Positions 1 to 64,000 of a stretch of 64,000 nucleotides of DNA are shown piece after piece. The DNA is taken from NCBI GenBank assembly GCA_036154155.1, contig JAYZLP010000020.1, positions 13,849-77,848 of the forward strand, in the 5' to 3' direction. The stretch is from Thermoplasmatota archaeon. GTDB taxonomy: Archaea; Thermoplasmatota; Poseidoniia; Poseidoniales; Thalassarchaeaceae. Position 1 is the stretch's first letter. Each line of letters starts with the position of its first letter. The translations under genes and the position numbers were made by a program. Under the pieces are notes generated by a model. That model was not told the origin of the DNA and ran no database searches. It was given only the letters and a program-made list of their open reading frames with translations.

Positions 1-1
1 G

Positions 2-238
2 AATGTCCAGAAGGCCTACGAAGCGCTCAGGTTCACTGCCGGGAACTTCTACATCAACGACAAGCCGACCGGTGCCGTGGTGGCCCAGCAGCCGTTCGGA
101 GGGGCCAGGGCATCGGGCACAAACGACAAGGCAGGGGGCCCACTCAACCTACTCAGGTGGATCTCGCCACGCTCCGTAAAGAGGACTTTGGACATACCGC
201 AGGACTGGACCTACCCGTTCATGGGAGCGGACGAATAA
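2..238 (+). CDS. C-terminal fragment of 1-pyrroline-5-carboxylate / aldehyde dehydrogenase (window starts inside gene)
   Basis: Frame-2 translation ...NFYINDKPTGAVVAQQPFGGARASGTNDKAGGPLNLLRWISPRSVKRTLDIPQDWTYPFMGADE* matches the conserved C-terminus of P5C dehydrogenase (FGGxRxSGTNDKAG). Confidence 0.75.
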   Translation, partial: NVQKAYEALRFTAGNFYINDKPTGAVVAQQPFGGARASGTNDKAGGPLNLLRWISPRSVKRTLDIPQDWTYPFMGADE

Positions 239-358
239 GGGTCCCAACATTGAATATCCTGTTTCCCAAGTGGTGGTCAGGGGAGCTTAGTGCTGAGAGG
301 TCGCCGCGAGGCGACGACCCTTTTACCTGATCTGGGTAATGCCAGCGGAGGGAGAGAA

Positions 359-1822
359 ATGGATACGAACATCGCATACGGATTGATGATTGCAACGCTG
401 GGTGTCTTCGGTTACATCGGATACCAAGCATCGAATGCCAAGGAGATCGGGGCCGATGACTACCTCTCAGCCAGGGGCTCGCAGGACTGGCTGCGAATCG
501 GGCTGAGCCTGTTCGCCTCCGGGATGGGTATATGGATCCTTTTCGCCCCATCGGAGGTCGGCTACTACGGCGGGTTCTGGGATGTCGTCGGCTACGCCGT
601 CTCCGCGTCCACGCCATTTCTACTTCTGGCGTACGTAGGGCCGATGATCCGTGCGAGGCTGCCGTCGGGAGTGACTCTGGCTGACTATGTGCGCATCCGC
701 CTAGGCAGGCCAATGCAGGTCTATGTGGGATTGATTTCGGTGCTGTACATGTTCACCTTCCTGTTCGCCGAGTTCACTGCAATCGGCAAGGGGATGAAGA
801 CCCTCTCTGGGATGGAGCCGCTAATCCCCATGGCATTGGTGGGGGTTGTCACCGCAGGGTACGTATCGAGAGGCGGCCTTCCAGCATCCCTGGCGACCGA
901 CAGAGTCCAAGCATGGACCATCATGTTCCTTGTGGTGGCCCTGCTGCTCGTTCTTTTCGGCGGAGACATCGGGGGGCTGATTGATGATGCCAGGGCATAC
1001 AACCCCGAAGACTCCTGGAGCATCGGGTCTATGTCGAACATGGACTCTTTCGAATCGGGCCTGGCTCTGATCGTCGCTATCACCGCTGCTGAGATGTTCT
1101 CCCAGGGAAACTGGCAGCGGGCGTGGGCGTCTGAATCCGACGAGGCCCTGGCCAAGGGGGCATGGCTCGCTGCGGCCCTCGTCCTCCCGCTGGTATTCGT
1201 GATGGGCGTCCTCGGGACCGTCGTCGCTGGGCAGGGGGCCGTTACCGAACCATCTGCAGCCTTCTTCTACCTGATTGAGGATGCCGGTGTTCTGTTTGTA
1301 GCCGCATTCATCGTCCTTGCAATCGCTCTGGTATGCTCCAGCGTCGATACCCTGCAAAATGCCATTGTGGCTTCGATATCAAGAGATCTCAGTGATAGCA
1401 CGATGAGCCTTCAGAATGCACGTTACTTGACAATCGGCATGATTCCCATAGCAATCTATCTGGCCACTGGGCCAACACTTCCTTTCACTATACCTCTAAT
1501 CGGAATATCCGCCTTCGATGCAGGAGGCGTGTTTCAGATATTCCTGTTCGCCGACCTGCTAGCAGCTGCAACGGTGATGCCGGTCCTACTCACCCTGTGG
1601 GAGGGGATATCTTCCAAGGGCGCACTGATTGGCGCTGTCTGCGGGCTGCTCTCCGTGGTCCTCTACGGCGCTTATACCGCGGATATCGGGACTGGTATCG
1701 ATTACGTCTTCTCGCCGACCAACGAGTTCGGCCTAGCGAACCTGCACGTATTCCTCTCAGCGGTCATAGGCTCCTCAATCGTGACGGTCGCTGGGTCCTA
1801 CGCACTCCCTGATGAGGAATGA
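359..1822 (+). CDS. Sodium:solute symporter family (SSS) transporter, possibly proline permease PutP-like
   Basis: Multi-TM protein; DDYLSARGS..GLSLFASGMG and AGYVSRGGL..TD motifs typical of the SSS family; it lies next to the P5C dehydrogenase. Start trimmed to MDTNIAYG. Confidence 0.7.
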   Translation: MDTNIAYGLMIATLGVFGYIGYQASNAKEIGADDYLSARGSQDWLRIGLSLFASGMGIWILFAPSEVGYYGGFWDVVGYAVSASTPFLLLAYVGPMIRARLPSGVTLADYVRIRLGRPMQVYVGLISVLYMFTFLFAEFTAIGKGMKTLSGMEPLIPMALVGVVTAGYVSRGGLPASLATDRVQAWTIMFLVVALLLVLFGGDIGGLIDDARAYNPEDSWSIGSMSNMDSFESGLALIVAITAAEMFSQGNWQRAWASESDEALAKGAWLAAALVLPLVFVMGVLGTVVAGQGAVTEPSAAFFYLIEDAGVLFVAAFIVLAIALVCSSVDTLQNAIVASISRDLSDSTMSLQNARYLTIGMIPIAIYLATGPTLPFTIPLIGISAFDAGGVFQIFLFADLLAAATVMPVLLTLWEGISSKGALIGAVCGLLSVVLYGAYTADIGTGIDYVFSPTNEFGLANLHVFLSAVIGSSIVTVAGSYALPDEE

Positions 1823-1946
1823 GCGGGCCCTGCGCTTTGTTCATGAACGCCCCCCTCTTCGCGAATCCGTGGACACAAGGAAACCCCTCTCAGTACTACT
1901 CCCTTGGAATGATGTCTGGAGGCCGTTGTGGTCCCGCAGGGAGGGC

Positions 1947-2660
1947 ATGGGGGGGTGGATGTTCACCCTATTCGTCTTCATCATTGGTCTGACTTGCGTG
2001 GCTGTCCCCTACTTCGCCTCCAACAACATCGCAGCAAGCTATCTTGGAACAGTTTGGGATCCCGAGATACCATTCGACCGAGACTTCCCCGTGATCAATT
2101 GGATGATCATCCCGTACGCCGCGCTGTACCTGTTCTACCCGGCTACCCTGATAATCGCCCCACGTAACGACAGGGGAAGGATGGAACTCGCCCTGGGAAT
2201 CCAGGGGCTAGCTCTCGCTACGATGTTCTGCGTCTTCTTCTTCATGGCTCTGCCCGCAGAGATAGACCTCAGGGACCAGCTCGATACCCATTGGCTGGAT
2301 CACCCTCCGAACGCGTTGGAGGAGGCGCTCTTCGGCTTCATCCACTTCTCGGATAATCCCTGGAACGCATGGCCGAGCCTCCACATCGTCCACTCGTACC
2401 TCCTGGCCAGGCTGATGACCCTGTGGGTAGTCAGGGAGTACCCGGAGAGCAAGGCGGCCTCGGCATTCCTGGCCATCCTCTGGATCGAGTGGGTGCTCCT
2501 ATGCATAAGCATCCTCGCCACCAAGCAGCACTACCTGTTCGACCTTGTTACCGGCGCATTGGTCGGAGTGGCATGCTGGAGGCTCTTCCTACCCGCTATG
2601 GAGATGGTAGAACAAAGGGGGCCATCGGAGATGGCCACCGAGTCCGGCTGGCAGGACTAG
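1947..2660 (+). CDS. PAP2-superfamily membrane phosphatase/transferase-like protein
   Basis: Polytopic membrane protein with PAP2-like motifs (WPSLHIVHS ... KQHYLFDLVTG). Confidence 0.55.
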   Translation: MGGWMFTLFVFIIGLTCVAVPYFASNNIAASYLGTVWDPEIPFDRDFPVINWMIIPYAALYLFYPATLIIAPRNDRGRMELALGIQGLALATMFCVFFFMALPAEIDLRDQLDTHWLDHPPNALEEALFGFIHFSDNPWNAWPSLHIVHSYLLARLMTLWVVREYPESKAASAFLAILWIEWVLLCISILATKQHYLFDLVTGALVGVACWRLFLPAMEMVEQRGPSEMATESGWQD

Positions 2661-4780
2661 TTGTTGTAGACTATCGGCAGGAACGCGTTGGCCGCTGTCT
2701 CGCAAGCGTTCGCAACGTCATCCATCCTCTGTAGTACCCTGTACATGTGCATGGCTGCGAGGGCCTCATCCTCGCCCTCGCTGAAGACCAGGGACGCTGC
2801 CCTGCCCTCGACCATATCTGCATCGTGCTCGGCCAGGTTCACCTTGTCAATCAGCTCGCCCAGCTTCTCGCGGCCCGCCTTGGTGTATCCGGAAAGGGTC
2901 AGGTCACGGAGTGCCGTGACAGACTCCTCGTACAGGGCAGCGGTCCTCGCCACAGACTCGCCCATCTCCTTCAGGGCGCTCCTTGCCTCTTCGTTGCCGT
3001 AAAGCGGCCTGAACGATAGCTGCTCGGCCACGTTCTGCGCGTAGTCCGCTATCCTGTCCTGCTTGCTCAGCATCTCCATGAAGTCCTCGGACCTCAGGAG
3101 GAGGCTCCACTGGCCAGAGCCAATCGCCTTCCTCAGGTCGTTCTTGATGTTGTCAGCCCTGAGCTCAGCAGCCACCGTGGCCTCTATCTCTTCAGTAGGG
3201 TCCTTTCCGTCAGCAGCCGCGTTTACAGCGACCAGCATGTGCTCGACTGTCTCGTTGACCGCCTCGGCATGAGTGTGGAACAGCTCGAAGTAGGTGGGGG
3301 ATCCGATTTCGGGGCCACCACCAACCTCCGCGAGAGCGTCCTCCACGTGGATCTCATCTCCGCTCGTGCTCCAGATCACGTAAACAACACCGGCTAGCGC
3401 AATGGGTATCACCACCAGTAGCTTGATCGGGTCAGAAGCAACGGCGACGAATATCAATATCGAGCCGAATCCAGCAGCTGGGAGGCTCGCGACCCATGAA
3501 GCGAAGATCTTGCCGAACACCCTGAAGTCGACAGCCTTCGCGCCTCCAGCCAGGCCAACGCCGACCACTGCTCCGACCAGCGTGTGAGTGGTCGAGACAG
3601 GTACTGCGAGGAATGGCATCGAGAAGATCAGTATGGTGGTCGCGGCCCCGAACTCGGCAGCGAAACCCCTCGTGGGAGTGATGTCGGTGATCTTGGTCCC
3701 TATGGTGTCCATGACCCTCCATCCCCAGGTCATCACACCAATCGCTATTCCAGCGCTCCCAAGGAGCACCAGCCAAACGGGAACTTCAGCCGACTCGGCC
3801 AATTCCCCGCCGCTAGACAGGACCTGGTACACTGCCGCCATGGGCCCGATGGCGTTCGACCTGTCGTTAGCCCCATGGGCGAAGGCGACGTAGGCAGCGG
3901 TGATGACCTGCAGCCAGACGAAAATCCTCTCGACCCCGTGGAAGCCGTCCTCCTCTCCCTTGAACTCGTAGTTCCTCAGGACGTAACCGAGGACCGCTGC
4001 CGCAATAACGGCGACAATGCTGGCAAGAATCAGGCTGTTGATCGGGAACCAGGCGTTGGCGTCCATCGGGTTCCAGGAACCGTTCTCCTTGACTGGCAAC
4101 CAGTCGTACTTGCTCTCAATCCATCCCTCTGACTGCGCCCTCGAGAAGAAACCCTTCAGGGCCTTGAACTGGAGCGCCAGCCCTAGGACGAAGAATGTAG
4201 GTACAGCCAGTATCGGTGCGAGCCACCTGGATCTCCCAATCGGGTCGTCGGCCTCGAGGATCGTCTCCCTCACTATGAAGAAAGTGAAGAACGCCAGGAG
4301 GGCGCCCATCAGTGGGCTAGCCACCCAGGACATCACGACCTTCTGGATGACCTCCCAGTCGATCAGGGAGGTGTCATGCTGAACCTCGAGAACCAGTCCC
4401 ACACCGACAATACCGCCGATTATGCTGTGAGTTGTGGATACGGGCAGCCCGTATCTGGTTGCTACGGTAAGCCAAACCGCGGCAGCCATCATGGCCGCAA
4501 TGAACCCGTACATCAGATCGTTCGCGAAGCTTTCCGTGACCGTCTCGAAGTCCACAGAGAGGATGCCCTTTCGCACGGTGTCCGTAACCGCGTCACCAGC
4601 GAAGAACGCACCTGCGAACTCGAATATGGCGGCTATGATCACTGCCTGCTTGAGCGTAAGGGCCCTTGACCCGACAGACGTACCCATTGCATTGGCAACA
4701 TCATTAGCTCCGATGTTCCATGCCATGTAGGCACAAACCACCAAAGATACAATCAGGACTAGCGTCATTATCGGTTCCAT
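2657..4780 (-). CDS. pit: Inorganic phosphate transporter PiT family fused to C-terminal PhoU/DUF47-like domain
   Basis: N-terminus NIGANDVANAMGTSVGSRALT and internal GANDRSNAIGP are PiT signature repeats. The last ~210 aa are helical and acidic, PhoU/DUF47-like (..LRSEDFMEMLSKQDRIADYAQNV..). Confidence 0.8.
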   Translation of the reverse strand: MEPIMTLVLIVSLVVCAYMAWNIGANDVANAMGTSVGSRALTLKQAVIIAAIFEFAGAFFAGDAVTDTVRKGILSVDFETVTESFANDLMYGFIAAMMAAAVWLTVATRYGLPVSTTHSIIGGIVGVGLVLEVQHDTSLIDWEVIQKVVMSWVASPLMGALLAFFTFFIVRETILEADDPIGRSRWLAPILAVPTFFVLGLALQFKALKGFFSRAQSEGWIESKYDWLPVKENGSWNPMDANAWFPINSLILASIVAVIAAAVLGYVLRNYEFKGEEDGFHGVERIFVWLQVITAAYVAFAHGANDRSNAIGPMAAVYQVLSSGGELAESAEVPVWLVLLGSAGIAIGVMTWGWRVMDTIGTKITDITPTRGFAAEFGAATTILIFSMPFLAVPVSTTHTLVGAVVGVGLAGGAKAVDFRVFGKIFASWVASLPAAGFGSILIFVAVASDPIKLLVVIPIALAGVVYVIWSTSGDEIHVEDALAEVGGGPEIGSPTYFELFHTHAEAVNETVEHMLVAVNAAADGKDPTEEIEATVAAELRADNIKNDLRKAIGSGQWSLLLRSEDFMEMLSKQDRIADYAQNVAEQLSFRPLYGNEEARSALKEMGESVARTAALYEESVTALRDLTLSGYTKAGREKLGELIDKVNLAEHDADMVEGRAASLVFSEGEDEALAAMHMYRVLQRMDDVANACETAANAFLPIVYNN

Positions 4781-4901
4781 GGCCCCTTGCGATAAATGAC
4801 AGGTATATTGATTTACAAATATATTTTCTATATAGTTATCTTAATATCGTTACACTAGAAGGCTACTATAACTATTTATTTAGACTCCACCTCGGAAGTA
4901 C
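4781..4901. promoter_or_regulatory. AT-rich divergent promoter region between pit (-) and the AbrB-PhoU regulator (+)
   Basis: 121-nt stretch of very low GC (tttacaaatatattttctatatagttatcttaatatcg) in an otherwise GC-rich window, with several TATA-like boxes on both strands. Confidence 0.4.
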
Positions 4902-5966
4902 GTGAATCATGAGGGAGCACCTAAGTCAGAGGTAAGGAGATTACAACAGACTGGTGGTTCCACATTCATAGTCAGTCTGCCTAAGAAGTGGGTTACAGAA
5001 CATGGTTTGGCTGCCAAGGACCACGTGCGAATAGAGTGGCGTCCATCGGGAACCCTGAGAGTGATTCCAGAAGCATCATCCATTAGCAGACGTAGGGAGG
5101 TGGCAATAGATCTTGACGATGTTCCAGAGAACATGGTGTTCGATCACCTAGTAGCAGCTTATTTGGCAGGCACTCAGGTGATTAGAATACGTTCAACCTC
5201 CGGATTCTCTCGAACAGAGAGGAAGATATTCCGGAAATTCGTCAATACCTCAAGAGGCGTCGACATATCATCGGAAAGTGAAAACTCGATAGAGATGATA
5301 AGTCTACTGAGTCCTTCGGAGATGCCACTCTACTCAAGTCTGAATAGGATGTATCTCCTAATCCTGAGTCAAATTAGAGATGTCGTAGACGTTCTTGGAG
5401 GTTCAGATAAGGAAGTTCTAGAGGACTGCCATGAAAGAGAGCAGGAGGTGGACGCGATTAGGCTACTTCTTGAGAGGCAGGTAGGGCAGATATTGGAGTC
5501 TGCTAGTATCGAGGACTCTTTGGGGACTTCGAGATGGGAGGCGTCGGAATTGGGAAAAGTCGTTAGGACGATGGAAAGAATGGGCGATCACTCATATGCT
5601 CTTTGCAAATTAACTTTGGAGAGGGAGGACAGCAGTCAATTGTCGATCGAAGAAACACCCTTGGATGCAATTCCGGTGTGGCAGGAATCGATTAAACTCC
5701 TTATCTCTAACTTTCGGAAGAGAAAGGTATCCGAGATTCACTTGGCCAAGGAGAGACTTTCTTCAGCCTTAGTGGGTCTCGAGGATTTCGAGACACAACT
5801 CAGATCTAGTTCTATGGAAATCTCAGAAGCCCTATTCCTGGACCGTATTTCTGAGTCTCTAAGGAGGATATGTGCCTATTCCATAAACATGAGCGAGATT
5901 TTACTGAATATTCAATCTCACAGAGATTCCTTTGAGGTTTCTTCCCCTCAATTTGGTAGAATTTAG
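4902..5966 (+). CDS. phoU: Phosphate uptake regulator, PhoU-like domain with N-terminal SpoVT/AbrB DNA-binding domain
   Basis: N-terminal LQQTGGSTFIVSLPKKWV is a swapped-hairpin AbrB-like motif. The rest is a helical PhoU-like repeat architecture. It sits next to pit. Confidence 0.7.
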   Translation: MNHEGAPKSEVRRLQQTGGSTFIVSLPKKWVTEHGLAAKDHVRIEWRPSGTLRVIPEASSISRRREVAIDLDDVPENMVFDHLVAAYLAGTQVIRIRSTSGFSRTERKIFRKFVNTSRGVDISSESENSIEMISLLSPSEMPLYSSLNRMYLLILSQIRDVVDVLGGSDKEVLEDCHEREQEVDAIRLLLERQVGQILESASIEDSLGTSRWEASELGKVVRTMERMGDHSYALCKLTLEREDSSQLSIEETPLDAIPVWQESIKLLISNFRKRKVSEIHLAKERLSSALVGLEDFETQLRSSSMEISEALFLDRISESLRRICAYSINMSEILLNIQSHRDSFEVSSPQFGRI

Positions 5967-6691
5967 GCCACTGACTCGAGTATGTAGAAAGCACCGCTGG
6001 CAACTATTCCCGACATCACAATATTACGGATCAACTCCGACTTCATTGTCTCCAACCACCTCTTGCCAACCCTGACTCCAAGCAGGGCTGCTACCACCAA
6101 AATGGCAGTCAGTTGGAGGTGCTCCACAATCTCGTCCGGCCTGAAGAACAGGTAGACGGGAATCCGCGATAGGTCCACGCAAAGCGCCAGGACGCTAGCC
6201 GTGGCGGCGTACGCCATCTTGTCGCTCAGCCTCCTTGTCAGGAACATTGCCCTAAGGGCGCCCTGGTGCCCTGAAAGGCCCCCCATGAATCCGGAACCGA
6301 AGCCACCCACCCTGTCATTCGCCTCAGGAATCCTGTACCCGGTCCACGACTCGCTGAGGGTGAGTATCGGCAGCAGCACCAGGAAGACGCCTATCACGGC
6401 CAGTAACGGGTCCTGCGGTACCTGGTTCTGAAGCAGCGCCCCCATGATTGACCCCGCGACCAGCCATACCCCGTAGTGCCGGAACGCGGAGAGGTCGACG
6501 CTTTCCCTCAGTGCAACGAACTTCCCGGCGTTGTGGGCGCCATGGACCACCGCAACGACGGCAACCGCCTCGTGGGGCCCCATCATGAGCAGAACAACCG
6601 GCGTCAGCATGGTCGACAGCCCGAACCCGGCAGGCACCGTCAGCGCGGCTGCTAGGAAGCAACCGAGGAAAGCGAGCACCACCATCTCCAT
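5963..6691 (-). CDS. TauE/SafE (DUF81) family membrane transporter
   Basis: Hydrophobic 243-aa protein with a G-rich TM pattern (GFGSGFMGGLSGHQGALRAMFL) typical of the sulfite-exporter TauE family. Start trimmed to MEMVVLAF. Confidence 0.65.
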   Translation of the reverse strand: MEMVVLAFLGCFLAAALTVPAGFGLSTMLTPVVLLMMGPHEAVAVVAVVHGAHNAGKFVALRESVDLSAFRHYGVWLVAGSIMGALLQNQVPQDPLLAVIGVFLVLLPILTLSESWTGYRIPEANDRVGGFGSGFMGGLSGHQGALRAMFLTRRLSDKMAYAATASVLALCVDLSRIPVYLFFRPDEIVEHLQLTAILVVAALLGVRVGKRWLETMKSELIRNIVMSGIVASGAFYILESVA

Positions 6692-6699
6692 TCTCGCAC

Positions 6700-8148
6700 C
6701 TAACCGAGGATCCCTGAGACCAGTGCCGGCTGGGTCAGGTAGGCGAGGAGCCCCGCACCTGCGAACATCATCATCCAAGCGCCAGTAGCCTTGACGACCC
6801 CTGTCGACCTCCTGAGGAAGTCCAGCATGGCCTGCCTGCCCGTCCCTACGAGGGCAGTCACGGTGACCATCAGGATGGTGGCGGAGAGTATCAGGCCCAG
6901 CATGCCCGAGAGGAACGCGCCGTCACCGACCACAGTGAGCCATGCTACGAACGGGAACACGGCCGCCGCCGTGCAGTCCACAGAGGCGGCGCTGTACCCT
7001 ATGCCCCACAGGAACATGTTCCTGCGCGGAGTGAATCTCTCGTCGGACTCGTCAGTCTGGTACTTGTCCAGCGCCCTCTGGACCCATGCCAAGAGGTGGG
7101 ACGTCCATCCGAGCAGCATCATCCCGCCTAGGATGAGCAGCAGCCATGCTATCGCCACCGCGATGTCGTGCAGGGCCCCCGAGAGGTCAACGATCCCGTC
7201 CAAGCCGAAGATTATCGCTCCTACCGCCGTGAAGAACGCCAGTTGCCCGAGGGCAGCGAACAGGCCCACCTCGACGGGCCTCGGCATGCTACCGGTTATC
7301 TTCCCCGCCTCGATCAGCTCGTCCTGCCTCATCCCGAGGTTCAGGTAGTAGGTGATGTACGACGGTAGTACGGGGAACGCGCATGGGGAGAAGTAGACCA
7401 GCACCCCTAGGAAAAGCCCGATCAGGAACACGCCCGCCATCGAGCTGTCGGGCTTCTCTATGCCGAACCTGAGTGACTCGGCATCTCCCTCGTTAGCCCT
7501 CTCGATCGCTGAATCGAAGGACGACCAGCCATCGAGTGGCGTCCCAGTGCTCTCCTTGGCGACCGCATAGCCCTCGTGGTCTATCACAAGGACTAGGGGG
7601 ATGGCCTGTGCGAAGTAGTGCTCGACCAGGTCCCCCCTGGTGCCGTCATCGAGGATCACCGAATCAGGCCCCCCGTTCGCAACTGGCCAACTCATGTGCT
7701 TGTCTGAATCCGAGTCTCCGAAGGTAGAGTTGATCCTGTCGAAATCCTCGTACGCGTACCACGTGGCCACAGACAGGGCGATTACTGGGTAATCCCCGTC
7801 GAGATTCCCCCATTCGCCAATATTCCTGTCTATGTGCTCCTGGACGTAGTGGCAGTTAGCGCAATCCACGGCCATGAAGTCCAGGACGACCACGTTGCCT
7901 CGCAGGTCACTAAGGCGAATCACTCCGGAATCGTCGGCTATCAGGTCGTCAATGCCAGTCCTGTTCATCGATTCGACTTCGAAGTCAGGTACTACAACGG
8001 CGTTTTCGCTTACCCCATATGCGGAGGAGGATAGGCCGAAAAGGCTGAGCGAAGAGTACCCGATGATGCAGAACAGGACGACGCCCACGCCGAACCCCCT
8101 CCAGGTGTCCCCTTCCCGGAGGACGCCGAAGTCAAGTCCCGCAGCCAT
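6700..8148 (-). CDS. Thioredoxin-like domain fused to CcdA/DsbD-type transmembrane thiol:disulfide electron transporter
   Basis: N-terminal exported Trx-fold with CxxC (VLDFMAVDCANCH). C-terminal half carries the CcdA motifs FSPCAFPVLPSY and a second TM cysteine (SAASVDCTAAAV). Confidence 0.75.
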   Translation of the reverse strand: MAAGLDFGVLREGDTWRGFGVGVVLFCIIGYSSLSLFGLSSSAYGVSENAVVVPDFEVESMNRTGIDDLIADDSGVIRLSDLRGNVVVLDFMAVDCANCHYVQEHIDRNIGEWGNLDGDYPVIALSVATWYAYEDFDRINSTFGDSDSDKHMSWPVANGGPDSVILDDGTRGDLVEHYFAQAIPLVLVIDHEGYAVAKESTGTPLDGWSSFDSAIERANEGDAESLRFGIEKPDSSMAGVFLIGLFLGVLVYFSPCAFPVLPSYITYYLNLGMRQDELIEAGKITGSMPRPVEVGLFAALGQLAFFTAVGAIIFGLDGIVDLSGALHDIAVAIAWLLLILGGMMLLGWTSHLLAWVQRALDKYQTDESDERFTPRRNMFLWGIGYSAASVDCTAAAVFPFVAWLTVVGDGAFLSGMLGLILSATILMVTVTALVGTGRQAMLDFLRRSTGVVKATGAWMMMFAGAGLLAYLTQPALVSGILG

Positions 8149-8245
8149 GAATGCCCGAATCGGGCCGGACTTTTGATTCCGGCGGGAGAAGGCGCCCTTG
8201 GTGCGTCATCATGCTTATCGTGAGGATTCAGCCCGCATGCACCCG

Positions 8246-8321
8246 GGGCTCGTGGTCTAGGGGTTATGACGTCGCCTTCACATGGCGAAGATCGCAGGTT
8301 CAATTCCTGCCGAGCCCACCA
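8246..8321 (+). tRNA. tRNA-Val (anticodon CAC), CCA encoded
   Basis: Cloverleaf: acceptor gggctcg/cgagccc, anticodon stem tcgcc/ggcga with loop ttCACat, T-arm gcagg-ttcaatt-cctgc. Confidence 0.85.
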
Positions 8322-9023
8322 TCAGCCCAGAATGTCGTCAAGCAGAGATGATGCCCCTATCCTGAGCCTGCTTCTCCCATGGATTCCTGCCTCATTAGAA
8401 TCCACGATTCCGACCAATCTCTCGACGTCTTCCATGGTCCTGATCCCCCCTGAAAGCTTGACGCCCCTCTCCTCGCCCATCGTAACCGAATGGCGCTTCA
8501 CCTCGAAGGAGAGTAATCGGGCGTCCTCATCGCTGCAAGCCCCCCTCATGCCTGTGCAGCTTTTCACGAAGTCGGCCCCAGACGCCAGTACCATGCGAGT
8601 CACTGCTCTGATGTCGTGCTCCCCAAGTAGAGGAGTCTCTATGATTACCTTGAGGGCCCGTCCGGCCGATGCATCCCTCATCGCCTTGAGTAAGGCCAGG
8701 TCCCGCTCGCCCGGAAAGTCGTCCGAGTCACGCGGCTCTAGGACGCAATCGATCTCGTCCGCCCCATGTCTAACCGCCGTTTCAACCGATTCCCGAATCG
8801 AAGAGGCATCGTTCCAGCCCACGGGGAATCCACCAGCCACTGCAGCCACCGAGATCCCTTCATCTAGCAGGCCCCTGACCAATTCAACGTGCTCAGAGAA
8901 TACGCACACGGCTGCAGGCCTGTGTTCGTTCGCCCTCTCGCACAGCATTTCCAAATCTGCATACGAGGCCTCGTGGTCCAGCAATGTGAGGTCCAGTATG
9001 TCGAGAACGCCTCTAGCGTCCAT
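8322..9023 (-). CDS. deoC: Deoxyribose-phosphate aldolase
   Basis: DeoC-type TIM barrel with FVKSCTG and KLSGGIRT Schiff-base lysine motifs; start trimmed to MDARGVLD. Confidence 0.8.
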   Translation of the reverse strand: MDARGVLDILDLTLLDHEASYADLEMLCERANEHRPAAVCVFSEHVELVRGLLDEGISVAAVAGGFPVGWNDASSIRESVETAVRHGADEIDCVLEPRDSDDFPGERDLALLKAMRDASAGRALKVIIETPLLGEHDIRAVTRMVLASGADFVKSCTGMRGACSDEDARLLSFEVKRHSVTMGEERGVKLSGGIRTMEDVERLVGIVDSNEAGIHGRSRLRIGASSLLDDILG

Positions 9024-9031
9024 GAAACCAC

Positions 9032-10123
9032 TCACCCGTGCCTTGCCTCGAATCGTCTCATGAACGAAACCAGGGCTTCCACGCTTTCTATCGGGCATCC
9101 GTTGTACATGCTCGCCCTGATGCCTCCGACGCTCCGGTGCCCCTTCAGCCCACCTAGCCCCGATGCGGCGGCCTCCTCAAGGAATGCCGGCTCCAGATCA
9201 TGGTTTGCTAGCCTCCATGTGACGTTCATCACAGATCTTGAATCAGTATTGGCGTGAGGGACCCAGAATGGCGTCCTATCCAGCTCCTCGTAGAGAAGTG
9301 ACGCCTTCTTTCTGTTCCTCTCAATGGCCCCCTCTAGGCCCCCGTTTCTCTCGACCCATGCCATGACCCTGTCAAGGACGAAAATTCCGAATGTGTTCGG
9401 GGTGTTGAACATGGATCCCTTGGAAACGTGGGTCCTGTAGTCCAACATCGTGGGAACCCCCTCTCCAATCTTGGAAACTGCCCAGGGAGATAGGATGACT
9501 AGGGTTACCCCGCTGGGCCCCAGGTTCTTCTGCGCCCCGGCATAGACGAGGTCATGGGATGATACGTCCAAGGGGGTACCGCAGATGTCCGAGCTTGCAT
9601 CTACCACCCGTGGCTTTCCTCCGCTGTCCGGAATGTGGTGGAACTGAGTTCCAAAGAGAGTATTATTTGACGTGTAGTGCATGTAGCTCGCTTCGTCCCT
9701 AATGGTATAATCGCCATTGCTAGGGACAGAAACGAATCCGTCATCGGACCCGTCCCAAGCCGCCTCAGCATCGCCAACCCTACCTGCCTCCTTGATGGCC
9801 TTCTGAGACCAACCGCCCGTGATTAGGAAGTCCGCCTTCCCTTCATTTCCAAGCAAATTAAGGGCAGTCATGTAGAATTGTGTGGAAGCACCTCCCTGCA
9901 GGAATAGGACATGGTAATCATCAGGAACAGAGAGAACCCTTCTGACCCTCTCTTCCGCGGAGTCGATTACGTTCTGGAAGGTCCCACTTCTGTGAGAAAC
10001 CTCCAGTAGCCCAAAACCGCTGCCCGATAGGTTCGGAAGAGCCTCGGCTACTTCGGATACCACCTCGAGGGGCAGTACAGCTGGCCCCGCGCCGAAATTG
10101 TGCACCCGGCCCGCCCCGGTCAT
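9032..10123 (-). CDS. serC: Phosphoserine aminotransferase (class V aminotransferase)
   Basis: NFGAGPAVLP N-terminus; overall SerC/SerC-like architecture. Confidence 0.8.
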   Translation of the reverse strand: MTGAGRVHNFGAGPAVLPLEVVSEVAEALPNLSGSGFGLLEVSHRSGTFQNVIDSAEERVRRVLSVPDDYHVLFLQGGASTQFYMTALNLLGNEGKADFLITGGWSQKAIKEAGRVGDAEAAWDGSDDGFVSVPSNGDYTIRDEASYMHYTSNNTLFGTQFHHIPDSGGKPRVVDASSDICGTPLDVSSHDLVYAGAQKNLGPSGVTLVILSPWAVSKIGEGVPTMLDYRTHVSKGSMFNTPNTFGIFVLDRVMAWVERNGGLEGAIERNRKKASLLYEELDRTPFWVPHANTDSRSVMNVTWRLANHDLEPAFLEEAAASGLGGLKGHRSVGGIRASMYNGCPIESVEALVSFMRRFEARHG

Positions 10124-10203
10124 GCTTGGACGTACAATACCCGGTCTTTCAGCCCATCGGAGGGCACGACAGGGTTCATCTCTACTAGGCGGGACGCCGG
10201 GTC

Positions 10204-10800
10204 GTGCTGCGAATCGGGTTGGTCATGCTTCAGGGTGCAAGGCACGCCCATATTGCCTCAATAGAGGCAGCATCCTCCAACTCCAATATTCCGGTGGAGG
10301 TTCACGAGATTAGAAAGCTCTCTGACCTCCACTCCTCCGATCCACATGCGATAATCTTGCCAGGTGGCGAGTCAACCACGATGAGGCTCACTGGATTGGA
10401 TAAGTCATCCAACCTTCTACCCGGTCTTTTCCAATGGATAAGGGACAAGCCCGACCGCCCAGTACTGGGAACGTGTGCGGGAGCAATCCTTCTCTCCGAC
10501 CCCCAGGATGGGGGCCTCCCTCTAGTCGATGCTTGCATCGATCGCAATGCGTACGGCAGGCAGTACGACTCCTTCCAGGACACCCTCTACTCGCCACTTC
10601 TGGGACGCGATTTTCCCGGAGTTTTCATCAGGGCCCCGAGATTCACATCCAACGACGCGGAGATTTCAGCGATGCACGGCGACGAGGTAGTTGGCGTTAG
10701 GTCGGGCAACGTCATAGCACTCACATTCCATCCGGAGCTGTCTGGCGATCACGGATTCCACGACTGGCTCCTGGGGTCTGCGAAGGAGGCTATGGAATGA
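10204..10800 (+). CDS. pdxT: Pyridoxal 5'-phosphate synthase glutaminase subunit
   Basis: IGLVMLQGARHAHI, ILPGGESTTM, GTCAGAILL, FHPEL class I glutamine amidotransferase triad motifs of PdxT. Confidence 0.85.
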   Translation: MLRIGLVMLQGARHAHIASIEAASSNSNIPVEVHEIRKLSDLHSSDPHAIILPGGESTTMRLTGLDKSSNLLPGLFQWIRDKPDRPVLGTCAGAILLSDPQDGGLPLVDACIDRNAYGRQYDSFQDTLYSPLLGRDFPGVFIRAPRFTSNDAEISAMHGDEVVGVRSGNVIALTFHPELSGDHGFHDWLLGSAKEAME

Positions 10801-11933
10801 GCATCCTTCCTAATTTATCTGAAGTGGCAGAGGTTGCCGACCTCGCAGATTGCGAAGGCTGCATACAATGCCAGATGGGAAGCAAACTGGTTCTTTTCAT
10901 CACTGGGAACTGTCATTGGAGGTGTGACTATTGCCCTCTCTCCGAGAGTAGACGCGATATCGACTTCATGTACGCCAATGAAAGGCCTTGCGAGTCATTC
11001 GACGAGGTGATTGAGGAGGCCCGGGCCATGCGAGCAACAGGGGCTGGAATAACGGGAGGGGATCCGTTGATGGCAAGGGAGAGGTCGCTGGAGGGAATTA
11101 GGGCCCTGAAGAAGGAATTCGGCCAAGATTTCCATCTTCACATGTACACCAGCATCCCATTTCGCCCGGAGTGGGCCTCCGATTTCGCAGATGCCGGCCT
11201 CGACGAAATCCGCTTCCACTTTCTTGACCTGGAATCCGATCAATACAAGGAAACAATTGCGGCCTGCGCGACCTCTGGAATTCTAACTGGGGTAGAGTTG
11301 CCCTGCGAGCCGGATAAGGAAGATGAGCTGATGGGGATTTTGGAAGAGATGCGGGATTTTGAGATAAGCTTCTTGAATCTCAACGAGCTTGAGATTACGG
11401 TAGGAAATCACGACAATATGGAGCTTAGGGGATTCAACCTGTCAACGGAAATCACTGCAGGGGCCGAGGGCTCTTCTGAGCTCGCACAATCACTCAGGGA
11501 CAGGGTAATGGCGGCTTCAATTGGCGCAAGAGACCCCCTAGACGGAAAGGTCAGGGAGCCGTACGGATTTCACCTGAAATACTGCACTTCGGTCTACAAA
11601 GACGCAGGCCAGATGAGGAGGAGGTTCATGCGAAGAGGCGAGGCCTCTATCGCCCCCCACGAGACACTAAGCGAAGATGCGACATTGGTTTTCGGAGTAA
11701 TTTACTCGTCGTTTGAGGACCACCGTGGATGGATGGAGGAGATTTCCGAGTTCACCGGCCTCCCAACCAGGTTCCTCCATTACGACCCTGAAGAGAGCAG
11801 GATAGAGATGCCAATTTCAGTCGCCGAGGAAATCTCAGAAGATGTAGAAGCCCCAGTTGCAGTAATCGAGGTCACCCCAACTTTCGATCGTACCGAGGTA
11901 TCACTAGTGTGGCTCAACGAACTCAGGCCCTGA
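10797..11933 (+). CDS. Radical SAM protein (archaeal COG2108-like) with additional N-terminal CxxCxxC cluster
   Basis: CHWRCDYC (CxxxCxxC) radical-SAM motif preceded by CEGCIQC. 4-nt overlap with the pdxT stop. Confidence 0.7.
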   Translation: MSILPNLSEVAEVADLADCEGCIQCQMGSKLVLFITGNCHWRCDYCPLSESRRDIDFMYANERPCESFDEVIEEARAMRATGAGITGGDPLMARERSLEGIRALKKEFGQDFHLHMYTSIPFRPEWASDFADAGLDEIRFHFLDLESDQYKETIAACATSGILTGVELPCEPDKEDELMGILEEMRDFEISFLNLNELEITVGNHDNMELRGFNLSTEITAGAEGSSELAQSLRDRVMAASIGARDPLDGKVREPYGFHLKYCTSVYKDAGQMRRRFMRRGEASIAPHETLSEDATLVFGVIYSSFEDHRGWMEEISEFTGLPTRFLHYDPEESRIEMPISVAEEISEDVEAPVAVIEVTPTFDRTEVSLVWLNELRP

Positions 11934-11981
11934 TTTCCTGCCACGTTGGGTTGATATGGCCCCAGCCCTCGCTGTTCCATA

Positions 11982-13826
11982 GTGCCAGTCAATTCAGCCG
12001 AACCGGAGGACAACTCGGTAAACCCCTACAGGAGGCTATCAGCCTCCCAGATGGTTACTTGGCAGGCATGCCCCCGGCTCTGGTACTACAACTATATTCC
12101 AAAATTAAGGGGCCCTCTGCCTCCCCAGATAATCAGGGGAAATGCAGCAGAATCATGTATTTCCAAAGTATTGAGGGACTCTCCCTCAATGGTACCGGCA
12201 AATTCCGACAACCTCCTGAAGTCCCCCATTCTTGATGATGGCAGTCCCGCCTATCAGTTCAGCGAACTATGGCCCGCACCTTCGCTCCTTCCTCTGGATA
12301 GTTCCGATTGGCCATCCACAAGAGGATCCCTCGAGGAATGGGCACTCGCTCGCGCGGAGGCCCACTTCCAGTCATCATGGGATTCAGCGGTAATTGACTG
12401 GGAGTCAATCTCGAACAGGACCGGGTCCTCAGACGGGGCGAATGAGCAAGAATGTAGGGAAATGGTGGCCAATGGAATTCGAATGCACATCGACCAGGTC
12501 GAGGCTTGCATGAAGGCCGGAGGGGGGCCGCACGCAGAAGAGTGGAGATCGGGCAAGCATAGGCACAATTGGCCTGCTCCTGATGGATTCCCGCGAGTGT
12601 GGGAAGAGCCGCATCCCTGTGCACAGGAAACCGGCTCCGAGATTTCATGGTGTGAGGCTTGGGAGTTGGCCCGCCCTTGGTTCGTTGATCCCGATGCGGG
12701 GTCATTTACACAGACCACATCACACCCCGAAGGTTGGTTCCAAGGGGAATACGACTTGGTTTACAGGTGGACTGGCAAACCTTCCGTAATTGACATCAAG
12801 GCCTCCAAGGGTAAGGGGGACAGGTCGGGGGGATATTTGGAGCAACTCAGGCTATACGCTTGGCTGTGGTGGGAAACCCACGACAGAACAGAGGAAGTAG
12901 AGTCACTTGGAATTTGGTATCTCGGCCCGGGCTCGGTCAAGGACGTGCCATTGCCGACCTCGGAGGAACTTCACCAGTATGGCAGTGACTTGAAGGAAGT
13001 GTACGAACTAATTCACGCCAAAGACCCCCAAATCGAGGATTGCCCCGCAGAACCCGCCCCACTTCGTTACTTCGATGAGGGCGGAAAGCCTTCCAAGAAC
13101 CCAGTTGATTCGAATCCCCTTGCAAGATGCATCAATTGTGACGTTAGGGGGGTCTGTGAGAATGGAAATCATGACCTAGACCTGCCGCTTGAGGACAGGA
13201 TTGAGAGGTTCGGGCATGCATGGCCGATTACTCATATGGGGGAGCTGAAGACTAGGGTAGATGCGACTGGAATAGTTTCCGAGCTCAGGGGTCCGCGCCT
13301 CCAGGAGGACGACACCATCGAGCTTTCTTTCAAGCTACTGGACGGATATGACAGGGCCAAGGTTAGACCCTCTCGATATGGCGCTCCAAGCAGGGTTACG
13401 AGGTCAATCTCAAACGACTGCAGGGTAATTGTGGAGAATGCAATACCCTCAGTTTGGAGAGGGGAGATGATTCTCGAACTGGATGAAAAATCTTCGATCT
13501 CCCTTGCAGGAGATGATGATTCCGAACCCATTGTGGAAATAGAGACTAGAACCAGCATAGTTGGCAGGATCTGGTCCGTCGACGCATTCCCTACTGGAGC
13601 CGGGGTCTCAAGATGGTCTGTAACCCTCCTCGACAAGTCAGGATCTGCAGGGGCCGTCGCATTCAAACAGTTCATTCCAGTAACCGCCGCTAGCATGGGC
13701 AGGGGTGACGAGATAGCTATCCTGAACGGGGAGGTGGGAGAGTTCAATGGACGGCCACAGGTCAGAATTGGGCCTAATACCAGAGTTGTGCCACTCCGTT
13801 CCTCTGACGATTTGCCTGATTATTGA
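11982..13826 (+). CDS. Large Cas4/RecB-family PD-(D/E)xK nuclease with 4-Cys Fe-S cluster and extended N- and C-terminal regions
   Basis: N-terminal Cys in QACPRLWYYNY. Core motifs GEYDLV, VIDIKAS and QLRLY (QxxxY). C-terminal CINCDVRGVC (Cx2Cx5C). No cas genes or array nearby. Confidence 0.65.
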   Translation: MPVNSAEPEDNSVNPYRRLSASQMVTWQACPRLWYYNYIPKLRGPLPPQIIRGNAAESCISKVLRDSPSMVPANSDNLLKSPILDDGSPAYQFSELWPAPSLLPLDSSDWPSTRGSLEEWALARAEAHFQSSWDSAVIDWESISNRTGSSDGANEQECREMVANGIRMHIDQVEACMKAGGGPHAEEWRSGKHRHNWPAPDGFPRVWEEPHPCAQETGSEISWCEAWELARPWFVDPDAGSFTQTTSHPEGWFQGEYDLVYRWTGKPSVIDIKASKGKGDRSGGYLEQLRLYAWLWWETHDRTEEVESLGIWYLGPGSVKDVPLPTSEELHQYGSDLKEVYELIHAKDPQIEDCPAEPAPLRYFDEGGKPSKNPVDSNPLARCINCDVRGVCENGNHDLDLPLEDRIERFGHAWPITHMGELKTRVDATGIVSELRGPRLQEDDTIELSFKLLDGYDRAKVRPSRYGAPSRVTRSISNDCRVIVENAIPSVWRGEMILELDEKSSISLAGDDDSEPIVEIETRTSIVGRIWSVDAFPTGAGVSRWSVTLLDKSGSAGAVAFKQFIPVTAASMGRGDEIAILNGEVGEFNGRPQVRIGPNTRVVPLRSSDDLPDY

Positions 13827-13912
13827 TGGCGCCGAGAGAGGGATTTGAACCCCCGCGTCCAATGGACAGTGGATTTCGAATCCACCGCAATACCGGGCTA
13901 TGCGATCTCGGC
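13827..13912 (-). tRNA. tRNA-Ser (anticodon CGA), long variable arm, CCA encoded
   Basis: Reverse complement gccgaga..ggtgga-ttCGAaa-tccac-tgtccattggacgc-ggggg-ttcaaat-ccctc-tctcggc-g-cca. Confidence 0.8.
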
Positions 13913-13967
13913 AGCAGACGCGCCACCTGCGAATCAGACATAAGGCTGACTGGCCTGCCGACAACTG

Positions 13968-14168
13968 ATGAGGGTCGAGGTCATGCACTCGGAACAAGTA
14001 CTGGTCGTCGAATCAGAGGGCCCCCTGTCAGTTTCAGAGATCCTAAGAACTCTGGAAATACCCCCTTCCACGGTTCTCGCAGTTTTCGAAGATACGATAG
14101 TCCCGCACACATCCGTAATCAAGGATGATATCAGATTGGATTTGGTAATAGTTTCATCTGGGGGATAA
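13968..14168 (+). CDS. ThiS/MoaD-like small ubiquitin-like sulfur carrier / SAMP candidate (66 aa, C-terminal GG)
   Basis: ..LAVFEDTIVPHTSVIKDDIRLDLVIVSSGG* matches the ThiS pattern (VNGEIVPRS..L.DGD.IEIV..VGGG), and the stop immediately follows the GG. Confidence 0.55.
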   Translation: MRVEVMHSEQVLVVESEGPLSVSEILRTLEIPPSTVLAVFEDTIVPHTSVIKDDIRLDLVIVSSGG

Positions 14169-14873
14169 TGAACCGTCAAACACGGCCCCATGCTCCACCC
14201 TCAATGGCGTATCGCCGACACAGAAAATCTCGGCCGCACCCCCTACCAGTGTCGCCAATGTGCCATCCCACCTCAGGAAAGATCCCTCGAATAGCCCAAT
14301 CACTGGCGTCTGGTTGTGCTGGTGGAACTCAGCAATCCTCCTTGCACGTGTCTCTCCGAAGTGTTGTACAATCTCTTCACCTTCACTCCATAGTATGCCA
14401 CCGGGGTGGTAATGCGGATTAATTTGGAATGGCACTATTCCAAAGCCCTCGAATGACGATGGCAATACCACGGGCATGTCATTCGTTGTCATCATTGTCG
14501 GACATGCCACGTTCGAACCAGCACTTATGCCTACATAGGGGACGCCCTCAGAAACACGGGACTTGATTGCCTCAATGAGCCCCTTCTCATGTAGGTCCCT
14601 GATTAGCAGGAAAGAGTTACCACCCCCAACGTAGATTCCCTTTGCTTCCTTTATTGCCTCTAATTCATCTTCTGCTTCGTGAATTCCAACTAGGTCGAAG
14701 GGGGCACTCGCCGTGAATCTCCTTGCGCCTTCCAGGTATGACTCATGGTCATTTGATGCGTAGGGGATGAAGAGAACCTCGGAAATACCGCTGAAGGCAT
14801 CGCCCATCTCATCCATGCAAAGCTTCCTCCGCTCGTCGGTGCCTATCCCCCCACTACCAAGTAGAACTCTCAT
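14154..14873 (-). CDS. pepE: Peptidase E / S51 family dipeptidase
   Basis: YVGGGNSF and GISAGS catalytic-serine motifs of the S51 family. Confidence 0.75.
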   Translation of the reverse strand: MRVLLGSGGIGTDERRKLCMDEMGDAFSGISEVLFIPYASNDHESYLEGARRFTASAPFDLVGIHEAEDELEAIKEAKGIYVGGGNSFLLIRDLHEKGLIEAIKSRVSEGVPYVGISAGSNVACPTMMTTNDMPVVLPSSFEGFGIVPFQINPHYHPGGILWSEGEEIVQHFGETRARRIAEFHQHNQTPVIGLFEGSFLRWDGTLATLVGGAAEIFCVGDTPLRVEHGAVFDGSLSPR

Positions 14874-14885
14874 CCAATCACCCGA

Positions 14886-15650
14886 TTACGCGTAGAAGTC
14901 CCTATGGGAGTCATTATCCTCGACTCCCATGGCCTCTTCCAATGTCCCACCCACTTCGTATGTCTCGAGTAGCTTCCGGGCAGTCTCCTCAGTCGAGTCT
15001 AGGTCAAGATCAAGCTTCAGGTCGAATGCCTCTTCGATCCAGGAAGCGAGCCTGTTCGCTGCTAGTACATCCGCACTAGCGCCCACTGTATCCGCAACCA
15101 GGCCTATGGAGCGTACCCCAACAATGGGGGAAAGTGAGACCAAGAGACCTGCAATCCCAATCATGCCTGATTCGGGCTGTTCACGACTCACTGGGATGTC
15201 ATCAGCCTCAAGTGCGGAACGTACGGCTTCGTCCGCGCAAATTACGTGAATGCCCCTGCTTTCAGCCTCTGTAGCTAGGCCGGCTAGGACTAGTACGTGA
15301 GGCGTGGAGCCCTCCTTGGCCAATGAAAGAATGGCCTCAGCTACCTCGTGCTGCCCACCTGGGGTCATGGGCTGCAGCTCCCCTCCGATGGTAATAACGG
15401 TCTTTCCGTCTGGGAGAAAAACTGAGCTAATCTCAAGTCGTGGGGGCCTCAAAAGACCATCCTCGTCCAGAGTGGAGTGAGGGGGTAGGTCGTGATTAAG
15501 TATCCATCCAAGGGTCCTAGAGGGGTGCTTGGAAATTAACGAGTCAACAAGGACCTTTCCGACGTTCCCCACTCCCGGCACTGCCTCCAAAATTGCAGAG
15601 TGCTCAGGAAGGCCATCGCCGACAAGCCAGTATACAGTTGTCTTGCTCAA
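14886..15650 (-). CDS. Proteasome assembly chaperone PAC2/PbaB-like protein with C-terminal HbYX motif
   Basis: PAC2-family (COG1938-like) architecture. The protein ends ..RDFYA, a hydrophobic-Tyr-X proteasome-docking tail. Confidence 0.6.
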   Translation of the reverse strand: MSKTTVYWLVGDGLPEHSAILEAVPGVGNVGKVLVDSLISKHPSRTLGWILNHDLPPHSTLDEDGLLRPPRLEISSVFLPDGKTVITIGGELQPMTPGGQHEVAEAILSLAKEGSTPHVLVLAGLATEAESRGIHVICADEAVRSALEADDIPVSREQPESGMIGIAGLLVSLSPIVGVRSIGLVADTVGASADVLAANRLASWIEEAFDLKLDLDLDSTEETARKLLETYEVGGTLEEAMGVEDNDSHRDFYA

Positions 15651-15868
15651 TCCTCTTCCTCCGAATCTCCCTTTCCAGCAGAAGGCAAAGAGTCAACCCA
15701 TTCATCACTGCCTGCATCCTGCCTTTGTCTCCGCCTGGCGCCCTGCGGGTCTTCAGGCGAATACTTGAGGGGGGAAGGGGGAGTCATAGAGGATCCACAT
15801 TTCTCGCATTTTGGACCGAGTCCGTATGTTTCGCACGCCTCGCAATATTGCAATTTCGATCTTACCAT
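15647..15868 (-). CDS. nop10: H/ACA ribonucleoprotein component Nop10 with acidic C-terminal tail
   Basis: CEACETYGLGPKCEKCG zinc ribbon plus the LKYSPEDP motif; conserved position downstream of aIF2-alpha. Confidence 0.8.
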   Translation of the reverse strand: MVRSKLQYCEACETYGLGPKCEKCGSSMTPPSPLKYSPEDPQGARRRQRQDAGSDEWVDSLPSAGKGDSEEED

Positions 15869-15931
15869 GCCATCCCCGATTCGACCTGCCCTGCGGAAGG
15901 GTCAATGAACCATACGGGTGTAATCCGACGC

Positions 15932-16723
15932 TCAAGCCCGTTCTATCGATAGTGAGCCGTCAACCGAAGACATCCTCTTCTCAACAGCGCTTGTAGCTGC
16001 CTCCCACACCGATTCAGCTGCTTGGTAGTCAGGTGCCCTGATGTCCACGCGATAATGTGGCGCTCCATCGTAGTGGCAAGTGAGGGTGACGTCCTCCACT
16101 CCCTCAGCGCAAGCTTCTGCCTCTAATAGGGCATCCCTGATTGCATAGACGCCCTCTTCGCCCCACACTTGTATGTCCAATGTCCCCCTGATTTCTACAA
16201 ATGGGGGAACTATATTTTCGACAGCAAGGCTGGTAACAACTCCGATCCAGTCCCCTTCAAACCCAGAATCTGAGAGCGCTGTCTCACTTATTGCACACTC
16301 TTCAAGAGCGCCGTAGAGCGTACCGAAAGTCTCTGTCATTTCACTAGAAATGGTCACTGTCTCGTCTTCGCCCCACCCGATTCTTTCTGAGGCCACTCTC
16401 ATTATCTGATTAGCCCGCTCCTCATTTTTCCAGGACTGGACAGTCTCCCTTCTGCGCTCTTCTGAGACGCTTTTTAGTGACAACTCCACACGCTTCCTGT
16501 CTTTCTTGACCTGAATTACCTTCGCCACTACTCTCTGCCCCTCTCTGACATGGGCTCTGATGTTCTTCACCCATCCAGCTGCAATCTCTCCAACGAATAC
16601 GAAACCCTCCTGGCCGTCGTATCCGTCAAGGGTGAGGTATGCACCATTCTGTTTGATGTCCTTGACTGTGCAAATTAGAAGATCCCCTTCTTCGGGCCAA
16701 TCCCCTTCTCCTTCTACTGCCAA
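15932..16723 (-). CDS. eif2a: Translation initiation factor 2 alpha subunit (aIF2-alpha)
   Basis: N-terminal S1 domain (EGDLLICTVKDIKQNGAYLTL) and the helical and alpha-beta domains of e/aIF2-alpha. Confidence 0.85.
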   Translation of the reverse strand: MAVEGEGDWPEEGDLLICTVKDIKQNGAYLTLDGYDGQEGFVFVGEIAAGWVKNIRAHVREGQRVVAKVIQVKKDRKRVELSLKSVSEERRRETVQSWKNEERANQIMRVASERIGWGEDETVTISSEMTETFGTLYGALEECAISETALSDSGFEGDWIGVVTSLAVENIVPPFVEIRGTLDIQVWGEEGVYAIRDALLEAEACAEGVEDVTLTCHYDGAPHYRVDIRAPDYQAAESVWEAATSAVEKRMSSVDGSLSIERA

Positions 16724-16736
16724 TTAGATGCCCCCT

Positions 16737-16907
16737 TCACTCGAGGACATCCACTATGGTGCTTCCCGACAGGTCAGCCTTCCCTCCGAGAGGGCTGGCT
16801 AGTGTAGCACCGCAAACTGAGCAAGATATCGCTGTGGAGGCCCTCTCGAAAATTTTGGTTTCCGCGCCGCAGTCGCGGCAACTAACCTTCAGGAATCTAC
16901 CAGCCAC
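16737..16907 (-). CDS. rps27e: Ribosomal protein S27e (GTG start, not in supplied ORF track)
   Basis: Minus-strand translation VAGRFLKVSCRDCGAETKIFERASTAISCSVCGATLASPLGGKADLSGSTIVDVLE*; C4 zinc ribbon CxxC..CxxC; in frame just after the L44e stop. Confidence 0.8.
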   Translation of the reverse strand: MAGRFLKVSCRDCGAETKIFERASTAISCSVCGATLASPLGGKADLSGSTIVDVLE

Positions 16908-16916
16908 TATTTCACC

Positions 16917-17198
16917 TCACTTATCCACCAATTCGAACTTCCTTGCCCTCTTCCCTCTTGGCGAATGTGCCTTTCCAGTTTCAGTGCACCTGTAAACCAA
17001 GTTAACTCTCTTAGTAGGCTTCTCACCAGAAGGCTTTGGACGGGGGAACCCCCTGTATCCGGATGTAACCTTTCTGAATCTCCTCTGCCCCCACTTCAAC
17101 TCGCTAGCACGCCTTTTCTTGACACGTTCTACGGTGTGCTCCGTGTGCTTGCCAGCAGAGGGGCTGTATCGCATTACCTTCCTCGGCATCTTGACCAT
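16917..17198 (-). CDS. rpl44e: Ribosomal protein L44e
   Basis: MVKMPRKVMRY..KHTEHTVERVKKRRASELKWGQRRFRKVTSGYRG..KRVNLVYRC matches L44e (the zinc-ribbon cysteines are partly lost). Confidence 0.8.
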   Translation of the reverse strand: MVKMPRKVMRYSPSAGKHTEHTVERVKKRRASELKWGQRRFRKVTSGYRGFPRPKPSGEKPTKRVNLVYRCTETGKAHSPRGKRARKFELVDK

Positions 17199-17342
17199 AT
17201 GTTGCACCTCTATGCAGTGTAGCGAGGCGGGCCACCGATGGCCCGTTTATGAAGTCTATCGAACCATATCGGTACCCGCTCTGCCGTCAATGAGCCCCCT
17301 TTCAAGAAAAAACAACTTGAATCAAGCCCTCCTCGCAGCCCT

Positions 17343-17882
17343 GTGACCGAGTGGTGGCTGCAGTGGTGGATCGGCCTTTTCCTCCTAGTCTGCGGTTTCT
17401 CAATGGGCAGGATGGGGCCAGCATTCTCCAGGTCTAAAATCGGGTACCCACTAGCTCTTTTCGGCCTAGCTCTGGCCTTTTTCTCATCAGAAGGCCTTGA
17501 AGCCAACGAGCTAATCGCTTCGTCAACACTCAATCAAACCCTGTATTGGGCCGTACCGGGCCTGTTAGGATGCTACACATTGTCCAAGGGCGCGCCAATA
17601 TACAATGTCACCAAGCCTGCTTACCTATTCGCAGGATGGTCAATTGTTGCACTATCTTGGTACATCATGCTAACGTATTCAGAACCATTTAGTCACGACA
17701 TATTTTCCATCGTAGTTGCCATCCTTGGCCTATTAGCCATAGCCGTAATCCATGTCATGGTAGTTAGGGTAGTAGAGACGCGTCCACAAAGTGATGAGAC
17801 CGTAGAGCCTCTTTCTGAAAGTGAGAGGGCCTATGTCACAACAGTTCTATCTAGGAATCTTGGGAAAATGGGGGATGAGTAG
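17343..17882 (+). CDS. Hypothetical membrane protein (4-5 TM)
   Basis: Hydrophobic segments. An overlapping antisense ORF (17210..17533) is basic and low-complexity, so this strand is preferred. Confidence 0.4.
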   Translation: MTEWWLQWWIGLFLLVCGFSMGRMGPAFSRSKIGYPLALFGLALAFFSSEGLEANELIASSTLNQTLYWAVPGLLGCYTLSKGAPIYNVTKPAYLFAGWSIVALSWYIMLTYSEPFSHDIFSIVVAILGLLAIAVIHVMVVRVVETRPQSDETVEPLSESERAYVTTVLSRNLGKMGDE

Positions 17883-18185
17883 ATGACAGAATTACTCCTG
17901 ACATTTTCTGGGGCCTTGATACTCGGCTCACTATTGGTTCTAGTCAACATAATTTCTGCCCATCACCCCTACCACAAGACCCTCCCTCTAGTCGCATATT
18001 CATTGATCATCACGGGCCTCGGACTGCTTCTCTCATTGGAGGCGAGCCCAGAGGTACCGACAGCTCTTGACGCCATGAGGCAATCAACGTCACTGGCAAT
18101 CACAGGATTGTTGGCTATCTCTCCCGCTCTGTATGCAGTGCTAACGTTGATGATGATTAGGATTTCAATCAGCAGACATGAATAA
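17883..18185 (+). CDS. Hypothetical small membrane protein (3 TM)
   Basis: Abuts the previous ORF; 100 aa, mostly hydrophobic. Confidence 0.4.
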   Translation: MTELLLTFSGALILGSLLVLVNIISAHHPYHKTLPLVAYSLIITGLGLLLSLEASPEVPTALDAMRQSTSLAITGLLAISPALYAVLTLMMIRISISRHE

Positions 18186-18290
18186 TTCAGCAATTAATGC
18201 AATCTTTGCCTACTATGCCAAAGAAGCCTCTGACAGGGGAACGCTGATAACACCCCGGTCGGTCGCCGCGCTGTCTCAAGGGGTGATTAG

Positions 18291-18473
18291 GTGTCCAAGG
18301 GTACTCCAAGCATGGGTAAGAGGCAGAAGTCCACCCACATCAGGTGCAGGAGATGCGGCAAGCACTCATTCCACAAGACTAAGTCAGTTTGTTCTAGCTG
18401 CGGGTATGGGCAGACTTCCAAGATGAGGAAGTACAGGTGGAGCAAGCGCAACAGATCCATGGGAAGTAAGTGA
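18291..18473 (+). CDS. rpl37e: Ribosomal protein L37e
   Basis: [39 protein letters not shown] matches the L37e zinc ribbon. Confidence 0.85.
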
Positions 18474-18527
18474 GCTCCATCCCGGAAAGTGCTAAGTCCC
18501 TAGTCCCTGAGGGCCGTTCGGTAGACG

Positions 18528-20030
18528 ATGTGCGGGATCGTCGGAATTATTGGACATCCCAATTCACAAGTAGCTCCTTCTCTGTACGACGGTCTTCTTG
18601 TTCTGCAGCACAGGGGCCAAGACGCTGCAGGAATTGTGACAAGCGATTCGCATAACATTTGTCACCGTAGGGCCAACGGCCTGGTCCGAGATGTTTTCCG
18701 TGCCAAGCACTCAGAGGCATTACTTGGATCCATGGGGTTGGGGCATGTCCGATATCCAACCGCAGGCTCCAACTCAGTTTCAGAGGCACAGCCATTCTAC
18801 ACCAACACGCCGTTCGGAGTCAGCCTCGCACACAATGGGAATCTCAACAACACTCAAGACATCATATCCAGCCTTCTCGAGTACGACCATAGGAGAATCA
18901 ATACAAGTTCAGACTCGGAGGCATTGTTGAATCTGTTCGCTGCCGAAATTCAAAGATCTCTGAACGGAAACCCAGGAGGTATTGATTCACTTTCTGAAGA
19001 CGATATTTTCAGGGCGGTAGAAAGGGTGCATCTCAGGGCCGAGGGAAGTTATAGCGTAGTCACAATGATCACAGGTTGGGGAATCGTTGCGTTCAGAGAC
19101 CCGAATGGAATCAGGCCTCTTTGCATAGGAAGTAATGTTGTGGATGGTTTCACCGAGAGAGTCATCGCCTCTGAGAGTGTGGTTTGCAAAGCCATTGGAT
19201 TCGAACATGATGGAGACGTCTCACCGGGTGAAGCTGTTGTTGTGAGAATGAACGGGCAGATGTCCAGAAAGGTTTGCTCAAAGGAAGTTGACCATCATCC
19301 TTGTATCTTCGAGCATGTGTATTTCGCTAGGCCAGACTCCGTTCTTGATGGCATCTCTGTTCATTCCTCAAGACTCAGGATGGGGGCCTCATTGGCTAGG
19401 AAAATTTCCTCCGAATTCCCCGACCATGCAATCGATGCCGTGATTCCTGTGCCAGACAGCGGGAGGATCGCTGCACTTGACCTGGCTAGGGAGCTTGGGG
19501 TCCCCTATAGGGAGGGCTTCGTAAAGAACAGGTACATAGGAAGGACATTCATAATGCCCGGTCAGACCATTAGGAAGGACTCCGTTAGGAAGAAACTCAA
19601 TACTATCGAGGACGAGTTCCAAGGAAAAACCGTACTAATCGTTGATGACAGTATTGTGAGGGGGAACACATCAAGGAGAATCGTAAACATGGCAAGAGAG
19701 GCAGGCGCTTCAAGGGTTTACTTCGCATCCTGCTCTCCTCCGATTGTCCATCCAAATGTGTATGGTATTGACATGCCAGCCAAATCAGAGTATGTCGCAT
19801 TTGATCGTTCCGTGGAAGAAATATGTGAGGCAATAGGGGCAGATTGGCTAGTCTACCAAGAATTACAGGATTTAGTCAAGGCCTGTCTTGGGGATAACTC
19901 AGAAGGGCCAGCGAATTTCGACTGTTCGTGTTTTGATGGGGTCTACGTGACGGGAGGGATCACAGAAGAGTACCTAGAAAGAATTGAGGGGCTCAGGAAC
20001 GACTCTGCGAAGAACAAGGCGCCCGTCTGA
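18528..20030 (+). CDS. purF: Amidophosphoribosyltransferase
   Basis: MCGIVGI N-terminal nucleophile Cys, Ntn glutaminase domain, and PRTase domain (VLIVDDSIVRGNTS). Confidence 0.9.
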   Translation: MCGIVGIIGHPNSQVAPSLYDGLLVLQHRGQDAAGIVTSDSHNICHRRANGLVRDVFRAKHSEALLGSMGLGHVRYPTAGSNSVSEAQPFYTNTPFGVSLAHNGNLNNTQDIISSLLEYDHRRINTSSDSEALLNLFAAEIQRSLNGNPGGIDSLSEDDIFRAVERVHLRAEGSYSVVTMITGWGIVAFRDPNGIRPLCIGSNVVDGFTERVIASESVVCKAIGFEHDGDVSPGEAVVVRMNGQMSRKVCSKEVDHHPCIFEHVYFARPDSVLDGISVHSSRLRMGASLARKISSEFPDHAIDAVIPVPDSGRIAALDLARELGVPYREGFVKNRYIGRTFIMPGQTIRKDSVRKKLNTIEDEFQGKTVLIVDDSIVRGNTSRRIVNMAREAGASRVYFASCSPPIVHPNVYGIDMPAKSEYVAFDRSVEEICEAIGADWLVYQELQDLVKACLGDNSEGPANFDCSCFDGVYVTGGITEEYLERIEGLRNDSAKNKAPV

Positions 20031-20076
20031 GCAGGCATTCGCCAAGATGAAGTCATGAGGTCCCTTCACGACAATT

Positions 20077-21573
20077 ATGCAGCCGACAATCGAGCCAACC
20101 GCGTCGGTACAAATCGATGAATATCCGAGAAGTTGGTGCTCATCTAAAGAGTCAATTTTCTGCGTCGGCTTTGAATCCGGGAGAATTTGCCATTTCGACT
20201 CTTTTGGGGATTTACTCGAGGAGTCATCCATTGAAGGATCAGTAATCGGATTGGTTGCACTGGATGGCAGTATTATCGCCGCATCTAGCACCAATGGGCT
20301 ATTTTCGCTTGGGGAAATTGTTTGGAATCTGGATATGGAGTCGGGTTGCGAATATATTTCGCCCTCTGAGGTTGGTGTATTCGCCATTGATGGTTCTGAC
20401 AATATCCTACACGTTTCATCGAAAGGGGAGGTTCTGTGTAGCAAGAAGATTGGGCCCGTAGATGTAATCCAATCATCAGATAACGGCCTCCATATTGGCC
20501 TGGGGTTGGGTGACGGGAGGCTCATAATTCTCGATAATGAACTCAATACCCTGTTTGAATCACACCCTGCGGCTGATGATGTTGAAACAGTATCGTGCAT
20601 CCAATTCAGGCCCGATGGGACATTGCTGGTTGGGAGGAACTCACTTGGAATGACCGTAGATGATCGTCCAGAAAACAGATTGGAATGTTGGAGTCCGGTA
20701 GAGGGGCTCATCAATACTTCAGAGATGCCATCCAAACCAACCTCACTTTGTGTTACTGAGGAAGGTGTAGTGGTGGGCTGCTTCGATGGACAATTAATTG
20801 ACATGAAAGTGGGGGTTGAAGGCCATCGAAAGATTTCCCAGATGGCCTACATGATTAGCGACATTCTACGTTGGGGCGGCGAATTTCTGGTTTCCTATTG
20901 GTTTGAGACCTCGAGGATTTCTCCAGAGGGCAATGTGGCATGGCAATTTGAGCATCATGGTGTTGTCGAGGGATTAATGCCTATTCCAAATGGATTGATA
21001 GCGATATTTGGAGATGACAAGAAGTCTAGAGGCCCATCGCCAATTTACTTAGTCGACCCCGATTCATCTCCAATAGTACAGAACGGTGGCGAGTTAATGG
21101 AGCCAGACTTTGACTCGATCGGAAATGAATTTTCTGGAGGCCTTACGGAGGATGAGTTGGACATGGCCTCACAGAGGCAAGATTTCTCTAATCAAGGTGA
21201 AATCCTAATCGAAACCCTGAACGAGGAAATCGAGATGAAACTCGACGGGGAGTCTGTTGAGGTGGATGTTTTGACTGATTTGATTGAGTCGGCCAAGTCT
21301 CTCAATATACCTCCCGTTGCAGATGCAGGTGATGACATGACAATCGACTCGGATGAGGGCGGAAAGGCAACAGTACTCCTGGACGGATCTAGGTCATATG
21401 ACCCCGACGGTAAGATTTCGGAGTGGCTATGGAAAGACAGGAATGGTGAGGAAATTGGCAATACTCCTCAATTGAGAGCCAGGATCTCAAAGGGTGTTCA
21501 CAACTTCACTTTGCTTGTAATCGATGATGGAGGGGCCCAATCTAGTGCCAGCATCACAATACAAGTTAGATAG
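20077..21573 (+). CDS. Beta-propeller repeat protein with C-terminal PKD domain
   Basis: Repeated strand-turn units rich in G/D; C-terminal TVLLDGSRSYDPDGKISEWLWKD...FTLLVIDDGGAQSSASITIQV is a PKD fold signature. Confidence 0.55.
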   Translation: MQPTIEPTASVQIDEYPRSWCSSKESIFCVGFESGRICHFDSFGDLLEESSIEGSVIGLVALDGSIIAASSTNGLFSLGEIVWNLDMESGCEYISPSEVGVFAIDGSDNILHVSSKGEVLCSKKIGPVDVIQSSDNGLHIGLGLGDGRLIILDNELNTLFESHPAADDVETVSCIQFRPDGTLLVGRNSLGMTVDDRPENRLECWSPVEGLINTSEMPSKPTSLCVTEEGVVVGCFDGQLIDMKVGVEGHRKISQMAYMISDILRWGGEFLVSYWFETSRISPEGNVAWQFEHHGVVEGLMPIPNGLIAIFGDDKKSRGPSPIYLVDPDSSPIVQNGGELMEPDFDSIGNEFSGGLTEDELDMASQRQDFSNQGEILIETLNEEIEMKLDGESVEVDVLTDLIESAKSLNIPPVADAGDDMTIDSDEGGKATVLLDGSRSYDPDGKISEWLWKDRNGEEIGNTPQLRARISKGVHNFTLLVIDDGGAQSSASITIQVR

Positions 21574-22491
21574 CTACAATTTGCCGAACTCGTCCCTCAG
21601 GGCAGGAAGTGCTTCCTCCCAAGTAGAGACTATGCCATAGTCAGCCACACTGAAGATAGGGGCATCTGGGTCCTTGTTGATGGCAACAATGTACTTGCTA
21701 GAGCGCATTCCCGCCAAGTGCTGAATTGCACCGCTGATTCCTACTGCTATGTACAGGCTCGGATTCACGGTCTTACCTGTCTGACCAACTTGCATATCGT
21801 GGGGAATATCGTCCCAAGTGTCGACCGCCGCCCGACTGGCCCCTACCGCAGCACCGACGATATCTGCGATTTCGTACAGGTGAGAGAAGTTCGAAGGGTC
21901 TCCCATCCCCCTGCCTCCAGAAATGATGATGTCAGCTTCAGCGACGTCAAGCCTCTCACTAGCCTTAGCAAGGGCCTCCCTCACCGCCACTCCAACATCA
22001 GATGTATTGTTCACCGTGGAGATGTCAGCATTCCCTCCTGATCCAGAAGCCTCGAATGCGTTCTGCCTAATCGAAATCGCACAAGGGCCCGAAGCAACTG
22101 AGGTCTCTATGGCCTTACCGGAGTAGATCGGCCTCGTGACCCTAATTCCACTTTCAAGTCCGGTAGCATCTTGGATTATTGGAATATTTCTGATTGCGGC
22201 TACTTGAGCTAGAACCTCCCTGCTATGTGCTGATGAGGAGGCCATCACCACTCCCTCGCATAACGGGGAGAGGGCATTTGCCCATGCCCCACTGTCGAAT
22301 GAACCAAAGCACTCCCCTTCGGCCGATATCACCTTCCCCACTCCACTAATTGATGATGCCTCTGTCGCACCTACTCCCCCCGGGCAGATCACGGTCGGTG
22401 TTCCGCCAATCGAACAGGCGGCACCTACCAATTGGGCAGTTACAGGGTGAAGCTCATTTCCAGTTGTTTCAGCTATAATCGTGACTTCCAT
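21574..22491 (-). CDS. etfA: Electron transfer flavoprotein alpha subunit
   Basis: C-terminal FAD-binding region PSLYIAVGISGAIQHLAGMRSSKYIVAINKDPDAPIF. Confidence 0.85.
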   Translation of the reverse strand: MEVTIIAETTGNELHPVTAQLVGAACSIGGTPTVICPGGVGATEASSISGVGKVISAEGECFGSFDSGAWANALSPLCEGVVMASSSAHSREVLAQVAAIRNIPIIQDATGLESGIRVTRPIYSGKAIETSVASGPCAISIRQNAFEASGSGGNADISTVNNTSDVGVAVREALAKASERLDVAEADIIISGGRGMGDPSNFSHLYEIADIVGAAVGASRAAVDTWDDIPHDMQVGQTGKTVNPSLYIAVGISGAIQHLAGMRSSKYIVAINKDPDAPIFSVADYGIVSTWEEALPALRDEFGKL

Positions 22492-22500
22492 TTTTCCACC

Positions 22501-23259
22501 TCAGATAACATTGGCCTCATCCCTCAACTTGGAAACCACAGTCGGAACAGAGGCTGCACCCTCGAATTTCTGCCCCGGGGGTTTCTCAGCGGGTGCAGAG
22601 TGAGACTCCAGTGAAACTCTGGAACCCTCCATGGTCACGCCAAGATCGGCCGGTGTCAGCGACTCGACGGCCTTCTTTTTCGCCATCATTATTCCTCTGA
22701 CATTTGGCCTCCTCATCTCTGTTGCCGCTTTGTCGAAGGCGAATAGGCATGGCTTGGAAACAGAAACCTTCTCGTTGCCCGAAGGACTTGTCCTCATTGC
22801 TACGAATCCATCGCCCTCCATGGAAACCTCGGAAACCATTCCAACGCATGTGAAGCCGAGGATGCTAGCAACACCTGGGCCGGTAGACCCTGAATTGGTA
22901 TCGGCGGCCTGCTTGCCGCAGAGAACAACTTCAGCGCCTGTTTTTCTAATTGCGGAGGCAAGCAGATTCTGCACATTGGAACTGTCCATGCCGGAATCAT
23001 CAGAGACAATGTGAACTAGTGAATCAGCACCAACTGCCGCAGCATCGGTAAGTATCTTGGAAGCCCTAGCAGGTCCGCATGTGATTGCGACCAAGTCCCC
23101 ACCTCCCCCTTCTTTCAGTTGGAGTGCATACTCGAGGGCATATTCGTCATATGGGCTCATTGACCACTTGCTCACTGCGCCCTCGTCCACCCTTCCTCCG
23201 GAGACGGTGATTTTAGCGGTAGTATCTGGAACCTGCTTTAGTAGAACTGCTATTGTCAT
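22501..23259 (-). CDS. etfB: Electron transfer flavoprotein beta subunit
   Basis: MTIAVLLKQVPDTTAKI..WSMSPYDEYALEYALQLKE are EtfB motifs; start trimmed. Confidence 0.85.
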   Translation of the reverse strand: MTIAVLLKQVPDTTAKITVSGGRVDEGAVSKWSMSPYDEYALEYALQLKEGGGGDLVAITCGPARASKILTDAAAVGADSLVHIVSDDSGMDSSNVQNLLASAIRKTGAEVVLCGKQAADTNSGSTGPGVASILGFTCVGMVSEVSMEGDGFVAMRTSPSGNEKVSVSKPCLFAFDKAATEMRRPNVRGIMMAKKKAVESLTPADLGVTMEGSRVSLESHSAPAEKPPGQKFEGAASVPTVVSKLRDEANVI

Positions 23260-23333
23260 GATATCCCTACAGGCCGGACGACTGCCGCTCCCTCTATCAA
23301 GATTCACCCTTAGCAATTTCAGTCCCTATTCGA

Positions 23334-24509
23334 CTATTCCAGGGTGCGTGTGAATGCCTGGATTCCTGTGATGTGCCTGCCAAGTATGAGATTGTGGATA
23401 TCATGGGTCCCCTCGTAGGTCTTCACCGACTCCAAATTTGCCATGTGCCTCATCACTGGGTACTCGTCAAGTATCCCATTTGCACCGTGAATATCCCTAG
23501 CGGCACGCGCAATCTCTAGAGCTATGTCGACATTGTTCATCTTCGCAAGGGAGATATGCTCGGGAATCCATGTTCCAGCATCCTTCTTCTGTGAAAGGTG
23601 GTAGGCTAGAAGTTGGGCCTTGGTAATTTCCCTAAGCATCCACGAGAGTTTGTTCTGCACTAATTGGTACGACGCGATCGGGTAATCGAATTGGATTCTG
23701 CTCAGAGAATACTCCTTTGCAGAGTCAAAGCACGCCTGTGCAGCCCCTATAGCGCCCCATGAGATTCCATACCTAGCATTGTTTAGGCAGGAAAACGGGC
23801 CCCTTAGCCCCTTAACACCAGGAAGGATCCTGTCCTTGGGAATTTTGCAGTCCTGGAAAACAAGTTCGCTGGTGACCGATGCCTTCAGCGAGTGCTTCCC
23901 CTTCATTTCAGGAGCTGTGAAACCTTCATCGCCTTGCTCAACGATGAATCCTCTGATTACTCCGTCTAGTTTGGCCCAAACGACTGCAATCTGGGCTATG
24001 GTGCCGTTAGTAATCCACATCTTCGCCCCATTCAGGAGGTAATGGTCACCCATGTCCTCGGCTCTGGTAATCATATCGCCAGGATTTGATCCATAGTCTG
24101 GCTCAGTCAGGCCGAAGCACCCAATCCACTCTCCGCTGGCCATCTTTGGGAGGTAGTGATTTTTCTGCTCCTCCGAGCCAAAATCCCAAATTGGGTACAT
24201 GGCAAGAGAGCCCTGCACGGATGCGAATGAACGAAGTCCACTATCCCCCCTCTCAAGCTCCCTGCAAATTACACCGTATGCAGTGTATGACAGTCCGGGG
24301 CAGCCGTAACCCTTCAGGGGGGCCCCAAGGACTCCCATATTGCCCAATTCAACCCTCCACTCATCAGGGAATACTCCGTCCCTGCAGGCCTGCTCAATCT
24401 TGGGCAAGACTTCGTTGTCGACGAAGTCTCTGACCATGTCCCTAACCATCCTCTCTTCCTCTGTCAACAGCGAGTCAACGTCGTAGAAGTCTAGGGCGTC
24501 GTATGGCAT
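23334..24509 (-). CDS. Acyl-CoA dehydrogenase (glutaryl-CoA dehydrogenase-like)
   Basis: ACAD three-domain architecture with GCFGLTEPDYGSNPG, YEGTHDIHNLILGR. Confidence 0.8.
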   Translation of the reverse strand: MPYDALDFYDVDSLLTEEERMVRDMVRDFVDNEVLPKIEQACRDGVFPDEWRVELGNMGVLGAPLKGYGCPGLSYTAYGVICRELERGDSGLRSFASVQGSLAMYPIWDFGSEEQKNHYLPKMASGEWIGCFGLTEPDYGSNPGDMITRAEDMGDHYLLNGAKMWITNGTIAQIAVVWAKLDGVIRGFIVEQGDEGFTAPEMKGKHSLKASVTSELVFQDCKIPKDRILPGVKGLRGPFSCLNNARYGISWGAIGAAQACFDSAKEYSLSRIQFDYPIASYQLVQNKLSWMLREITKAQLLAYHLSQKKDAGTWIPEHISLAKMNNVDIALEIARAARDIHGANGILDEYPVMRHMANLESVKTYEGTHDIHNLILGRHITGIQAFTRTLE

Positions 24510-24566
24510 GTTCTCGTCTCTTTGCGAAGGCGGTTACCTCATCAAGGTATGGCAGTGAGAGTGCCC

Positions 24567-25790
24567 CTACTTCCTACCCCTTCTTCTACGCCTAGAGTCC
24601 CTCTTTGAGAACTCCTTCTCTTCCTCAGAGCCAATCTTCATGGTGACCCAGTGACTAAGCTCCGGGGACATGGACATCAATATACTGAGTACCACTCCAA
24701 AGATAACTAGGGGAAAAACAATCATGATGACTAGCCCCATCAATCCATCTACCCATGAATCCTCCGATGGCGGATGAAAGCTCAAGATCGTCCCCCTGTC
24801 GGTAAGAATCCAGCCGCTGTCCCTGTCAGTCGCCCACGTTGCAACCACCCTTTCTCCTGAGACAGTTGAGTCAAATTCAACCACATCAGAGTTCTCTAGC
24901 CAGGGGAAGGAAGCATTCAGTCCTGCATCGTGCTCAACTAGAGAGAATGGAGTTAACAGGATCATTGACCTATCTCCATGTTGACTTTCGATGCCCGTGA
25001 ACACCCCCCCCACTCCCGAAATCTCGCTAATGCTGACTTTGGAGGAGGAAGGATTAGCTGCATCCAGATCAACCATCCCTATCGCATCTCCAGAGGTAAA
25101 CACGCAAACGTCAGTTGTAATCGGGCACACCATTCCATTCCAGGGGTATATTCCGCCTCCTACCCAGTGTACAGCGTGATCCCTGTCGATAATTGCAATC
25201 CCGTCATAAGTCGTCCCAACCACGCAAAGTAGAATTTCTCCGTGGCATTCTATCTCTGTAATCTCACTCCCTGTCCCAAGCCCCTCAAGGACATGAACCT
25301 CTGCACCCCCATCACTGGAGGCTCGCATCCTCCAGATTGTTCCGTCGTCCGATCCCACGTAAGCCCAAGAACCACCTTGGTTCCAAGCGACGGCAGTAAG
25401 TGAGGAGTCATCGAATTCTTCATGCCCCCCCGCATCAGTTACAGAGTGGTCATCTGCGGCGTACCTGAGAACTACTCCATCCTCACCAACGATTAGTGCA
25501 GTAAGCCCACCTGGGTGGTAGTCAGCGTCGTTGAGCGCAGACTCCCCGGTCACGGGCATAGGTACCTGAATCGATGGGTCCGCGGCATTGATCATTTTCA
25601 TTATCGACTCTTCGCCATAAGCAAGTACCCAACTACCAGCAGGATCCAGAGTCGCGCCATTCAGTCCTAGGTCAGTTGAAGATAGGCTGTCCATCTCATC
25701 CAGCACTACTGCGGACTCTGCGTGCACTGATGCGGTGGAAAATAAGGTAGCAGAAAGCAATGCCAATATCAAGAACGCCGCTCGTGCCAC
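24567..25790 (-). CDS. Secreted beta-propeller-like surface protein with C-terminal TM anchor and poly-Arg tail
   Basis: Signal peptide MARAAFLILALLSATLFSTASVHA; C-terminal hydrophobic helix followed by RRRRRGRK. Confidence 0.5.
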   Translation of the reverse strand: MARAAFLILALLSATLFSTASVHAESAVVLDEMDSLSSTDLGLNGATLDPAGSWVLAYGEESIMKMINAADPSIQVPMPVTGESALNDADYHPGGLTALIVGEDGVVLRYAADDHSVTDAGGHEEFDDSSLTAVAWNQGGSWAYVGSDDGTIWRMRASSDGGAEVHVLEGLGTGSEITEIECHGEILLCVVGTTYDGIAIIDRDHAVHWVGGGIYPWNGMVCPITTDVCVFTSGDAIGMVDLDAANPSSSKVSISEISGVGGVFTGIESQHGDRSMILLTPFSLVEHDAGLNASFPWLENSDVVEFDSTVSGERVVATWATDRDSGWILTDRGTILSFHPPSEDSWVDGLMGLVIMIVFPLVIFGVVLSILMSMSPELSHWVTMKIGSEEEKEFSKRDSRRRRRGRK

Positions 25791-25889
25791 AACCCTCCGA
25801 GGCGCAACAATGGTTTAGCCCGTTCGACCGACGACTTCAGGCACCAATGTCACGGCAGATTTGAAGAGTGATTCACCCGGCGCAAACCC

Positions 25890-26402
25890 ATGGAGCGATT
25901 CGACGTCAGACGAGGGGTAATCAAGGAAGTAAGTGGTGAGGGTGGACTTTCCGCCTTAGCGAGAAGGTATTTCGAACAAGTGGAGAGCACAGGTGAGAAC
26001 TCATTCTCCGGCTCCCACGGCATCATGACTTCCATCAATGGTAGCTACGAAGGAAGCGCACTAATGATCGATGTCACCAATGTGCCTCCAAATTTCGATG
26101 ATCCAGAGGAGGTCAAATCCGCAATGGACGCTAGGAAGAGGTGGACGTCATTTCTCGACGAGGCCACTGGTTACAATTCAAAGCAGAGGGGTGACAAGGC
26201 AAAGGAATGGGCCAAAAAGGCATCAAAGGCCAAGTCCGCAATTAGCGCTACCCGACATTTCATCGAGATGGCAGATTCACTCCCACAGGATAAGATTTCA
26301 GAGGCAGAGTCAATTATAGCAGAGATAGAGCAGGCCCTAGAGTCGAACGACAATACGAAAGCGGCCGGGCGCGCTGAGAAGCTAAACAAGATGTTCAATT
26401 AG
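25890..26402 (+). CDS. Hypothetical charged protein
   Basis: 170-aa ORF, K/E-rich; no recognisable motif. Confidence 0.4.
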   Translation: MERFDVRRGVIKEVSGEGGLSALARRYFEQVESTGENSFSGSHGIMTSINGSYEGSALMIDVTNVPPNFDDPEEVKSAMDARKRWTSFLDEATGYNSKQRGDKAKEWAKKASKAKSAISATRHFIEMADSLPQDKISEAESIIAEIEQALESNDNTKAAGRAEKLNKMFN

Positions 26403-26410
26403 GTGATAAA

Positions 26411-27529
26411 ATGGATGATAAGGATCCCCTATCTAACCTGGACAAGGGATCCCTTGACACCATTCAATCCATGTTCTCCGGCTGTGAGGAAGTAGTGGGC
26501 GTGGAACACGTCGCCTCTGTTCTCTCAGGTGCACCCTCTCACTCGGGGGACGGTCAACTTGTGGCATACATCGGATTGGAACCTAGCGGAAAGGCACATC
26601 TGGGATGGGTCATACTATCGGACACAATTCGCAACCTCCTGGATTCAGATGTCAATGTGATTGTTCTCCTAGCAGATTGGCATGCTTGGGTGAATGACAA
26701 ATTTGACAGGGATATGGAGAAGATTTCATTGGCCGGAGATTACATGACAGAGGTCTTCAGGGTCTTACTGGGGAACCCTCCAGAGGGAGAAGGCCCAGGC
26801 CAGGTTAGATTCATCAGAGCGTCTGAGGTAATGGATTCTGGAAAATATTGGGAGAGGGTTCTCAGATGCTCCAAGAATATGAGCCTGTCAAGGGTCAGAA
26901 GAACGTTCAGCATAATGGGACGGGCAGAGGACTCTTCAGACCACGATCTTTCAGCTTTCTACTACCCAGCCCTCCAGGCAGCCGATATTTTCGAATTGGA
27001 GGTTGACATTGCGTTTGGGGGGATGGACCAGAGAAAGGCACACATGTACATGAGGGAGGTGGCGGATAGGAATCAATGGACAAAGGCCACATGCATACAC
27101 ACCCCCATGCTCTCCGGCCTCAAGGGATCCGGAGGCCGCATGGACTCGTACGATCACAAAATGTCAAAATCCGACCCCAACAATGCTATCCTAATGCATG
27201 ACGACCACGATTCCCTAAGGAAGAAGATGAAGAAGGCATTCCTAGAGGTAGGAAACCCCTCCTCAGCGGTCTTCGAGATGGTCGAGCATGTAATTTTACC
27301 CCGACTCGGAAAGATCAAGGTAACTCCCGACCCAAAATATGGCGAACCATCCGAGTTCAGTGATTTGGACTCATTCACAGACGCCGTCTCCAACGGCTCA
27401 GTTCATCCACTGGATGCAAAAATGGCAGTTGCCGACGGACTATCCGAGGTTCTATCCCCGGTATCCGAGCACTTCTCATCTAGATCAGAGCTCATGTCAG
27501 CGATAAATTCCATAACCGGCCCTCAGTAG
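26411..27529 (+). CDS. tyrS: Tyrosyl-tRNA synthetase (archaeal type)
   Basis: GLEPSGKAHLG (HIGH-like), LLADWHAW, LQAADIFELEVDIAFGGMDQRKAHM, KMSKS. Confidence 0.8.
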   Translation: MDDKDPLSNLDKGSLDTIQSMFSGCEEVVGVEHVASVLSGAPSHSGDGQLVAYIGLEPSGKAHLGWVILSDTIRNLLDSDVNVIVLLADWHAWVNDKFDRDMEKISLAGDYMTEVFRVLLGNPPEGEGPGQVRFIRASEVMDSGKYWERVLRCSKNMSLSRVRRTFSIMGRAEDSSDHDLSAFYYPALQAADIFELEVDIAFGGMDQRKAHMYMREVADRNQWTKATCIHTPMLSGLKGSGGRMDSYDHKMSKSDPNNAILMHDDHDSLRKKMKKAFLEVGNPSSAVFEMVEHVILPRLGKIKVTPDPKYGEPSEFSDLDSFTDAVSNGSVHPLDAKMAVADGLSEVLSPVSEHFSSRSELMSAINSITGPQ

Positions 27530-27612
27530 TCCATTGGAATATTGACTTCGTGAATATTTCTCCGGGGCAGGTATCATAACCCCCTCGTCGCCGGGCGGGG
27601 ACGAGGGAAACT

Positions 27613-29163
27613 ATGCCAGAGGTAGGTGTAGACGACATCGCGATCTATTTTCCACGTCTCTATTTCGATATGAAGGACTTCGCAGAATTCAGGGGTGCCG
27701 ACTTCAGCAAATTGAACAAGGGACTGGGCCTTTCGGCCATGGCAATACCAGATTTTCACGAGGACACAGCAACAATGGGTGCGAATGCCGCATCAAGACT
27801 GATTGACAGGAACGGCATAGACCCAAGCTCGATCGGAAGAATCTACCTGGGAACCGAGTCTGCGCTGGATGGCGCCAAACCGACAGCCACCTACATCATG
27901 GATATGCTAGAACAGAAATACTCCCCGGAGTTCGGTGCTGAATGCTTCAGGAACTGCGACGTTGTGGACTTGACATTCGCGTGCATTGGAGCAGTCGACG
28001 CAATGCACAACACGCTAGATTGGGTAGCTAGGGGGGGCATCGAAGAAGATCGAATAGGAATAGTGGTTTTCGCTGACAATGCGAAGTACGATCTCGGCTC
28101 TAGCGGGGAGTACACCCAAGGGGCTGGAGGCGGTGCTATACTAATCAGGCATAATCCCAGACTTCTAGTAATTCCCGACATTTGGGGAGTTTCCACTATG
28201 CCGGTCCATGACTTCTTCAAGCCACGTAGAGAGGTCGATACAAGGTCAATCATCGAGAATGTTTTGGAATTAGCAATTGAAAGTGGGGAGAAGGTCAAGG
28301 ACGGACTCGTGGATAATATTCTGAAGATTCTGCCCACGTCAAGTAAGAAGGACGAACTTATTTTCGAGAATGACAAGCTAATGATTCACAAGGATATGCC
28401 AGTCTTCGACGGGCAGTTCTCCAATAGGTGCTATTCAGAGTCAGTAAAAACCGCATTCATAGATTTCAGGGAGAAGGCGATCCGAGATGGCAGGTATGAG
28501 CCAGAAAATGACGAAATTCTAACAGAGCAGTGGATGAGGATTATTGTTCACCTGCCATACGCCTTTCAAGGAAAAAGGATGTTCCCAGATGTTTTCAGAC
28601 ATGACAGGAGGCATCTCCCGCTTTGGGAAGAGATCGTAAAAGAGATCGGCGCCGAGCCTTTCCCGGAGGATTTCCCAGACACCCAAGAGGGAATAGAGGA
28701 ATTCGAGAAGGCGAATGATCAGTACAGAAGGCTGATTTCAAAGACGGAGCAATTCAAGGAATTTGCAGAGATGAGAATTGAGAAGACTCAGAGGGCATCT
28801 AGCCTAATCGGTAATCAGTACACTGGTTCTATTTTCCTAGCTCTCATGTCCACCATGGAGAGCGACTATCTCGATGATGTTGATATGGTCGGAAAGAAAG
28901 TCGGCCTTTGTGGGTATGGATCAGGGGCCAAAGCCAAGGTTTTCGAGGGCGAGGTCCAGCCCAACTGGAGAGACGTCGCATCGAGATTCAGACTATTTGA
29001 GAGGCTTGCAGAACGCCACGCAATTGACAAATCCGAGTATGAGTCACTTCACCGTGGTAGCAGGAAGGGCTCCGTCTTGCCCCCGAAGGGTGAATTCGCT
29101 CTGGTTGGAATAGGTGTCGAGGGGGATCTCGAGGGCCAACGAAGATATTCCTGGTTCGACTAG
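27613..29163 (+). CDS. Hydroxymethylglutaryl-CoA synthase (long, eukaryote-like form)
   Basis: VGVDDIAIYFP.., ..TFACIGAVDAM (active-site Cys), GIVVFADNAKYD.. align with HMGCS. Confidence 0.8.
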   Translation: MPEVGVDDIAIYFPRLYFDMKDFAEFRGADFSKLNKGLGLSAMAIPDFHEDTATMGANAASRLIDRNGIDPSSIGRIYLGTESALDGAKPTATYIMDMLEQKYSPEFGAECFRNCDVVDLTFACIGAVDAMHNTLDWVARGGIEEDRIGIVVFADNAKYDLGSSGEYTQGAGGGAILIRHNPRLLVIPDIWGVSTMPVHDFFKPRREVDTRSIIENVLELAIESGEKVKDGLVDNILKILPTSSKKDELIFENDKLMIHKDMPVFDGQFSNRCYSESVKTAFIDFREKAIRDGRYEPENDEILTEQWMRIIVHLPYAFQGKRMFPDVFRHDRRHLPLWEEIVKEIGAEPFPEDFPDTQEGIEEFEKANDQYRRLISKTEQFKEFAEMRIEKTQRASSLIGNQYTGSIFLALMSTMESDYLDDVDMVGKKVGLCGYGSGAKAKVFEGEVQPNWRDVASRFRLFERLAERHAIDKSEYESLHRGSRKGSVLPPKGEFALVGIGVEGDLEGQRRYSWFD

Positions 29164-29165
29164 AG

Positions 29166-30347
29166 TCACTCAGGCCGAATTGAACGGCTAATCACTATTC
29201 TTTGAACCTCTTGGGTACCTTCGTAAATTTGAGTAATCTTTGCATCCCTGAAGAATCTCTCAACCGGGAAGTCTGTTGTATAGCCATATCCTCCAAGGAC
29301 TTGAACCGCCCTCTCTGTAACCCACATAGCAGTATCTCCAGCAAAGAGTTTGGCCATGCTGGCTTCTTTGGTATGCCTCGGTGCGCCTTCATCGTAATGC
29401 CGCTTTTTAGCCCAAGCTGCCCTGTATACCATCATCCTCGAGGCATCGATCCTTGTTGCCATTTCAGCCAGATAGTTCCCAATACTCTGGTGGAGGGCAA
29501 TTGGCTTTCCAAATGCCTCTCTTTCGTGAGCATAGTTCAATGCAGACTCATAAGCCCCCTGGGAGATTCCCAAAGCTTGGGCGGCAATCCCAATTCTCGA
29601 ATTATCCAAGGCGTTCATCGCTATCGGGAAACCTTCTCCCGGCCCTTTCAGTACATTCTCTATTGGAACCTTGCAATCCTCAAGGAGCAGGGAGCATGTG
29701 TCAGAGGACCTTATCCCTAGCTTGTCCTCCTTCTTCCCGACAGAAAAACCATCAAATGACTTCTCGACAATGAATGCAGTAGTCCCTCCATGCTTCTTTA
29801 CTCCGAAATCTGGATGATCAACATCCTTCGCAAATAGAACGTAAATATCGGCACTGCTTCCATTGGTAACCCACATCTTCTCGCCGTTTAGGATGTAATG
29901 CGTCCCGTCATCGCTTAGCTTGGCCTTGCAGCTCATGGCCGCAGCATCGGTTCCCGCGCCTGCCTCTGAGAGGGAATAGGCCCCTATTTCATCACCAGAG
30001 AGCCTAGTTAGGTACTCCTTCTTTTGAGACTCATTTCCATGAAGGGCTATTGTTTTCGAACATAGGCCGACATGAACGCAGTACATTACCGAGAACGAGG
30101 GATCCACCCTTGCAAGTTCTTCCACTATTATTGCCTCAGTGATGTCGTCTACCGGGCTACCGCCATATTCCTCGGGGATGGTAATTCCCTGGAGGCCATA
30201 TTCGCAGAATGAAACCCACTCATCAAGTGGGGCCCTCTGTTCCCTGTCCCTCTCCAAAGTTGAAGGTGAAAGAACATCCTCCGCAAATCCTCTGACCATC
30301 TCTCGAATCATGCTCTGCTCCTCATTTTCAGCGAAATCCATGGGCAT
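29166..30347 (-). CDS. Acyl-CoA dehydrogenase
   Basis: ACAD domains (YSLSEAGAGTDAA, FIVEKSFDGFSVGKKEDKLGIRSSDT, QVLGGYGY); start trimmed to MPMDFAENEE to avoid the GcvH-like gene. Confidence 0.8.
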   Translation of the reverse strand: MPMDFAENEEQSMIREMVRGFAEDVLSPSTLERDREQRAPLDEWVSFCEYGLQGITIPEEYGGSPVDDITEAIIVEELARVDPSFSVMYCVHVGLCSKTIALHGNESQKKEYLTRLSGDEIGAYSLSEAGAGTDAAAMSCKAKLSDDGTHYILNGEKMWVTNGSSADIYVLFAKDVDHPDFGVKKHGGTTAFIVEKSFDGFSVGKKEDKLGIRSSDTCSLLLEDCKVPIENVLKGPGEGFPIAMNALDNSRIGIAAQALGISQGAYESALNYAHEREAFGKPIALHQSIGNYLAEMATRIDASRMMVYRAAWAKKRHYDEGAPRHTKEASMAKLFAGDTAMWVTERAVQVLGGYGYTTDFPVERFFRDAKITQIYEGTQEVQRIVISRSIRPE

Positions 30348-30455
30348 CTCCGATACTCCGAAAGGCCAGACATTGTTAATCCCTCTTGGGAAAAATTGAG
30401 TTTTCGATAAGCGAATAGTTGAAAACGGAATTCGGTCGGCGGCCGGACGAATCAC

Positions 30456-30989
30456 ATGGCAGATGGCGACTACTCGGAGTTCAGCATCGCTCACGACCGA
30501 CTGTACACATTGGAGCATCTATGGCTCCAAGTCCTCGATGAAGACAAGGACGAGGGAACTACAAGCATCAAGATAGGGCTTAGCGAATTCCTAATGGCTG
30601 AGTATGGAGAAGTAATTCAGGCAGTGCTAGCGAGGCCAAGGGACGAAGGTGAGTTTGAGATGGAGGGCGGATCTGGCCTTTCGGAGGATGATGAGGCCGA
30701 AGAAACACCAACAATGTCTACCGCTGGTGACCAAGTTGGGATTGATGATTTGATGATTACTATTACCACTAAATTCGACGGAGAATTTGATAGAATCCTA
30801 TTCAATGCCCCATTCCCTTGCACAATTTCGGAATTGAATGGGCATGTAGAGGACAATCCCGACTTACTCAACGAGGAAGCATATGGGGATGGATGGTGCA
30901 TCATTGTCAAGACGCAATCTGACGATTTCGACGAGGACCAGTTCTTGAATAAGGACGAATACATCGAGATGTTGAATGAGCTCCCCTAG
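30456..30989 (+). CDS. gcvH: Glycine cleavage H-protein-like lipoyl-carrier paralog with ~45-aa acidic insertion
   Basis: YTLEHLWLQV..IKIGLSEFLMAEYGEVIQAV..ITTKFDGEF (Lys aligned to the lipoyl-Lys)..LLNEEAYGDGWCIIVK. Confidence 0.6.
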   Translation: MADGDYSEFSIAHDRLYTLEHLWLQVLDEDKDEGTTSIKIGLSEFLMAEYGEVIQAVLARPRDEGEFEMEGGSGLSEDDEAEETPTMSTAGDQVGIDDLMITITTKFDGEFDRILFNAPFPCTISELNGHVEDNPDLLNEEAYGDGWCIIVKTQSDDFDEDQFLNKDEYIEMLNELP

Positions 30990-32290
30990 GGCCACTTCAA
31001 TATCTCCCAATCCCTGGGTTCTGAGTCCTGCCAGTCTATTTCTTTGAGTAGTTCTAGGACCTCCTCGTAAGTAGTCAGGTCATCTTCCACTTGCTTCCTG
31101 TGGAGCCACCCCTTCAGCATACCTAGGCGTGGACCAGGGGGTAGTCCAGTTTCTCGAGAAAGATCATCCCCCTTCACCAGTGGGGAAATGCCCGCCCTAG
31201 GCCTACCGACGCTCTCTAGGGCCTCTGAGAAAGATTCTGTATCCTGGCCTAGCCTGCCTAAGTATTCAAGGACTCTCCCCCTCCTTTGTTCTGGCAGTGC
31301 AGCAGCGAACCTTCTGAGATAGGCTTCACTGTGGTCTAATATCTCCCCCTTGCTATCATGTAAGAAACAAACCTCATCCAAAGTAGAATTGCTTAGCATC
31401 AATTCCCCACGTAGAATTCCCCGTAATTCTCCCCCACTTCCATCAAAATTCCTGGAAAGAATCGCTAGGTTAACTTCCATATCACTGCCAAGCGGACACT
31501 CAGATTTCTCCAACAAAGATCCAGAAATAGCCCCTAAAACACCCAGTTCCTCCATCTTGGAAACTATCTCGTCAGCCCAATCTCCAGAGAGAATAATGGA
31601 TAATTCAGAGCATATCCTTTCCTTTGAAACCATTTCCAGCATCCCAAGACTGGATGAAATAGCATCACACAATGAATCATCCATCTTCCGCACGCCCTCC
31701 TCACCTCCATCCATGAACCTGAATGCCCTTAGAATTCTCAAACCATCCTCAGAGATCCTTTTTCGGGGATCTCCAACGGATGTCAGTAATCCATTCAGAA
31801 GGTCCTCCCTTCCGCCGAATGGATCAATCAGTGAGCCCTCTTCGTATGGGTATTCTAGAGCCATCGCATTAATTTTGAAATCTCTTCTGGAAAGGTCATC
31901 CTCAATATTAGTACCGAATTCGACTTCATCAGGCCTCCTTCCATCACCGTATGATCCATCACTCCTAAGTGTAGTAACTTCCCAAATTTCGTTACCCCAA
32001 ATCCCCTCATCCAGCCTCACAGAAACAGTTCCGTATTTCGCACCAACCATCAGGGATCTTGGGAAAATGGCCTTCACCTCATCCGGATGGAGTGTAGTTG
32101 CAATGTCAACATCTGTATCCTTTCTTCCCGAAATAGATTCTCTGACCCATCCCCCAACTATCCATGCTTCACCCCTGCTTCTTAGGCCTTCAAGGACTAA
32201 CAAATCCTCGGGCCGCAGTAATGGATGTGCATGTCCCATGCACGTTCCGTGAGCCCCAACAACATCACTTCTTCGGAAAATAAGGCTCAT
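30986..32290 (-). CDS. Class II (PolyA-pol/CCA head domain) nucleotidyltransferase family protein
   Basis: GGWVRESISG..DVDIAT, SRRDFKINAM, ISEDGLRILRAFRF are diagnostic class II tRNA-NT/PAP motifs. Confidence 0.7.
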   Translation of the reverse strand: MSLIFRRSDVVGAHGTCMGHAHPLLRPEDLLVLEGLRSRGEAWIVGGWVRESISGRKDTDVDIATTLHPDEVKAIFPRSLMVGAKYGTVSVRLDEGIWGNEIWEVTTLRSDGSYGDGRRPDEVEFGTNIEDDLSRRDFKINAMALEYPYEEGSLIDPFGGREDLLNGLLTSVGDPRKRISEDGLRILRAFRFMDGGEEGVRKMDDSLCDAISSSLGMLEMVSKERICSELSIILSGDWADEIVSKMEELGVLGAISGSLLEKSECPLGSDMEVNLAILSRNFDGSGGELRGILRGELMLSNSTLDEVCFLHDSKGEILDHSEAYLRRFAAALPEQRRGRVLEYLGRLGQDTESFSEALESVGRPRAGISPLVKGDDLSRETGLPPGPRLGMLKGWLHRKQVEDDLTTYEEVLELLKEIDWQDSEPRDWEILKWP

Positions 32291-33321
32291 GGGACGAGGT
32301 CTTCATGGCCCCCGAGCATTTCGCCCCCTTCTTCTCTTGGCGCCCCTGGATTGGCAATGTCGAAGCTGAACATTTCCCCTATGACGGGCCATAATGCGCC
32401 CATCCACTCCATTTCAGACATTAGAAGCTCAATTACCGGATGCTCGAGAATCTCCTCTTCTGTAGAGTCTTCATCAATCTCTGGTATTCCATCGGGAAGC
32501 CCCCTGAGCGATTCAATGAGCCCCTCCAGTCTGACCAGTGCCTCACTTTCCGGATCTATCGCGCCACTCATCATCTCGACAATATCTTCGAGGTGTTCAG
32601 CAAGCAGTTTCGGCTCGAATGGATTCCTGTCTGAATCCCCAATATCAACAGGACCGAATACGACTCCTCCTAAGTCGGTGTCCATCCAGCCTCCTCCTTG
32701 CCATTCTCTTTTCAGTAGTCTTTGATTCAAGTGCCCTCCAAACGGCCCCAGAATGAAGCCACCCTCCTCAATTAGCAAATCAAGATAGTGCGGTATTTCC
32801 CTCACAGCTCCCGTAATTAGAACCCTGCTAACGTCTCTATTCCACTCCGGATCCTCCATTGATTCGGGCCCAAGGACCCTAATCACTCCATTTGCCTCTA
32901 TCTTTTCGAGACACTCAATTGTATGCCTCACAACCTCTTCATTTGGCTCAATAACAGAAACTGTCCCTCCAGGCCCAATTATCCAATCAATTAGTGATGC
33001 GATATATCCGCCCTTGGATCCTATGATTATTACATTCTGATTCTCTGAGATTTCAAGGTGGTGCAACAATGTCACCACCATGTGTGGAGCGGAAATTGTC
33101 TTCGCACTCCCTGTTTCGGTGATCATGAAGGGGACGGGCCTATCATGCCAGAAGCCCTCTAGGGAGTGCTCGGTGAAAATTGACGGATCCACTTCAGACA
33201 TAGCACCAAAAATCTCGGAATTCACTGGAATTCCGGCTGCAATCAGTCGTTCTAGAAGCTCAGAGATGTCTGTCAACGCCCTCTCCCCCGGAGGCCGTTC
33301 AGCCGCAGGCCATTTGAACAC
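32287..33321 (-). CDS. pcm: Protein-L-isoaspartate O-methyltransferase with C-terminal extension
   Basis: TISAPHMVVTLLHHLEI..VIIIGSKGGYIASLI..GGTVSVIEPNEEVV..LDLLIEEGGFILGP is the PIMT fold. About 120 aa follow the methyltransferase domain. Confidence 0.75.
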   Translation of the reverse strand: MFKWPAAERPPGERALTDISELLERLIAAGIPVNSEIFGAMSEVDPSIFTEHSLEGFWHDRPVPFMITETGSAKTISAPHMVVTLLHHLEISENQNVIIIGSKGGYIASLIDWIIGPGGTVSVIEPNEEVVRHTIECLEKIEANGVIRVLGPESMEDPEWNRDVSRVLITGAVREIPHYLDLLIEEGGFILGPFGGHLNQRLLKREWQGGGWMDTDLGGVVFGPVDIGDSDRNPFEPKLLAEHLEDIVEMMSGAIDPESEALVRLEGLIESLRGLPDGIPEIDEDSTEEEILEHPVIELLMSEMEWMGALWPVIGEMFSFDIANPGAPREEGGEMLGGHEDLVP

Positions 33322-33342
33322 AACGCCCCCCCGCGTGTATCG

Positions 33343-33418
33343 GGGTCCGTGGTCTAGGGGTTATGACGTTGCTCTTACAAAGCGAAGATCGCAGGTTCAA
33401 TTCCTGCCGGACCCACCA
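33343..33418 (+). tRNA. tRNA-Val (anticodon TAC), CCA encoded
   Basis: gggtccg..gttgct-cTACaaa-gcgaa..gcagg-ttcaatt-cctgc-cggaccc-a-cca; body nearly identical to the tRNA at 8246. Confidence 0.85.
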
Positions 33419-33486
33419 ATAAATTACCTCTGAAAGCATTATTTTCAATAATTTTGCATTTTTCAGGCCACTGAAAACGTCAAGAA

Positions 33487-34197
33487 GTGGTGTATGGGCG
33501 GAAGGTCGTGGTCGAAGAGACCGCTGGTCTTGCCTCTCGCGTTGCAAGGAGGCTTCGCAAGAGGGAGTGGACTGTTTCTGTAGCAGAGTCCTGCACAGGG
33601 GGACTTCTAGCTTCGATAATTACAGATATTTCCGGTGCATCTGGATGGTTTAACCAGGGCTGGGTGACATACTCAAATGAATCTAAGATGCGTGAATTGG
33701 GAGTGGAAAAATCCGCTTTCGATGAGGGGGAAGCGGGGGCCGTCTCTCACGAAGTCGCAATTCAGATGGCCCGTGGTGCCAAGCATCAGTCGTCATCAGA
33801 TGTGTCCATTGCAATTACAGGAATAGCAGGGCCAGGTGGGGCTACCGCCGAGAAAGAAGTTGGCAGGGTCCACGTCGCCGTAATTGCAGGTGACTATTTC
33901 CTTTCCAGAAGAATGGATTTTGGCGACAATGACAGATTGGACAATAAGAAGTCGTTTGTCTCCTTTGCACTCAGGCTCTCGCTAGAGGCGTTGGATAGGG
34001 TGAAGGAGAATGAGGCCATCGTTGAACGCGCAATGAGTGAGGCCTCTTCCGAGGCAGTATTGGACACCTCCCAATTGGACCCTTCGTCTGAGGAATGGGA
34101 AGGCAGCCTCGATTGGAATGTCGAGGACTACTCAAAGACAGTGGCCGAAGAGATAGGGAAAGTGGATCTCGCCTCACTAGCTGACTGGGACGAGTAG
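33487..34197 (+). CDS. cinA: CinA C-terminal domain protein (nicotinamide-nucleotide amidase PncC-like)
   Basis: LASRVARRL..WTVSVAESCTGGLLAS..VSIAITGIAGPGG. Confidence 0.75.
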   Translation: MVYGRKVVVEETAGLASRVARRLRKREWTVSVAESCTGGLLASIITDISGASGWFNQGWVTYSNESKMRELGVEKSAFDEGEAGAVSHEVAIQMARGAKHQSSSDVSIAITGIAGPGGATAEKEVGRVHVAVIAGDYFLSRRMDFGDNDRLDNKKSFVSFALRLSLEALDRVKENEAIVERAMSEASSEAVLDTSQLDPSSEEWEGSLDWNVEDYSKTVAEEIGKVDLASLADWDE

Positions 34198-34262
34198 CAT
34201 TTGCCATATTTTCCGAGATTTTATCGATATCATCATGAGCGTCCCGGCCGCTTATCGACATC

Positions 34263-35882
34263 ATGGTTGAGGACGACTGGTCCGAGAGGCAGCGGATACT
34301 AGCTTCTGCAGGCATTCTTGTTCTCGCCTCAGCAAAGGAAAAGATTCAGAAAATTTCAGACATTCAACCACTAATCGAGGCAGCCCGCTCCTCCGGAGTA
34401 AGGATGTTAGACTCAAGAACCGTTGAAGAACTCCTAACTTTAGTGCCTACCCACGAACCTCCTATCGTCGCCCAGACCCCTACAAGGAGCGAACAATCCA
34501 CACTTCCAGACCCCCAGAGCCATTCCTCTCATGGCCGAGTGGTAGCACCTTCTAGTGCTCTGGAGCTTGCACCTCCCCCACGGCCACATGGCCTGGCCAA
34601 TTACGACTTGGCAGAGTTCCCAATGCAGGCAAGGGACGTGGATGCAGAAATCGAAGTACACTTTGACATCACTGGGCACTCCGTTACAGAGGGAAAGATG
34701 TCGGACATGAAGGCATGTTTCACAGATAGATTGAGGAGGATAAGGGGCATGATGGTCAACTCAAACGTGCTTCCCAGAAGGCCGATATCTACGTCCGAGG
34801 CATGGAGGAATAGGCAGAGGCACTCAACCAAGGACTATGAAATTACTATGGTGGGTCTCGCCAGTGAAATGCGTTGGACAAAGAACAAGAATCTCATGTT
34901 TGTTATCGAAGACGAGTCCAGTCAGATCTCATGTCTCGTGAAGCCACCCTCTGATGCATCCGAGGTCCACCCCGCGCTCGACGGACTCATGAATGACGAT
35001 GTTGTTGGGGTCAGTGGGTCATTCCTAATAGGAGAGAGGGACCCAATATTCTTCGTCCAGGACATCCATCTTCCCCCCTTGGGCAGGCACTCAAAGAATA
35101 GTGCTGGTCAGGATAGAGCGGTTTCTGCCGCATTCCTTTCCGACATGCACGTCGGTAGCATGACATTCCTAGGGCCTCAGTGGGAGAAGATGATTAGGTG
35201 GTTCAAGACAGACCCTCTTGCTAGAACAATCAAGTATTTTGTACTAAGTGGAGATGGGGTCGATGGAGTCGGAATTTATCCGGGTCAAGACAGGCATCTG
35301 GCAATCAAGGACTTATTCCAGCAGTATGGGGAGCTTGCCCGACTTCTTGAGGACATTCCTGATTGGGTAGATGTCATCATCCTCCCCGGCAATCATGACG
35401 CCGTAAGGCCTGCAGAGCCACAACCAGCATTAGATCCAGAAGTGCAGCAAGATTACTCAGATACCACCTTTGTGGGCAATCCCTGTGACTTCAGCCTAAA
35501 TGGCGTCAGAGTCCTTTCTTACCATGGGAAGAGCATTGACGATTTCGTCGCCACTTTGAGGTCTGTGTCATATTCGGAACCAGAGAGGGCGATGCAGGCC
35601 ATGCTTGAGAGAAGGCATCTGGCACCCTCATGGGGTGGCAAGACTCCCCTTTCCCCTGAGCCCGAGGACAATCTTGTTATTTCCACAATTCCAGATATTT
35701 TTGTCACTGGACACGTACACGGGCACTTCGTTGGAGGGTACAAGGGTACTACCATGGTACACAGCTCTACATGGCAGAATCAGACGGATTTCCAGAGGAT
35801 GTTGGGTTTCCAACCAAAGCCATGCATTTTGACCGTAGTCAACTTGCACACCTTCGCAACAGCCTCCATACCGTTCGCATAA
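34263..35882 (+). CDS. DNA polymerase II (PolD) small subunit DP1
   Basis: Calcineurin-like phosphoesterase motifs: AAFLSDMHVGS, VLSGDGVDGVG, IILPGNHDAV, VTGHVHGH; OB-fold region upstream. Confidence 0.85.
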   Translation: MVEDDWSERQRILASAGILVLASAKEKIQKISDIQPLIEAARSSGVRMLDSRTVEELLTLVPTHEPPIVAQTPTRSEQSTLPDPQSHSSHGRVVAPSSALELAPPPRPHGLANYDLAEFPMQARDVDAEIEVHFDITGHSVTEGKMSDMKACFTDRLRRIRGMMVNSNVLPRRPISTSEAWRNRQRHSTKDYEITMVGLASEMRWTKNKNLMFVIEDESSQISCLVKPPSDASEVHPALDGLMNDDVVGVSGSFLIGERDPIFFVQDIHLPPLGRHSKNSAGQDRAVSAAFLSDMHVGSMTFLGPQWEKMIRWFKTDPLARTIKYFVLSGDGVDGVGIYPGQDRHLAIKDLFQQYGELARLLEDIPDWVDVIILPGNHDAVRPAEPQPALDPEVQQDYSDTTFVGNPCDFSLNGVRVLSYHGKSIDDFVATLRSVSYSEPERAMQAMLERRHLAPSWGGKTPLSPEPEDNLVISTIPDIFVTGHVHGHFVGGYKGTTMVHSSTWQNQTDFQRMLGFQPKPCILTVVNLHTFATASIPFA

Positions 35883-36560
35883 TCAATTCGGAAATTCTTC
35901 CCCATCAAAGATATGGGGCCAAATGTCACGAAGATCATTACCTTCGACAACAGGGACCCCTGCCTCTCTAAATGAGTCCCTAGCCAGATCCCGAGCTGGA
36001 TTAAATCCGATAAACGAAGACCCATCAATCATCATTGATAGGTCAGTACTCGAGTCCCCAACTGAAAAAATTCCAGCTGGTTCCATGTTATTTATTCGCG
36101 ATAATTTATCCACCATTATGTCCTTCTCGTGAGATAGCACTCTGGCCTTCATTGGACCTCTGAGAAAACCCTCCTCATCCCAATCAAAACCATTTGCAGC
36201 CCAATCATCAACGCTGAGCATATTTGCAATAGCGCCCACGAAGACATCCACTCCTGCCGACACAATAGCGACGTAAACACCCCTCCTCTTCAGCTCTTCA
36301 ACGACGTCTCTCGCACCCGGCATAAGACCAATGCCAGAGTAAGCTCTCATTATGTCGTCTCTGTGAATTTCGGGACTCACCCCCGTCCAGAGCCGAATGT
36401 CATCAGCCATGAACTCGTCATCTGAGATTTCTCCTGCCAGAAATCTGCGAAGCATTTCTTTGTTCTCAGTTCCGAAGTAGTCGTGAATATTCTGCCAGGA
36501 TGATCCATTGTCCGTAAGAACTCCATCGCAATCGAATACCACCGCGACAACATCCTTCAT
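35883..36560 (-). CDS. HAD-superfamily hydrolase (phosphoserine phosphatase-like)
   Basis: VVAVVFDCDGVLTD (motif I DxD), IVSAGVD, SVGDSSTDLSMM motifs. Confidence 0.7.
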   Translation of the reverse strand: MKDVVAVVFDCDGVLTDNGSSWQNIHDYFGTENKEMLRRFLAGEISDDEFMADDIRLWTGVSPEIHRDDIMRAYSGIGLMPGARDVVEELKRRGVYVAIVSAGVDVFVGAIANMLSVDDWAANGFDWDEEGFLRGPMKARVLSHEKDIMVDKLSRINNMEPAGIFSVGDSSTDLSMMIDGSSFIGFNPARDLARDSFREAGVPVVEGNDLRDIWPHIFDGEEFPN

Positions 36561-36633
36561 ACCACGACGTCCCGTATTCTGCACTTAAGTTGTGCAGCGA
36601 TGACTTGATTCCTAAGTAAGCTAGCCGGACCGC

Positions 36634-36903
36634 ATGGACGAGCATTACCATGCTGGCGGACCAGCTATCAAGGTCAGCATGCTATTCTTCGGGCCATTGG
36701 CAGAGAGGTTCGGTCAAAGAGAGGTCACGGTATCATTGGACGCCGGTACAACAACCTCTCAGTTGGTCGAGAGATTCGATCTCAGTGAGATGCTAGAATT
36801 TGGACTGAGGATCGCTATCGATGGTGAGATGGACGCAGATATGGACAAACCCCTATCCGATTCATCAGAGGTTGCATTCCTCCCGCCTGTTTCCGGAGGC
36901 TAG
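36634..36903 (+). CDS. MoaD/SAMP-like small ubiquitin-like protein (C-terminal GG)
   Basis: IKVSMLFFGPLAERFGQREVTVSL ... EVAFLPPVSGG*, beta-grasp MoaD pattern ending in a Gly-Gly stop. Confidence 0.6.
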   Translation: MDEHYHAGGPAIKVSMLFFGPLAERFGQREVTVSLDAGTTTSQLVERFDLSEMLEFGLRIAIDGEMDADMDKPLSDSSEVAFLPPVSGG

Positions 36904-36958
36904 GGAGTTTAACTCCGAAGCATTCAACCGAGTAATCCCCCTCGAGAGTACGGTAGAC

Positions 36959-37168
36959 ATGGCATTGGGAGCCCCTGAGGCAATAATCATCGTGATTTTC
37001 GGAATACTGGTTTTTGGGGCAGATAAGATACCCAAACTGGCTAGAAATGTCGGTAGGGCCAAAGGAGAGTTCCAGCAAGGAATCATGGAAACCACATCGG
37101 CATCTTCTGCCGAGGAAGACATGGACAGGGGCGGCATGACAGAAGAAGTCGCATCCGAGTCTGAGTAG
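36959..37168 (+). CDS. tatA: Sec-independent protein translocase TatA/E
   Basis: MALGAPEAIIIVIFGILVFGADKIPKLARNVGRAKGEFQQG; TM helix followed by an amphipathic helix. Confidence 0.8.
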   Translation: MALGAPEAIIIVIFGILVFGADKIPKLARNVGRAKGEFQQGIMETTSASSAEEDMDRGGMTEEVASESE

Positions 37169-37663
37169 TCAAATTTTCTTCAACTTCATTTCAGAACCAC
37201 ATTCCGGGCATTGCCCAAATTCAGAGCGCCTTAGATTAGGTGATTTCGGAGGAGATTTACTGGCTTTACACCCAATACAACGCAGCTCCCATTTCCAAGC
37301 CTCGGAGATTCCCTCTTCCCCAATCCCCCTCCACTCGACCCCTATTGACGATGAGACGTTCTGCATCCTGTAGTCATCGGTCACAAGTATTGCGGATTTT
37401 TCATGCGCAAGGGCGATCAGTGAGAGGTCTATTGCCGAAAGTCCTGACATGTCTCCCGATTTTATCGCTGCGTCTGTGGCCACTTCAAGGGATGCTTCCC
37501 CTGGCTCCATCCGGATTGCCCCCATGGACTCTAGAATCTCGCCCCTGTCTGGAGAAATACGCTGCAATTCCGACTCTTGCCCCGGTACAATCAGAGAATC
37601 AATGATTGCTGATATCGGCCACTCAATCAGTGCCGACGTGTCCAGTACAAACACGTCCGCCAT
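37169..37663 (-). CDS. nob1: Nob1-like PIN-domain endonuclease with C-terminal zinc ribbon
   Basis: MADVFVLDTSALIE (PIN Asp), LVTDDYRMQNV, C-terminal CIGC..CPEC ribbon; start trimmed from the longer ORF. Confidence 0.65.
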   Translation of the reverse strand: MADVFVLDTSALIEWPISAIIDSLIVPGQESELQRISPDRGEILESMGAIRMEPGEASLEVATDAAIKSGDMSGLSAIDLSLIALAHEKSAILVTDDYRMQNVSSSIGVEWRGIGEEGISEAWKWELRCIGCKASKSPPKSPNLRRSEFGQCPECGSEMKLKKI

Positions 37664-37763
37664 GTTGCTCGCTGCCTGCCTCTCCCTTTCATGACTGTCG
37701 ATTACTTGGAAGAGGTGTCTCGGAACCACCAGTTCATTATAGCCATGCCCGGGACGGCCATGC

Positions 37764-38357
37764 ATGAGTGCCATTGTCTCGCAGGAGATGATTGATTCAG
37801 TCATTGATTGGGCGGATGGCCTAGGATTACTCGGTTTGGCGGCCCTTTCTTCATCTGAGGCTGCCCTACAGCCCATCCCTCCAGATCCCTTAGTTTGGAA
37901 AATGGTTCTTGATGCGGACACTGGATTTGGCATTGCTACAGTAGTTACAGTGGCCGTTCTCTCGAGTGTAATGGGAGCTGTCTTGGGGTACGCAATCGGG
38001 ATGTATGCAGGCGGCTGGGTTTTGGATAGGCTAGTCCCCGAATCAACCATTAAGAGGCTAAATGTGCTGATGGAGAGGTACGGAGCGGCTGGAATTTTCA
38101 TTGCAGCAGTCTCTCCAATTCCATACAAGGCTCTTGCATGGATAGCTGGGGCCGGTCGAATGGACCTGCGCGTTTTCGTTGCTGCTGGAATTTTCGGCAG
38201 AAGCCTCAGATTTGGAATCCCTGGATTATTACTTGGGGCATATGGCGAATCAATGGTTGAATCACTAAACTGGTTAAACTTCTCACTAGTGTCCTTTGCA
38301 GGACTATTTGTTGTAATTCCAGCAGCTAGATGGTGGAACTCATTACTCGAAGAATAG
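37764..38357 (+). CDS. DedA/VTT-domain membrane protein
   Basis: GYAIGMYAGGWVLDR..YGAAGIFIAAVSPIPYKALAWIAGAGRM. Confidence 0.75.
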   Translation: MSAIVSQEMIDSVIDWADGLGLLGLAALSSSEAALQPIPPDPLVWKMVLDADTGFGIATVVTVAVLSSVMGAVLGYAIGMYAGGWVLDRLVPESTIKRLNVLMERYGAAGIFIAAVSPIPYKALAWIAGAGRMDLRVFVAAGIFGRSLRFGIPGLLLGAYGESMVESLNWLNFSLVSFAGLFVVIPAARWWNSLLEE

Positions 38358-38419
38358 GTACTAGTGACAATATTGATTCCCGATTCGATTATGTGGTAGT
38401 GACATCTCGGAAGAGTACA

Positions 38420-38497
38420 GCTCGCGTGGTGTAGTCCGGCCCATCATACTGGGTTTTCGATCCGGCGACCCGGGTTCGAATCCCGGCGCGAGCACCA
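38420..38497 (+). tRNA. tRNA-Glu (anticodon TTC), CCA encoded
   Basis: gctcgcg..ctggg-ttTTCga-tccgg..ccggg-ttcgaat-cccgg-cgcgagc-a-cca. Confidence 0.8.
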
Positions 38498-38500
38498 ATA

Positions 38501-39031
38501 TCAGTCAACTTCGTGAACATCTGTGTTCAGATTCATTTGAGAAGCCATTTCTATTACAATTCTGGTCCACTTGCTAGTAGGGGAAGGCAAGGCCAATACG
38601 TGGGTAGCAGAATTGAGAATCTTCTCGGTAAGTGAGTTCGGCGCCTCAGGCCTCCCCCTGTCTAGAAGGCCCGTTTTTGGATCGTTCCACTCCTCAGTGA
38701 AAACAGCGATGGGAATTGAATTGTTGTCGGACCATCTCTCTGCCATGTAGTCGACCCCACTCGCGCCACCTACAATGATCAAGTCCGGGTAACCGTAATT
38801 ATCAATCCACGTGCCCATCGCTTCTTCGAATTTACGATAGTCATAGAACCTACTTGAACCGACGACTGCCAGATTGATTATCGACCCATCTTTGTTCAAG
38901 TCACGACTGCCTAGGCGCTCGACGATATCTTGCCCCCGTCCGCCTTCCATACTAGTTGCCGATGAGGGTGCCCAACAATAAACCTCCCCCGAAGAATGGC
39001 AATCAGGGGCAATATTGCATAAGTTAGTCAA
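38501..39031 (-). CDS. SLOG/DprA-like Rossmann-fold protein (DUF2493-like), function unknown
   Basis: LAVVGSSRFYDY..DLIIVGGASGVDYMAERWS pattern. Confidence 0.45.
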   Translation of the reverse strand: MTNLCNIAPDCHSSGEVYCWAPSSATSMEGGRGQDIVERLGSRDLNKDGSIINLAVVGSSRFYDYRKFEEAMGTWIDNYGYPDLIIVGGASGVDYMAERWSDNNSIPIAVFTEEWNDPKTGLLDRGRPEAPNSLTEKILNSATHVLALPSPTSKWTRIVIEMASQMNLNTDVHEVD

Positions 39032-39090
39032 GCTATGAAAACAACATTCTTCACTAAAGTACTGAATATTTTTTCAGCAAGTGAGTTGAT

Positions 39091-40356
39091 ATGTCTCCCC
39101 CCAGCCCCTCGGCCCGGGGTGTTACCATAGCGTTAGATGTGGAGGAAATTCGCTCACACTTCCCGATCCTGCATAGAATTCTTCCCAATGGAAAACCCTT
39201 GGTCTACTTCGACAATGCGGCAACGTCACAAAAGCCCCTGGTAGTCATAGACGCAATGTCTGATTTCTACAAGCAGTACCACGCAAACGCCCACAGGGCT
39301 AACCATACATTGGCCGATGAATCAACAGCCGCTCTCGAGAGTGCCAGGGACAGGATAGCTACATTCTTCGGGACAAATGAGAATCAGATGATCTACACTG
39401 GTAGCGCAACAGAGGCCATGAATTTAGTAGCATACGGATGGGCTAGGTATAATCTCAAGGAAGGTGACGTTGTAGTCACAACTGAGATGGAGCATCATGC
39501 TAACATCGTGCCCTGGCAGGAGCTTTCCAAGGAGAGGGGAATCGAGCTTAGGTATGTCCCCATTGATACCGAGAAGTTCACTCTCGACTATGATGCCATG
39601 GAAGTGGCGATTCAGGGCGCTTCATTGGTTTGTGTTGGGCACGTTAGTAATGTCCTAGGAGTTCGCAATGAAATTGAGAGGGTAATTGAGATGGCTCACT
39701 CTGAGGGTGCCAGAGTTGCACTGGACAGTGCTCAGGGGGCACCGCATGAGAGGATTAATTTCGATGAACTGGGAGCTGATTTCTGCTCTATAGCGGCACA
39801 CAAAATGGCTGGACCAACTGGAATTGGATGCTTGCTTGTAAGGCCCGAAGCCCTCTCAGAGATGGGGCCATTTTTGACAGGCGGATCAATAGTCAAGAGA
39901 GTCTCAAAAGAAGACACGCTTTTCCAAGATGGATATGCAATGTTCGAGACCGGAACTCCGAGGATGGCAGAGGCCATAGGTTGGCATGCCGCTGTTGATT
40001 GGTTGGAGGAAAATATCGACTTCGACGAGGCACACGAACACGTACATGGAATCGCTTCTTGGATGGCTTCGGAGATGCGGGAAATCCCTGGAATTACCGT
40101 ATTCGGGAATCCTGAAATGGAAGAGGCGATCGGAGTTGTTTCGTTCTTACACGATACTATTCAAGCACAAGATCTAGGATACCTCCTCGATGCTGGGGGT
40201 TTCGCCGTGAGGACGGGGCATCATTGCGCTCAGCCATTGATGGAGGCCATGGGAGTAGGCTCAACAAATCGAGCCTCAGTGTGGTTCTACAATACTATGG
40301 AAGAGGCGGAGGCGTTTGTTTCCCACTTGAGAAATGTCGTTGAAAGGTTCTCTTAA
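39091..40356 (+). CDS. sufS: Cysteine desulfurase SufS-type
   Basis: YFDNAATSQKP, class V PLP fold, C-terminal RTGHHCAQP active-site Cys loop. Confidence 0.85.
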   Translation: MSPPSPSARGVTIALDVEEIRSHFPILHRILPNGKPLVYFDNAATSQKPLVVIDAMSDFYKQYHANAHRANHTLADESTAALESARDRIATFFGTNENQMIYTGSATEAMNLVAYGWARYNLKEGDVVVTTEMEHHANIVPWQELSKERGIELRYVPIDTEKFTLDYDAMEVAIQGASLVCVGHVSNVLGVRNEIERVIEMAHSEGARVALDSAQGAPHERINFDELGADFCSIAAHKMAGPTGIGCLLVRPEALSEMGPFLTGGSIVKRVSKEDTLFQDGYAMFETGTPRMAEAIGWHAAVDWLEENIDFDEAHEHVHGIASWMASEMREIPGITVFGNPEMEEAIGVVSFLHDTIQAQDLGYLLDAGGFAVRTGHHCAQPLMEAMGVGSTNRASVWFYNTMEEAEAFVSHLRNVVERFS

Positions 40357-40392
40357 TCTAAATCGAACCCTCGCAATGGTGAAATCCCCACT

Positions 40393-40836
40393 ATGCCTAG
40401 CACCTCCATGGCAGACGAGAGTGAGTGGTCAGATGAGATCATCGAAATTGTCGAGAGATTCCAGTCTTGCTTCGACGACATGGAGAGGCTAGAACTGCTC
40501 TTCGAGTATGCCGAGAAGCACCCCTCGACTCTTCCAATGGAGCTTTGGGATGATGAAAATATGGTCCATGGCTGTCAATCCAGAGCTCATGTGGTATGCT
40601 CTCTTGACAATGAGGGGGGGTTCATGGCCGAGGGAGGCGCCGATGCCCAGATAGTACAAGGCCTAATGGCGATCACTGCAATAGCGGTAAACGGCCAAAC
40701 TCCCGACAAGGTAGCTGAGCACGACCCCACTTACATCGAGGGCATGGGACTCAGTAGGATCCTTACTCCCAGTAGGGCTAATGGATTCATGAACATGGTT
40801 AGGAAGGTCAAAGAAGAGGCATCCTCGCTGATGTGA
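40393..40836 (+). CDS. sufE: SufE-like sulfur acceptor
   Basis: MVHGCQSRAHVV (conserved Cys), DAQIVQGL, SRANGFMNM. Confidence 0.75.
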   Translation: MPSTSMADESEWSDEIIEIVERFQSCFDDMERLELLFEYAEKHPSTLPMELWDDENMVHGCQSRAHVVCSLDNEGGFMAEGGADAQIVQGLMAITAIAVNGQTPDKVAEHDPTYIEGMGLSRILTPSRANGFMNMVRKVKEEASSLM

Positions 40837-40845
40837 TGTGGTAAT

Positions 40846-41160
40846 ATGGTAACTGTGTCAGATGTTAGGGACTCCCTCATTGCTGTCGAGGATCCAGAAA
40901 TGAAGATTTCAGTTATTGAATTGGGACTAATTTATGACATTAGGTTAGAGGGGGAGGGAGACTCAACGCACGTGGAGATAGACATGACCCTAACAAGCCC
41001 GGGTTGCCCAATAGCACCGGAACTTATGGCAGCAGTACACAGAGCCGCGGCCCAAACCTCGGGAGTAAAGTCAGCGCATGTGAATCTAACATTCTCCCCC
41101 CTGTGGGATCCCAAGATTCACGCCTCTGAAGATGCAAGAATAGATCTAGGCATATTCTAA
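40846..41160 (+). CDS. DUF59/SufT-like Fe-S assembly protein
   Basis: VRDSLIAVEDPEMKISVIELGLIYDI..TLTSPGCPIAPEL. Confidence 0.7.
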   Translation: MVTVSDVRDSLIAVEDPEMKISVIELGLIYDIRLEGEGDSTHVEIDMTLTSPGCPIAPELMAAVHRAAAQTSGVKSAHVNLTFSPLWDPKIHASEDARIDLGIF

Positions 41161-42029
41161 TTCCCATTCTCGGCTGCTAGAACCGTATTGGACATCAGCA
41201 TTGCTATCGTCATCGGACCAACTCCGCCTGGTACGGGTGTAATGCTCCCCGCGATTTCCCTCGCCCCGTCTTCCACATCCCCCACTAATCGGGTACCACT
41301 GGACCTTGAATCATCATTAATTCGATTAATTCCAACATCGATTACAGTTGAACCGGGCTTAATCCATGAAGACTTTACCATCTCCGGTCTACCAACAGCA
41401 GCAATCAGAATGTCCGCCTCTCTGCAAATTTCTCCCAGTGATTTGGTCTTGGAATGGGCAATGGTGACCGTGGTGTCAACACCTTTCTGGGCAAGCAGGA
41501 TGGAAAGGGGCATCCCAACGATCCTGGATCTTCCAATTACAACGGCCCTCTTTCCCACCAATTCCAGTCCCGAGTGCCTTAGAATCTCCATCACGGCCGA
41601 GGGGGTGCAGGGAACCAATCCATTTCCGTCCCCCATAACAATTCTGCCTAGGTTCGAAGGATGGAATCCGTCAACATCCTTGGTCGGCTCAATCGCCTCA
41701 ATTACGGCAATCTCGTCAATCCCATTAGGAAGCGGACTCTGAACTAGGATCCCATGTACGGATTCATCGCCGTTCAACTTCTGTACAGCTGAAATCACGT
41801 CCTCCTGGTTTACATCGGATGCTAGGTCTATTCGAGTACTGGCTATCCCGACCCTCTCGCATGCCCTCTCTTTATTCCGCACATACACATGACTAGCCGG
41901 GTCATCCCCCACGATAATCACCGCTAAGTGGGGGGTGACTCCTCTCTTGGACAAAGAGAGAATCCTCTCAGAAAGACCATTTTCTATCTCGATACCGAGA
42001 GCCTTGCCGTCAATTATCGCCGCTCCCAT
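41157..42029 (-). CDS. folD: Bifunctional methylenetetrahydrofolate dehydrogenase/cyclohydrolase
   Basis: IIDGKALG..HLAVIIVGDDPASHVYVRNK..VQSPLP..VVIGRSRIVGMPLS. Confidence 0.85.
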   Translation of the reverse strand: MGAAIIDGKALGIEIENGLSERILSLSKRGVTPHLAVIIVGDDPASHVYVRNKERACERVGIASTRIDLASDVNQEDVISAVQKLNGDESVHGILVQSPLPNGIDEIAVIEAIEPTKDVDGFHPSNLGRIVMGDGNGLVPCTPSAVMEILRHSGLELVGKRAVVIGRSRIVGMPLSILLAQKGVDTTVTIAHSKTKSLGEICREADILIAAVGRPEMVKSSWIKPGSTVIDVGINRINDDSRSSGTRLVGDVEDGAREIAGSITPVPGGVGPMTIAMLMSNTVLAAENGN

Positions 42030-42073
42030 GTAGGTTCGTCAAGCAACTTCGCTAAGACCTTTCACATGGCTGT

Positions 42074-42150
<77 letters not shown>

Positions 42151-42239
42151 CTGTACCTCACAGGAGACAACTGTTCTTGAACCCTTTAGTCGAACAAACT
42201 CTCCTAGGGGTTGATGCGTAACCTCCTTCTCGGACCGTC

Positions 42240-42647
42240 GTGGCAATTGGCGGGTCGGATCATAGGAGGATTAACGTGGTTATCTCCGCTTGGCTTTGTA
42301 TCGCTATAGGGAGCGCAGTCATTCTTTATTCGAGCTCATCACCATTCGCTCTAGCATTGGCAGCACCCATTTCTATTGCAGGTGTTGTACTGCTTGTAGT
42401 TGGATTGGGAATGAAGGATGAAGGAACAGCGGACCATGAGGTCATCGAAAATTGGGAACCAGAGCCCGATATTCTACCAGATGCAGGAGGGCCGATGTAT
42501 AGGATTGACACCACTTTGGTTGAGCCAATCAGGACCTCGATACTTTGCGGTAGGTGTGGAAATGTGCATTGGCTGGAAGGCGGTAGGCCACATTTTTTTG
42601 AATGCCCTGTTTGTGAGGTAGAATTGTGGAGGGACGAGGAAGAGTAA
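42240..42647 (+). CDS. Hypothetical membrane protein with C-terminal zinc ribbon
   Basis: Two N-terminal TM helices, then CGRCGNVHW..CPVCEVE. Confidence 0.45.
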   Translation: MAIGGSDHRRINVVISAWLCIAIGSAVILYSSSSPFALALAAPISIAGVVLLVVGLGMKDEGTADHEVIENWEPEPDILPDAGGPMYRIDTTLVEPIRTSILCGRCGNVHWLEGGRPHFFECPVCEVELWRDEEE

Positions 42648-42707
42648 TCAAATCCTTCTTCGGGAACCGTCAAGTGGGAAACTCTACTCGAGAGGCCGGG
42701 GATAATC

Positions 42708-44201
42708 TTGGAAATGAGTAACAATGAGCGTACATTGCTCAAATTCATGTTATCCGAACCATCCAGAACTTGGACCTTGGACGAACTCCTTTCAGGTGCT
42801 GGCTGGGATGACCAGGTCCATGTCGCAGGCTCGGGAATGGCTCTTTCCGAGTTAGGCCTAGTAACCGTAAATGAAGAAATCGAGGCCTTTGTTTCCCTGG
42901 GCGAAGAGGGTGTGAACGCCCATCGCGAGGGCCTCCTGGAGTTCAGAATTTGGAACTGCCTCTCTTCTCTGCCTGAATCAGAGAGGACGATGGATAGGCT
43001 ATTCGAGGAGGGGTTTGAGCGCCACGAAGCAGGTCCCGGCATAGGCCTACTGAAATCCATGGGGCTTTCAATCGATTCTGGAAGGCTGGTCGTCGAGGAC
43101 GAGATATCAATTTCTAAGCAGATTTCTGTAAGATCAGAATTCATCTCTTCTTTGTCAGAAGGCCCCGTTGCCAAGTTAAAACTAGATGACGAAATGGTTA
43201 GCCATTTCCTGGGGAGGAAGGGATTAATTCTGATCAATGAGGAAACCTCCAGATCTTGGTCACTAACCGATGCCGGCTCATCGATTGAACAATCAGAACT
43301 TGAGCATGTTGAGATGATCGGTGAGGTAACGCCAGAGTTGCTCCAATCAGAAAACTGGAGGGGTGCGAAGTTCAAGCCCTTTGATGTAAATTCACCAGCA
43401 CCAATTCCCATGGGCGGGCGCCCCCATCCCATGCAGGCGTTGATAGAGAGGATAAGACAGGTCTTCTTGGAGATGGGGTTCTCGGAGATAGAGGGGGACT
43501 TTGTGCAGTCTGCAGGATGGAATATGGACGCTCTTTACATCCCGCAATCTCATCCAGCAAGGACCATGCAAGACACCTTCTACCTGTCTGAGCCCAGTCA
43601 AATCGATGTCGATGAACACTATCTCGATCTTTGGTCCAAGGTTCATGAGCACGGACACGACACAGGAAGTAAAGGCTGGGGCGGCTCCTTTGACAAGGAT
43701 GAGTCACGCAAATCATTACTGAGGACTCATACGACTGTAAACACTGTGAGGCACATCGCGGAGAATCCCGATGAACCCTCAAGGGTTTTTGGCATTGGAA
43801 GGGTTTTCCGTCAGGAGACGATCGATCGAACCCACCTTCCTGAATTCCACCAGATTGAGGGGATAATCCACGAGGAAGAAGCTAGCCTTCCGATGCTTAT
43901 CACAACTCTGAAGACGTTCTACTCCAAGATGGGCTACCCAGATGTCCGAGTACGACCCGCCTATTTCCCATACACGGAGCCTAGTGTGGAGGTGGACATC
44001 CTTTGGAGGGGCCAATGGCTTGAGCTAGGGGGGGCTGGAATATTCCGCCCAGAGGTCACGGAGCCGCTAGGCTCCAAGTGGCCCGTGTGTGCATGGGGGA
44101 TGGGGCTAGAGAGACTGGCAATGATTATACTAGACCTGGACGATATACGGCAGTTGTACCAACCAGATCTTGAGAGGTTGAGTCGGATGCCCATACTCTG
44201 A
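42708..44201 (+). CDS. pheS: Phenylalanyl-tRNA synthetase alpha subunit (archaeal/eukaryotic type)
   Basis: Class II core motifs FRPAYFPYTEPSVEVDI, GAGIFRPEV, AWGMGLERLAMI. Confidence 0.85.
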   Translation: MEMSNNERTLLKFMLSEPSRTWTLDELLSGAGWDDQVHVAGSGMALSELGLVTVNEEIEAFVSLGEEGVNAHREGLLEFRIWNCLSSLPESERTMDRLFEEGFERHEAGPGIGLLKSMGLSIDSGRLVVEDEISISKQISVRSEFISSLSEGPVAKLKLDDEMVSHFLGRKGLILINEETSRSWSLTDAGSSIEQSELEHVEMIGEVTPELLQSENWRGAKFKPFDVNSPAPIPMGGRPHPMQALIERIRQVFLEMGFSEIEGDFVQSAGWNMDALYIPQSHPARTMQDTFYLSEPSQIDVDEHYLDLWSKVHEHGHDTGSKGWGGSFDKDESRKSLLRTHTTVNTVRHIAENPDEPSRVFGIGRVFRQETIDRTHLPEFHQIEGIIHEEEASLPMLITTLKTFYSKMGYPDVRVRPAYFPYTEPSVEVDILWRGQWLELGGAGIFRPEVTEPLGSKWPVCAWGMGLERLAMIILDLDDIRQLYQPDLERLSRMPIL

Positions 44202-46146
44202 CCACGATTACTGCCATAATCAGGAATGACAGGATCTCTCCACCATTAGGCGGGATAATTTCAGAGAAGTCCGCTATTGAATTCGATACTTCGGACGCCT
44301 GACCCGGAGGCCCTCCTCCGCAACCATCGGGCGGAGGTCCAATCCCGGGGCCCCATGTTTCGCCGTGTCCAGAGCAGTCAGCGCCACCTCCTTCCCCATT
44401 CTCAGAGTAAACCTCCCCTCTGTAGCAGTTTATGAAATAGGGAAAACCAATCCCTCCTTCTCCATTCTCCCAGGTTGTGTGATAGTGGTAGATTCCATCT
44501 GGATAGTCCGGCGTTGGACCGTATTGGCCGTTACAAGAATCCAAGTCTCCGATCCCAGGAGAATATTCGTAGTCATCTATTCCGTTATACCCGGTCTCGC
44601 CTTCCTTGAGCCTGTATGAGGATTTCATTTCAGTTAACTCTCCTTCATCATCCCATCCAACGAAACCATAGATTGGGTATCCATCTAAGGCGAAGCCCAC
44701 TATTGGAGAGTGACTTGTGATTGACCTCGTTGACTCCAAGCTGTAATCAGCCCAGGTTTCTCCACTTTCTTCATCGGGGTGCCAGTGCAAACAGTTCGCA
44801 TCGGCGTGGTAGTGAAACTCCCCGCCTGGGCCTGAGTGGGCATGACAGATCCCTAGCCACACATGCTGCCTATCTTCCTCGTAGGCCCCCTCCTGTCCAG
44901 CTACTGCATCCCCACCGGGCCCATCCTCAGGCCCAAAAATAGGCACCCCATTCGCAGCGAAAGCAACTGCTCCCCTTTCCGGTGCCATGGTGCAACCATC
45001 GGTGGAGATAGATGGATCACACCCAGTCTGATTAGTGGGCTCGAGTGGTATCGTCCATACATGTTCCTGTGCGCTTGTGCAGCAGCCGGGTCCAGACTCA
45101 AGGTCGTGATTTGGAAGGCCATTGGCGGAAATTTGTATATGGGTCTCGTTGGTGGTAAAGCTGAGTTGGCAAACGTGATTGTCAAATTCACTAGTGTTGT
45201 AGTCGTCTATTCCTTCAACCTGTTCTGTGGAGTCACACAATAGCACATCTTCCCACCATTCCTCTGTTCCAGCCTCGATCTCCTCCGATTGTTCATCGTA
45301 CTCGCACGAACCGTCATCCTCCTCAGCGCCAGAGTCGTAGTTGTTGGCCTCTGGGTCTGTGCAACCAGTGACTGGCGCTGGCTCGTCGTACTCGCACGAA
45401 CCGTCATCCTCCTCAGCGCCAGAGTCGTAGTTGTTGGCCTCTGGGTCAGTACACCCTTGAGTTGGTTCTGCTTCAGTTTCCAGAACAGTAATGGTGACAA
45501 TTTTCTGACTTGATGTTTCAGTCCATATGCCACACGTAGCCTCTAGTGAGACCGTGGTGTTTTCCTGTAGGTTGGAAAGCTCCAGAATGTAGCCCCCATC
45601 TTCGTCTATTGGCAGCCCTAGGCTGGACTCTTCGATATCGGTGGTGCTCCACCTCAATTCACATGTCGAAGCGTCATCGTGGATTACAAGTCCGGAGATC
45701 GGAGCATCCCCTCCACGTTCAACATGGAACTCGCCCTGAGAAGTCGTAAGCTCCGTTTCACTCTCTTCAGGATAGTGAATAATGAAAGCTTTGGACCACG
45801 ACGTCTCTTGCCCCAGACTGTCTATTGCCACAACCTTCAGTGCATGGCTACCCACATCTAGTTCAGAGATGTCAATTGAGATCACGCCATACTGATCGGG
45901 TAAATCAGCGATTTCATCTCCGTCTAGTGTGACCAATAGTGAGAGGTCTGACATCTTCTCGTCGCTTATGGTGATTCTAACCGTGTCAACCGTGCCTATC
46001 AGTATCGTATCGGGAAGATCGGAGTCAACAGTGGGCGCGCGATTAAGTCCCTCGTCTTCAACGCCGAAGAAAAGGATGCCCGCCATCACACTGGTAATCA
46101 TGAGCCCAGCCAGCATCAATGACCTCGCGGCCCCTCCATCTTCCAT
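44125..46146 (-). CDS. Secreted YHYH-domain protein with Ig-like N-terminal region, tandem Cys-containing 30-aa repeats and C-terminal hydrophobic anchor
   Basis: Signal anchor. Repeats TQGCTDPEANNYDSGAEEDDGSCEYDE x2. C-terminal GEFHYHADANCLHWHP ... YHYHTTWENG motifs. The 3' end overlaps the pheS 3' end by 77 nt. Confidence 0.6.
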   Translation of the reverse strand: MEDGGAARSLMLAGLMITSVMAGILFFGVEDEGLNRAPTVDSDLPDTILIGTVDTVRITISDEKMSDLSLLVTLDGDEIADLPDQYGVISIDISELDVGSHALKVVAIDSLGQETSWSKAFIIHYPEESETELTTSQGEFHVERGGDAPISGLVIHDDASTCELRWSTTDIEESSLGLPIDEDGGYILELSNLQENTTVSLEATCGIWTETSSQKIVTITVLETEAEPTQGCTDPEANNYDSGAEEDDGSCEYDEPAPVTGCTDPEANNYDSGAEEDDGSCEYDEQSEEIEAGTEEWWEDVLLCDSTEQVEGIDDYNTSEFDNHVCQLSFTTNETHIQISANGLPNHDLESGPGCCTSAQEHVWTIPLEPTNQTGCDPSISTDGCTMAPERGAVAFAANGVPIFGPEDGPGGDAVAGQEGAYEEDRQHVWLGICHAHSGPGGEFHYHADANCLHWHPDEESGETWADYSLESTRSITSHSPIVGFALDGYPIYGFVGWDDEGELTEMKSSYRLKEGETGYNGIDDYEYSPGIGDLDSCNGQYGPTPDYPDGIYHYHTTWENGEGGIGFPYFINCYRGEVYSENGEGGGADCSGHGETWGPGIGPPPDGCGGGPPGQASEVSNSIADFSEIIPPNGGEILSFLIMAVIVVRVWASDSTSQDLVGTTAVYRPGLV
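45296..45447. repeat. Perfect 62-nt identity within a 90-bp tandem direct repeat (2 copies) inside the YHYH gene
   Basis: tcgtactcgcacgaaccgtcatcctcctcagcgccagagtcgtagttgttggcctctgggtc occurs at 45296-45357 and again at 45386-45447. Confidence 0.85.
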
Positions 46147-46221
46147 GATTCAATGTGAGGGCAAGGGCATATAATCAATTAAGTGAAAATGCACGAAAAA
46201 TATGCAATGCAATGAAAAACT

Positions 46222-47289
46222 TCACTCCTCAGAAAGAGAGACAATGTCCAGAAGGAACTCCGAGGGGTCCCAGTTGATGCCAGAATAAGCTACTCTTTTC
46301 CTCATCTGCTTGTCAATAATGAAAGTGGTCGTTGAGTGCCCTACCTCATACTGGCCAAGTGATTCGCCATGGGGGTCCGTGGAGCCCTCTGCCGAACTAT
46401 CCCCCGAGCCCTCTATTACGCAGGACAGCCAATCTCCATCCGGTCGTTCGTAGCCTTCGTCACACATGCAGTGGGCATTGGAACCTGAGCCCATAATCCA
46501 ACCGTGGTTATTGCAATCAGAGCCCGGGGGCATCACACTCAGGTTCGCATTGCTGGCCACCCATGCCAAATGGGTATCAGATGTCATTTCAATCGAATCA
46601 AGTCCACCGGGGTATTCCACCCAGGTTTCGTTAGTTATGTCCCAGGAATGAAGGTCCCAATCCCAGGTTTCGTTAGACTCCCAGCCTCCAATTTCCCCGC
46701 TCGAGAAGTTGTAACTAGTATTTGCTTCCACTAATGCCCCCTCGATATATTCGGTACCGTTCATTCCCGATCCCGTAGTGTCTTGCACCAAGGTTGAATT
46801 GTCAGGGAAAAGCACAACCAATCTGTTGAGGCTGTCTTCCGGGGGCTCACTGGCTGCTATGTGCTCGTTGTCCACAATCACATTCCACGATCTGTAAATT
46901 CCCTGAAGTTCAGAAACCGGGCCAGTCAAGTGAGGCCAGCCATATCCCCTCTCCTCGGTCCATTCGGATAAGTGATCGATTGTGTCCCTCGCCGGGTCGA
47001 TGGTTACCGAGACAATCACCACTTCATCGGAATGCCCCCCAAGATTCTCATTGACGTAGTCTAGATTAGACGAAATCACCAAACAAACATCGGGGCAATA
47101 AGTGTAAACAAAGGCTACCACAATCACCTTTCCCTGGTTATCGGAGAGTCTGAACACGTCCCCGTTCTGATCGAATAGGGCGAAATCAGGAGCATCTGGA
47201 GGGTCCTTGTATTCAATCCCAAGAATCTCAATTGACTCGTTTGAGTCTCCTAAGCACCCTGGGGCTAGGATGGACAATGTGATTAGCAA
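46222..47289 (-). CDS. senC: SCO1/SenC-family copper chaperone (thioredoxin fold) with large Cys/His-rich insertion, lipoprotein-like signal
   Basis: FVYTYCPDVCLV (CxxxC), HLTGP. The fold closes with FIIDKQMRKRVAY..; insertion CNNHGWIMGSGSNAHCMCDEGY. Confidence 0.7.
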   Translation of the reverse strand: MLITLSILAPGCLGDSNESIEILGIEYKDPPDAPDFALFDQNGDVFRLSDNQGKVIVVAFVYTYCPDVCLVISSNLDYVNENLGGHSDEVVIVSVTIDPARDTIDHLSEWTEERGYGWPHLTGPVSELQGIYRSWNVIVDNEHIAASEPPEDSLNRLVVLFPDNSTLVQDTTGSGMNGTEYIEGALVEANTSYNFSSGEIGGWESNETWDWDLHSWDITNETWVEYPGGLDSIEMTSDTHLAWVASNANLSVMPPGSDCNNHGWIMGSGSNAHCMCDEGYERPDGDWLSCVIEGSGDSSAEGSTDPHGESLGQYEVGHSTTTFIIDKQMRKRVAYSGINWDPSEFLLDIVSLSEE

Positions 47290-47318
47290 GACCTTTATTT
47301 TCGAAATAAGATAACCTC

Positions 47319-48068
47319 CTACTCATCAATTAGTAGCATAACGTCCTCTAATGCCAACTCAACATTCCAGTCCATGTCTCCCCACCAGACCCTCTGGTTC
47401 ATCTGCTTGTCCACAATGATGGTACCAGTCGTGTGGTCCACCCAATATTCATGGCTCCCGACGTGCTTAACCGAAACATCCCCATCATCCCCTTGCTGGG
47501 TCTCTAGTCCACATCCGTGGTCATCTACTTGCTCTCCTTCGGGTGTTTCGACACAAGTGTCAAATCCATCTGCAACACCATCTCCATCTGTATCGGTGTC
47601 GTACGCAGTAAGGCCCACATCAAACTCCAACCAAACCTCCTCTAGATCGCTCAAATTACCCGTTAGGTGTGGCCACTCAAGGCCCCTTTGCTCCGAGTAA
47701 TCTGCCAATATTGTGTGGTTGTCTGTCCATGGGTCGACGGTAATACTGAGAATCTCAACAGTTTCTCCGTATTCCTCACCCAGCAGCATCTGCAAGTAGT
47801 CAAGATTAGCACTGACTATCGGGCAAATGTCAGGGCATCGAGTGAAAAGGAATGCAATCACAACGACCTTGCCCTCGTACTGCGAGAATGAGAAGTACTC
47901 CCCATTCTGATCGATTAGGAGAAAGTCTGAAACTGGAACCGGCGGGTTGATGTCCTCCCCATAGAAAACATCAGAGTCTTCGTTCCCGAGGCATCCTGGG
48001 AGGGCGATCATTAGTACGGCACAATACGCCCAAAACCTACTCATCTGACTCCCCCTTCTTGCGTGCAA
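47319..48068 (-). CDS. senC: SCO1/SenC-family copper chaperone paralog with Asp-rich (DTDTDGDGVADGFD) insertion
   Basis: FLFTRCPDICPIV (CxxxC), HLTGN, IIVDKQMNQRVWW. Confidence 0.7.
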   Translation of the reverse strand: MHARRGSQMSRFWAYCAVLMIALPGCLGNEDSDVFYGEDINPPVPVSDFLLIDQNGEYFSFSQYEGKVVVIAFLFTRCPDICPIVSANLDYLQMLLGEEYGETVEILSITVDPWTDNHTILADYSEQRGLEWPHLTGNLSDLEEVWLEFDVGLTAYDTDTDGDGVADGFDTCVETPEGEQVDDHGCGLETQQGDDGDVSVKHVGSHEYWVDHTTGTIIVDKQMNQRVWWGDMDWNVELALEDVMLLIDE

Positions 48069-48561
48069 TAATTACTATTGCTAGTCCCAAGAGAATCAGT
48101 GATAGAGGGGAGAAATCAGAATCATTGCCGGCCGCTGCATCGTCTTGGTCATTGTTGAATGAGTAGCTCCCTGGGGCCACATTTTCAGTGTGGTTGTCTA
48201 GTAATATACTCAGGCTAAGTGTTTTCCAAATAGTGCCATTCGAGAAAATCTGAATTTCATAGTCTCCGGATGTCCAATTTATCGGGTCCAGCCAAACTCT
48301 GCACTCGTCATCCGTGCTTGTAGAAGATGGCCCTGCCGTGCAATCAATCTCGTATACTCCATCCGCCCCTATGTCCAACGTTATGACTCTCTCGAAGTCA
48401 ACCACATTGTAGAAAATCAATGTGTCATTCTGCAGTACCTGTGCTGATTCTGGCTGCAAACTCTCTCCTCTCATGACGAAGGCGAATGTGTTGGCCCCAT
48501 GAGCGGACACGGTTGGAGCGATCAACATCACAATCGCCAATGAGACAAGTATCCTTCTCAT
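48037..48561 (-). CDS. Small secreted protein, predicted mature N-terminal His, C-terminal TM anchor (putative CopC-like metal-binding protein)
   Basis: Signal MRRILVSLAIVMLIAPTVSA then HGANTF...; beta-rich; C-terminal LSLILLGLAIVIIARKKGESDE. Confidence 0.5.
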   Translation of the reverse strand: MRRILVSLAIVMLIAPTVSAHGANTFAFVMRGESLQPESAQVLQNDTLIFYNVVDFERVITLDIGADGVYEIDCTAGPSSTSTDDECRVWLDPINWTSGDYEIQIFSNGTIWKTLSLSILLDNHTENVAPGSYSFNNDQDDAAAGNDSDFSPLSLILLGLAIVIIARKKGESDE

Positions 48562-50519
48562 TCGTCACTAGCCTCCGCTGACCAAAGCGGAGGGTAGTTG
48601 TATCGAGGGTCAAAATCCTCATCGAACTGCACAACATAGATGCCGCTCACCATCTCTGAAATGAATACAAATCCCCTCGGATCATACTGCAGACCCCAGT
48701 CGAATGGAATCATGCATGAAGCCCAACAATCCGCCATATCGTATCCTAGTGTGTTAGTTGGGTCTTCAATCCACGTAGGTCCGGCTGGAAGGTAGTAACC
48801 AAGGGTGTGCGTTGGAGCTAGCTCCTCAATGCATTTGAACCCGCATTCGGGATTTGGGGACCCGCCAGTCCACACTATCTCTTCCCAAATTTTCCCGTGG
48901 TCAGTCAACCAGTTTCCAGCATGGTAGTGAGTCCAATAGACGTGTCCATTGACTCCTGTATCGCCATTGTGCGGGCTGAAAATGTATCCTCCGGGGATAT
49001 AGTGCTGCGGGTGTTTGGAGCCGTTGGCCAAGGTCCCCTCCCCCGGCAGTCTCCATTTGGATACGAGGAATGGCATTGTGGGGTCAGTAGTATCGATTGT
49101 CCACAGGAATCCCGTATGGCCCGGGTTGCTGCCATATTCGGGAGCAATAATGGTGTAGTGGCGCCAGTTCCCCCCGTAAGTCGCGTCTTCCGGTCCAGTG
49201 CCACATTCCGATGGCCACTTGGACTGGGGCACGTACTCACTAATTCCATTGCAGACCAAGTGGTCGTATGGAACTGCGTAGTGTATGTTGTCGTTGCCCT
49301 GCTCAGCATCTAGCCATTCTTCGGGAGTCATATTGGCATGACCTCCTCCGTCGGGGCCATACCATCCTGAGTCATCAGTAGGGCACCCCAGCCATCTGCC
49401 AACTTCTGGCGGCCAGGAGACTCCAAGTGGATCAGCTACCGAGGGAGGCTCACTGACGTCCACTATTCGAAGACCAGCTCCCCAATAAGAGGCCACAAGC
49501 AGCCGTTGCTTTGTGATAGGGTGAACGAAGTAAACGTGATCGTGATTGAATATCGACCCGCCGCAAGTGGTGTAAGGCTCGGGCGTGTATCCGCCCCACC
49601 TGAGTATTTCCCTGCTGGAATTATCGCCAGTGATCCAAGAGTCGAAACCATTAGGCACGTAGAATACCTGAGTCCCTTTGTAGAATGTTCCGCTACTGCC
49701 TTCAACCATTTCCGGATATGGGTCTGCGCCGAAAAGGAACAGGCTGCATTCTTCATAGGGGTCAAAGGCACCATCCCAGTCGCAATAAACCGCTAGGTCT
49801 TGATTGTGGAATCCGGCTGGCGGGTTGTTCCACTCAGCTACCTTCACAGGACGAGTTTTGTCTCTTACATCAATAACATCGAGCCTGTTAGTTCCACTGT
49901 TTGCATCATCGTCATTAGGTATCGGGTCCAGTTCGCTGTTCGTCAACTCATGGTTCACAAGGACCCAGTTGTTGTCCTTTGTTACCTTTATGTCAATCAT
50001 TCTGGCAACTTCTGCGTAATAGGTGGATAGCAAAATTATGTTATTGGGCTCACTGATATCGAGAATCTCGAATTGGTTGTAGCTAGAAACGTACGCATAG
50101 CAGCCACCAGTTCCATCGCCGTATATCTCGCAGTCCTCATGGAAGTTGCCTTCGATAGCTATCTCTGAGTTGTCCCCCGGTGTCGGTCCGACATTCTTGA
50201 ATTCCTCATCACAAGGCCTACCGGCAGTATCGTCAAGTTCCGCCGGCGGCTTAACATTGCCATCGCAATTCAGATTGTGGTAGTCGATAAGAACCGCATT
50301 CTCAGTCCATAGCCGGTGGGAGAATAAATCATTGTGAGAGTGATTTCCGTCCTCAATCTCCGTCACCGGATCTATCCAGCCAGAGTCCCCTCCTTCATTT
50401 CCACCTGAATCATCCAATATCGACAAGCATCCAGACAGTGGAGCTAGAACCATCAATCCGACCATTACCAAGCACGGACTAACCCGCATGCCCCGACGCG
50501 CGCGACCAACGCCTATCAA
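48558..50519 (-). CDS. LVIVD-repeat beta-propeller lipoprotein
   Basis: Lipobox LAPLSGC; repeats LVASYWGAGLRIVDVSEPPS etc. Confidence 0.65.
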   Translation of the reverse strand: MIGVGRARRGMRVSPCLVMVGLMVLAPLSGCLSILDDSGGNEGGDSGWIDPVTEIEDGNHSHNDLFSHRLWTENAVLIDYHNLNCDGNVKPPAELDDTAGRPCDEEFKNVGPTPGDNSEIAIEGNFHEDCEIYGDGTGGCYAYVSSYNQFEILDISEPNNIILLSTYYAEVARMIDIKVTKDNNWVLVNHELTNSELDPIPNDDDANSGTNRLDVIDVRDKTRPVKVAEWNNPPAGFHNQDLAVYCDWDGAFDPYEECSLFLFGADPYPEMVEGSSGTFYKGTQVFYVPNGFDSWITGDNSSREILRWGGYTPEPYTTCGGSIFNHDHVYFVHPITKQRLLVASYWGAGLRIVDVSEPPSVADPLGVSWPPEVGRWLGCPTDDSGWYGPDGGGHANMTPEEWLDAEQGNDNIHYAVPYDHLVCNGISEYVPQSKWPSECGTGPEDATYGGNWRHYTIIAPEYGSNPGHTGFLWTIDTTDPTMPFLVSKWRLPGEGTLANGSKHPQHYIPGGYIFSPHNGDTGVNGHVYWTHYHAGNWLTDHGKIWEEIVWTGGSPNPECGFKCIEELAPTHTLGYYLPAGPTWIEDPTNTLGYDMADCWASCMIPFDWGLQYDPRGFVFISEMVSGIYVVQFDEDFDPRYNYPPLWSAEASDE

Positions 50520-50554
50520 ATTCCCCTTTTGTGGGGCGCGGCCCTAAAGGGCCG

Positions 50555-52300
50555 TCAGAACGTCGAAACTGGCCCATAGGGCTTGTCAATGTCCAATTGA
50601 ACGATGTATAGGCCACTAGTGATACAGGACAGGTATGTGTAACCTTCATGATATTCGGCAGCCCATAGGAAAGGAGTCCAACCGAAGTCATAGAACGCAC
50701 TATCCAAGGGAGTCCCATCAGCACCATGAGGCAGGTGGAAGCCAACCGTGGAGTCCATGTGAACGGCCGTTTTGTTCTCGTCTGAGAGTCCAGCAACCAT
50801 GAGTGTCTCGATATCTACTATCCATAGTCCAGCGTGGTAGCTAGACAAGTATATCCTGCCGTCCCAAGCACCACCGTGGCTATTGTCTGGAAGTCCTGGT
50901 AGACCAGTCTGGAAAATCTGAGTATCTGCGTTATGGGGGCTGAAAAGTAACCACTCTTCCCCGTCCGGTATGTGGTGGTCCCAAGCAAAGGGAATTTCCC
51001 ACCCATGGATCAATTCGGGTTTGAATCTGAGATTTCCATTTACCATTTCATATCCGGTTGTATCTAGAAGGTAGCCCATCCCAGTTCCTACGGTGGTGCT
51101 CAATACTTCTGTGGCGATAATGGTGAGGTGACGCTTACCGACCGGGTATCCAAGGTGACTAGCATCCACCATGTCATCAATCGGCTCTGCGTAGTGGATG
51201 TAAGATGCCCTCCCTCCGTTTTCATTGCTGGTACATCCGCAGTCTATCTCTCCATCACCATCGAAGTCTTCGAACTCCATCCACTGCCCAACCTCTGGTG
51301 CCCTCCAAAGGCAACCAGCCTGGGAACCTCCAGAAGCTCTACACAATGAGCCGTGCCAGAGGTATTCTGCAAGATCCTTTCCTGGATGGGGCACATCCGA
51401 AACGTCGAAGATCCTGAGTCCCGCTTCCCAATAAGCTCCGTAGACATAGGTCCTGGCAAAACGTGGATCATTCGAGTCCTCGCCTGGCCACGTTTGCACC
51501 GTCATATCGTGGATGTAGATCCATCCCCCAAGAGTAGACTCCCACGAAACTTCAGCCTCTCCAAGCTTCACAATCCTAGGCAGATCTCCATAAGCAGCGA
51601 AATTCAGATGTGCAATTGTAATGCCGCCGCATGCATCGCCCTGCCCTACATCGCATGATTCGTAGTCCGGATTAGCGACAAAGATGTACCATTCGTTGTC
51701 GATCATGTGAGTGTAAAGGTTGTGTGGGCCACTCGGGTGGTCAAAGTCGTACCATGAATCCACCCAGCTCGGATTAGACTTGTCCGTGACATCCACTAGT
51801 GTCACTGTGACCTGAGCTGGGTCCTCCCAAGATCCAACATTGGGATCTGCTGCCCCGGGGTCAACAAGCTGATTCTGCACGATTACATATTCCCTAGCAT
51901 TGTATTCCAGATATTTGACATCCAAGACCTGTGTGTTCGGGTCGTAGTAAACCCCAGTAACTGTTGTATTGTATGGATCAGTCACATCGACGATATGCAT
52001 TTCTGACCATCCTGCAATGTATGCATATGTTTTCCCATCAGGGGAGTCTGCAACTTGGACCTCGGCATTACCCGGGGCTGTAAGTGGATTGTAGCTAACT
52101 GGCAATATATTATCCGTGTAAAGAATATGCTGACTAGCGTTTCTATGATCATGCCCCTCTTCCTGGATCAGTGGGTCCTCCATTCCTTCGACAATCGTAG
52201 CACTATCTTCGGTTTCCTCTATCAGCATAATCGACGCCACAACTGCCGCCAAAACACAACCTGCAAAGGCCAGTGCCAGAACTATCCTCCCGGACTCCAC
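50555..52300 (-). CDS. LVIVD-repeat beta-propeller protein (paralog)
   Basis: Signal anchor; IAGWSEMHIVDVTDP, GAYWEAGLRIFDVSDVPHP, SYHAGLWIVDIETL. Confidence 0.65.
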   Translation of the reverse strand: MESGRIVLALAFAGCVLAAVVASIMLIEETEDSATIVEGMEDPLIQEEGHDHRNASQHILYTDNILPVSYNPLTAPGNAEVQVADSPDGKTYAYIAGWSEMHIVDVTDPYNTTVTGVYYDPNTQVLDVKYLEYNAREYVIVQNQLVDPGAADPNVGSWEDPAQVTVTLVDVTDKSNPSWVDSWYDFDHPSGPHNLYTHMIDNEWYIFVANPDYESCDVGQGDACGGITIAHLNFAAYGDLPRIVKLGEAEVSWESTLGGWIYIHDMTVQTWPGEDSNDPRFARTYVYGAYWEAGLRIFDVSDVPHPGKDLAEYLWHGSLCRASGGSQAGCLWRAPEVGQWMEFEDFDGDGEIDCGCTSNENGGRASYIHYAEPIDDMVDASHLGYPVGKRHLTIIATEVLSTTVGTGMGYLLDTTGYEMVNGNLRFKPELIHGWEIPFAWDHHIPDGEEWLLFSPHNADTQIFQTGLPGLPDNSHGGAWDGRIYLSSYHAGLWIVDIETLMVAGLSDENKTAVHMDSTVGFHLPHGADGTPLDSAFYDFGWTPFLWAAEYHEGYTYLSCITSGLYIVQLDIDKPYGPVSTF

Positions 52301-52354
52301 GACTCACGGGACACTGGCGGTCATGTTGAAGCCATCGCACCCCTACGGAGGGTC

Positions 52355-52945
52355 ATGAGGGCATCCGAGGTAGTGTTAGCTTCCCTCATCGTAATACTGC
52401 TGGCAACTCCTGTTACAGCTCACGAGCCGAAGGAATATACAATGCTGTTGAAGGAAGAGGGAGTGACTCCAAGTGGGGTTCAATATGGCATACTGGTTGC
52501 TACCGACTACTTGTTCTTCTACAATGTAGATAGCAGGGAAAACACTTCCCACAGGATTCTGATTGACGCCGATTCCGATGGGATTTTCAATGGTGCGGAT
52601 GATATTTCCACAGCGTGGCTTTATCCTTCCTGCGAGTTAAACGAGACCGGCCAAAGGATCGACCCAGATTGCCAGGTCACTGAATTGGTTCTCTTGGACC
52701 CCTCCAACGGGCTAATCCCCGGCAATATCTCAATGATGCACCAGATATTGCACAACGGAACAACGCATGACTCAGTTTTCGTGGTTTCATTCTCTAATGA
52801 CGACCATTCCACACAACCCGTCTCAAACGACGAATCGGAGCAGGAAATTGAGAATGACTCCTCTAGTCAGATTCTGAAGTCAGTCCTTCTACTATCTCTG
52901 GTAGGGATGGCCGTATTGTTGCCTAAGCTACTATCCGATGGCTAG
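52355..52945 (+). CDS. Small secreted protein, predicted mature N-terminal His, C-terminal TM anchor
   Basis: MRASEVVLASLIVILLATPVTA then HEPKEY...; C-terminal ILKSVLLLSLVGMAVLLPKLLSDG. Start trimmed because the upstream part of the ORF overlaps the LVIVD gene. Confidence 0.5.
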   Translation: MRASEVVLASLIVILLATPVTAHEPKEYTMLLKEEGVTPSGVQYGILVATDYLFFYNVDSRENTSHRILIDADSDGIFNGADDISTAWLYPSCELNETGQRIDPDCQVTELVLLDPSNGLIPGNISMMHQILHNGTTHDSVFVVSFSNDDHSTQPVSNDESEQEIENDSSSQILKSVLLLSLVGMAVLLPKLLSDG

Positions 52946-53003
52946 TGAAACACACTGGTTCAATGGGTGCCCTCAAGAACCCATGACCTCCCCGGATATT
53001 CAG

Positions 53004-53080
53004 GGGCGCTTAGCTCAGCTTGGAAGAGCGCCTGGTTTGCAACCAGGCGGCCGGGGGTTCAAATCCCCCAGCGTCCACCA
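53004..53080 (+). tRNA. tRNA-Ala (anticodon TGC), CCA encoded
   Basis: gggcgct-ta-gctc-agcttggaa-gagc-g-cctgg-ttTGCaa-ccagg-cggcc-ggggg-ttcaaat-ccccc-agcgtcc-a-cca, G3:U70 pair present. Confidence 0.85.
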
Positions 53081-53098
53081 TTATTTTCTAAATCGGGA

Positions 53099-54124
53099 CT
53101 ATTGGTTCTCTCTGATTTCCAGCATCTGATTGAGAATCTTGAGAAGGCCTCTGAGAGTTACTTCGCTGATCCCAGCAACCTTGCAGACGTCGCTCTGGGT
53201 CCTAGGGGAGCTACTTTCTTGGGATGATTTGTAGAGGAGGACACCCGCAATCCCCGAGGGCTTCTTTCCTTGCCATGAAAGGTCATCTTTCACCAAATCC
53301 CATTTCTCTCTCACGTTCCCAAGTACAACAGGGGGCAAGCCGAGGTCAGAGTGGAACTTCTCAAAGTACTCTTCCGGACCAGTAATGTGATGCGCGCCTA
53401 GGGTTCTTGCTACTAGCCTAATGGTCCTCTTGAGCTCTTTGACTTCAACATCCTTCGTCATGTCAAAGGCCTCCGCAACCTCTTCTATTTTACGAGGGAT
53501 CTCCGCCTCCCTGGCAGCAACATATACGCAGGCGGCAGAAACTCCTCGAATACTCCTTCCAGTTACCAATCCCCTTTCCACAGCATGCCTGTAAAGTCCC
53601 GCGGCCTGTTGCTCAATCTGAGGGGGCAGGTCCCCTCTGTCCCTGATGAACTGCATGGCCCTGGACAGGTTCCTGCTACGGCTATCCCGCGTTTTGCTTC
53701 TCTGGTCAATTCGTTGCCTCCTCCTCCAGTCTCGAAGTGCCTTGCCAGACATCCCATGCCTCTTTGCCGAACCCGAGGTTAGGTCGGATCGCCTGATTTC
53801 AGTCGATAGCCCCTTGTCAGAAAGTGTGAGAGTAGTTGGAGCGCCAACCCTGCTTCTATCGTCCCCTCCCGAATGGTTGGTCCACTCTGCGCCAGGGTCG
53901 ATCATATTCTCAGCAGCAACGTATCCGCAGTCCGAACATGACGTCTCCCCTCTGATGTCATCATGGTCCCATGAGTTCGAGCCGCAGACCTTGCAAGGCC
54001 CGGTAACTTCCTCAGTCCCTCTGCTCCTAGAAGGTCGCCTCGATGGAACAATGGAACTCCTTCTAGCAGTTCTGCTAGAGGGATCCATTTTCTTTCCGGC
54101 TTGCTTCGCAGTGTCCCTTTCCAT
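53099..54124 (-). CDS. tfb: Transcription initiation factor IIB (TFB) with ~40-aa basic N-terminal extension
   Basis: Zn ribbon CKVCGS..CSDCGY, then two cyclin-like repeats. Confidence 0.85.
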   Translation of the reverse strand: MERDTAKQAGKKMDPSSRTARRSSIVPSRRPSRSRGTEEVTGPCKVCGSNSWDHDDIRGETSCSDCGYVAAENMIDPGAEWTNHSGGDDRSRVGAPTTLTLSDKGLSTEIRRSDLTSGSAKRHGMSGKALRDWRRRQRIDQRSKTRDSRSRNLSRAMQFIRDRGDLPPQIEQQAAGLYRHAVERGLVTGRSIRGVSAACVYVAAREAEIPRKIEEVAEAFDMTKDVEVKELKRTIRLVARTLGAHHITGPEEYFEKFHSDLGLPPVVLGNVREKWDLVKDDLSWQGKKPSGIAGVLLYKSSQESSSPRTQSDVCKVAGISEVTLRGLLKILNQMLEIRENQ

Positions 54125-54282
54125 CTTCTCAACTCGCAGTTGTATAGTGACGACCTCATTATTTAAATCTTTCTAATTATTGTTTGTCCTCATCTGCCTC
54201 ATTAGAACAAGCCACCGAATGAGTCATTACCATTGTATTCGCACTCCCGAAACTTATTGCATCTCCTCTACTCGCTATCTCC

Positions 54283-55437
54283 ATGGGAAGCATGCCTCCT
54301 GTCCGGACCGCTCTATTTGAGCAGCATATTGAGTCGGGAGCAAACATCGTCGACTTCCACGGCTTCGAACTACCGATATGGTACACATCGATCCAGGAGG
54401 AGCACCTGGCAACCCGAAACTCTGCCGGGCTTTTCGATGTCTCCCACATGGGATTTTTCCGTTTCCACGGCAGTGGTGTGTTGTCATGGCTACAGTCTGT
54501 TGGCACTCAGGAGTTTTTGAACTTCGCAAGTGGGAGGTGCGGATACACCCATTTCTTGGACCCAAAGGGGAACATTATCGATGACATGATTTTTGGAGTC
54601 AAAGATGATGATGAGATTCTGGGTGTCCCAAATGCATCCATGGTGGAAACCATGTTTGAGTGGTTTTCTTCCCTACTGCCGTCGGACGGATCCATCTCAC
54701 TGGAAGATCTCTCTACTAAGACTAGCATTTTGGCGCTGCAGGGACCCAATTCCGCCAAGATAATTTCCGACACGTTGGGAGAGCAAAACGCCGTTGGAAG
54801 ATTTCGATGCCAAGAGATAGAAGAGAATGATTTCGGAATCACGGGGTGGATCCAGGGTACGGGGTATACGGGGGAGTCCGGGGTGGAGATCTTTGTCCCC
54901 AACGAGCATGCGCCCAAGCTTTGGTCGGCCTTGCTTGAAATCGGCTCAGAAAATGGGATTGTCCCGGTTGGGCTAGGTGCTCGTGACACTCTGAGGTTGG
55001 AGATGGGATACCTCCTTTCGGGCCAGGACTTCCTCTGGCCAGGTCTTGGAGAAGCCCCAGATTTTGGACTTCCGGAGGATTTCCTTGCCAGGAACACCGT
55101 CGAGACCGCCGTCCCCTTCGGATTAAGCATGGACCATGATTTCATTGGCCGAGACAGCCTCGTCTCTTCCTTAGAGGGCAATGATCGTTGGCATGCACTA
55201 TTATGTCAGGAGAGGGGCCCATCTCCTAGGCCCGGACACAGTGTGCTGGACGGGCCTAAAGAGGACGCTCAGTTGATTGGTTATGTGACTAGTGGAGCGC
55301 CTTCACCTTCAATGGGGGGTACGGGAATCGCCATGGCCTATGTTACTGGAATGGTCGTGGGTGACGACGTTTGGATTCAAGCAAGTCGTAGGCGTAGAGT
55401 TAGGGCTAAGATAGTAAGGCCACCTTTCATACGATGA
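54283..55437 (+). CDS. gcvT: Glycine cleavage system T protein (aminomethyltransferase)
   Basis: LFEQHIESGANIVDFHGFELPIWY, GLFDVSHMG, folate-binding domain. Confidence 0.85.
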   Translation: MGSMPPVRTALFEQHIESGANIVDFHGFELPIWYTSIQEEHLATRNSAGLFDVSHMGFFRFHGSGVLSWLQSVGTQEFLNFASGRCGYTHFLDPKGNIIDDMIFGVKDDDEILGVPNASMVETMFEWFSSLLPSDGSISLEDLSTKTSILALQGPNSAKIISDTLGEQNAVGRFRCQEIEENDFGITGWIQGTGYTGESGVEIFVPNEHAPKLWSALLEIGSENGIVPVGLGARDTLRLEMGYLLSGQDFLWPGLGEAPDFGLPEDFLARNTVETAVPFGLSMDHDFIGRDSLVSSLEGNDRWHALLCQERGPSPRPGHSVLDGPKEDAQLIGYVTSGAPSPSMGGTGIAMAYVTGMVVGDDVWIQASRRRRVRAKIVRPPFIR

Positions 55438-55488
55438 CGGCCTCAGAACGTATAATTCGCATGTTGCCGTGACAAACCTCATTGCTGA

Positions 55489-57645
55489 ATGTCTCCCGTC
55501 TTGGCCCGAGGCATTCGCGTGAGCGCTGGATTAGAAGCGGTGGCCATAAAGAACCTCCAGACCCTATTTGTTTCAAGGGGGGTCTCAGCAGAGTCTCTAT
55601 TTTCGAAATACGATATTGATGGCGATGGGTCATTGAGCCTAGATGAGTTCTCGGCGGCCCTAACTTCCATCACTGGGCAGTCAGCACCCCAAGCAATTGT
55701 GAGGGCAATTGTGAGCGCCCTTGACTCAGATGGTGACGGTTCCCTGAGCCTCTCAGAAGTAATCTCTCTAGTCGAGTCAAACACGGATGAGGAATACTCA
55801 GAGGGTTCCGGAATCACCGTCAGCGATCACCCCAACCCCCTATACAATGGTGAGTATATTCCGCAGCATGAAGTCAATGGGAAGCCTTCGTTCAGGAATT
55901 CTGAAGGAGCCGTTCTTTACTATTACAACGCCGGCTCCGGGGGTGCTCCCTCATGGAGCCTAGATGACAGGGACCAGGATGGTAGCAATGACTGGTACAG
56001 AGGTGGCTGGACACGCGTCCCGAGCTCCGGTGGATTACCCCTCGGTCATAGGAGGTGGGTAGGTGTCGGAAAGATCACCATCAGCTCCATCTCAGACCCA
56101 AGTGAACCAGGGCCAAGTGCGTCGGAGGAAAGTGCGTCAGAACCAATTTCACCGCAAGATCAGGCAGTAAGCAACACGGAGATTATTCTCTCGAAGGCGA
56201 CCTTTTCAAGCTTGGAAGAAATCACCTTCCACTTCAGGGTCCCTCAGTTACCTGGAGACGCATGGATCGGGATTATTCCCTCTGGAATCCCCCATGGGGA
56301 TGAGGCGGTCAATGATATGCACGATACCAGTTTCGTGCATCTCCATGGGGAGACGACGGGCGAGGTTAGCCTTCCCAACCCGGGGCCTGGCGAATGGACG
56401 CTGAGGTTGCATGATACGGATAACAACGGTAACGAGATGGCATATGTTGCATTCACCGTTAGTGGCATCGAAACCGATCCCCGCCCTTCCATCACCGTCG
56501 TCGGTGGCGACAGTGTGCCTATCGATGGCCCGCTAGAGATTTCCTTCACGGGAGCAGATGAAAATACTGCCTGGGTGGGAATTTATGGAGAGGGGGGCGC
56601 ACATGAGAATCACAATGGTTGGTGGAAGTATCTTAATGGCGAGCAAACACCACCCAGTGCTCCGATATCCGAAGGCAACATTACTTTCCAACCATCCGAA
56701 AGAAGATCGGAAAACATTGGCATGTACCAAGCGAGACTGTTCGCGAACAACGGCTACGAAATGATCGCCCAATCCCGGTTCGAGTTCGTAGAGGAGATCA
56801 CACTGGACAGCGTCACCGGCCAGTTCTCCGACATCCTCGCTTCGATTGATCCCCAGTCAAGCAGCATCGAGGCGATAGAGGCGGGGAGAGTCCTGGCGGA
56901 CGCTAGAATAGAGCGGAAGATATCCAGACTCCCCTTTTCACTGCAATCACCGGCAAGAAGAATCTGGGATGCAAGAGCGGATGCCTACCAAGCAACGATG
57001 GTCGCAAACCTCCCTCCTCCCGAGACAGTAGCAGCTGGAGTTGCCGCGGCAGGAATAGCGGCCGCGGCCCTTTCGTCCGCCACAAGGGAGACAGCTCCTT
57101 CCCATGGGGGCGATACCGATGACGATGCAGTAGTCTCAGATGATTTGCCTGGTGAGCAGGAAGAAACCATTGCCCCCACTGAAGCAGAACGTATCCAAGC
57201 CGCAGCGCTTGAGCAAGCCCGCGCCCAAGTCGCCGCAACAACCCCCTCTGCAACTTCGCCACCTGAAGCAACATCGGAACCTGCTACAGGGGCCACCGAT
57301 CAAGACCCATTCTCTGAAGTGGTTAGGTCATTCTCTGAGGCGAGATTATTGTCCGATCAGAAACGCCTCGTTGAAACTCATGGGGGCGCTTGGTTCGAGG
57401 TTTCACTCAAAGTGCTGTCCGTGGAGAAGACCTTCGGGATTGGGCTTCCGGAGGGATACAGGGGAGGTAGCACGTTGATTGCTGAAGTTTCCCCCGTTGG
57501 AAACCCCTCATTCTCCTGCGAGTCCGAGATCAGGCTCCCATCTTCTGCTGATTCGGGCACCTACAAAGCAGGACATGAGGGAGTCATGAGGGTCTCCGTA
57601 CAGGGATGGAACTCCATTCGAAAGAGAGTCATATTGGCCTCTTAG
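55489..57645 (+). CDS. Large hypothetical protein with two N-terminal EF-hand-like Ca-binding loops and two internal beta-rich repeat modules
   Basis: DIDGDGSLSLDEF and DSDGDGSLSLSEV; repeats DAWIGIIPSG..WTLRLHD..AYVAFTV and TAWVGIYGEG..YQARLF..SRFEFV; hydrophobic segment near residue 500. Confidence 0.5.
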   Translation: MSPVLARGIRVSAGLEAVAIKNLQTLFVSRGVSAESLFSKYDIDGDGSLSLDEFSAALTSITGQSAPQAIVRAIVSALDSDGDGSLSLSEVISLVESNTDEEYSEGSGITVSDHPNPLYNGEYIPQHEVNGKPSFRNSEGAVLYYYNAGSGGAPSWSLDDRDQDGSNDWYRGGWTRVPSSGGLPLGHRRWVGVGKITISSISDPSEPGPSASEESASEPISPQDQAVSNTEIILSKATFSSLEEITFHFRVPQLPGDAWIGIIPSGIPHGDEAVNDMHDTSFVHLHGETTGEVSLPNPGPGEWTLRLHDTDNNGNEMAYVAFTVSGIETDPRPSITVVGGDSVPIDGPLEISFTGADENTAWVGIYGEGGAHENHNGWWKYLNGEQTPPSAPISEGNITFQPSERRSENIGMYQARLFANNGYEMIAQSRFEFVEEITLDSVTGQFSDILASIDPQSSSIEAIEAGRVLADARIERKISRLPFSLQSPARRIWDARADAYQATMVANLPPPETVAAGVAAAGIAAAALSSATRETAPSHGGDTDDDAVVSDDLPGEQEETIAPTEAERIQAAALEQARAQVAATTPSATSPPEATSEPATGATDQDPFSEVVRSFSEARLLSDQKRLVETHGGAWFEVSLKVLSVEKTFGIGLPEGYRGGSTLIAEVSPVGNPSFSCESEIRLPSSADSGTYKAGHEGVMRVSVQGWNSIRKRVILAS

Positions 57646-58487
57646 AGATTAGCGACCTCAAAGGCCTCCTCAATCATTTCCTCGAGGCTTATTTGGGGCC
57701 TAAAGCCGCATCTGTGTTCCAGATACCAAGCATCTACAATTCCCCACACTTCAGCTTCCGAATTCTGATTCAGTTCTGCAGTGGCCCCAGTTCTCTGATT
57801 GTAGATTTCAGACAAGTCGTTCATTGTTACGCCCTTGCCAGAGCCCACTGCGAAACTCTCTCTCGTGAGTGGCGGATCCTGCAAAACAGTTTCAATGACC
57901 CGAACTAAGTCCTCCACGTGAATGAAATCTTTGACATCCTCGCCCGAACCGGGAACGTTGACCCATCCCATCTGACTTTCGACAGCCCACCTGTGCAGTA
58001 TCCCATTTCCAGGGGGCCCATCAAGAGGGACGCCCTGAACGTTAGATGCCCTGATCACACTAACTGGCCTGCCTGCCTCGGCTCTTTCTAGGGCGTTTTC
58101 TTCAATCCACAGCTGTCCCTCTGCAGCAGTGTCCCTTGGAGAGAGGGTGGATTCAGGTCCATAGTAGTCGTCACCAGGATACCACTGTGGGTGAACCCTA
58201 AGCGTCCCCAGAATGATCAAGTGCAGCTCTCCATGCCTATCTACGGCATCCAATACAGGTCTTGCAGCCTCCCTCATGACTATCTTCGCCTCCCTCTCGT
58301 TTCGAGCTACTGACGTGTCTAAAGGGCGCGAATTGATGTGTATCAGGGCCGTACATGGAGTAAGCAGCACATCTATCGAAGTCTGGTCCTCTAGGGCCTC
58401 ATCTGGAATGACCACTGCCCTGTCTCCAAGCGCTTCCACTATGTAGGGGGCCACGAATGAATCCGATGCAGTAATGGCGACTCTCAT
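57642..58487 (-). CDS. NAD(P)-binding epimerase/dehydratase-like (SDR-related) protein
   Basis: Rossmann-like N-terminus (MRVAITASDSFVAPYIVEAL) and overall length; weak. Confidence 0.45.
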   Translation of the reverse strand: MRVAITASDSFVAPYIVEALGDRAVVIPDEALEDQTSIDVLLTPCTALIHINSRPLDTSVARNEREAKIVMREAARPVLDAVDRHGELHLIILGTLRVHPQWYPGDDYYGPESTLSPRDTAAEGQLWIEENALERAEAGRPVSVIRASNVQGVPLDGPPGNGILHRWAVESQMGWVNVPGSGEDVKDFIHVEDLVRVIETVLQDPPLTRESFAVGSGKGVTMNDLSEIYNQRTGATAELNQNSEAEVWGIVDAWYLEHRCGFRPQISLEEMIEEAFEVANL

Positions 58488-58611
58488 GCTAGCATGTGGC
58501 TCTCTCTCCGAAGCAATAAGAGTGTGTCGGTGGAATGTTAGTCAATTTGCAGCCTCTCGACCGAAGAAAATCATATACTCTCTCGACGGCCATTCATCCC
58601 GAGGGCGCAGG

Positions 58612-59979
58612 ATGGACCAACTTCCAAACCTTGGCAGGGAGCAGGAAATGCTCGAGGAGATGGGCCTAAAGTCGATGGATGATTTGTTTTCTGATATCCC
58701 CGAGGGAGTCAGGAGGAATGAGCCTCTTCCACTTCGTGGACCACAGTCCGAGGAAGAGATATGGGCGGATGCTCAGCATTTGCTAGGTGCTAACGTGGAT
58801 CTAGACTCCCGCCCATCATTCTTGGCAGCTGGTCTGGCTCGAAATTTCGTCCCCACCATGGTTCCGATGATAGCCACAAGGGGCGAATTTCTTACTTCCT
58901 ACACCCCTTACCAGCCCGAGGTCAGCCAGGGGATGCTACAAGCCATGTGGGAATTTCAGACAATGGTTTCCGAATTAGTTGGACTGCCTGTGTCCAACGT
59001 ATCAATGTACGATGCCAGTACCGCTGCAGCCGAAGCCATCACGTGCGCCGTAAGGGCGAAGGGCAGGAAAGCCACTCAGAAGGGAGTCGTCTACGTCTCC
59101 CAATTTGTCCCTCCCCATCGCCTTTCTGTAATCAGAAATTATACTCAAGGCGGCGGAATTGAATTACGTGTTCTGAGACATGGTTCAGATGGGTGCGTTG
59201 ATCTTGAACATGCCACCTCTGCTGTTGGGGCATGTGCAGTATATGTGGAGCAACCTAACGCATTCGGCGAGCTCGATGAAGGAATAGCGAAACTGAAAGG
59301 AATCCTCGGCGAAAATACTGCCCTCATCGTGGGCGTCGATGCGGTTTCCTTGGGAATCGTCGAGGCTCCGGGCAATTATGGGGCCGACATCGTCGTGGGC
59401 GAGGGCCAACCATTTGGGATTGGCCCGACTGCAGGGGGTCCGATTTACGGTCTGTTCGCCTGCCAGAAGGAGTTTCTTCGTTTGATGCCAGGCCGTATTG
59501 TCGGAAAGACTCTAGATGAGGATGGACTTGATGCTTTCACACTCACCCTTTCCACTCGGGAGCAACATATTCGCCGCCACCGTGCGACATCTAATATCTG
59601 TTCCAACGAGACACTCATAGCTTTGATGGGGGCCATGCACATGGCACTCCTGGGTCCTGAGGGATTGCAGAGGCTGGCGCTTCGAGTGGCCTCTACCACC
59701 GAAGCTACCAAGCAAGCAATTTGTGAGTTGCCTGGGGTCGACCTGATAAATCCCGAATCTGCCAATTTCCGAGAATTCGCAGTTAAACTCCCAGGCGAAG
59801 CAGCCGATGCAGTAGCCCACATGGATAGGGATGGAGTGCTTGGCGGTTTCCCGCTTGGCGAGTGGTGGGATTCCATGTCGGATTGCCTCCTAATAGGGTG
59901 CGACGAGCGTACAAGCGATTCAGACATTGAGGCACTAGCCTCCTCAATGATGTCTTGGATCAAGGGGGTAGTGGAATGA
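58612..59979 (+). CDS. gcvPA: Glycine dehydrogenase (decarboxylating) subunit 1
   Basis: MDQLPNLGREQEMLEEMGL..DDLFSDIP N-terminus and a PLP-fold; start trimmed from the upstream in-frame ORF. Confidence 0.85.
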   Translation: MDQLPNLGREQEMLEEMGLKSMDDLFSDIPEGVRRNEPLPLRGPQSEEEIWADAQHLLGANVDLDSRPSFLAAGLARNFVPTMVPMIATRGEFLTSYTPYQPEVSQGMLQAMWEFQTMVSELVGLPVSNVSMYDASTAAAEAITCAVRAKGRKATQKGVVYVSQFVPPHRLSVIRNYTQGGGIELRVLRHGSDGCVDLEHATSAVGACAVYVEQPNAFGELDEGIAKLKGILGENTALIVGVDAVSLGIVEAPGNYGADIVVGEGQPFGIGPTAGGPIYGLFACQKEFLRLMPGRIVGKTLDEDGLDAFTLTLSTREQHIRRHRATSNICSNETLIALMGAMHMALLGPEGLQRLALRVASTTEATKQAICELPGVDLINPESANFREFAVKLPGEAADAVAHMDRDGVLGGFPLGEWWDSMSDCLLIGCDERTSDSDIEALASSMMSWIKGVVE

Positions 59980-61478
59980 GTGACATCTTTGAGTTCAATG
60001 GTGCTGAAGGTACTGGTTGGTCCCAGCCTGAGCCCATAATGGAAGGTGCGGCTGAGACGGTCCCTAAATCCCTGGCTAGGGTTAGATTACCGCAGTGGCC
60101 ACGAGCAAGCGAGCCCGAGTTAGTCCGTCACTACACATGGCTCTCCCAGAGAAATTTCGGTATCGATACGGGATTCTACCCCCTTGGTTCCTGTACTATG
60201 AAGCATAACCCCCGAATCAATGAGCGAATTGTACAGCTGCCAGGAATAGACAGGATTCACCCTCTACAGCCTGAGCACCAAATCCAAGGCCTGCTTTCCA
60301 TATTCTTTGAGATGCAGGAAATGCTAGAGATTTGTTCGGGCATGGATCAAGTGACCTTGCAACCGGTCGCCGGTGCACAGGGAGAATTCGCAGCTATTAG
60401 GTGCATTCAGGAGTATCACAGAGAAAACGGAGAAAGCCATCGAGACAAGGTAATCGTCCCGGATTCTGCTCACGGGACAAACCCAGCATCCGCTGCCATG
60501 TGCGGGTACGAAATTATTGAGATTCCTAGCGGTGATGACGGAAGGCTCGACCTCGATGCACTAACAGCTGCTGTAGGGGAGGATACAGCTGCTATGATGA
60601 TCACCAATCCTAGCACCCTGGGTATCTTCGAGCCCGACATAGCTAGGGCAGCAGAAATTGTCCATGAGGTAGGCGGACAGATGTACTATGACGGCGCCAA
60701 CTTCAATGCTATTCTAGGGAAGACTGATCCTGGGAGGATGGGGTTTGATGCTGTTCATTACAACCTACATAAGACATTCAGCCAACCTCATGGTGGCGGA
60801 GGTCCAGGAAGCGGGCCAATAGGCGTTAAATCACATCTCGCAGACTTCCTTCCCGCCCCATTAGCTGATCGCGAACAAGCAGATGGTGACGGGGCCACAG
60901 GCGATGGATACCGATATTTCTGGAGGACTCCGGAGAAGTCGATTGGAAAGGTGCAGCAGTGGCATGGAAATGCTGGTGCAGTCGTTAGGGCATGGGCCTT
61001 CTACCGACGCTATGGTCGCGAATTAGAGCTAATGAGCGAGCATGCAGTACTCAATGCCAATTACCTTCGTCATAGGATACTGAATCCGGACCCTGAATCT
61101 CGTAATCTTGATGAGATTCATGCCATGCCTGTTGACGGCGCTCCGGCGGATATCGTCAAACACGAATTCACATTGAGCATGAGTCCTCTCAAGGATTCAA
61201 CGGGCGTCACTGGAAAGGATGTTGCAAAGCGATTACTGGACTATGGTTACATGTCCCCCACTCTGTACTTCCCGATGATCGTACCTGAATGTCTGATGAT
61301 TGAGCCAACAGAAACAGAGAGTCGCGAGGTCCTCGATAAGTTCGCAAATGATTTCCTAGACATTTTGGGCGAGGATCCTCAGATTGTGTCAACTGCACCC
61401 CACAATACCGACGTGAGGCGCGTCGATGAGGTTCAAGCCGCACGCAATCTTGTATTACGCCACCCCTGTCGAGATTGA
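59976..61478 (+). CDS. gcvPB: Glycine dehydrogenase (decarboxylating) subunit 2
   Basis: PLGSCTMKHNP, HYNLHKTFSQPHGGGGPG (PLP lysine region); ATGA start/stop overlap with gcvPA. Confidence 0.85.
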   Translation: MSDIFEFNGAEGTGWSQPEPIMEGAAETVPKSLARVRLPQWPRASEPELVRHYTWLSQRNFGIDTGFYPLGSCTMKHNPRINERIVQLPGIDRIHPLQPEHQIQGLLSIFFEMQEMLEICSGMDQVTLQPVAGAQGEFAAIRCIQEYHRENGESHRDKVIVPDSAHGTNPASAAMCGYEIIEIPSGDDGRLDLDALTAAVGEDTAAMMITNPSTLGIFEPDIARAAEIVHEVGGQMYYDGANFNAILGKTDPGRMGFDAVHYNLHKTFSQPHGGGGPGSGPIGVKSHLADFLPAPLADREQADGDGATGDGYRYFWRTPEKSIGKVQQWHGNAGAVVRAWAFYRRYGRELELMSEHAVLNANYLRHRILNPDPESRNLDEIHAMPVDGAPADIVKHEFTLSMSPLKDSTGVTGKDVAKRLLDYGYMSPTLYFPMIVPECLMIEPTETESREVLDKFANDFLDILGEDPQIVSTAPHNTDVRRVDEVQAARNLVLRHPCRD

Positions 61479-61523
61479 GCAAATCGCCGAAGGCGATAAT
61501 GCCAAGTCCCCCCTCCGGGGCCC

Positions 61524-62375
61524 ATGGAGGCCTCCGAAGACAGATTCTGGCTTTTGGGACACCCCTCTTGGTGGAAACTCGAGGAGGGAGAAATTCCCCC
61601 GTCACTTAGGAGTGGCGAACTGCCCCTTCCCGAAGCATGGGGGGATGTTGGCCCCGACAAGACCGGCTGGTCGAGACAAAGACTCAGGCCTCTTGCATGG
61701 GGCCTTTTGAAACCCTCTGCATGGGCCCCCTTCTTTCTGATTGCCAGCTCTTTCCCCCTGGCTTTCCCCGGCAAGACTCCGGATGACCAGGCACTGGCCT
61801 CGGTTTTATTCCTAGTTTCATGGAGCCTTTTGCTAGTCCCCCAATTGCTCGAGAGAAATTCCCAGCCATCATCAGGAGGGGGGGTCCTTTCCCTCCCCAT
61901 AGATTGGAAACTCCTTCTGGTTGGAATTGTCATTTTCCCGTTCCATATTGAAATAGATCCGAGGATTGGATGGATTTCATTCTCGTTTTTCATAGCATCA
62001 ATGATTAGATCTATAGTAATGGTGTCCGATTCCTTCGCAATTCCACCTTCCCGACTCGTTATCCCGATCGATACTGGGGCATTGAACGAGATCACCATCG
62101 ATGGCCGGTGGAATGTGTTGTCTGATAGGTGGCACAGAGGTCCAATAGCCACTTTTGAAACAGAGAATGGATCGCTCATGATAAGCGGGAATAGCCGTTC
62201 CGGTTTTGACTTCGTTTCATTGGCGTACAGGCACCACACAGGATTTGTTCAGGATTGCTTCTTTGAGGGCCATCCAGAATCTGAAACTCTGTCTGAAATA
62301 TTATCCTCCCCGCCCATTCAATTTGAAGTGGCGGAATGGCCAAGCTCATTCATTCTCCCACTGCTGGAAGAGTAG
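61524..62375 (+). CDS. Hypothetical Trp-rich membrane protein
   Basis: Several hydrophobic helices; the antisense ORF 61433..62239 is Ser/Arg-rich and low complexity, so this strand is preferred. Confidence 0.4.
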
Positions 62376-62412
62376 TTTCAGACGGCAGGCATTTGAACCT
62401 CCTTCCTTCCCG

Positions 62413-62892
62413 ATGTGCATGGACATATGCGTCGTACTGGGTTCCAAGTCAGACATGCCAGTGGCCGAGAAGTGTAAAACCGTGCTGGACATGTTCAATG
62501 TCTCATACGAAATCAGAGTTGCCTCAGCCCATAGGGCTCCTAAGTATCTCGAAGGGATCATCGAGTCAGCCGAACAGTCGGGATGCAAGGTTTTCATTGG
62601 TATGGCTGGTGTTGCAGCCGCACTTCCTGGTGTAATTGCATCCATGACTACCATGCCCGTGATAGGAGTTCCAGTCGGTGGCAAAGTCCCACTCGACTCC
62701 CTATTGTCCATTGTCCAGATGCCTCCTGGGATGCCCGTGGCAACAGTCGGGGTCGACAGGGGCGACAACGCTGGCGCCCTAGCAGTCCAGATTCTTGCTA
62801 CGACCAACAATGAACTCGCTTCAGCATACTCAGATTATCGTTCGGCAATGACTGCCAAGGTAATCGCAGATGACGAGTCAATCCAGGGGTGA
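62413..62892 (+). CDS. purE: N5-carboxyaminoimidazole ribonucleotide mutase
   Basis: [45 protein letters not shown]. Confidence 0.85.
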
Positions 62893-63845
62893 CCCATTTG
62901 ATGAATACCCAAATGCTGGTCGATGAGGCAGTAGAGACACTTCAATCTCAAATCGACGATACGGCCATTATCGCTTGTTCGGGTGGTATAGACAGCACAG
63001 TGGCCGCCGTACTCGCTCACCGTGCTGTGGGAAGCCTACTGCATTGCGTCTATGTCGACACCGGATTCATGCGTAAGCATGAGACTGAGGAGGTCTCAGA
63101 AATGTTTTCCGAAATGGGAATCAAGCTGAAGGTGGTCGACGCTTCTGAACGCTTCTTCTCTAATTTGGAAGGAGTCACCGATCCAGAGCATAAGCGTAAG
63201 GTGATAGGCGAGCAATTCATTCGGGTCTTCGAGGAAGAGCAGTCCTCTTGTGGGGCCAAGTATCTGGTTCAAGGGACCATAGCACCTGATTGGATAGAGT
63301 CGGGTGGAGGGGAGAGAGACGTAATCAAGAGCCATCACAATGTTGGGGGCCTCCCGGAGGACGTCGATCTAGTGATCGTAGAGCCGCTACACGAGTTCTA
63401 CAAGGATGAAGTAAGGTCGATAGCCAGAGAGTTGGGAATAAAGTCCAGTGAAAGACAGCCGTTCCCCGGTCCAGGCCTAGCAGTACGAGTCCTGGGGGAA
63501 CTAACCCCCGAGAGGGTAGAGGCCTGCAGAGAGGCCTGCCACATTGTCGAGAAGCGTCTTAATGAGGCTGCAGGGGACGGCAAATGCGACCTCCCTTGGC
63601 AATACTTCGCCGCCCTATTGCCAGTTAGGAGTGTGGGCGTGCACGGAGATGCACGTGTTCATGGGGAGACAGTGGTCGTCCGAGCCGTAACCAGTCTCGA
63701 TGGAATGAGTGCAAAGTACTCCCCCATTCCGCACGATGTACTGTCCTCAATTAGCACTGAAATTACAAACACTCTGAAGGGCCACGTAAACCGCGTTGTA
63801 TACGATATTACCCACAAACCACCGGGCACAATAGAGTGGGAATGA
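62889..63845 (+). CDS. guaA: GMP synthase subunit B (ATP pyrophosphatase domain)
   Basis: PP-loop [10 protein letters not shown]; C-terminal dimerisation domain ending in GTIEWE. Confidence 0.85.
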
Positions 63846-63887
63846 TTCCGATTCATTGATGAATGGGTGAACCAGCGGGCGACTAAG

Positions 63888-63963
63888 GCCGACATAGCTT
63901 AGTTGGTGGAGCGGTGGACTGTTAATCCACAGGTCGCAGGTTCAAGTCCTGCTGTCGGCGCCA
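63888..63963 (+). tRNA. tRNA-Asn (anticodon GTT), CCA encoded
   Basis: gccgaca-ta-gctt-agttggtgga-gagc-g-gtgga-ctGTTaa-tccac-aggtc-gcagg-ttcaagt-cctgc-tgtcggc-g-cca. Confidence 0.8.
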
Positions 63964-64000
63964 TCAATCCCTTCGTGCGAATGCCGCTATGGAGAGAACC

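Follow-up and report, generated by a model that had tools for sequence, protein, structure and literature searches.

The window analysed here, a 64,000-nucleotide stretch of DNA from a Thermoplasmatota archaeon, contains two divergent genes separated by an AT-rich spacer, and a third gene that converges on one of them. The features, each with the evidence on which it was placed, are as follows (positions are counted from the first base of the window).

1812-2660, plus strand: gene for a PAP2-family membrane phosphatase, convergent (PF14378 and PF01569)
2657-4780, minus strand: PiT-TM13-linker-DUF47 fusion gene, a PitA-PitR fusion (707-codon ATG ORF, Pfam, conservation)
2672-3280, minus strand: PhoU_div/DUF47 (PitR-type) helical bundle, residues 501-703 (PF01865, phmmer, AF2, Foldseek)
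3293-3370, minus strand: variable acidic tether, residues ~471-496 (AF2 pLDDT, family comparison)
3371-3427, minus strand: extra 13th transmembrane helix (TM13), residues ~452-470 (Kyte-Doolittle, AF2, family comparison)
3467-4714, minus strand: PiT/PHO4 transporter core, residues 23-438 (PF01384, phmmer, Foldseek, motifs)
4781-4901, no strand: AT-rich divergent promoter region of 121 nt (GC minimum, footprint conserved in 15 loci)
4803-4808, minus strand: box 2, ATATAC, which may serve the fusion gene as its TATA box (footprint; ends 22 nt before the pit ATG)
4828-4835, no strand: box 1, the palindrome CTATATAG, a candidate for an operator and/or for the TATA box on the regulator side (footprint)
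4872-4882, plus strand: third TATA-like element, CTATTTATTTA (ends 19 nt before the regulator GTG)
4902-5966, plus strand: gene for a 354-aa AbrB-PhoU regulator (ORF, Pfam, homologues)
4944-5081, plus strand: SpoVT/AbrB-type DNA-binding domain, residues 15-60 (PF04014, AF2)
5097-5303, plus strand: unannotated alpha/beta middle domain, residues ~66-134 (AF2)
5328-5924, plus strand: complete PhoU helical bundle with both repeats, residues ~143-341 (PF01895, Foldseek)

The fusion gene is uninterrupted over its 707 codons from the ATG, and both Pfam domains of its product exceed their gathering cutoffs. PHO4 (PF01384) scores 377.8 bits (E 6e-113; cutoff 33.7) over residues 23-438, spanning profile positions 1-348 of 350; phmmer aligned residues 8-443 with TmPiT (6L85; E 1e-73), and Foldseek comparison of the N-terminal core with the same structure gave E 3e-18 and a TM-score, normalised to the target, of 0.80-0.83. 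The PD001131 signature of the PiT family is duplicated, each half containing G-phi-N-D-phi and P-phi-S-x-T (PMC7413737). Two copies each of GANDxxNA (GANDVANA, 24-31, and GANDRSNA, 303-310) and PxSTTH (within LPVSTTHS, 112-119, and VPVSTTHT, 393-400) can be read in the fusion, and they are invariant in A1 and A2. By profile, motifs and fold, the N-terminal part of the protein is a member of the PiT/PHO4 family (PF01384, TC 2.A.20).

A sequence-only reading of the window had proposed a single 707-aa polypeptide in which a PhoU/DUF47-like domain is fused in-frame to the PiT core, and the ORF, Pfam and Foldseek results agree on this. When residues ~500-707 were compared with profiles, PhoU_div/DUF47 (PF01865) matched residues 501-703 at 65.7 bits (E 5e-18; cutoff 24.4) and, extending over profile positions 13-211 of 214, did so as a full-length domain. 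phmmer related this domain to 2IIU (E 9e-7), its AF2 pLDDT is ~90 or above, and Foldseek comparisons with the crystal structures of SO_3770 (2OLT/2IIU) and BT4638 (3L39) gave TM-scores of 0.80-0.89 and rmsd values of 2.2-3.7 Å; a C-terminal domain lacking PhoU/DUF47 similarity is excluded by the PF01865 match together with the DUF47 fold. The domain also matches each of 20 standalone pit-adjacent DUF47 ORFs (E 1e-9 to 1e-19), and six putative acidic positions of the D/ExxxD type (D575, D579, E651, D655, D687 and D688) are invariant. With 46.2 bits, it missed the NCBIfam TIGR00153 hypothetical-equivalog cutoff of 104.3, and it is a divergent PF01865 member outside that equivalog. Canonical PitR, a stand-alone cytoplasmic protein of one domain encoded beside pitA (PMC13170248), was ruled out as its identity because the domain is joined in-frame to PiT through TM13; it is thus filed as a fused variant.

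The same reading described the protein as a 12-TM core followed by a PhoU-like domain. The fusion of the two stands, but a core plus a soluble domain is too simple a description, as a 13th transmembrane helix and a flexible tether are present. TM13 has a Kyte-Doolittle value of 2.42, coincides with a helix at residues 451-471 of the AF2 model, and lies beyond the C-terminus of TmPiT, which phmmer aligns only to fusion residue ~443. All 28 family members have a hydrophobic segment here (KD 1.6-2.6) despite 38% identity, and 22 of the 28 have R/K after it. The tether is 24-33 aa long across the family, rich in D/E and of only 23% mean identity; residues 473-493 have an AF2 pLDDT below 50. The termini of TmPiT are extracellular (PMC7413737), and an additional membrane pass is therefore needed to return the chain, with its DUF47 domain, to the cytoplasm; we infer that TM13 places the domain there. 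With the linker disordered and a pTM of 0.58, the AF2 model does not confidently predict how the DUF47 domain sits on the transporter.

An apparent fusion could, in principle, be created by a sequencing or assembly error that erased a stop codon or frameshift keeping pit and DUF47 apart as two genes, and at five unfused loci (L022, L023, L024, L030 and L064) the two genes are indeed in the same frame with only a stop codon between them, such that one base error might suffice. We regard the chance of such an artefact as negligible, and the idea as refuted for practical purposes. No hidden stop or frameshift was found; the 707-aa protein recurs unchanged in three independent assemblies, hundreds of independent homologous clusters (56-98% identity) all have the fused form, and the gene is a single ORF in 15/15 full-length species-representative loci of the Poseidoniales (MGII). 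Moreover, the junction is not a simple read-through, as TM13 and the linker are an insertion relative to the unfused pit-stop-DUF47 loci, at whose junction TM13 is absent. All 240 homologue clusters listed carry both Pfam domains, at lengths of 614-738 aa, and among the best 150 clusters at 50% identity out of 1.84 billion proteins, the C-terminal DUF47 domain occurs only in the fusion family. By contrast with the 15 fused Poseidoniales loci, the nearest bacterial and other-Thermoplasmatota loci covering both domains, all 20 of them, encode pit and DUF47 side by side as two genes, which agrees with the earlier statement, and with PMC13170248, that the accessory protein is usually encoded separately beside pit. 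The fusion architecture is fixed across the Poseidoniales (both MGIIa and MGIIb), and is a genuine clade-wide variant of a known system rather than an error.

The plus-strand gene (354 codons, GTG start) had been called a regulator with an AbrB head and a PhoU body, and both parts were recovered, together with a middle domain that went unmentioned. PF04014 matches residues 15-60 (34.1 bits; cutoff 24.7), where AF2 predicts beta-strands at 15-56. The middle domain has no Pfam match even at E<=10, and is modelled by AF2 as strands and helices in the order E66-70, H76-88, E93-97, H104-117, E120-125 and E129-134, with a pLDDT of 76-89. PhoU (PF01895) matches residues 147-237 (43.3 bits; cutoff 23.5), which is the first repeat; the second was missed by the HMM and seen in the fold comparison, where the C-terminal ~210 residues aligned with full-length PhoU structures (1T72, 2I0M, 1XWM and 4Q25) over ~212 columns at TM-scores of 0.62-0.72. 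The protein is thus three-part, with an AbrB DNA-binding head, an alpha/beta middle domain and a full PhoU bundle. It shares the two-repeat PhoU fold with the bacterial PhoU-PstSCAB-PhoR system (the E. coli paradigm; 1T72, 2I0M, 4Q25), in which an accessory protein likewise reports transporter status. Bacterial PhoU, however, has no DNA-binding domain, and no pst genes adjoin the regulator gene; the TIGR02135 phoU_full equivalog score (28.4 bits, where 130.25 is required) and the extra AbrB and middle domains rule out a bacterial PhoU orthologue, although the PhoU fold is kept.

NCBI and JGI give the 355 homologues of the regulator the name 'phosphate uptake regulator PhoU', and the closest described relatives are archaeal AbrB-PhoU proteins such as T. 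kodakarensis TK2245, a chromosome-associated 'SpoVT/AbrB family regulator containing PhoU domain' (PMC7325993). These share the AbrB and PhoU architecture and the NCBI/JGI label 'phosphate uptake regulator', and no defined operator or regulon for them was found in the literature searched; what is specific to the present clade, unlike the architecture, is the conserved divergent pairing of the gene with one for a PiT-DUF47 fusion, together with the promoter described below. That pairing, also noted earlier, was retained in 14 of 15 informative GTDB Poseidoniales loci, the regulator lying divergently upstream of the fusion, and adjacency to pit persists across the order down to 38% regulator identity. 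The Pfam family name of the head is 'MazE_antitoxin', and AbrB-type heads are common in many unrelated regulators and antitoxins, so the gene might instead encode an AbrB-family factor of a generic kind, or an antitoxin resembling MazE, and lie beside pit by chance. This is improbable in view of the conserved adjacency and the full PhoU bundle; in addition, the gene has no toxin partner beside it, its neighbours being TauE and the PiT fusion, and in Thermoplasmatales SM1-50, another Thermoplasmatota lineage, an AbrB-PhoU gene clusters with unfused pit-DUF47.

The 121-nt spacer is 32.2% GC, against a window mean of 52.2%. The lowest 121-nt frame anywhere in the 64 kb is 4792-4912 (28.1%) and the next lowest is 34.7%, in keeping with the earlier description of the spacer as the most AT-rich part of the window. 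It is a conserved compact bidirectional promoter region common to both genes. Box 2 is found with no or one mismatch in 11 of 15 divergent-pair spacers, mostly ending 20-24 nt from the pit ATG, and is kept in L006 and L009, two loci without an intact regulator. Box 1 sits 19 nt upstream of box 2, and the start-to-start distance between the two is fixed at 27 nt in 15 loci. The third element has a counterpart in each of the four long-spacer loci (the window's own locus, L004, L008 and L018); an 11-nt stretch at this element (4868-4878) recurs in inverted orientation in the box-1 region (4829-4839).

How box 1 should be read is less certain; it could be a symmetric TATA box instead of an operator. 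The whole spacer would then be two or three generic archaeal TATA promoters placed back to back, explaining both its AT-richness and CTATATAG without any regulator-specific operator. Box 1 lies 17-25 nt from the regulator start codon in 11 short-spacer loci; this distance, and that of box 2 from pit in most loci, are those expected for TATA boxes of leaderless transcripts, and TATA-like elements occur at about -25 in a few other window genes. We nevertheless consider this explanation the less probable one, although a serious one. At the four loci with a long spacer, 66-69 nt separate box 1 from the regulator start, yet its 27-nt register with box 2 is exact; L014, with a co-directional regulator, still has box 1, which is degenerate or absent in L006 and L009, both of which have lost the regulator; and the exact 8-mer occurs only once in the 64 kb. 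The presence of box 1 thus appears to track that of the regulator, as judged from the three informative loci (L014, L006 and L009).

Domain identity and synteny suggest that the fusion and the regulator form a phosphate-sensing unit. We infer, with rather more confidence than doubt, that the locus specifies a PitA-PitR fusion under the control of the AbrB-PhoU regulator. TM13 would bring the chain back to the cytoplasm from the extracellular PiT terminus, and the PitR-like domain would stay permanently against the cytoplasmic face of the transporter that carries it, at 1:1 stoichiometry. There it might act as free PitR does with PitA in bacteria, monitoring transporter activity or cytoplasmic phosphate, and thereby restrain uptake and/or report phosphate status. 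The regulator, probably a dimer through a swapped-hairpin AbrB head, would bind the palindrome CTATATAG; because box 1 is close to the pit TATA-like box and, in most loci, ~17-25 nt from the regulator start, binding would both autoregulate the regulator and tune pit transcription according to the phosphate status sensed by the PhoU bundle. The two transcripts probably have little or no leader. Marine Group II archaea have permanently built into their phosphate importer a small regulatory protein for which other microbes keep a gene of its own next door.

A close comparison is with PitA and PitR of Staphylococcus aureus and other bacteria (PMC13170248), which represent the same PiT/PHO4 and PhoU_div/DUF47 families. 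There, too, regulator and cognate Pit transporter are genetically bound to each other, pitR almost always adjoining pitA. S. aureus PitR (PF01865) controls the phosphate response only with its cognate PitA (PMC13170248), and in both systems the accessory regulator is expected to link phosphate homeostasis to the state of the transporter. The present system differs in being archaeal and a single polypeptide with an added TM helix and tether, in scoring below the TIGR00153 cutoff, and in that its likely transcriptional partner is a one-component AbrB-PhoU regulator rather than PhoPR. The output pathway of bacterial PitR is not directly transferable, since a partner of the PhoBR type may be missing from archaea of this order; and with TIGR00153 and phoU_full scores below their cutoffs, functional orthology to characterised proteins cannot be claimed. 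The literature searched contained no measurements of transport, binding or expression for the fusion or for any archaeal AbrB-PhoU regulator.

The closest architectural precedent is provided by the NptA-type Na/Pi cotransporters, phosphate importers with a covalent C-terminal PhoU-superfamily domain (PMC13170248). They are analogues only: the transporter is PF02690 rather than PF01384, the PhoU clade PF01895 rather than PF01865, and the PiT fusion needs an extra membrane pass; the absence of any Pfam match to PF02690 (Na_Pi_cotrans) in the fusion rules out that identity. That NptA-type transporters carry their own fused PhoU domain also lends some weight to a different view of the locus, in which the DUF47 domain on its tether does no more than gate or stabilise the transporter from within the same chain, without signalling, the regulator senses phosphate alone, and the two proteins never interact. 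The covalent tether, which fixes DUF47 at the membrane, suits local control of this kind, and the regulator owns a complete PhoU sensor-like bundle. Against it, both free PitR and the fused PhoU domain of NptA in S. aureus influence the transcriptional phosphate response and not transport alone (PMC13170248), and the tight conserved gene pairing fits crosstalk, without requiring it. We hold the gate alternative to be possible but rather unlikely.

Eukaryotic SPX-transporter fusions offer a functional analogy, a cytoplasmic phosphate-status sensor again being covalently attached to a phosphate transporter; their fold and ligand (inositol pyrophosphates) are unrelated, however, attachment is N-terminal, and there is no homology to DUF47. 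One example is P0372, an SPX-PHO4 fusion. Finally, the PAP2-family gene overlaps the stop of the fusion gene by 4 nt and follows it at 13 of 22 Poseidoniales loci, the window counted among them, and its phosphatase is possibly an accessory to the fusion.

The part of the window considered here holds two divergent genes, and their features are as follows:

2657-4780, minus strand: fusion open reading frame (ORF), 707 codons, uninterrupted
fusion residues 452-470: extra hydrophobic segment directly after the PiT core, Kyte-Doolittle (KD) value 2.42
4902-5966, plus strand: regulator ORF, 354 codons, separated from the fusion ORF by 121 nt
regulator residues 15-60: SpoVT/AbrB-type domain (Pfam)
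5097-5303, plus strand: middle domain of the regulator (residues ~66-134), confidently modelled as beta-alpha-beta-alpha-beta-beta, flanked by AbrB head and PhoU bundle
regulator residues 147-237: PhoU domain (Pfam)

The sequence-only reading had proposed a PhoU-like C-terminus fused to a PiT transporter in a single 707-aa ORF, and a separate divergent regulator with an AbrB head and PhoU body; both proposals are borne out. Fusion residues 23-438 are a PHO4/PiT domain (E 6e-113), and the profile search it had suggested for the C-terminal end found a full-length match to PF01865 (PhoU_div/DUF47) at residues 501-703 (E 5e-18; 65.7 bits against a cutoff of 24.4). All four Pfam matches, two in each protein, exceed their gathering thresholds. 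An artefactual fusion caused by sequencing error, also raised in that reading, is excluded: the 707-aa protein is identical in three independent assemblies (an ENA assembly of a metagenome, and two from Logan, of separate runs), 120/120 clusters among the matches listed (81-98% identity, 689-731 aa) hold both Pfam domains, and 15/15 full-length Poseidoniales loci from species-representative genomes consist of one ORF of 708-755 codons, stop to stop. That cluster search covered 5.8 billion proteins and returned at least 120 clusters, with the best-ranked matches listed. A 59%-identical family member used as the query gave at least 120 further clusters (614-738 aa), both domains being present in all those listed, under labels that include Thalassarchaeaceae (MGIIb), Poseidoniaceae (MGIIa), and Poseidoniales. 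The anatomy of the junction, with its conserved extra helix and linker, also rules out an artefact.

The structurally characterized TmPiT (6L85, 402 aa) aligns with the fusion only to residue ~443. Both termini of TmPiT are extracellular (PMC7413737), and a cytoplasmic domain thus cannot simply be added to the C-terminus of a PiT protein. The AlphaFold2 model of the fusion has a helix at 451-471, a disordered segment at 473-493, and, with high confidence, a helical bundle at 497-705; aligned with unfused loci in which pit, a stop codon, and DUF47 follow in the same frame, the extra helix and linker are an insertion at the junction. The fusion is more than the loss of a stop codon: it gained a membrane-spanning segment that would bring the polypeptide back into the cytoplasm, the home of standalone DUF47 proteins. 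The sequence-only reading had overlooked this thirteenth transmembrane helix. Across 28 family members, conservation is 67% in the PiT core and 64% in the DUF47 domain; the extra helix retains KD values of 1.6-2.6 at only 38% identity and is directly followed by Arg or Lys in 22 of the 28, and the linker is variable and acidic (24-33 aa, 23% identity). Judging from the alignment, this pattern is that of a true multi-domain protein. In fold comparisons, the PiT half matches TmPiT with a TM-score of 0.80-0.83 and the C-terminal half matches the DUF47 crystal structures SO_3770 and BT4638 at 0.80-0.89, the relative docking of the two in the AlphaFold2 model being unreliable (pTM 0.58). The protein is a PiT family member by every tested feature, and its C-terminal domain is a member of PhoU_div/DUF47 at both the Pfam and fold levels. 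The fused domain fails the TIGR00153 cutoff, and because of this, and because it is not the stand-alone neighbour gene that defines the PitR architecture, we call it a fused variant.

As had been supposed from the sequence, the accessory protein is usually a separate gene. In a genome scan, 20/20 non-Poseidoniales loci with a match reaching the DUF47 region had two genes; 19 are bacterial, from many phyla, and one (SM1-50) is from a Thermoplasmatales archaeon. The order is pit then DUF47 in nine and DUF47 then pit in 11, the former often being in the same frame with the stop codon alone between the genes; against standalone DUF47 proteins of either class, the fused domain scores 26-60 bits, favouring neither class as its origin. 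A survey of 926 bacterial genomes, which took in single-domain PitR proteins only and had archaea outside its scope, likewise found pitR (PF01865) as a separate gene adjoining pitA, with one exception (PMC13170248, 2026). Scanned exhaustively with HMMER, 1.84 billion representatives at 50% identity yielded a single further full-length fused cluster (67% identity) and family fragments, and beyond the fusion family scores drop from 978 to ~340 bits, where ordinary PiTs of 400-520 aa are reached. With the C-terminal domain as a phmmer query, DUF47 was absent from the best 150 of these representatives outside the family, and Pfam found none in the ten longest of the 150, which are PiTs of eukaryote type or carry fused SPX, kinase/ACT, or LCIB (carbonic-anhydrase-like) domains. 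On these best-ranked matches, the PiT-DUF47 fusion appears to have arisen specifically within the Poseidoniales clade; since only such matches are visible, remote PiT lineages may hold independent fusions. The window itself contains no paralogue of either the fusion or the regulator elsewhere within its 64 kb.

Other natural fusions occur among close PiT representatives, namely SPX-PHO4, PHO4-ACT-protein kinase, and an LCIB-type carbonic-anhydrase-like domain with PHO4 (P0372, P0312, and P0313, respectively), and regulatory or accessory domains have evidently been joined to PiT repeatedly. The nearest architectural precedent is NptA-PhoU, as NptA-type transporters usually have a fused PhoU domain (PMC13170248), but both the transporter family and the PhoU clade are different. 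The searchable literature yielded no description of a PiT-DUF47 fusion, and nothing relevant on MGII phosphate uptake, beyond three related papers (PMC13170248, PMC7413737, and PMC7325993). The sequences themselves are already public under uninformative names, "DUF47 family protein" or "hypothetical protein" at NCBI and "PiT family inorganic phosphate transporter" at JGI.

The demonstration that PitR-type (DUF47) proteins dominate phosphate accessory regulation in a bacterium dates only from 2026 (PMC13170248). The fusion with its extra pass provides strong comparative evidence that PitR and Pit would be in direct physical contact, at 1:1 stoichiometry, with the cytoplasmic face as the site of action, and it offers a single-chain target for structural work. 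Overall, the observation of the fusion is solid, and as comparative evidence on PitR action and on phosphate handling in abundant marine archaea it is of moderate interest.

A total of 355 homologues of the regulator are detectable, almost all in marine Thermoplasmatota and labelled "phosphate uptake regulator PhoU". The AlphaFold2 model of the regulator (pLDDT 82.7) comprises a beta-rich AbrB head (15-56), an alpha/beta domain (~66-134) with no Pfam match and no fold match of its own, and a helical bundle (143-341). Pfam gave no match to a second PhoU repeat even at E<=10, and a family profile searched against PDB sequences found only 1T72 (E 9e-4), again with the second repeat undetected; the bundle nevertheless superposes on full-length two-repeat bacterial PhoU structures over ~212 columns (TM-score 0.62-0.72), and the second repeat is thus recognised through fold comparison alone. 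The regulator shares the PhoU fold and is not an orthologue, as it falls far under the NCBIfam equivalog cutoff for bacterial PhoU. The same AbrB-PhoU architecture is annotated in Thermococcus kodakarensis TK2245, a protein recovered in the chromosome-associated fraction (PMC7325993). Automatic gene calling gave a 354-aa regulator in one assembly and a 319-aa version in two others; the latter starts too late and loses the N-terminal portion of the AbrB domain, and annotations based on it would mask the DNA-binding nature of the protein. PF01895 is likewise the sole domain listed for many homologues at 42-46% identity. A MazE-antitoxin reading of the regulator was rejected, there being no toxin partner and a full PhoU bundle.

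In 14/15 GTDB Poseidoniales loci with enough upstream sequence, the regulator is the divergent upstream neighbour of the fusion, although regulator identity falls to 38-44% while pit holds 57-90%. In locus L014 it is upstream but co-directional, and in L009 an unrelated ORF lies upstream of pit. L006 has only a short remnant of the regulator, next to an ORF upstream of pit (3546-3733, minus strand) that, read by eye, is cold-shock-protein-like. In the unfused SM1-50 locus, an AbrB-PhoU gene lies 2 kb from pit-DUF47, beside a calcineurin-like phosphoesterase; the association is therefore older than the fusion. Similarities to the window are incongruent between the two genes: in L005 and L007 a pit at 80-83% goes with a regulator at 43%, and in L008 and L018 a pit at 75% goes with a regulator at 57-61%. 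The regulator grouping matches the spacer length class (121-130 nt versus 71-80 nt), which suggests either that there are two regulator lineages or that a cassette made up of the regulator and half of the spacer has been exchanged at a fixed position.

The 121-nt spacer (4781-4901) had been singled out as the most AT-rich stretch, and rightly so: it is 32% GC, and the lowest-GC 121-nt frame of the window (28%) falls on it, the next-lowest anywhere being 35% and the window mean 52%. Phylogenetic footprinting of 15 otherwise divergent spacers detected two conserved elements, and the long spacers carry a third:

4828-4835: box 1, palindrome CTATATAG, from footprinting of the 15 spacers
4803-4808, minus strand: box 2, ATATAC(C/T), from the same footprinting
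4872-4882: third TATA-like element, 19-24 nt from the regulator start in four long-spacer loci

The start-to-start distance between boxes 1 and 2 is always 27 nt, and the end of box 2 is 20-24 nt from the pit ATG in most loci. This is where the TATA box of a leaderless or near-leaderless archaeal mRNA is expected, and box 2 is probably the pit TATA box, the pit mRNA being leaderless or nearly so. In the 11 loci with short spacers (71-80 nt), box 1 is 17-25 nt from the regulator start and, because of that distance, may serve as the regulator TATA box; that the palindrome is a plain TATA box is a viable explanation. In the four long-spacer loci, the window included, box 1 is 66-69 nt from the regulator start with its 27-nt register to box 2 unchanged, and the third TATA-like element forms an 11-nt inverted repeat with the box 1 region. 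Box 1 is also kept in L014, and it is degenerate or absent in the two loci without the regulator, L006 and L009 (in L006 the palindrome is degenerate and displaced by 4 nt). From these sequence comparisons, we infer that the spacer is a compact bidirectional promoter and that box 1 is the best candidate operator for a dimeric AbrB head. It would be the first candidate for the widespread archaeal AbrB-PhoU regulators, a class for which the searchable literature gave no study defining an operator or regulon. The exact 8-mer occurs once within the 64 kb, and sites with one mismatch number five against 12 expected by chance, so that no regulon is definable within the window.

Poseidoniales are among the most abundant surface-ocean archaea, and phosphate is often limiting there. 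The gene pair with its recognisable promoter motif can serve as a marker for Poseidoniales phosphate sensing and uptake in metatranscriptomes.

Beyond the established domain identities, clade-wide fusion, extra helix, conserved pairing, and promoter motifs, a mechanism can be proposed. In S. aureus, PitR-family proteins set the phosphate response only with their cognate Pit transporter, and phosphate over-accumulates when the accessory regulators PitR and PhoU are both lost (PMC13170248). The fused DUF47 domain would be a PitR tethered on the cytoplasmic side of the transporter it belongs to, where it may report and/or restrain transport, and the AbrB-PhoU protein would control the shared promoter according to phosphate status. 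A bolder version, which we consider unlikely, is a two-protein phosphate signalling system in archaea without PhoBR, where the tethered PitR-like domain, as the membrane end, captures and then releases the AbrB-PhoU regulator. With phosphate replete and the transporter busy, the PhoU bundle of the regulator would be kept at the membrane by the DUF47 bundle; once flux ceased, the regulator would be freed onto the CTATATAG operator and would re-programme both pit and its own gene. Were this capture to occur, the fusion would be a natural "Rosetta stone" for the PitR family touching the PiT cytoplasmic face directly, and PhoU-superfamily bundles would signal through heterotypic bundle-bundle contacts.

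Several neighbouring genes also merit description:

1812-2660, plus strand: PAP2-family membrane phosphatase gene, convergent on the PiT fusion, the stop codons overlapping by 4 nt
6700-8148, minus strand: 482-aa membrane protein with a weak, sub-threshold AhpC/TSA-like match and no other Pfam family
5963-6778, minus strand: TauE/SafE-family exporter, after the 482-aa membrane protein

The convergent PAP2-fusion arrangement is present in 13 of the 22 Poseidoniales loci examined, the window included, and the SM1-50 cluster has the calcineurin-like phosphoesterase in place of PAP2; the PAP2 phosphatase may be a phosphate-scavenging partner. A TPP riboswitch (RF00059; 269-370, plus strand) lies directly upstream of a sodium:solute symporter gene (PF00474; 290-1822), overlapping its called start, and is kept in four related Poseidoniales loci (L001 8411-8512, L004 8405-8504, L010 8622-8723, and L018 8381-8482), with 55-62 bits over all five against a gathering score of 54.3. 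This suggests that the PF00474 gene encodes a riboswitch-controlled transporter of thiamine or a thiamine precursor; TPP riboswitches are not known to be common among archaea. Genes in the first ~10.8 kb (290-10800; the symporter, PAP2, PiT fusion, and 482-aa membrane protein, among others) have a GC3 of 0.64-0.79, against 0.44-0.61 in the bulk of the window, and the regulator, lying among these high-GC3 genes, has 0.47; the contrast is repeated in L004, L007, and L018. The 482-aa membrane protein and the TauE/SafE exporter are conserved regulator-side neighbours in L001-L003.

Follow-up and report, generated by a model that had tools for sequence, protein, structure and literature searches.

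What does a protein with the motif set of a Cas4 nuclease, but about three times the size of Cas4, do in an archaeon at a locus with no CRISPR-Cas genes? The gene lies at positions 11982..13826 on the forward strand (stop codon included) of the window, which is the whole 64-kb stretch of DNA that was analysed, and encodes 614 aa. The original prediction described it as an orphan and as a novel DNA-repair or defence nuclease, possibly a stand-alone restriction-like effector. The repair part of that proposal is compatible with all of the evidence presented below, while the defence part is not upheld. Our analysis suggests that the gene product is probably a Poseidoniales-specific housekeeping nuclease that processes DNA, namely a single-stranded DNA (ssDNA) end or flap nuclease that would be targeted by its own OB folds and would serve repair or replication.

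The open reading frame begins with GTG and ends with TGA. The N-terminus 'MPV...RRLSASQ' is kept among homologs, which supports the GTG start. As predicted, a radical-SAM gene (10797-11933) precedes the focal gene with a spacing of 48 nt, and a gene for tRNA-Ser(CGA) on the reverse strand (13827-13912) follows it with a spacing of 0 nt, its first base coming directly after the focal stop codon. Searches recovered 437 full-length homologs of the focal protein at 57-100% identity. The wider family comprises two paralogs, A and B, with the same architecture and with catalytic residues kept in both. The focal protein is 33-43% identical to the B group and ~25% identical to the A group, and the focal gene is therefore a B ortholog.

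Nuclease core, insertion and tandem OB folds

The Cas4/AddB-type motif set was found as claimed at C30, E256/D258, D271-x-K273, Q288xxxY292 and C383x2C386x5C392, within ACPR (from residue 29), GEYDLV (255), VIDIKAS (269), QLRLY (288) and CINCDVRGVC (383). Cys30, the putative first Fe-S ligand, lies in an N-terminal helical segment (RRLSASQ...W.ACPRLWYY...RGNA.E; residues 18-59, 12033..12158, forward strand) that is modelled with helices at residues 21-29, 31-38 and 50-65; a residue tally over homologs found it in 80 of 81 B sequences. Inside the focal clade, R18-Q23, W27, C30, R32, W34-Y36, G53 and E57 show no variation. The PD-(D/E)XK catalytic core and the C-terminal Cys cluster occupy residues 230-404 (12669..13193, forward strand) and include ARPWFVDPD, G255-E-Y-D258 and D271-I-K273 besides the QxxxY and cysteine motifs. 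Residues 230-392 matched the Pfam family PDDEXK_1 (pfam12705) well above its cutoff of 22 bits (49.5 bits, E=7e-13), which places the protein in that family, and the same match is precomputed for essentially all of its homologs. All 81 of 81 B sequences keep E256, D258, D271, K273, Q288 and Y292, as do 88-89/89 A sequences, the sole exception being an unknown residue (X) at Y292 of one A sequence. With this score and with conservation over 81 B and 89 A homologs (170 in all), the motif set is not a product of chance, and the concern that profile searches might expose the motif matches as spurious can be set aside. All four cysteines (C30, C383, C386 and C392) occur in 80/81 B sequences, and some A sequences are without them. 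The focal protein thus shows the 'iron-staple' pattern of an N-terminal Cys plus Cx2Cx5C past the core, and the Cas4/RecB-like nuclease with a four-cysteine Fe-S signature that was predicted is borne out. In the Cas4, AddB, Dna2 and Exo5 relatives, the equivalent four cysteines bind a 4Fe-4S cluster.

Searches of PDB sequences with the protein and with the family profile matched no solved nuclease and gave weak OB matches alone, so structure prediction was needed. Foldseek matches of the full-length model (pLDDT 72) were to OB folds only; the N-terminal alignment was therefore cut and modelled apart. The resulting model of the N-terminal 404 aa (pLDDT 89, pTM 0.89) had eukaryotic Dna2 (5ean) as its best PDB match (E=4e-4, 418 columns) and ACE1 (9iab; TMt 0.55) as its second-best structural match. 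Further matches were to AdnAB and AddB (6ppu, 7sjr, 4ceh_B), MGME1, Cas4-Cas1-Cas2, the SSO0001 Cas4, Exo5 and RecB, and the best viral matches in BFVD were to RecB-family/Cas4-like exonucleases (TMt 0.53-0.69); Foldseek E-values for the nuclease domain reached only 1e-3 to 1e-4. By its motifs and its predicted fold, the N-terminal 404 aa is a PD-(D/E)XK nuclease of the Cas4/AddB/Dna2/Exo5 kind (pfam12705; COG2887, RecB-family exonuclease).

The acidic, Trp-rich insertion that was predicted after the first Cys corresponds to residues 60-229 (170 aa; 12159..12668, forward strand), which contain 10 Trp (5.9%) and 28 D/E against 13 K/R. It is modelled confidently as a helical domain (pLDDT 85-99) with long helices at residues 114-141 and 155-178, and it includes an invariant C176-x4-GGP and WPAPDGFP. 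C176 is kept throughout the 170 A and B sequences, bar one B sequence with an unknown residue (X) there, and both the A paralogs and the rare bacterial relatives possess the domain.

An extra C-terminal beta-rich domain of ~200 aa had also been predicted, and it is specifically an RPA-like tandem OB fold: in the predicted structure, residues 405-606 form two beta-barrels. The first OB fold spans residues ~405-510 (13194..13511, forward strand), with beta strands modelled between 406 and 508 at pLDDT 83-91. The second spans residues ~520-606 (13539..13799, forward strand) and matched Pfam PF01336 at residues 525-596 below the cutoff (E=0.006; 16.9 bits against 27), a match that is precomputed in many homologs. 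Over most of the OB region the pLDDT is 71-91, falling to 52 in a single block. Foldseek searches with the C-terminal half returned RPA70 DBD-A/B (1jmc, 4gop_C), HIN-200, POT1 and Teb1 with E=1e-7 to 2e-10 over ~210 columns, and the modelled tandem topology is similar to that of RPA70 DBD-A/B. Sequence-level matches were weak and comprised Saccharolobus SSB at residues 454-513, Pyrococcus Replication factor A (8aa9) at the second OB fold and PRK07218 (14 bits against a cutoff of 447). An RPA-like protein, P0268, was retrieved by the B profile search with E=2.7e-9, and hhalign gave E=2.9e-4 with a probability of 41%. As modelled, the C-terminal 210 aa is a pair of OB folds laid out like the RPA70 ssDNA-binding core.

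Conservation in A and B is complementary, being stronger for the OB folds in A and for the nuclease core and Fe-S cysteines in B. Pairwise identity of the two OB folds is 0.44/0.53 in A and 0.28/0.30 in B, and the number of nuclease-core positions conserved at 95% or more is 39 in B and 28 in A. Across the order, no part of B is less conserved than its OB folds; given this fast evolution, they may mediate protein contacts instead of DNA binding.

The RPA70-like tandem fold and the weak sequence similarity to archaeal RPA and SSB raise the idea of a mainly non-catalytic or specialised RPA-like ssDNA-binding factor, an alternative SSB for replication whose nuclease domain would play a structural or regulatory part (e.g. 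as an Fe-S redox sensor). The protein also ends in an acidic tail with an aromatic last residue, RSSDDLPDY (consensus S-E-D-x-P-x-F; 13800..13823, forward strand), which presumably recalls the protein-recruitment tails of SSB-type proteins. F/Y614 is nearly invariant within the focal clade, and related D-L-P-x-W tails are present in other Thalassarchaeaceae B proteins and absent from those of Poseidoniaceae. We regard such a factor as very unlikely, as the catalytic residues are invariant in 170 sequences of both paralogs, unlike those of a degenerate nuclease, as the OB folds are what varies most in B, and as a separate RPA-like protein (P0268) is among the matches.

Paralogs and gene order in Poseidoniales

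A B-profile search of 1.84 billion proteins recovered only 222 representatives, and the named members are all Poseidoniales MAGs. The family is narrow and almost confined to Poseidoniales (Marine Group II archaea), with rare bacterial relatives that carry a single OB fold (P0203, P0205, P0208, P0258 and P0456); within the order it is widespread and its gene order is conserved. For its members, current annotation goes no further than 'PD-(D/E)XK nuclease family protein' or 'hypothetical'. Marine Group II ranks with the most abundant archaea of the plankton but is uncultured, and its replication and repair toolkit is known through annotation transfer only.

The gene is no orphan. One and the same housekeeping neighbourhood, with identical synteny, surrounds it in all 80 metagenomic loci of the focal clade, and elsewhere in the order B lies directly downstream of its tandem paralog A, on the same strand, in 77 of 82 informative A loci, with gaps of mostly -4 to 61 nt. 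The conserved order there is ABCE1-A-B, as in the L010 lineage (GenBank PATD01), and the block lies beside PAC2-Nop10-aIF2alpha-S27e-L44e. These data mark the focal gene as part of the vertically inherited core of Poseidoniales. The original prediction named homologs lying uniformly in housekeeping recombination operons as grounds against it; the observed context comes close to this, but the surroundings are translation and proteasome genes together with the paralogous nuclease and not a classical recombination operon.

Focal-clade B is apart from A in 80/80 loci. No A paralog could be assigned to this clade by tblastn of the window, by B- and A-profile searches, among the best 80 of 287 GTDB matches or among the A types P0417 and P0396, and every A that was found adjoins B or a DEDD exonuclease, always in a non-focal lineage. 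The focal clade thus likely lacks A, the GTDB basis for this being the best 80 of 287 matches. In one Poseidoniaceae lineage (L082/L088/L090-L092), the B slot is held by a DEDD 3'-5' exonuclease, which is consistent with the theme of a nuclease pair. A 278-aa ORF after A in L088 was considered as a degraded B, but it is this RNase_T/DEDD exonuclease.

The radical-SAM gene was considered as a functional partner of the focal gene and rejected. It is a fixed upstream neighbour in the focal clade only, a GDPD gene stands between it and B in L002/L003, and in other Poseidoniales it is A that precedes B.

Cas4-family nucleases are often linked to defence. A stand-alone anti-virus or restriction-like nuclease would use its Cas4-like domain to degrade invading DNA ends, as has been proposed for solo-Cas4, ACE1 and UvrD-Cas4 fusions. 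There are precedents in ACE1, a ssDNA endonuclease that works with Argonaute in a heterodimer (PMC12094033), and in UvrD-Cas4 fusions, which are found in defence contexts (PMC5704561); ACE1 also ranks second among our structural matches. The sole PADLOC matches were to Cas4 models, all below threshold (E=4e-4 at best, to 0.02), and Cas4 in the strict sense was not recovered (TIGR00372, 18.2 bits against a cutoff of 65; PF01930 absent at E<=1). The predicted absence of a CRISPR-Cas context was confirmed: no CRISPR-like direct-repeat array occurs in the window, and no cas domain was found in the gene tables of related loci or in a Pfam scan of 40 of the window's ORFs. These 40 ORFs and the flanks also held no restriction-modification, Argonaute or other defence genes, and no relatives were found in the viral contigs of IMG/VR. 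The context is invariant, with the single housekeeping neighbourhood of the focal clade, the conserved ABCE1-A-B block elsewhere (77/82 loci) and an order-wide distribution that shows no island-like variability, so that neither a defence-model match nor a variable island or mobile setting was observed. This context largely refutes a defence role, which we consider extremely unlikely.

The translation genes around A and B suggest another possibility, in which A and B are co-transcribed with the ribosome-recycling ATPase ABCE1/RLI and act as an RNA-directed nuclease for translation quality control, cutting mRNA or rRNA where ribosomes stall or are recycled while the OB folds bind RNA. ABCE1 immediately precedes A in 75/81 loci, only 12-180 nt away (in L088 the two genes overlap by 4 nt), the remaining conserved neighbours are translation and ribosome-biogenesis genes, the matching Pfam OB model (PF01336) is of the anticodon-binding type, and some PD-(D/E)XK enzymes cut RNA. 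However, the structural neighbours of the nuclease domain are all DNA enzymes (Dna2, AddB/AdnAB, Cas4, MGME1, Exo5, RecB and phage recombination exonucleases), and those of the tandem OB folds (RPA70, POT1, Teb1 and HIN) bind single- or double-stranded DNA. The A-B pair remains intact where ABCE1 is elsewhere (L063, L065, L066, L073 and L080), and focal-clade B is nowhere near ABCE1. The neighbourhood is in itself no argument for RNA, since archaeal replication genes cluster with these same translation genes (the LSIN cluster plus COG2047; PMC2643942). An RNA-directed role is, in our judgement, unlikely.

What is conserved around the family is a set of translation and proteasome genes (ABCE1, PAC2, Nop10, aIF2alpha, S27e and L44e). 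Recombination genes are not among them and no helicase partner emerged, so that it is the domains that carry the assignment to repair or replication.

Known systems and a candidate role at single-stranded DNA

Eukaryotic Dna2 (5EAN), the best PDB match, shares with the focal protein a PD-(D/E)XK nuclease, four bracketing Fe-S cysteines and the combination of a nuclease with OB-fold ssDNA binding. Structural work has established that Dna2 takes in ssDNA by threading a free end and that it works together with RPA. Unlike Dna2 (~1050 aa), the 614-aa focal protein is without SF1 helicase domains (no helicase in Pfam or NCBIfam) and does not match PF08696, and it ends in a C-terminal tandem of RPA70-like OB folds, whereas Dna2 has a single, N-terminal OB fold. 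AddAB and AdnAB are similar in the fold of the AdnA/AdnB and AddB nucleases, in the Pfam family of AddB (PDDEXK_1), in having tandem paralogous nuclease genes (77/82 loci in other Poseidoniales; 0/80 in the focal clade) and in the asymmetric retention of the Fe-S cysteines. A and B differ from them in carrying OB folds in place of helicase or motor domains, and the A-B pair is known from its genes.

Cas4 and solo-Cas4 proteins share the N-terminal Cys, the RecB motifs, QxxxY and Cx2Cx5C, with fold matches to SSO0001 and Cas4-Cas1-Cas2. Solo-Cas4 proteins also occur outside CRISPR loci (PMC5704561), and the Solo-Cas4 of M. mazei is a 4Fe-4S-binding protein that cuts DNA (PMC12501428). The focal protein is set apart from Cas4 by its threefold larger size, its 170-aa insertion, its tandem OB folds, its lack of cas1/cas2 or CRISPR and its fixed housekeeping context. 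RecB-family/Cas4-like exonucleases of phages and archaeal viruses (COG2887, pfam12705) and ACE1 have the closest overall fold for the nuclease core, but they are single-domain proteins of ~250-290 aa from mobile elements or defence loci, whereas the focal family is cellular and OB-fused. RPA70 DBD-A/B and archaeal RPA/SSB have the same two consecutive OB barrels, with weak links to Pyrococcus RPA, Saccharolobus SSB and PRK07218; in contrast, the focal OB pair forms a single polypeptide with a nuclease, and no zinc ribbon or RPA32/14 partners are evident.

The focal protein is a new architecture of a known kind of nuclease, in which a Cas4/Dna2-type Fe-S nuclease is joined to an RPA70-like tandem OB fold. 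We found no description of the family, or of this arrangement of the two modules, in the literature; a phylogenomic survey of Cas4 mentions helicase fusions of pfam12705 but not OB fusions (PMC5704561). The locus also cautions that a solo Cas4-like gene is not automatically a defence gene.

The mechanism that we propose for the favoured role in processing ssDNA ends and flaps extrapolates from distant relatives for its substrate (DNA or RNA), for its polarity and for Fe-S binding. The Fe-S cluster would pin the N-terminal helices onto the catalytic core and so enclose the active site, as in the relatives, and ssDNA would then have to enter by threading a free end. The fused RPA-like OB pair would hold the same ssDNA and feed or position it. 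The outcome would be a Mg/Mn-dependent ssDNA exo- or endonuclease that trims 5' (or 3') tails, flaps and resected ends during recombinational repair or lagging-strand and fork processing, in effect a helicase-less Dna2 carrying its own RPA. If this is correct, the family would exemplify a nuclease targeted to ssDNA with neither a separate RPA nor a helicase. It would also offer a tractable way in for biochemistry, as the recombinant proteins are of soluble size and both the catalytic and the Fe-S residues have been located.

Gene adjacency and complementary conservation suggest that A and B probably act jointly. They could form a two-nuclease, four-OB assembly that is similar in concept to AddAB/AdnAB minus the motor domains. 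As no A lies near focal-clade B, this heterodimer step is weaker for the focal gene, and focal-clade B, uncoupled from A, probably works alone or as a homo-oligomer. It is possible, though we think it rather doubtful, that Poseidoniales possess a lineage-specific, motor-less DNA-end/flap machine of A and B, with two active sites, four OB folds and ssDNA binding incorporated in the nuclease itself, that partly replaces the role of HerA-NurA or Dna2 in other archaea and in eukaryotes; the focal clade would then be 'B-only' and L082/L088/L090-L092 would be 'A plus DEDD exonuclease'. Were this so, the B-only and A plus DEDD lineages would be natural experiments revealing a modular division of labour between 5' and 3' strand nucleases. 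When focal-clade B and A-linked B are compared at matched nuclease identity, OB conservation is only marginally higher in the former (0.58 vs 0.50 in the 50-60% bin), a difference on which none of these readings relies.

Architecture of the B protein

The ORF at 11982-13826 (+) starts with GTG, stops with TGA and encodes a B protein of 614 aa. It is a real ORF, and all the motifs on which the original prediction of a Cas4/RecB-like Fe-S nuclease was based were found in place: ACPR (Cys30), GEYDLV (E256/D258), VIDIKAS (D271/K273), QLRLY (Q288/Y292) and CINCDVRGVC (C383-x2-C386-x5-C392). These matches are not due to chance, since the protein scores 49.5 bits against Pfam PDDEXK_1 (cutoff 22) and its six catalytic-motif residues are invariant among 81 B-type homologs and 89 homologs of the second paralog, A. 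That same invariance contradicts a mainly non-catalytic, RPA-like factor, which we regard as very unlikely. An acidic, Trp-rich insertion had also been described, and residues 60-229 are indeed net acidic with 10 Trp. Within the helical insertion, Cys176 (window 12507-12509; motif QVE-C-xxxGGP) is kept throughout the 170 A and B sequences compared (apart from an unknown residue, X, in one B), even in A proteins without the Fe-S cysteines.

The full-length AlphaFold model of B had a pLDDT of 72, with a confident C-terminal half forming two beta-barrels. Using Foldseek against the PDB, this half matched tandem-OB proteins over ~210 columns (E=1e-7 to 2e-10), including HIN-200 domains, RPA70 DBD-A/B (1jmc, 4gop_C), POT1, Teb1 and TEBP-alpha. 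Weak sequence signals in the OB region were to PF01336 (residues 525-596), PRK07218 'single-stranded DNA binding protein', Pyrococcus Replication factor A, Saccharolobus SSB and an RPA-like protein (P0268). Residues 1-404 were modelled separately from 16 aligned A and B sequences (pLDDT 89, pTM 0.89). This model matched Dna2 (5ean; E=4e-4, 418 columns) and the Argonaute-associated Cas4-family nuclease ACE1 (9iab; TMt 0.55) in the PDB, with AdnAB, AddB, MGME1, Cas4 in Cas4-Cas1-Cas2, SSO0001 Cas4, Exo5 and RecB as further neighbours, and RecB-family/Cas4-like exonucleases among viral models (TMt <=0.69). Based on the motifs and on the PDB and viral neighbours of the predicted fold, the protein is a pfam12705/COG2887-type Fe-S nuclease core with a conserved helical insertion and an RPA70-like OB pair. 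Cas4 proper was rejected, as the curated Cas4 threshold was failed (18 bits vs 65), and Dna2 and AddB were rejected for lack of a helicase domain.

The C-terminal tail of B (window 13800-13823, residues 607-614) is acidic with an aromatic end, SSDDLPDY; the consensus in the focal Poseidoniales clade is SEDxPxF. Related DLPxW tails occur in B of other Thalassarchaeaceae and are absent from Poseidoniaceae. The tail may be akin to the acidic tip through which bacterial SSB recruits other proteins.

Databases name the family 'PD-(D/E)XK nuclease family protein' or 'hypothetical'. A phylogenomic survey of Cas4 described pfam12705 helicase fusions and included no OB fusion (PMC5704561), and our literature search found no account of this family. 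We rate the nuclease-OB architecture and the A-B pairing as new, and the kind of nuclease itself as known.

Genomic context of the focal gene

The neighbours named in the original prediction are present. A radical-SAM gene (10797-11933, +; Radical_SAM and Fer4_12, with DUF8061 also in homologs) ends 48 nt before the B start, and tRNA-Ser(CGA), encoded on the other strand, follows the stop codon with no base in between. The reported absence of CRISPR also held, with no tandem or CRISPR-like repeats found in the 64-kb window and no cas genes among 40 window ORFs scanned with Pfam. These ORFs represent ordinary archaeal housekeeping, including aIF2alpha, L44e, PolD small subunit, TFB, the glycine cleavage system and ETF.

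A metagenome scan returned at least 458 related loci, of which 80 were fetched (identity 57-100%). All 80 share the block membrane protein - DeoC - SerC - PdxT - radical SAM - B - (peptidase S51) - PAC2 - aIF2alpha, with no defence-island-like context, and five focal-clade loci have the gene order of the window. PADLOC gave only sub-threshold Cas4 matches for the protein, and no relatives were found in IMG/VR viral contigs. The suggested role as a defence effector is contradicted by these results and is very improbable; the focal gene behaves as a core gene. The family serves as a useful counter-example to the defence reading of solo Cas4-like genes.

The radical-SAM gene lies directly upstream of B in every focal-clade locus long enough to show it, with a GDPD gene between them in two loci (L002/L003). 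Only the focal clade has this arrangement; in other Poseidoniales the place upstream of B is taken by A. Between B and PAC2 (proteasome-assembly-chaperone family), an ORF of 66 aa ending in SSGG (13968-14168, +) looks like a ubiquitin-like SAMP/ThiS/MoaD-type small modifier; in the window it runs 15 nt into the peptidase S51 gene at its 3' end. The examined gene tables of related loci list a 66-aa gene in the same place, and there are tblastn homologs in L001-L006, L008 and L009 and a weak Pfam SAMP2 match in L006. Replication is clearly represented by just one of the 40 scanned ORFs, that for the small subunit of DNA polymerase D (DP1; DNA_pol_E_B and Metallophos; 34263-35882, +), which lies ~20 kb from the nuclease gene. 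A protein of 354 aa with an AbrB/MazE-type DNA-binding domain and a PhoU domain (4902-5966, +) is likely a phosphate-uptake regulator; its gene adjoins that of a PHO4-PhoU_div phosphate transporter (2657-4780, -). A pair of direct repeats of 81 nt, with 91% identity and a spacing of 90 nt (45286-45456, -), was rejected as a CRISPR array since it is internal to the coding sequence of a 673-aa YHYH-domain protein (44125-46146).

The A-B pair

More distant homologs include a second orthologous group, A, with ~25% identity to B and 553-691 aa as called here by naive start prediction. Scanning the GTDB species representatives gave 287 A loci, labelled Poseidoniales or unclassified archaeal MAGs except for one mis-binned 'Yoonia' contig; 80 of these and nine fetched earlier (89 in all) were analysed. 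B lies directly downstream of A on the same strand in 77/82 loci with enough downstream sequence, mostly with gaps of -4 to 61 nt, and ABCE1/RLI (ribosome-recycling ATPase) lies directly upstream of A in 75/81 loci with enough upstream sequence. The tight ABCE1-A junction would suit an RNA nuclease working with ABCE1, but this is unlikely because the structural relatives are all DNA enzymes and A and B remain joined in a lineage in which ABCE1 has relocated (L063, L065, L066, L073, L080). In one Poseidoniales lineage (L093/L094:1501-6112), bacterial-type MutS and MutL genes occur a few kb upstream of ABCE1-A-B.

The architecture is the same throughout in A and B, and both have every catalytic residue. 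A quick alignment showed the four Fe-S cysteines in 80/81 B vs 63/89 A sequences, with clear losses in several lineages of A. Conversely, the OB folds have mean pairwise identities of 0.44/0.53 in A vs 0.28/0.30 in B, with 26 vs 2 positions conserved at >=95%, while the nuclease core has 39 such positions in B vs 28 in A. From this complementary conservation and the tight tandem, we infer two subunits of one machine.

B is absent from five loci of one lineage, where an RNase_T/DEDD 3'-5' exonuclease gene (269-279 aa) occupies the slot after A (L082:10290-11123, L088:11833-12669, L090:8630-9469, L091:9223-10062 and L092:4327-5136). One nuclease partner may here have been replaced by another, non-orthologous one. 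The accompanying A proteins (605-607 aa) no longer have the Fe-S cysteines.

In the focal clade, B is uncoupled from A: neither A nor ABCE1 was found in the 64-kb window or within 10 kb of B in the 80 loci. Every A-type protein recovered traces to a lineage with A adjoining B or the exonuclease. The focal clade has probably lost its A gene, or has one so divergent or so sparsely sampled that it escapes detection.

Proposed role and distribution

The protein has complete PD-(D/E)XK motifs and the four-Cys signature, and its predicted model shows fold kinship with ssDNA-threading nucleases. By analogy with Dna2, AddB, Cas4 and Exo5, the Fe-S cluster would fasten the N-terminal helices onto the core and enclose the active site, into which ssDNA bound by the OB pair would be fed. 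In repair or replication, B may act as a trimming enzyme on ssDNA tails, flaps or resected ends. Across most of the Poseidoniales, A and B would act jointly as a counterpart of AddAB/AdnAB, but one without a motor. The L44e-S27e-aIF2alpha-Nop10 (LSIN) cluster with COG2047/PAC2, a typical neighbour of archaeal PCNA, primase and GINS genes (PMC2643942), also neighbours the focal gene; its orientation here is convergent, making it at most circumstantial evidence.

The family is order-wide in globally abundant uncultured archaea and is biochemically testable. A homology search with the focal protein returned 437 proteins; the best 120 were almost all full length (611-616 aa; identity 57-100%), and the few named among them were Candidatus Thalassarchaeum betae, Thalassarchaeaceae or 'Thermoplasmatota archaeon' (Marine Group II). 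In more distant clusters, every named member belongs to Poseidoniales. The family is narrow, given only 222 profile matches among 1.84 billion cluster representatives. One archaeal A-B pair lies on a contig (L065, CAXRJJ010000121.1) of a MAG that bears the bacterial name 'Yoonia sp.'; this contig is most likely a binning contaminant. Bacterial relatives of 402-477 aa (P0203, P0205, P0208, P0258, P0456; L095:10001-11320) have the nuclease, the insertion and a single OB fold. Such bacterial proteins are rare, with four found among 5.8 billion; their contigs, one of which is 4.3 Mb, carry F-type ATPase and FtsEX genes, or cytochrome and alginate-type genes.

Follow-up and report, generated by a model that had tools for sequence, protein, structure and literature searches.

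A class II CCA-adding-type tRNA nucleotidyltransferase conserved across the marine archaeal order Poseidoniales

The split between class I and class II CCA-adding enzymes has long been used as a clean marker separating archaea from bacteria and eukaryotes. The locus analysed here lies in a window of 64 kb (the whole stretch of DNA under study) from a Marine Group II archaeon (Poseidoniales, Thalassarchaeaceae) and encodes a nucleotidyltransferase of the bacterial and eukaryotic type. How did such a gene come to reside in an archaeon, and what does its product do? The host is not in doubt: the archaeal markers PolD small subunit, aIF2alpha, TFB and PAC2 are present, and the orthologues of the enzyme are named Thalassarchaeaceae or Poseidoniales.

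The cca gene and its neighbourhood

30986..32239, minus strand: class II CCA-adding enzyme (tRNA nucleotidyltransferase) gene, cca, from M18 to the stop codon, 417 aa
32240..32290, minus strand: 17-codon extension M1-C17 of the mechanical ORF, without the M1 ATG in loci L003-L005 and with low pLDDT
32262..32283, minus strand: conserved promoter-like block TTATTTTCCGAAGAAGTGATGT, whose DNA is conserved in L003-L005 despite stops
32287..33321, minus strand: upstream neighbour PIMT (protein-L-isoaspartate O-methyltransferase), PF01135 E=2.8e-19
30456..30989, plus strand: convergent GcvH-like ORF, PF01597 E=4.8e-11 in its C-terminal half only
33343..33418, plus strand: tRNA-Val(TAC), CCA-encoding and the closest candidate substrate gene; the orthologous tRNA with CCA occurs in 28 related loci

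The mechanical ORF call delimits a 434-aa frame on the minus strand (30986..32290), which the original prediction took as the protein. The frame itself is confirmed, but the conserved start is M18 (ATG at 32239), which gives a protein of 417 aa. Relatives that are 71-73% identical (L003-L005) have no ATG at M1 and carry in-frame stops upstream, most orthologues measure 412-417 aa, and residues 1-20 of the structural model have pLDDT values below 50. The M1-C17 extension of the mechanical ORF is probably not translated. A block related to the conserved one at 32262..32283, consisting of an AT-rich box and CCGAAG-N5-7-GATGT, also precedes cca in distant loci, a pattern suggestive of a putative promoter.

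The gene order PolD-small, CinA, PIMT, CCA2, GcvH-like, ACAD, HMGCS is shared by all 35 loci compared, as far as their contigs extend. PIMT, which carries an acidic C-terminal extension and whose stop codon overlaps the mechanical cca ORF at its M1 ATG, is retained in 35/35 loci, in many of them with gaps of 0.5-1.5 kb or inserted genes. The GcvH-fold protein, which has an acidic insertion and a lysine at the expected lipoylation site that is not conserved in the orthologue alignment, is retained in 34/35, the remaining contig (L035) ending before this gene. The placement of cca between these two neighbours, emphasized in the original prediction, is therefore correct, but it carries no meaning beyond position: the GcvH-like gene is convergent, cca has its own upstream element, and two unrelated genes intervene between PIMT and cca in locus L026. 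A functional PIMT-cca or GcvH-cca operon was rejected on the same grounds.

Family assignment and predicted fold

The original assignment to the class II nucleotidyltransferases holds. Residues 42-169 match the PolyA_pol head domain PF01743 (Pfam; E=5e-30, 104.8 bits against a gathering cut-off of 23), motifs A-E are present, and the best sequence match of known structure is the CCA-adding enzyme of Geobacillus stearothermophilus (1miv; E=2.6e-41, residues 29-257). The class I architecture (PF01909 + PF09249) was not found in the protein. Among PDB sequences, CCA-adding enzymes rank first (1e-41 to 1e-27), followed by E. coli poly(A) polymerase (PAP; 1e-19) and A-adding enzymes (1e-13). The top NCBIfam model is that of the Bacillus-type CCA enzyme (NF009814 / PRK13299; E=5e-58, residues 32-252), yet the score of 196.9 bits misses its equivalog cut-off of 290 bits, and the protein therefore represents a separate subfamily. 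The C-terminal half matches the Pfam body and tail models weakly, which, like the missed cut-off, counts against a CCA-adding role; the protein also has a weak match to PF12627, a family named after PAP. The motifs are listed below with residue numbers counted from M1 of the mechanical ORF; invariance was judged on an alignment of 27 orthologues.

32105..32155, minus strand: motif A, GGWVRESISGRKDTDVD (residues 46-62), found by pattern match and aligned to GGAVRD...GDVD of 1miv
31931..31966, minus strand: basic/acidic motif and flexible loop, RSDGSYGDGRRP (residues 109-120), aligned without gaps to KTDGDYEDYRRP of 1miv
31868..31888, minus strand: motif B, RRDFKIN (residues 135-141), with R135, R136 and D137 invariant
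31799..31825, minus strand: motif C, DPFGGREDL (residues 156-164), with D156, G160, D163 and L164 invariant
31736..31750, minus strand: motif D, EDGLR (residues 181-185), the putative amino-acid template for CTP/ATP, with E181, D182 and R185 invariant
31604..31627, minus strand: motif E, SKERICSE (residues 222-229), placed by the 1miv alignment, the orthologue alignment and pattern match
30989..31042, minus strand: clade-specific Trp-rich C-terminal tail, ...IDWQDSEPRDWEILKWP (residues 417-434)

The catalytic carboxylates of motif A are D60 and D62, of which D62 is invariant while the first position is D or E in the orthologues. The GGxVRD/DxD signature reported earlier is thus right as to motif A and its two carboxylates, but the glycine-rich part reads GGWVRE. 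The flexible loop is nearly invariant in the 27 orthologues, and the low model confidence at its residues 115-118 (pLDDT below 50) agrees with a mobile segment. In the tail, W420, W428, W433 and P434 are invariant; this element is common to MGIIa, MGIIb and a set of algal fusion proteins described below, and is absent from the inspected representatives outside this clade, which are presumed bacterial. The reported lack of an HD domain was confirmed (no PF01966 match in Pfam and no H...HD pattern in the query), but it is no peculiarity, as this domain is normally missing from class II enzymes of the Bacillus and human types. A conserved lone FLHD (residues 309-312) was considered as an HD-domain remnant and discarded, having neither an upstream His nor a PF01966 match.

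The AlphaFold2 (AF2) model (pLDDT 83.9, pTM 0.79) predicts the full-length head-neck-body-tail ('seahorse') fold of class II CCA-adding enzymes. Foldseek aligned it to 1miv_A with TM-scores of 0.70/0.77 over 417 columns at 27% identity, and the top full-length matches (1miv, 6qy6, 4x4w and 8cbm) are all CCA-adding enzymes. All 46 matches at E<=0.001 are class II nucleotidyltransferases, with CCA-adding enzymes occupying ranks 1-18 and E. coli PAP and the A-adding enzymes well below them, by fold as by sequence.

Distribution, probable loss of class I and origin

Hundreds of orthologues, several of them annotated by NCBI as CCA tRNA nucleotidyltransferase, are named Thalassarchaeaceae, Poseidoniaceae or Poseidoniales. 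They span the two families of the order (MGIIa and MGIIb) at 44-99% identity, and a limited paralogue search over the 35 loci found no assembly with more than one syntenic class II locus. The gene, first proposed as a possible horizontal acquisition, is thus no isolated oddity but a conserved, syntenic feature of the whole order Poseidoniales. An artefact of assembly or binning that put a bacterial gene on this contig, or a very recent transfer specific to one strain, has virtually no chance of being the explanation. The best characterised relatives are indeed bacterial, but archaeal genes flank cca on both sides in identical order in 35 independent assemblies, which refutes this view; the order-wide divergence of the orthologues and an unremarkable G+C content (0.48-0.50 in cca versus about 0.50 in the surrounding 16-56 kb) also speak against it.

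The best explanation is that cca entered the lineage before the MGIIa/MGIIb split and was then inherited vertically, and an ultimate origin outside the archaea is plausible. A named bacterial sister group was not found among 150 representatives, most of whose clusters are nameless. Atopobiaceae/Coriobacteriia were rejected as donor, their matches covering only head and neck at 39-44% identity; they are the sole matches on contigs after the archaeal ones because of the peptide patterns that were scanned (e.g. EAWIVGGW), not because of phylogeny. The original prediction had named placement in an archaeal-specific clade of known function as evidence against it; the enzyme does fall into such an archaeal clade, whose function we infer. 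Across MGIIb, cca is 44-55% identical, versus 76-85% for the neighbours ACAD and HMGCS, and so evolves faster than they do. This fits relaxed constraint on an enzyme needed for repair only, and functional drift would also fit.

No class I CCA gene (PF01909 + PF09249) was found among the major ORFs of the window. For the order as a whole, the absence of class I rests on the tblastn screen reported in a 2026 preprint (Cassidy, Doktor, Betat, Morl, Prohaska, bioRxiv 10.64898/2026.05.29.728689), in which more than 50 marine metagenome-assembled genomes (MAGs), 85-96% complete, are all scored CCA1 No/CCA2 Yes. Its Supplementary Table 1 gives this score to NP84, UBA605, UBA439, Cayman_51_deep, Guaymas_22, Guaymas_23 and Ca. 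Poseidonia alphae, the first six of which carry our loci L003, L027, L031, L010, L015 and L020, respectively. Other marine MAGs (UBA102, UBA488, RS352 and Guaymas_31) have CCA1 only. Class II sequences of 'Euryarchaeota' form monophyletic clades in the preprint, read by its authors as replacement of class I. The premise that archaea normally use class I enzymes, on which the original prediction was built, is overturned by the preprint, whose supplementary table covers the Poseidoniales lineage. Replacement of class I by a class II CCA enzyme in archaea is thus already known. A literature search combining Poseidoniales and tRNA nucleotidyltransferase returned nothing, and the gene is not mentioned by Deschamps et al. 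2014, from whose KM3 fosmids two of the orthologues come.

Outside Poseidoniales, the closest relatives are green-algal nuclear proteins in which the nucleotidyltransferase is fused to an RNase T-type exonuclease, with 43-50% identity over head and neck. They include proteins of Mesostigma viride (EP00899_P015993 = P0145) and Botryococcus braunii (Bobra.0070s0090 = P0400) and the environmental sequences P0143 and P0393. The algal proteins are 650-980 aa long, with a PF00929 DEDD exonuclease between neck and body and N-terminal extensions, as against 417 aa for the Poseidoniales enzyme, with which they share the Trp-rich tail. Their genes lie on eukaryotic contigs beside genes for multi-KOW Spt5, zf-CW, Sdh5 and PaO. 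The algal C-terminal domain scores 53-98 bits, within the MGIIa range, whereas other representatives reach at most 45, and a bootstrapped neighbour-joining tree united Poseidoniales and algal sequences in 88/100 replicates. A specific common origin through gene transfer across domains, linking planktonic archaea and green algae, with the Trp-rich tail as synapomorphy, is a tentative interpretation, somewhat short of an even chance. In rough trees the algal proteins fall inside the archaeal radiation, which suggests the direction archaeon to alga. A search of the literature for an algal nucleotidyltransferase-exonuclease fusion found nothing. If the interpretation is correct, the fusion would couple trimming and rebuilding of tRNA 3' ends in one polypeptide, and the link offers a lead on archaeon-alga gene exchange and possibly on a new enzyme of tRNA-end turnover.

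Function and comparison with known systems

All seven tRNA genes detected in the window (ARAGORN, Rfam) encode CCA. The original prediction was right about the encoded CCA but counted eight genes, and an eighth was not found in the window by ARAGORN with or without introns or by Rfam. In the related loci CCA is encoded by 43/43 tRNA genes, the sample comprising seven tRNA species in the window and only three in these loci. On the frequency of genomically encoded CCA, no statement was found in PMC4033280.

The observed sequence, motifs, fold, distribution, synteny and genomic CCA make it likely that the protein is a functional Bacillus-type class II ATP(CTP):tRNA nucleotidyltransferase, a housekeeping enzyme that is probably alone in adding CCA in Marine Group II and serves mainly in 3'-end repair; catalytic activity, the repair role and displacement of class I are the parts that we infer. 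By analogy with the family, D60 and D62 in the head domain would hold two Mg2+, while E181, D182 and R185 of motif D would form a protein template for CTP first and ATP next. The switch to A76 would involve a reshaping of the pocket by motif C and the flexible loop, and the helical body and tail would bind the acceptor/T-arm of the tRNA. Because every sampled tRNA gene encodes CCA, the main job is probably to restore 3' ends that exonucleases have shortened, as happens in E. coli, rather than de novo maturation, and the repair role was among those first proposed. The incoming class II gene would have displaced the archaeal class I enzyme. A CC-adding variant, also proposed earlier, is unlikely, as nothing is deleted from the flexible loop when it is compared with that of the Bacillus-type enzyme.

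Since the genome encodes CCA on its tRNAs, an enzyme of partial activity might be tolerated, adding only A or repairing CA, with full CCA synthesis no longer under selection. The faster evolution of cca agrees with this, and sequence is a poor guide for telling A-adding from CCA-adding class II enzymes. In E. coli, however, all tRNA genes likewise encode CCA, and a full CCA enzyme is nevertheless kept for end repair. Moreover, the motifs for both C- and A-addition, EDxxR and the loop among them, do not vary within the order, the NCBIfam A-adding model NF041569 yields 49.9 bits where its cut-off is 1440, and A-adding enzymes in the PDB rank far below CCA-adding ones, so that partial activity is unlikely. 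A poly(A) polymerase, or a nucleotidyltransferase acting on a non-tRNA substrate, has very little probability. PF01743 is common to PAP I, and both the PF12627 match and a match to the pcnB subfamily TIGR01942 (E=4e-34) point that way. The PAP signature [LIV][LIV]G[RK][RK]F..., however, is absent from the query and from 27/27 orthologues in a pattern search, which tells against a poly(A) polymerase; the pcnB equivalog NF008634 reaches 70.8 bits against a cut-off of 702, and E. coli PAP falls well below CCA enzymes by sequence and fold. If class I is indeed absent, the genome needs a CCA enzyme, which also opposes this reading. An accessory enzyme beside an undetected class I, acting for instance in repair or in CCACCA tagging of unstable RNAs, appears quite improbable. 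Both classes coexist in some archaea, e.g. Heimdallarchaeaceae and SZUA-158, according to the preprint (bioRxiv 10.64898/2026.05.29.728689), and MAGs are incomplete, but the uniform CCA1 No/CCA2 Yes score of the marine MAGs, the window without a class I gene and the order-wide conservation of cca, which fits an essential role, argue against it.

The 'Euryarchaeota' class II enzymes of the preprint represent the same phenomenon in the same genomes, although a keyword search of its main text shows that Marine Group II and Poseidoniales are never named. CCA addition by archaeal class II enzymes is demonstrated there biochemically for those of Heimdallarchaeia, the only ones assayed, and the passages searched yielded no mention of the synteny, the Trp-rich tail, genomic CCA or the green-algal link. 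The locus therefore mainly confirms the preprint and puts the name Poseidoniales on one of its unnamed 'Euryarchaeota' clades. It adds that the replacement is older than the divergence of MGIIa and MGIIb and occupies a constant place in the core genome, that it accompanies tRNA genes which, as far as sampled, all encode CCA, a repair regime like that of E. coli, and that green-algal nucleotidyltransferase-exonuclease fusions are the closest relatives beyond the order. As a failure of the class I/II marker it is well anchored, with a whole globally abundant archaeal order relying on the bacterial/eukaryotic-type enzyme. With the Bacillus-type enzyme of G. stearothermophilus (1miv, PRK13299) the Poseidoniales protein shares the head-neck-body-tail order, motifs A-E, the loop length and the lack of an HD domain, but it differs in its divergent C-terminal half, the extra tail ...DWxDSxxxxWxxLxWP and the motif A sequence GGWVRE. 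From E. coli Cca (PRK10885; 53.6 bits against a cut-off of 451) it is set apart by lacking the HD phosphohydrolase domain, whereas the setting, end repair in a genome whose tRNA genes all encode CCA, is likely shared.

Identity, fold and start of the class II enzyme

The product of cca, the class II CCA-type nucleotidyltransferase gene, is unambiguous as a class II nucleotidyltransferase by its sequence, which bears out the original prediction. The Pfam PolyA_pol head (PF01743) covers residues 42–169 (E=5e-30), and the top NCBIfam model is the Bacillus-type CCA tRNA nucleotidyltransferase PRK13299 (E=5e-58, 197 bits, short of the curated cut-off of 290). Against solved structures, the best three matches are the CCA enzymes of G. 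stearothermophilus (1miv; 2.6e-41), Planococcus (5e-40) and human mitochondria (1.5e-27), followed at lower ranks by E. coli poly(A) polymerase (PAP; 1e-19), T. maritima CCA (1.5e-14) and the A. aeolicus A-adding enzyme (1e-13). Motifs A–E were located by pattern check, which, together with Pfam, found no HD domain, as had also been predicted; the PAP signature is likewise missing from the protein by pattern check.

Features of cca and its flanks (window coordinates; residues counted from M1 of the 434-aa ORF)
30456–30989, plus strand: GcvH-like gene, convergent to cca; Pfam GCV_H matches the C-terminal half only
30986–32290, minus strand: cca mechanical ORF, 434 aa
30989–31042, minus strand: residues 417–434, Trp-rich tail, ...IDWQDSEPRDWEILKWP
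32287–33321, minus strand: PIMT, upstream of cca on the same strand
Residues 46–62: motif A, GGWVRESISGRKDTDVD
Residues 109–120: basic/acidic motif and flexible loop, RSDGSYGDGRRP
Residues 135–141: motif B, RRDFKIN
Residues 156–164: motif C, DPFGGREDL
Residues 181–185: motif D, EDGLR
Residues 222–229: motif E, SKERICSE

The distal part of the protein gave only weak Pfam matches, to PolyA_pol_RNAbd and tRNA_NucTran2_2. An AlphaFold2 model built from a 27-sequence alignment (pLDDT 83.9, pTM 0.79) is of low confidence at residues 1–20 (pLDDT <50) and at 115–118 within the flexible loop. All 46 Foldseek matches of this model in the PDB at E<=0.001 are class II nucleotidyltransferases. The top full-length match is 1miv_A (TM 0.70/0.77 over 417 columns); the psychrophilic, human mitochondrial and T. 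maritima CCA enzymes come next, and then A-adding enzymes and E. coli PAP. Because CCA-adding enzymes are matched over the full length, the C-terminal half, weak by profile, is a tRNA-binding body and tail of the usual kind.

M18 (ATG at 32239) is the conserved start and gives a protein of 417 aa. This assignment is based on three loci 71–73% identical to the window (L003–L005), which lack an ATG at the M1 position and have in-frame stops just upstream, on orthologue lengths of mostly 412–417 aa, and on the poorly modelled N terminus. The DNA of the 17-codon 5' extension is conserved all the same (TTATTTTCCGAAGAAGTGATGT, window 32262..32283, minus strand). Across MGIIb, the Thalassarchaeaceae side of Marine Group II (the window and L009–L028, distant loci included), an AT-rich box followed by CCGAAG-N5-7-GATGT lies ~25–40 nt upstream of the cca start, and in the window this block falls inside the extension of the mechanical ORF. 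It is probably the gene's own archaeal promoter or regulatory element.

Gene neighbourhood and distribution in Poseidoniales

The window is archaeal DNA and carries genes for the PolD small subunit, aIF2alpha, TFB, PAC2 and archaeal-type aminoacyl-tRNA synthetases. Homologues of the cca protein at 50–99% identity number in the hundreds; those with names belong to Candidatus Thalassarchaeaceae, Thalassarchaeum or Poseidoniales (Marine Group II), and several are called 'CCA tRNA nucleotidyltransferase' at NCBI. Scanning one genome per GTDB species yielded 35 Poseidoniales loci (top, UBA438 at 92%), all with the same gene order as far as contigs reach: PolD-small, CinA, (tRNA-Val), PIMT, CCA2, GcvH-like, acyl-CoA dehydrogenase, HMG-CoA synthase. 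Representatives from Poseidoniaceae (MGIIa) are 36–43% identical to the cca protein. The many homologues, the fixed gene order and the MGIIa representatives together make cca a core gene inherited vertically throughout the order. Being order-wide and syntenic in 35/35 loci, it is neither a sporadic acquisition nor a contaminant. The gene evolves faster than its neighbours, with 44–55% identity within MGIIb versus 76–85% for acyl-CoA dehydrogenase and HMG-CoA synthase.

The placement of cca between a GcvH-like gene and PIMT is correct, but no link beyond position emerged: the GcvH-like gene is convergent, PIMT and cca are separated by gaps of 0.5–1.5 kb in most loci, and in L026 (MED-G37; 8547–9962) two unrelated extra genes lie between them, so this adjacency is not an operon. 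At a guess from their sequences, the inserted genes encode a helical-repeat protein of 331 aa and, on the other strand, a protein of 137 aa. The GcvH-like gene adjoins cca in 34 of the 35 loci (L035 ends before it), and its product carries an acidic insertion of ~40 residues. The lysine expected to be lipoylated is present in the window and close relatives, and other orthologues have S, N, E or a gap there, so the protein is probably not a lipoyl carrier; the true glycine-cleavage genes (T, P1 and P2) are located elsewhere in the window (54283–61478).

Several further features were observed. PIMT has an acidic C-terminal extension of ~120 residues ending ...GGHEDL(V/I)P, an ending shared by L001–L005 and L026. 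The mechanical acyl-CoA dehydrogenase ORF (29166–30518, minus strand) starts ~55–60 codons too early and overlaps the divergent GcvH-like start (30456–30518); its Pfam domains begin at residue 65, and tblastn matches in several orthologous loci start ~40–60 residues in. Several large proteins that carry eukaryote-like or surface-type domains are clustered (55489–57645, plus strand; 48558–52300 and 44125–46146, minus strand): an EF-hand protein of 718 aa between GcvT and GcvP, a pair of LVIVD-repeat proteins and, beside two SCO1/SenC copper chaperones, a YHYH-domain protein. A TPP riboswitch (Rfam RF00059; 269–370, plus strand; 58.9 bits, above the gathering score) lies directly upstream of, and overlaps, a sodium:solute symporter family ORF (290–1822), which may be thiamine-related and riboswitch-controlled.

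No domains of class I, the usual archaeal CCA-adding enzyme (CCA1), were found in the major ORFs of the 64-kb window. A 2026 preprint (Cassidy, Doktor, Betat, Morl, Prohaska; bioRxiv 10.64898/2026.05.29.728689) describes class 2 enzymes (CCA2) in Heimdallarchaeia, Pacearchaeota and monophyletic 'Euryarchaeota' clades, reports them as the only CCA enzyme in several of those genomes, and demonstrates activity for those of Heimdallarchaeia. Marine Group II is not named in its main text, and its Supplementary Table 1 scores many marine-plankton MAGs as CCA1 No and CCA2 Yes, including Ca. Poseidonia alphae UBA255. Six MAGs so scored carry loci of the present set (NP84, L003; UBA605, L027; UBA439, L031; Cayman_51_deep, L010; Guaymas_23, L020; Guaymas_22, L015), which makes the window's gene an instance of a phenomenon described at preprint level; the preprint thus already deals with the phenomenon in general and with these same genomes. 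In Marine Group II, cca is probably the lineage-wide replacement of the class I enzyme. The same table lists a few class-I-only small-genome marine MAGs (UBA102, UBA488, RS352, Guaymas_31, ARS1358), and the preprint places some of these (its sp. 5, 6, 47 and 66, plus sp. 201) among class II clades. They may belong to Marine Group III or to a different Poseidoniia lineage, and could date the replacement of class I by class II.

The Trp-rich tail and algal fusion proteins

When 1.84 billion cluster representatives were searched exhaustively, relatives of cca came out graded, with MGIIb first and then MGIIa-like sequences matching end to end; most others matched mainly in head and neck. Every Poseidoniales sequence closes with a Trp-rich tail (...DWxDSxxxxWPxLxWP); across 27 orthologues, W420, W428, W433 and the terminal P434 show no variation. 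The tail was absent from the inspected non-clade (presumed bacterial) representatives and present in longer proteins from the streptophyte alga Mesostigma viride (P0145), Botryococcus braunii and environmental relatives.

Algal-type fusion loci
L081, 10001–12418
L082, 10001–12478

These green-algal fusions (P0145, P0143, P0147, P0393 and P0400, from Mesostigma, Botryococcus and picoeukaryote contigs) are class II CCA-type nucleotidyltransferases of 650–980 aa in which an inserted RNase_T/DEDD exonuclease (PF00929) separates neck from body. Their genes sit on eukaryotic contigs beside genes for multi-KOW Spt5, zf-CW, Sdh5 and pheophorbide-a oxygenase. They are nuclear proteins and the nearest relatives of the Marine Group II enzyme outside Poseidoniales, and might combine tRNA 3'-end trimming and rebuilding in a single polypeptide. 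Our literature search found no description of nucleotidyltransferase–exonuclease fusions of this algal type.

A bootstrapped neighbor-joining tree (Kimura distances, 365 columns, 78 taxa) recovered a clade of MGIIa, MGIIb and algal sequences in 88/100 replicates and MGIIb in 94/100; an archaea-only clade without the algae was recovered in 0/100. Against an HMM for the C-terminal domain alone, derived from 27 Poseidoniales orthologues (alignment A1), the exonuclease fusions scored 53–98 bits, inside the MGIIa-like range of 58–117, a eukaryotic transcript without the exonuclease domain (P0241) only 30 bits, and all other full-length representatives <=45 bits. The specific relationship of the fusions to the Poseidoniales enzyme looks real on these comparisons, and neighbor joining with long branches provides weak evidence for the direction of transfer. 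No named bacterial donor was found among the cluster representatives, and the Atopobiaceae matches of the one-genome-per-species scan were an artefact of the scan patterns. The algal fusions and the shared tail are the by-products of most interest.

Predicted activity and role

A deletion in the flexible loop is a hallmark of CC-adding enzymes, and it also serves as a criterion in the pipeline of Cassidy et al. (bioRxiv 10.64898/2026.05.29.728689). The cca loop shows no gap against the Bacillus-type enzyme and hardly varies among the 27 aligned orthologues, so the CC-adding variant suggested originally is unlikely. PAP activity is excluded by the absence of its signature from 27/27 orthologues and a very low pcnB equivalog score. 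The protein may still be an A-only enzyme, but the A-adding NCBIfam model reaches 50 bits against a cut-off of 1440, and the EDxxR template that selects both C and A is invariant. Full CCA addition is the most likely activity, and cca is predicted to be a class II CCA-adding enzyme of ordinary mechanism.

ARAGORN (with and without introns) and Rfam found seven tRNA genes in the window, rather than the eight counted originally; the accompanying claim of genomic CCA holds for 7/7. The 35 related loci add 43/43 tRNA genes with encoded CCA; these cover just three tRNA species (Val-TAC, Glu-TTC and Thr-TGT). The E. coli analogy points to tRNA 3'-end repair, one of the roles listed in the original prediction, as probably the main role here: the enzyme would most likely keep up tRNA 3' ends and not create them. 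The fast evolution of cca agrees with such a role, without proving it. In E. coli, every tRNA gene encodes its CCA and Cca works in repair; in Poseidoniales, all sampled tRNA genes likewise encode CCA.
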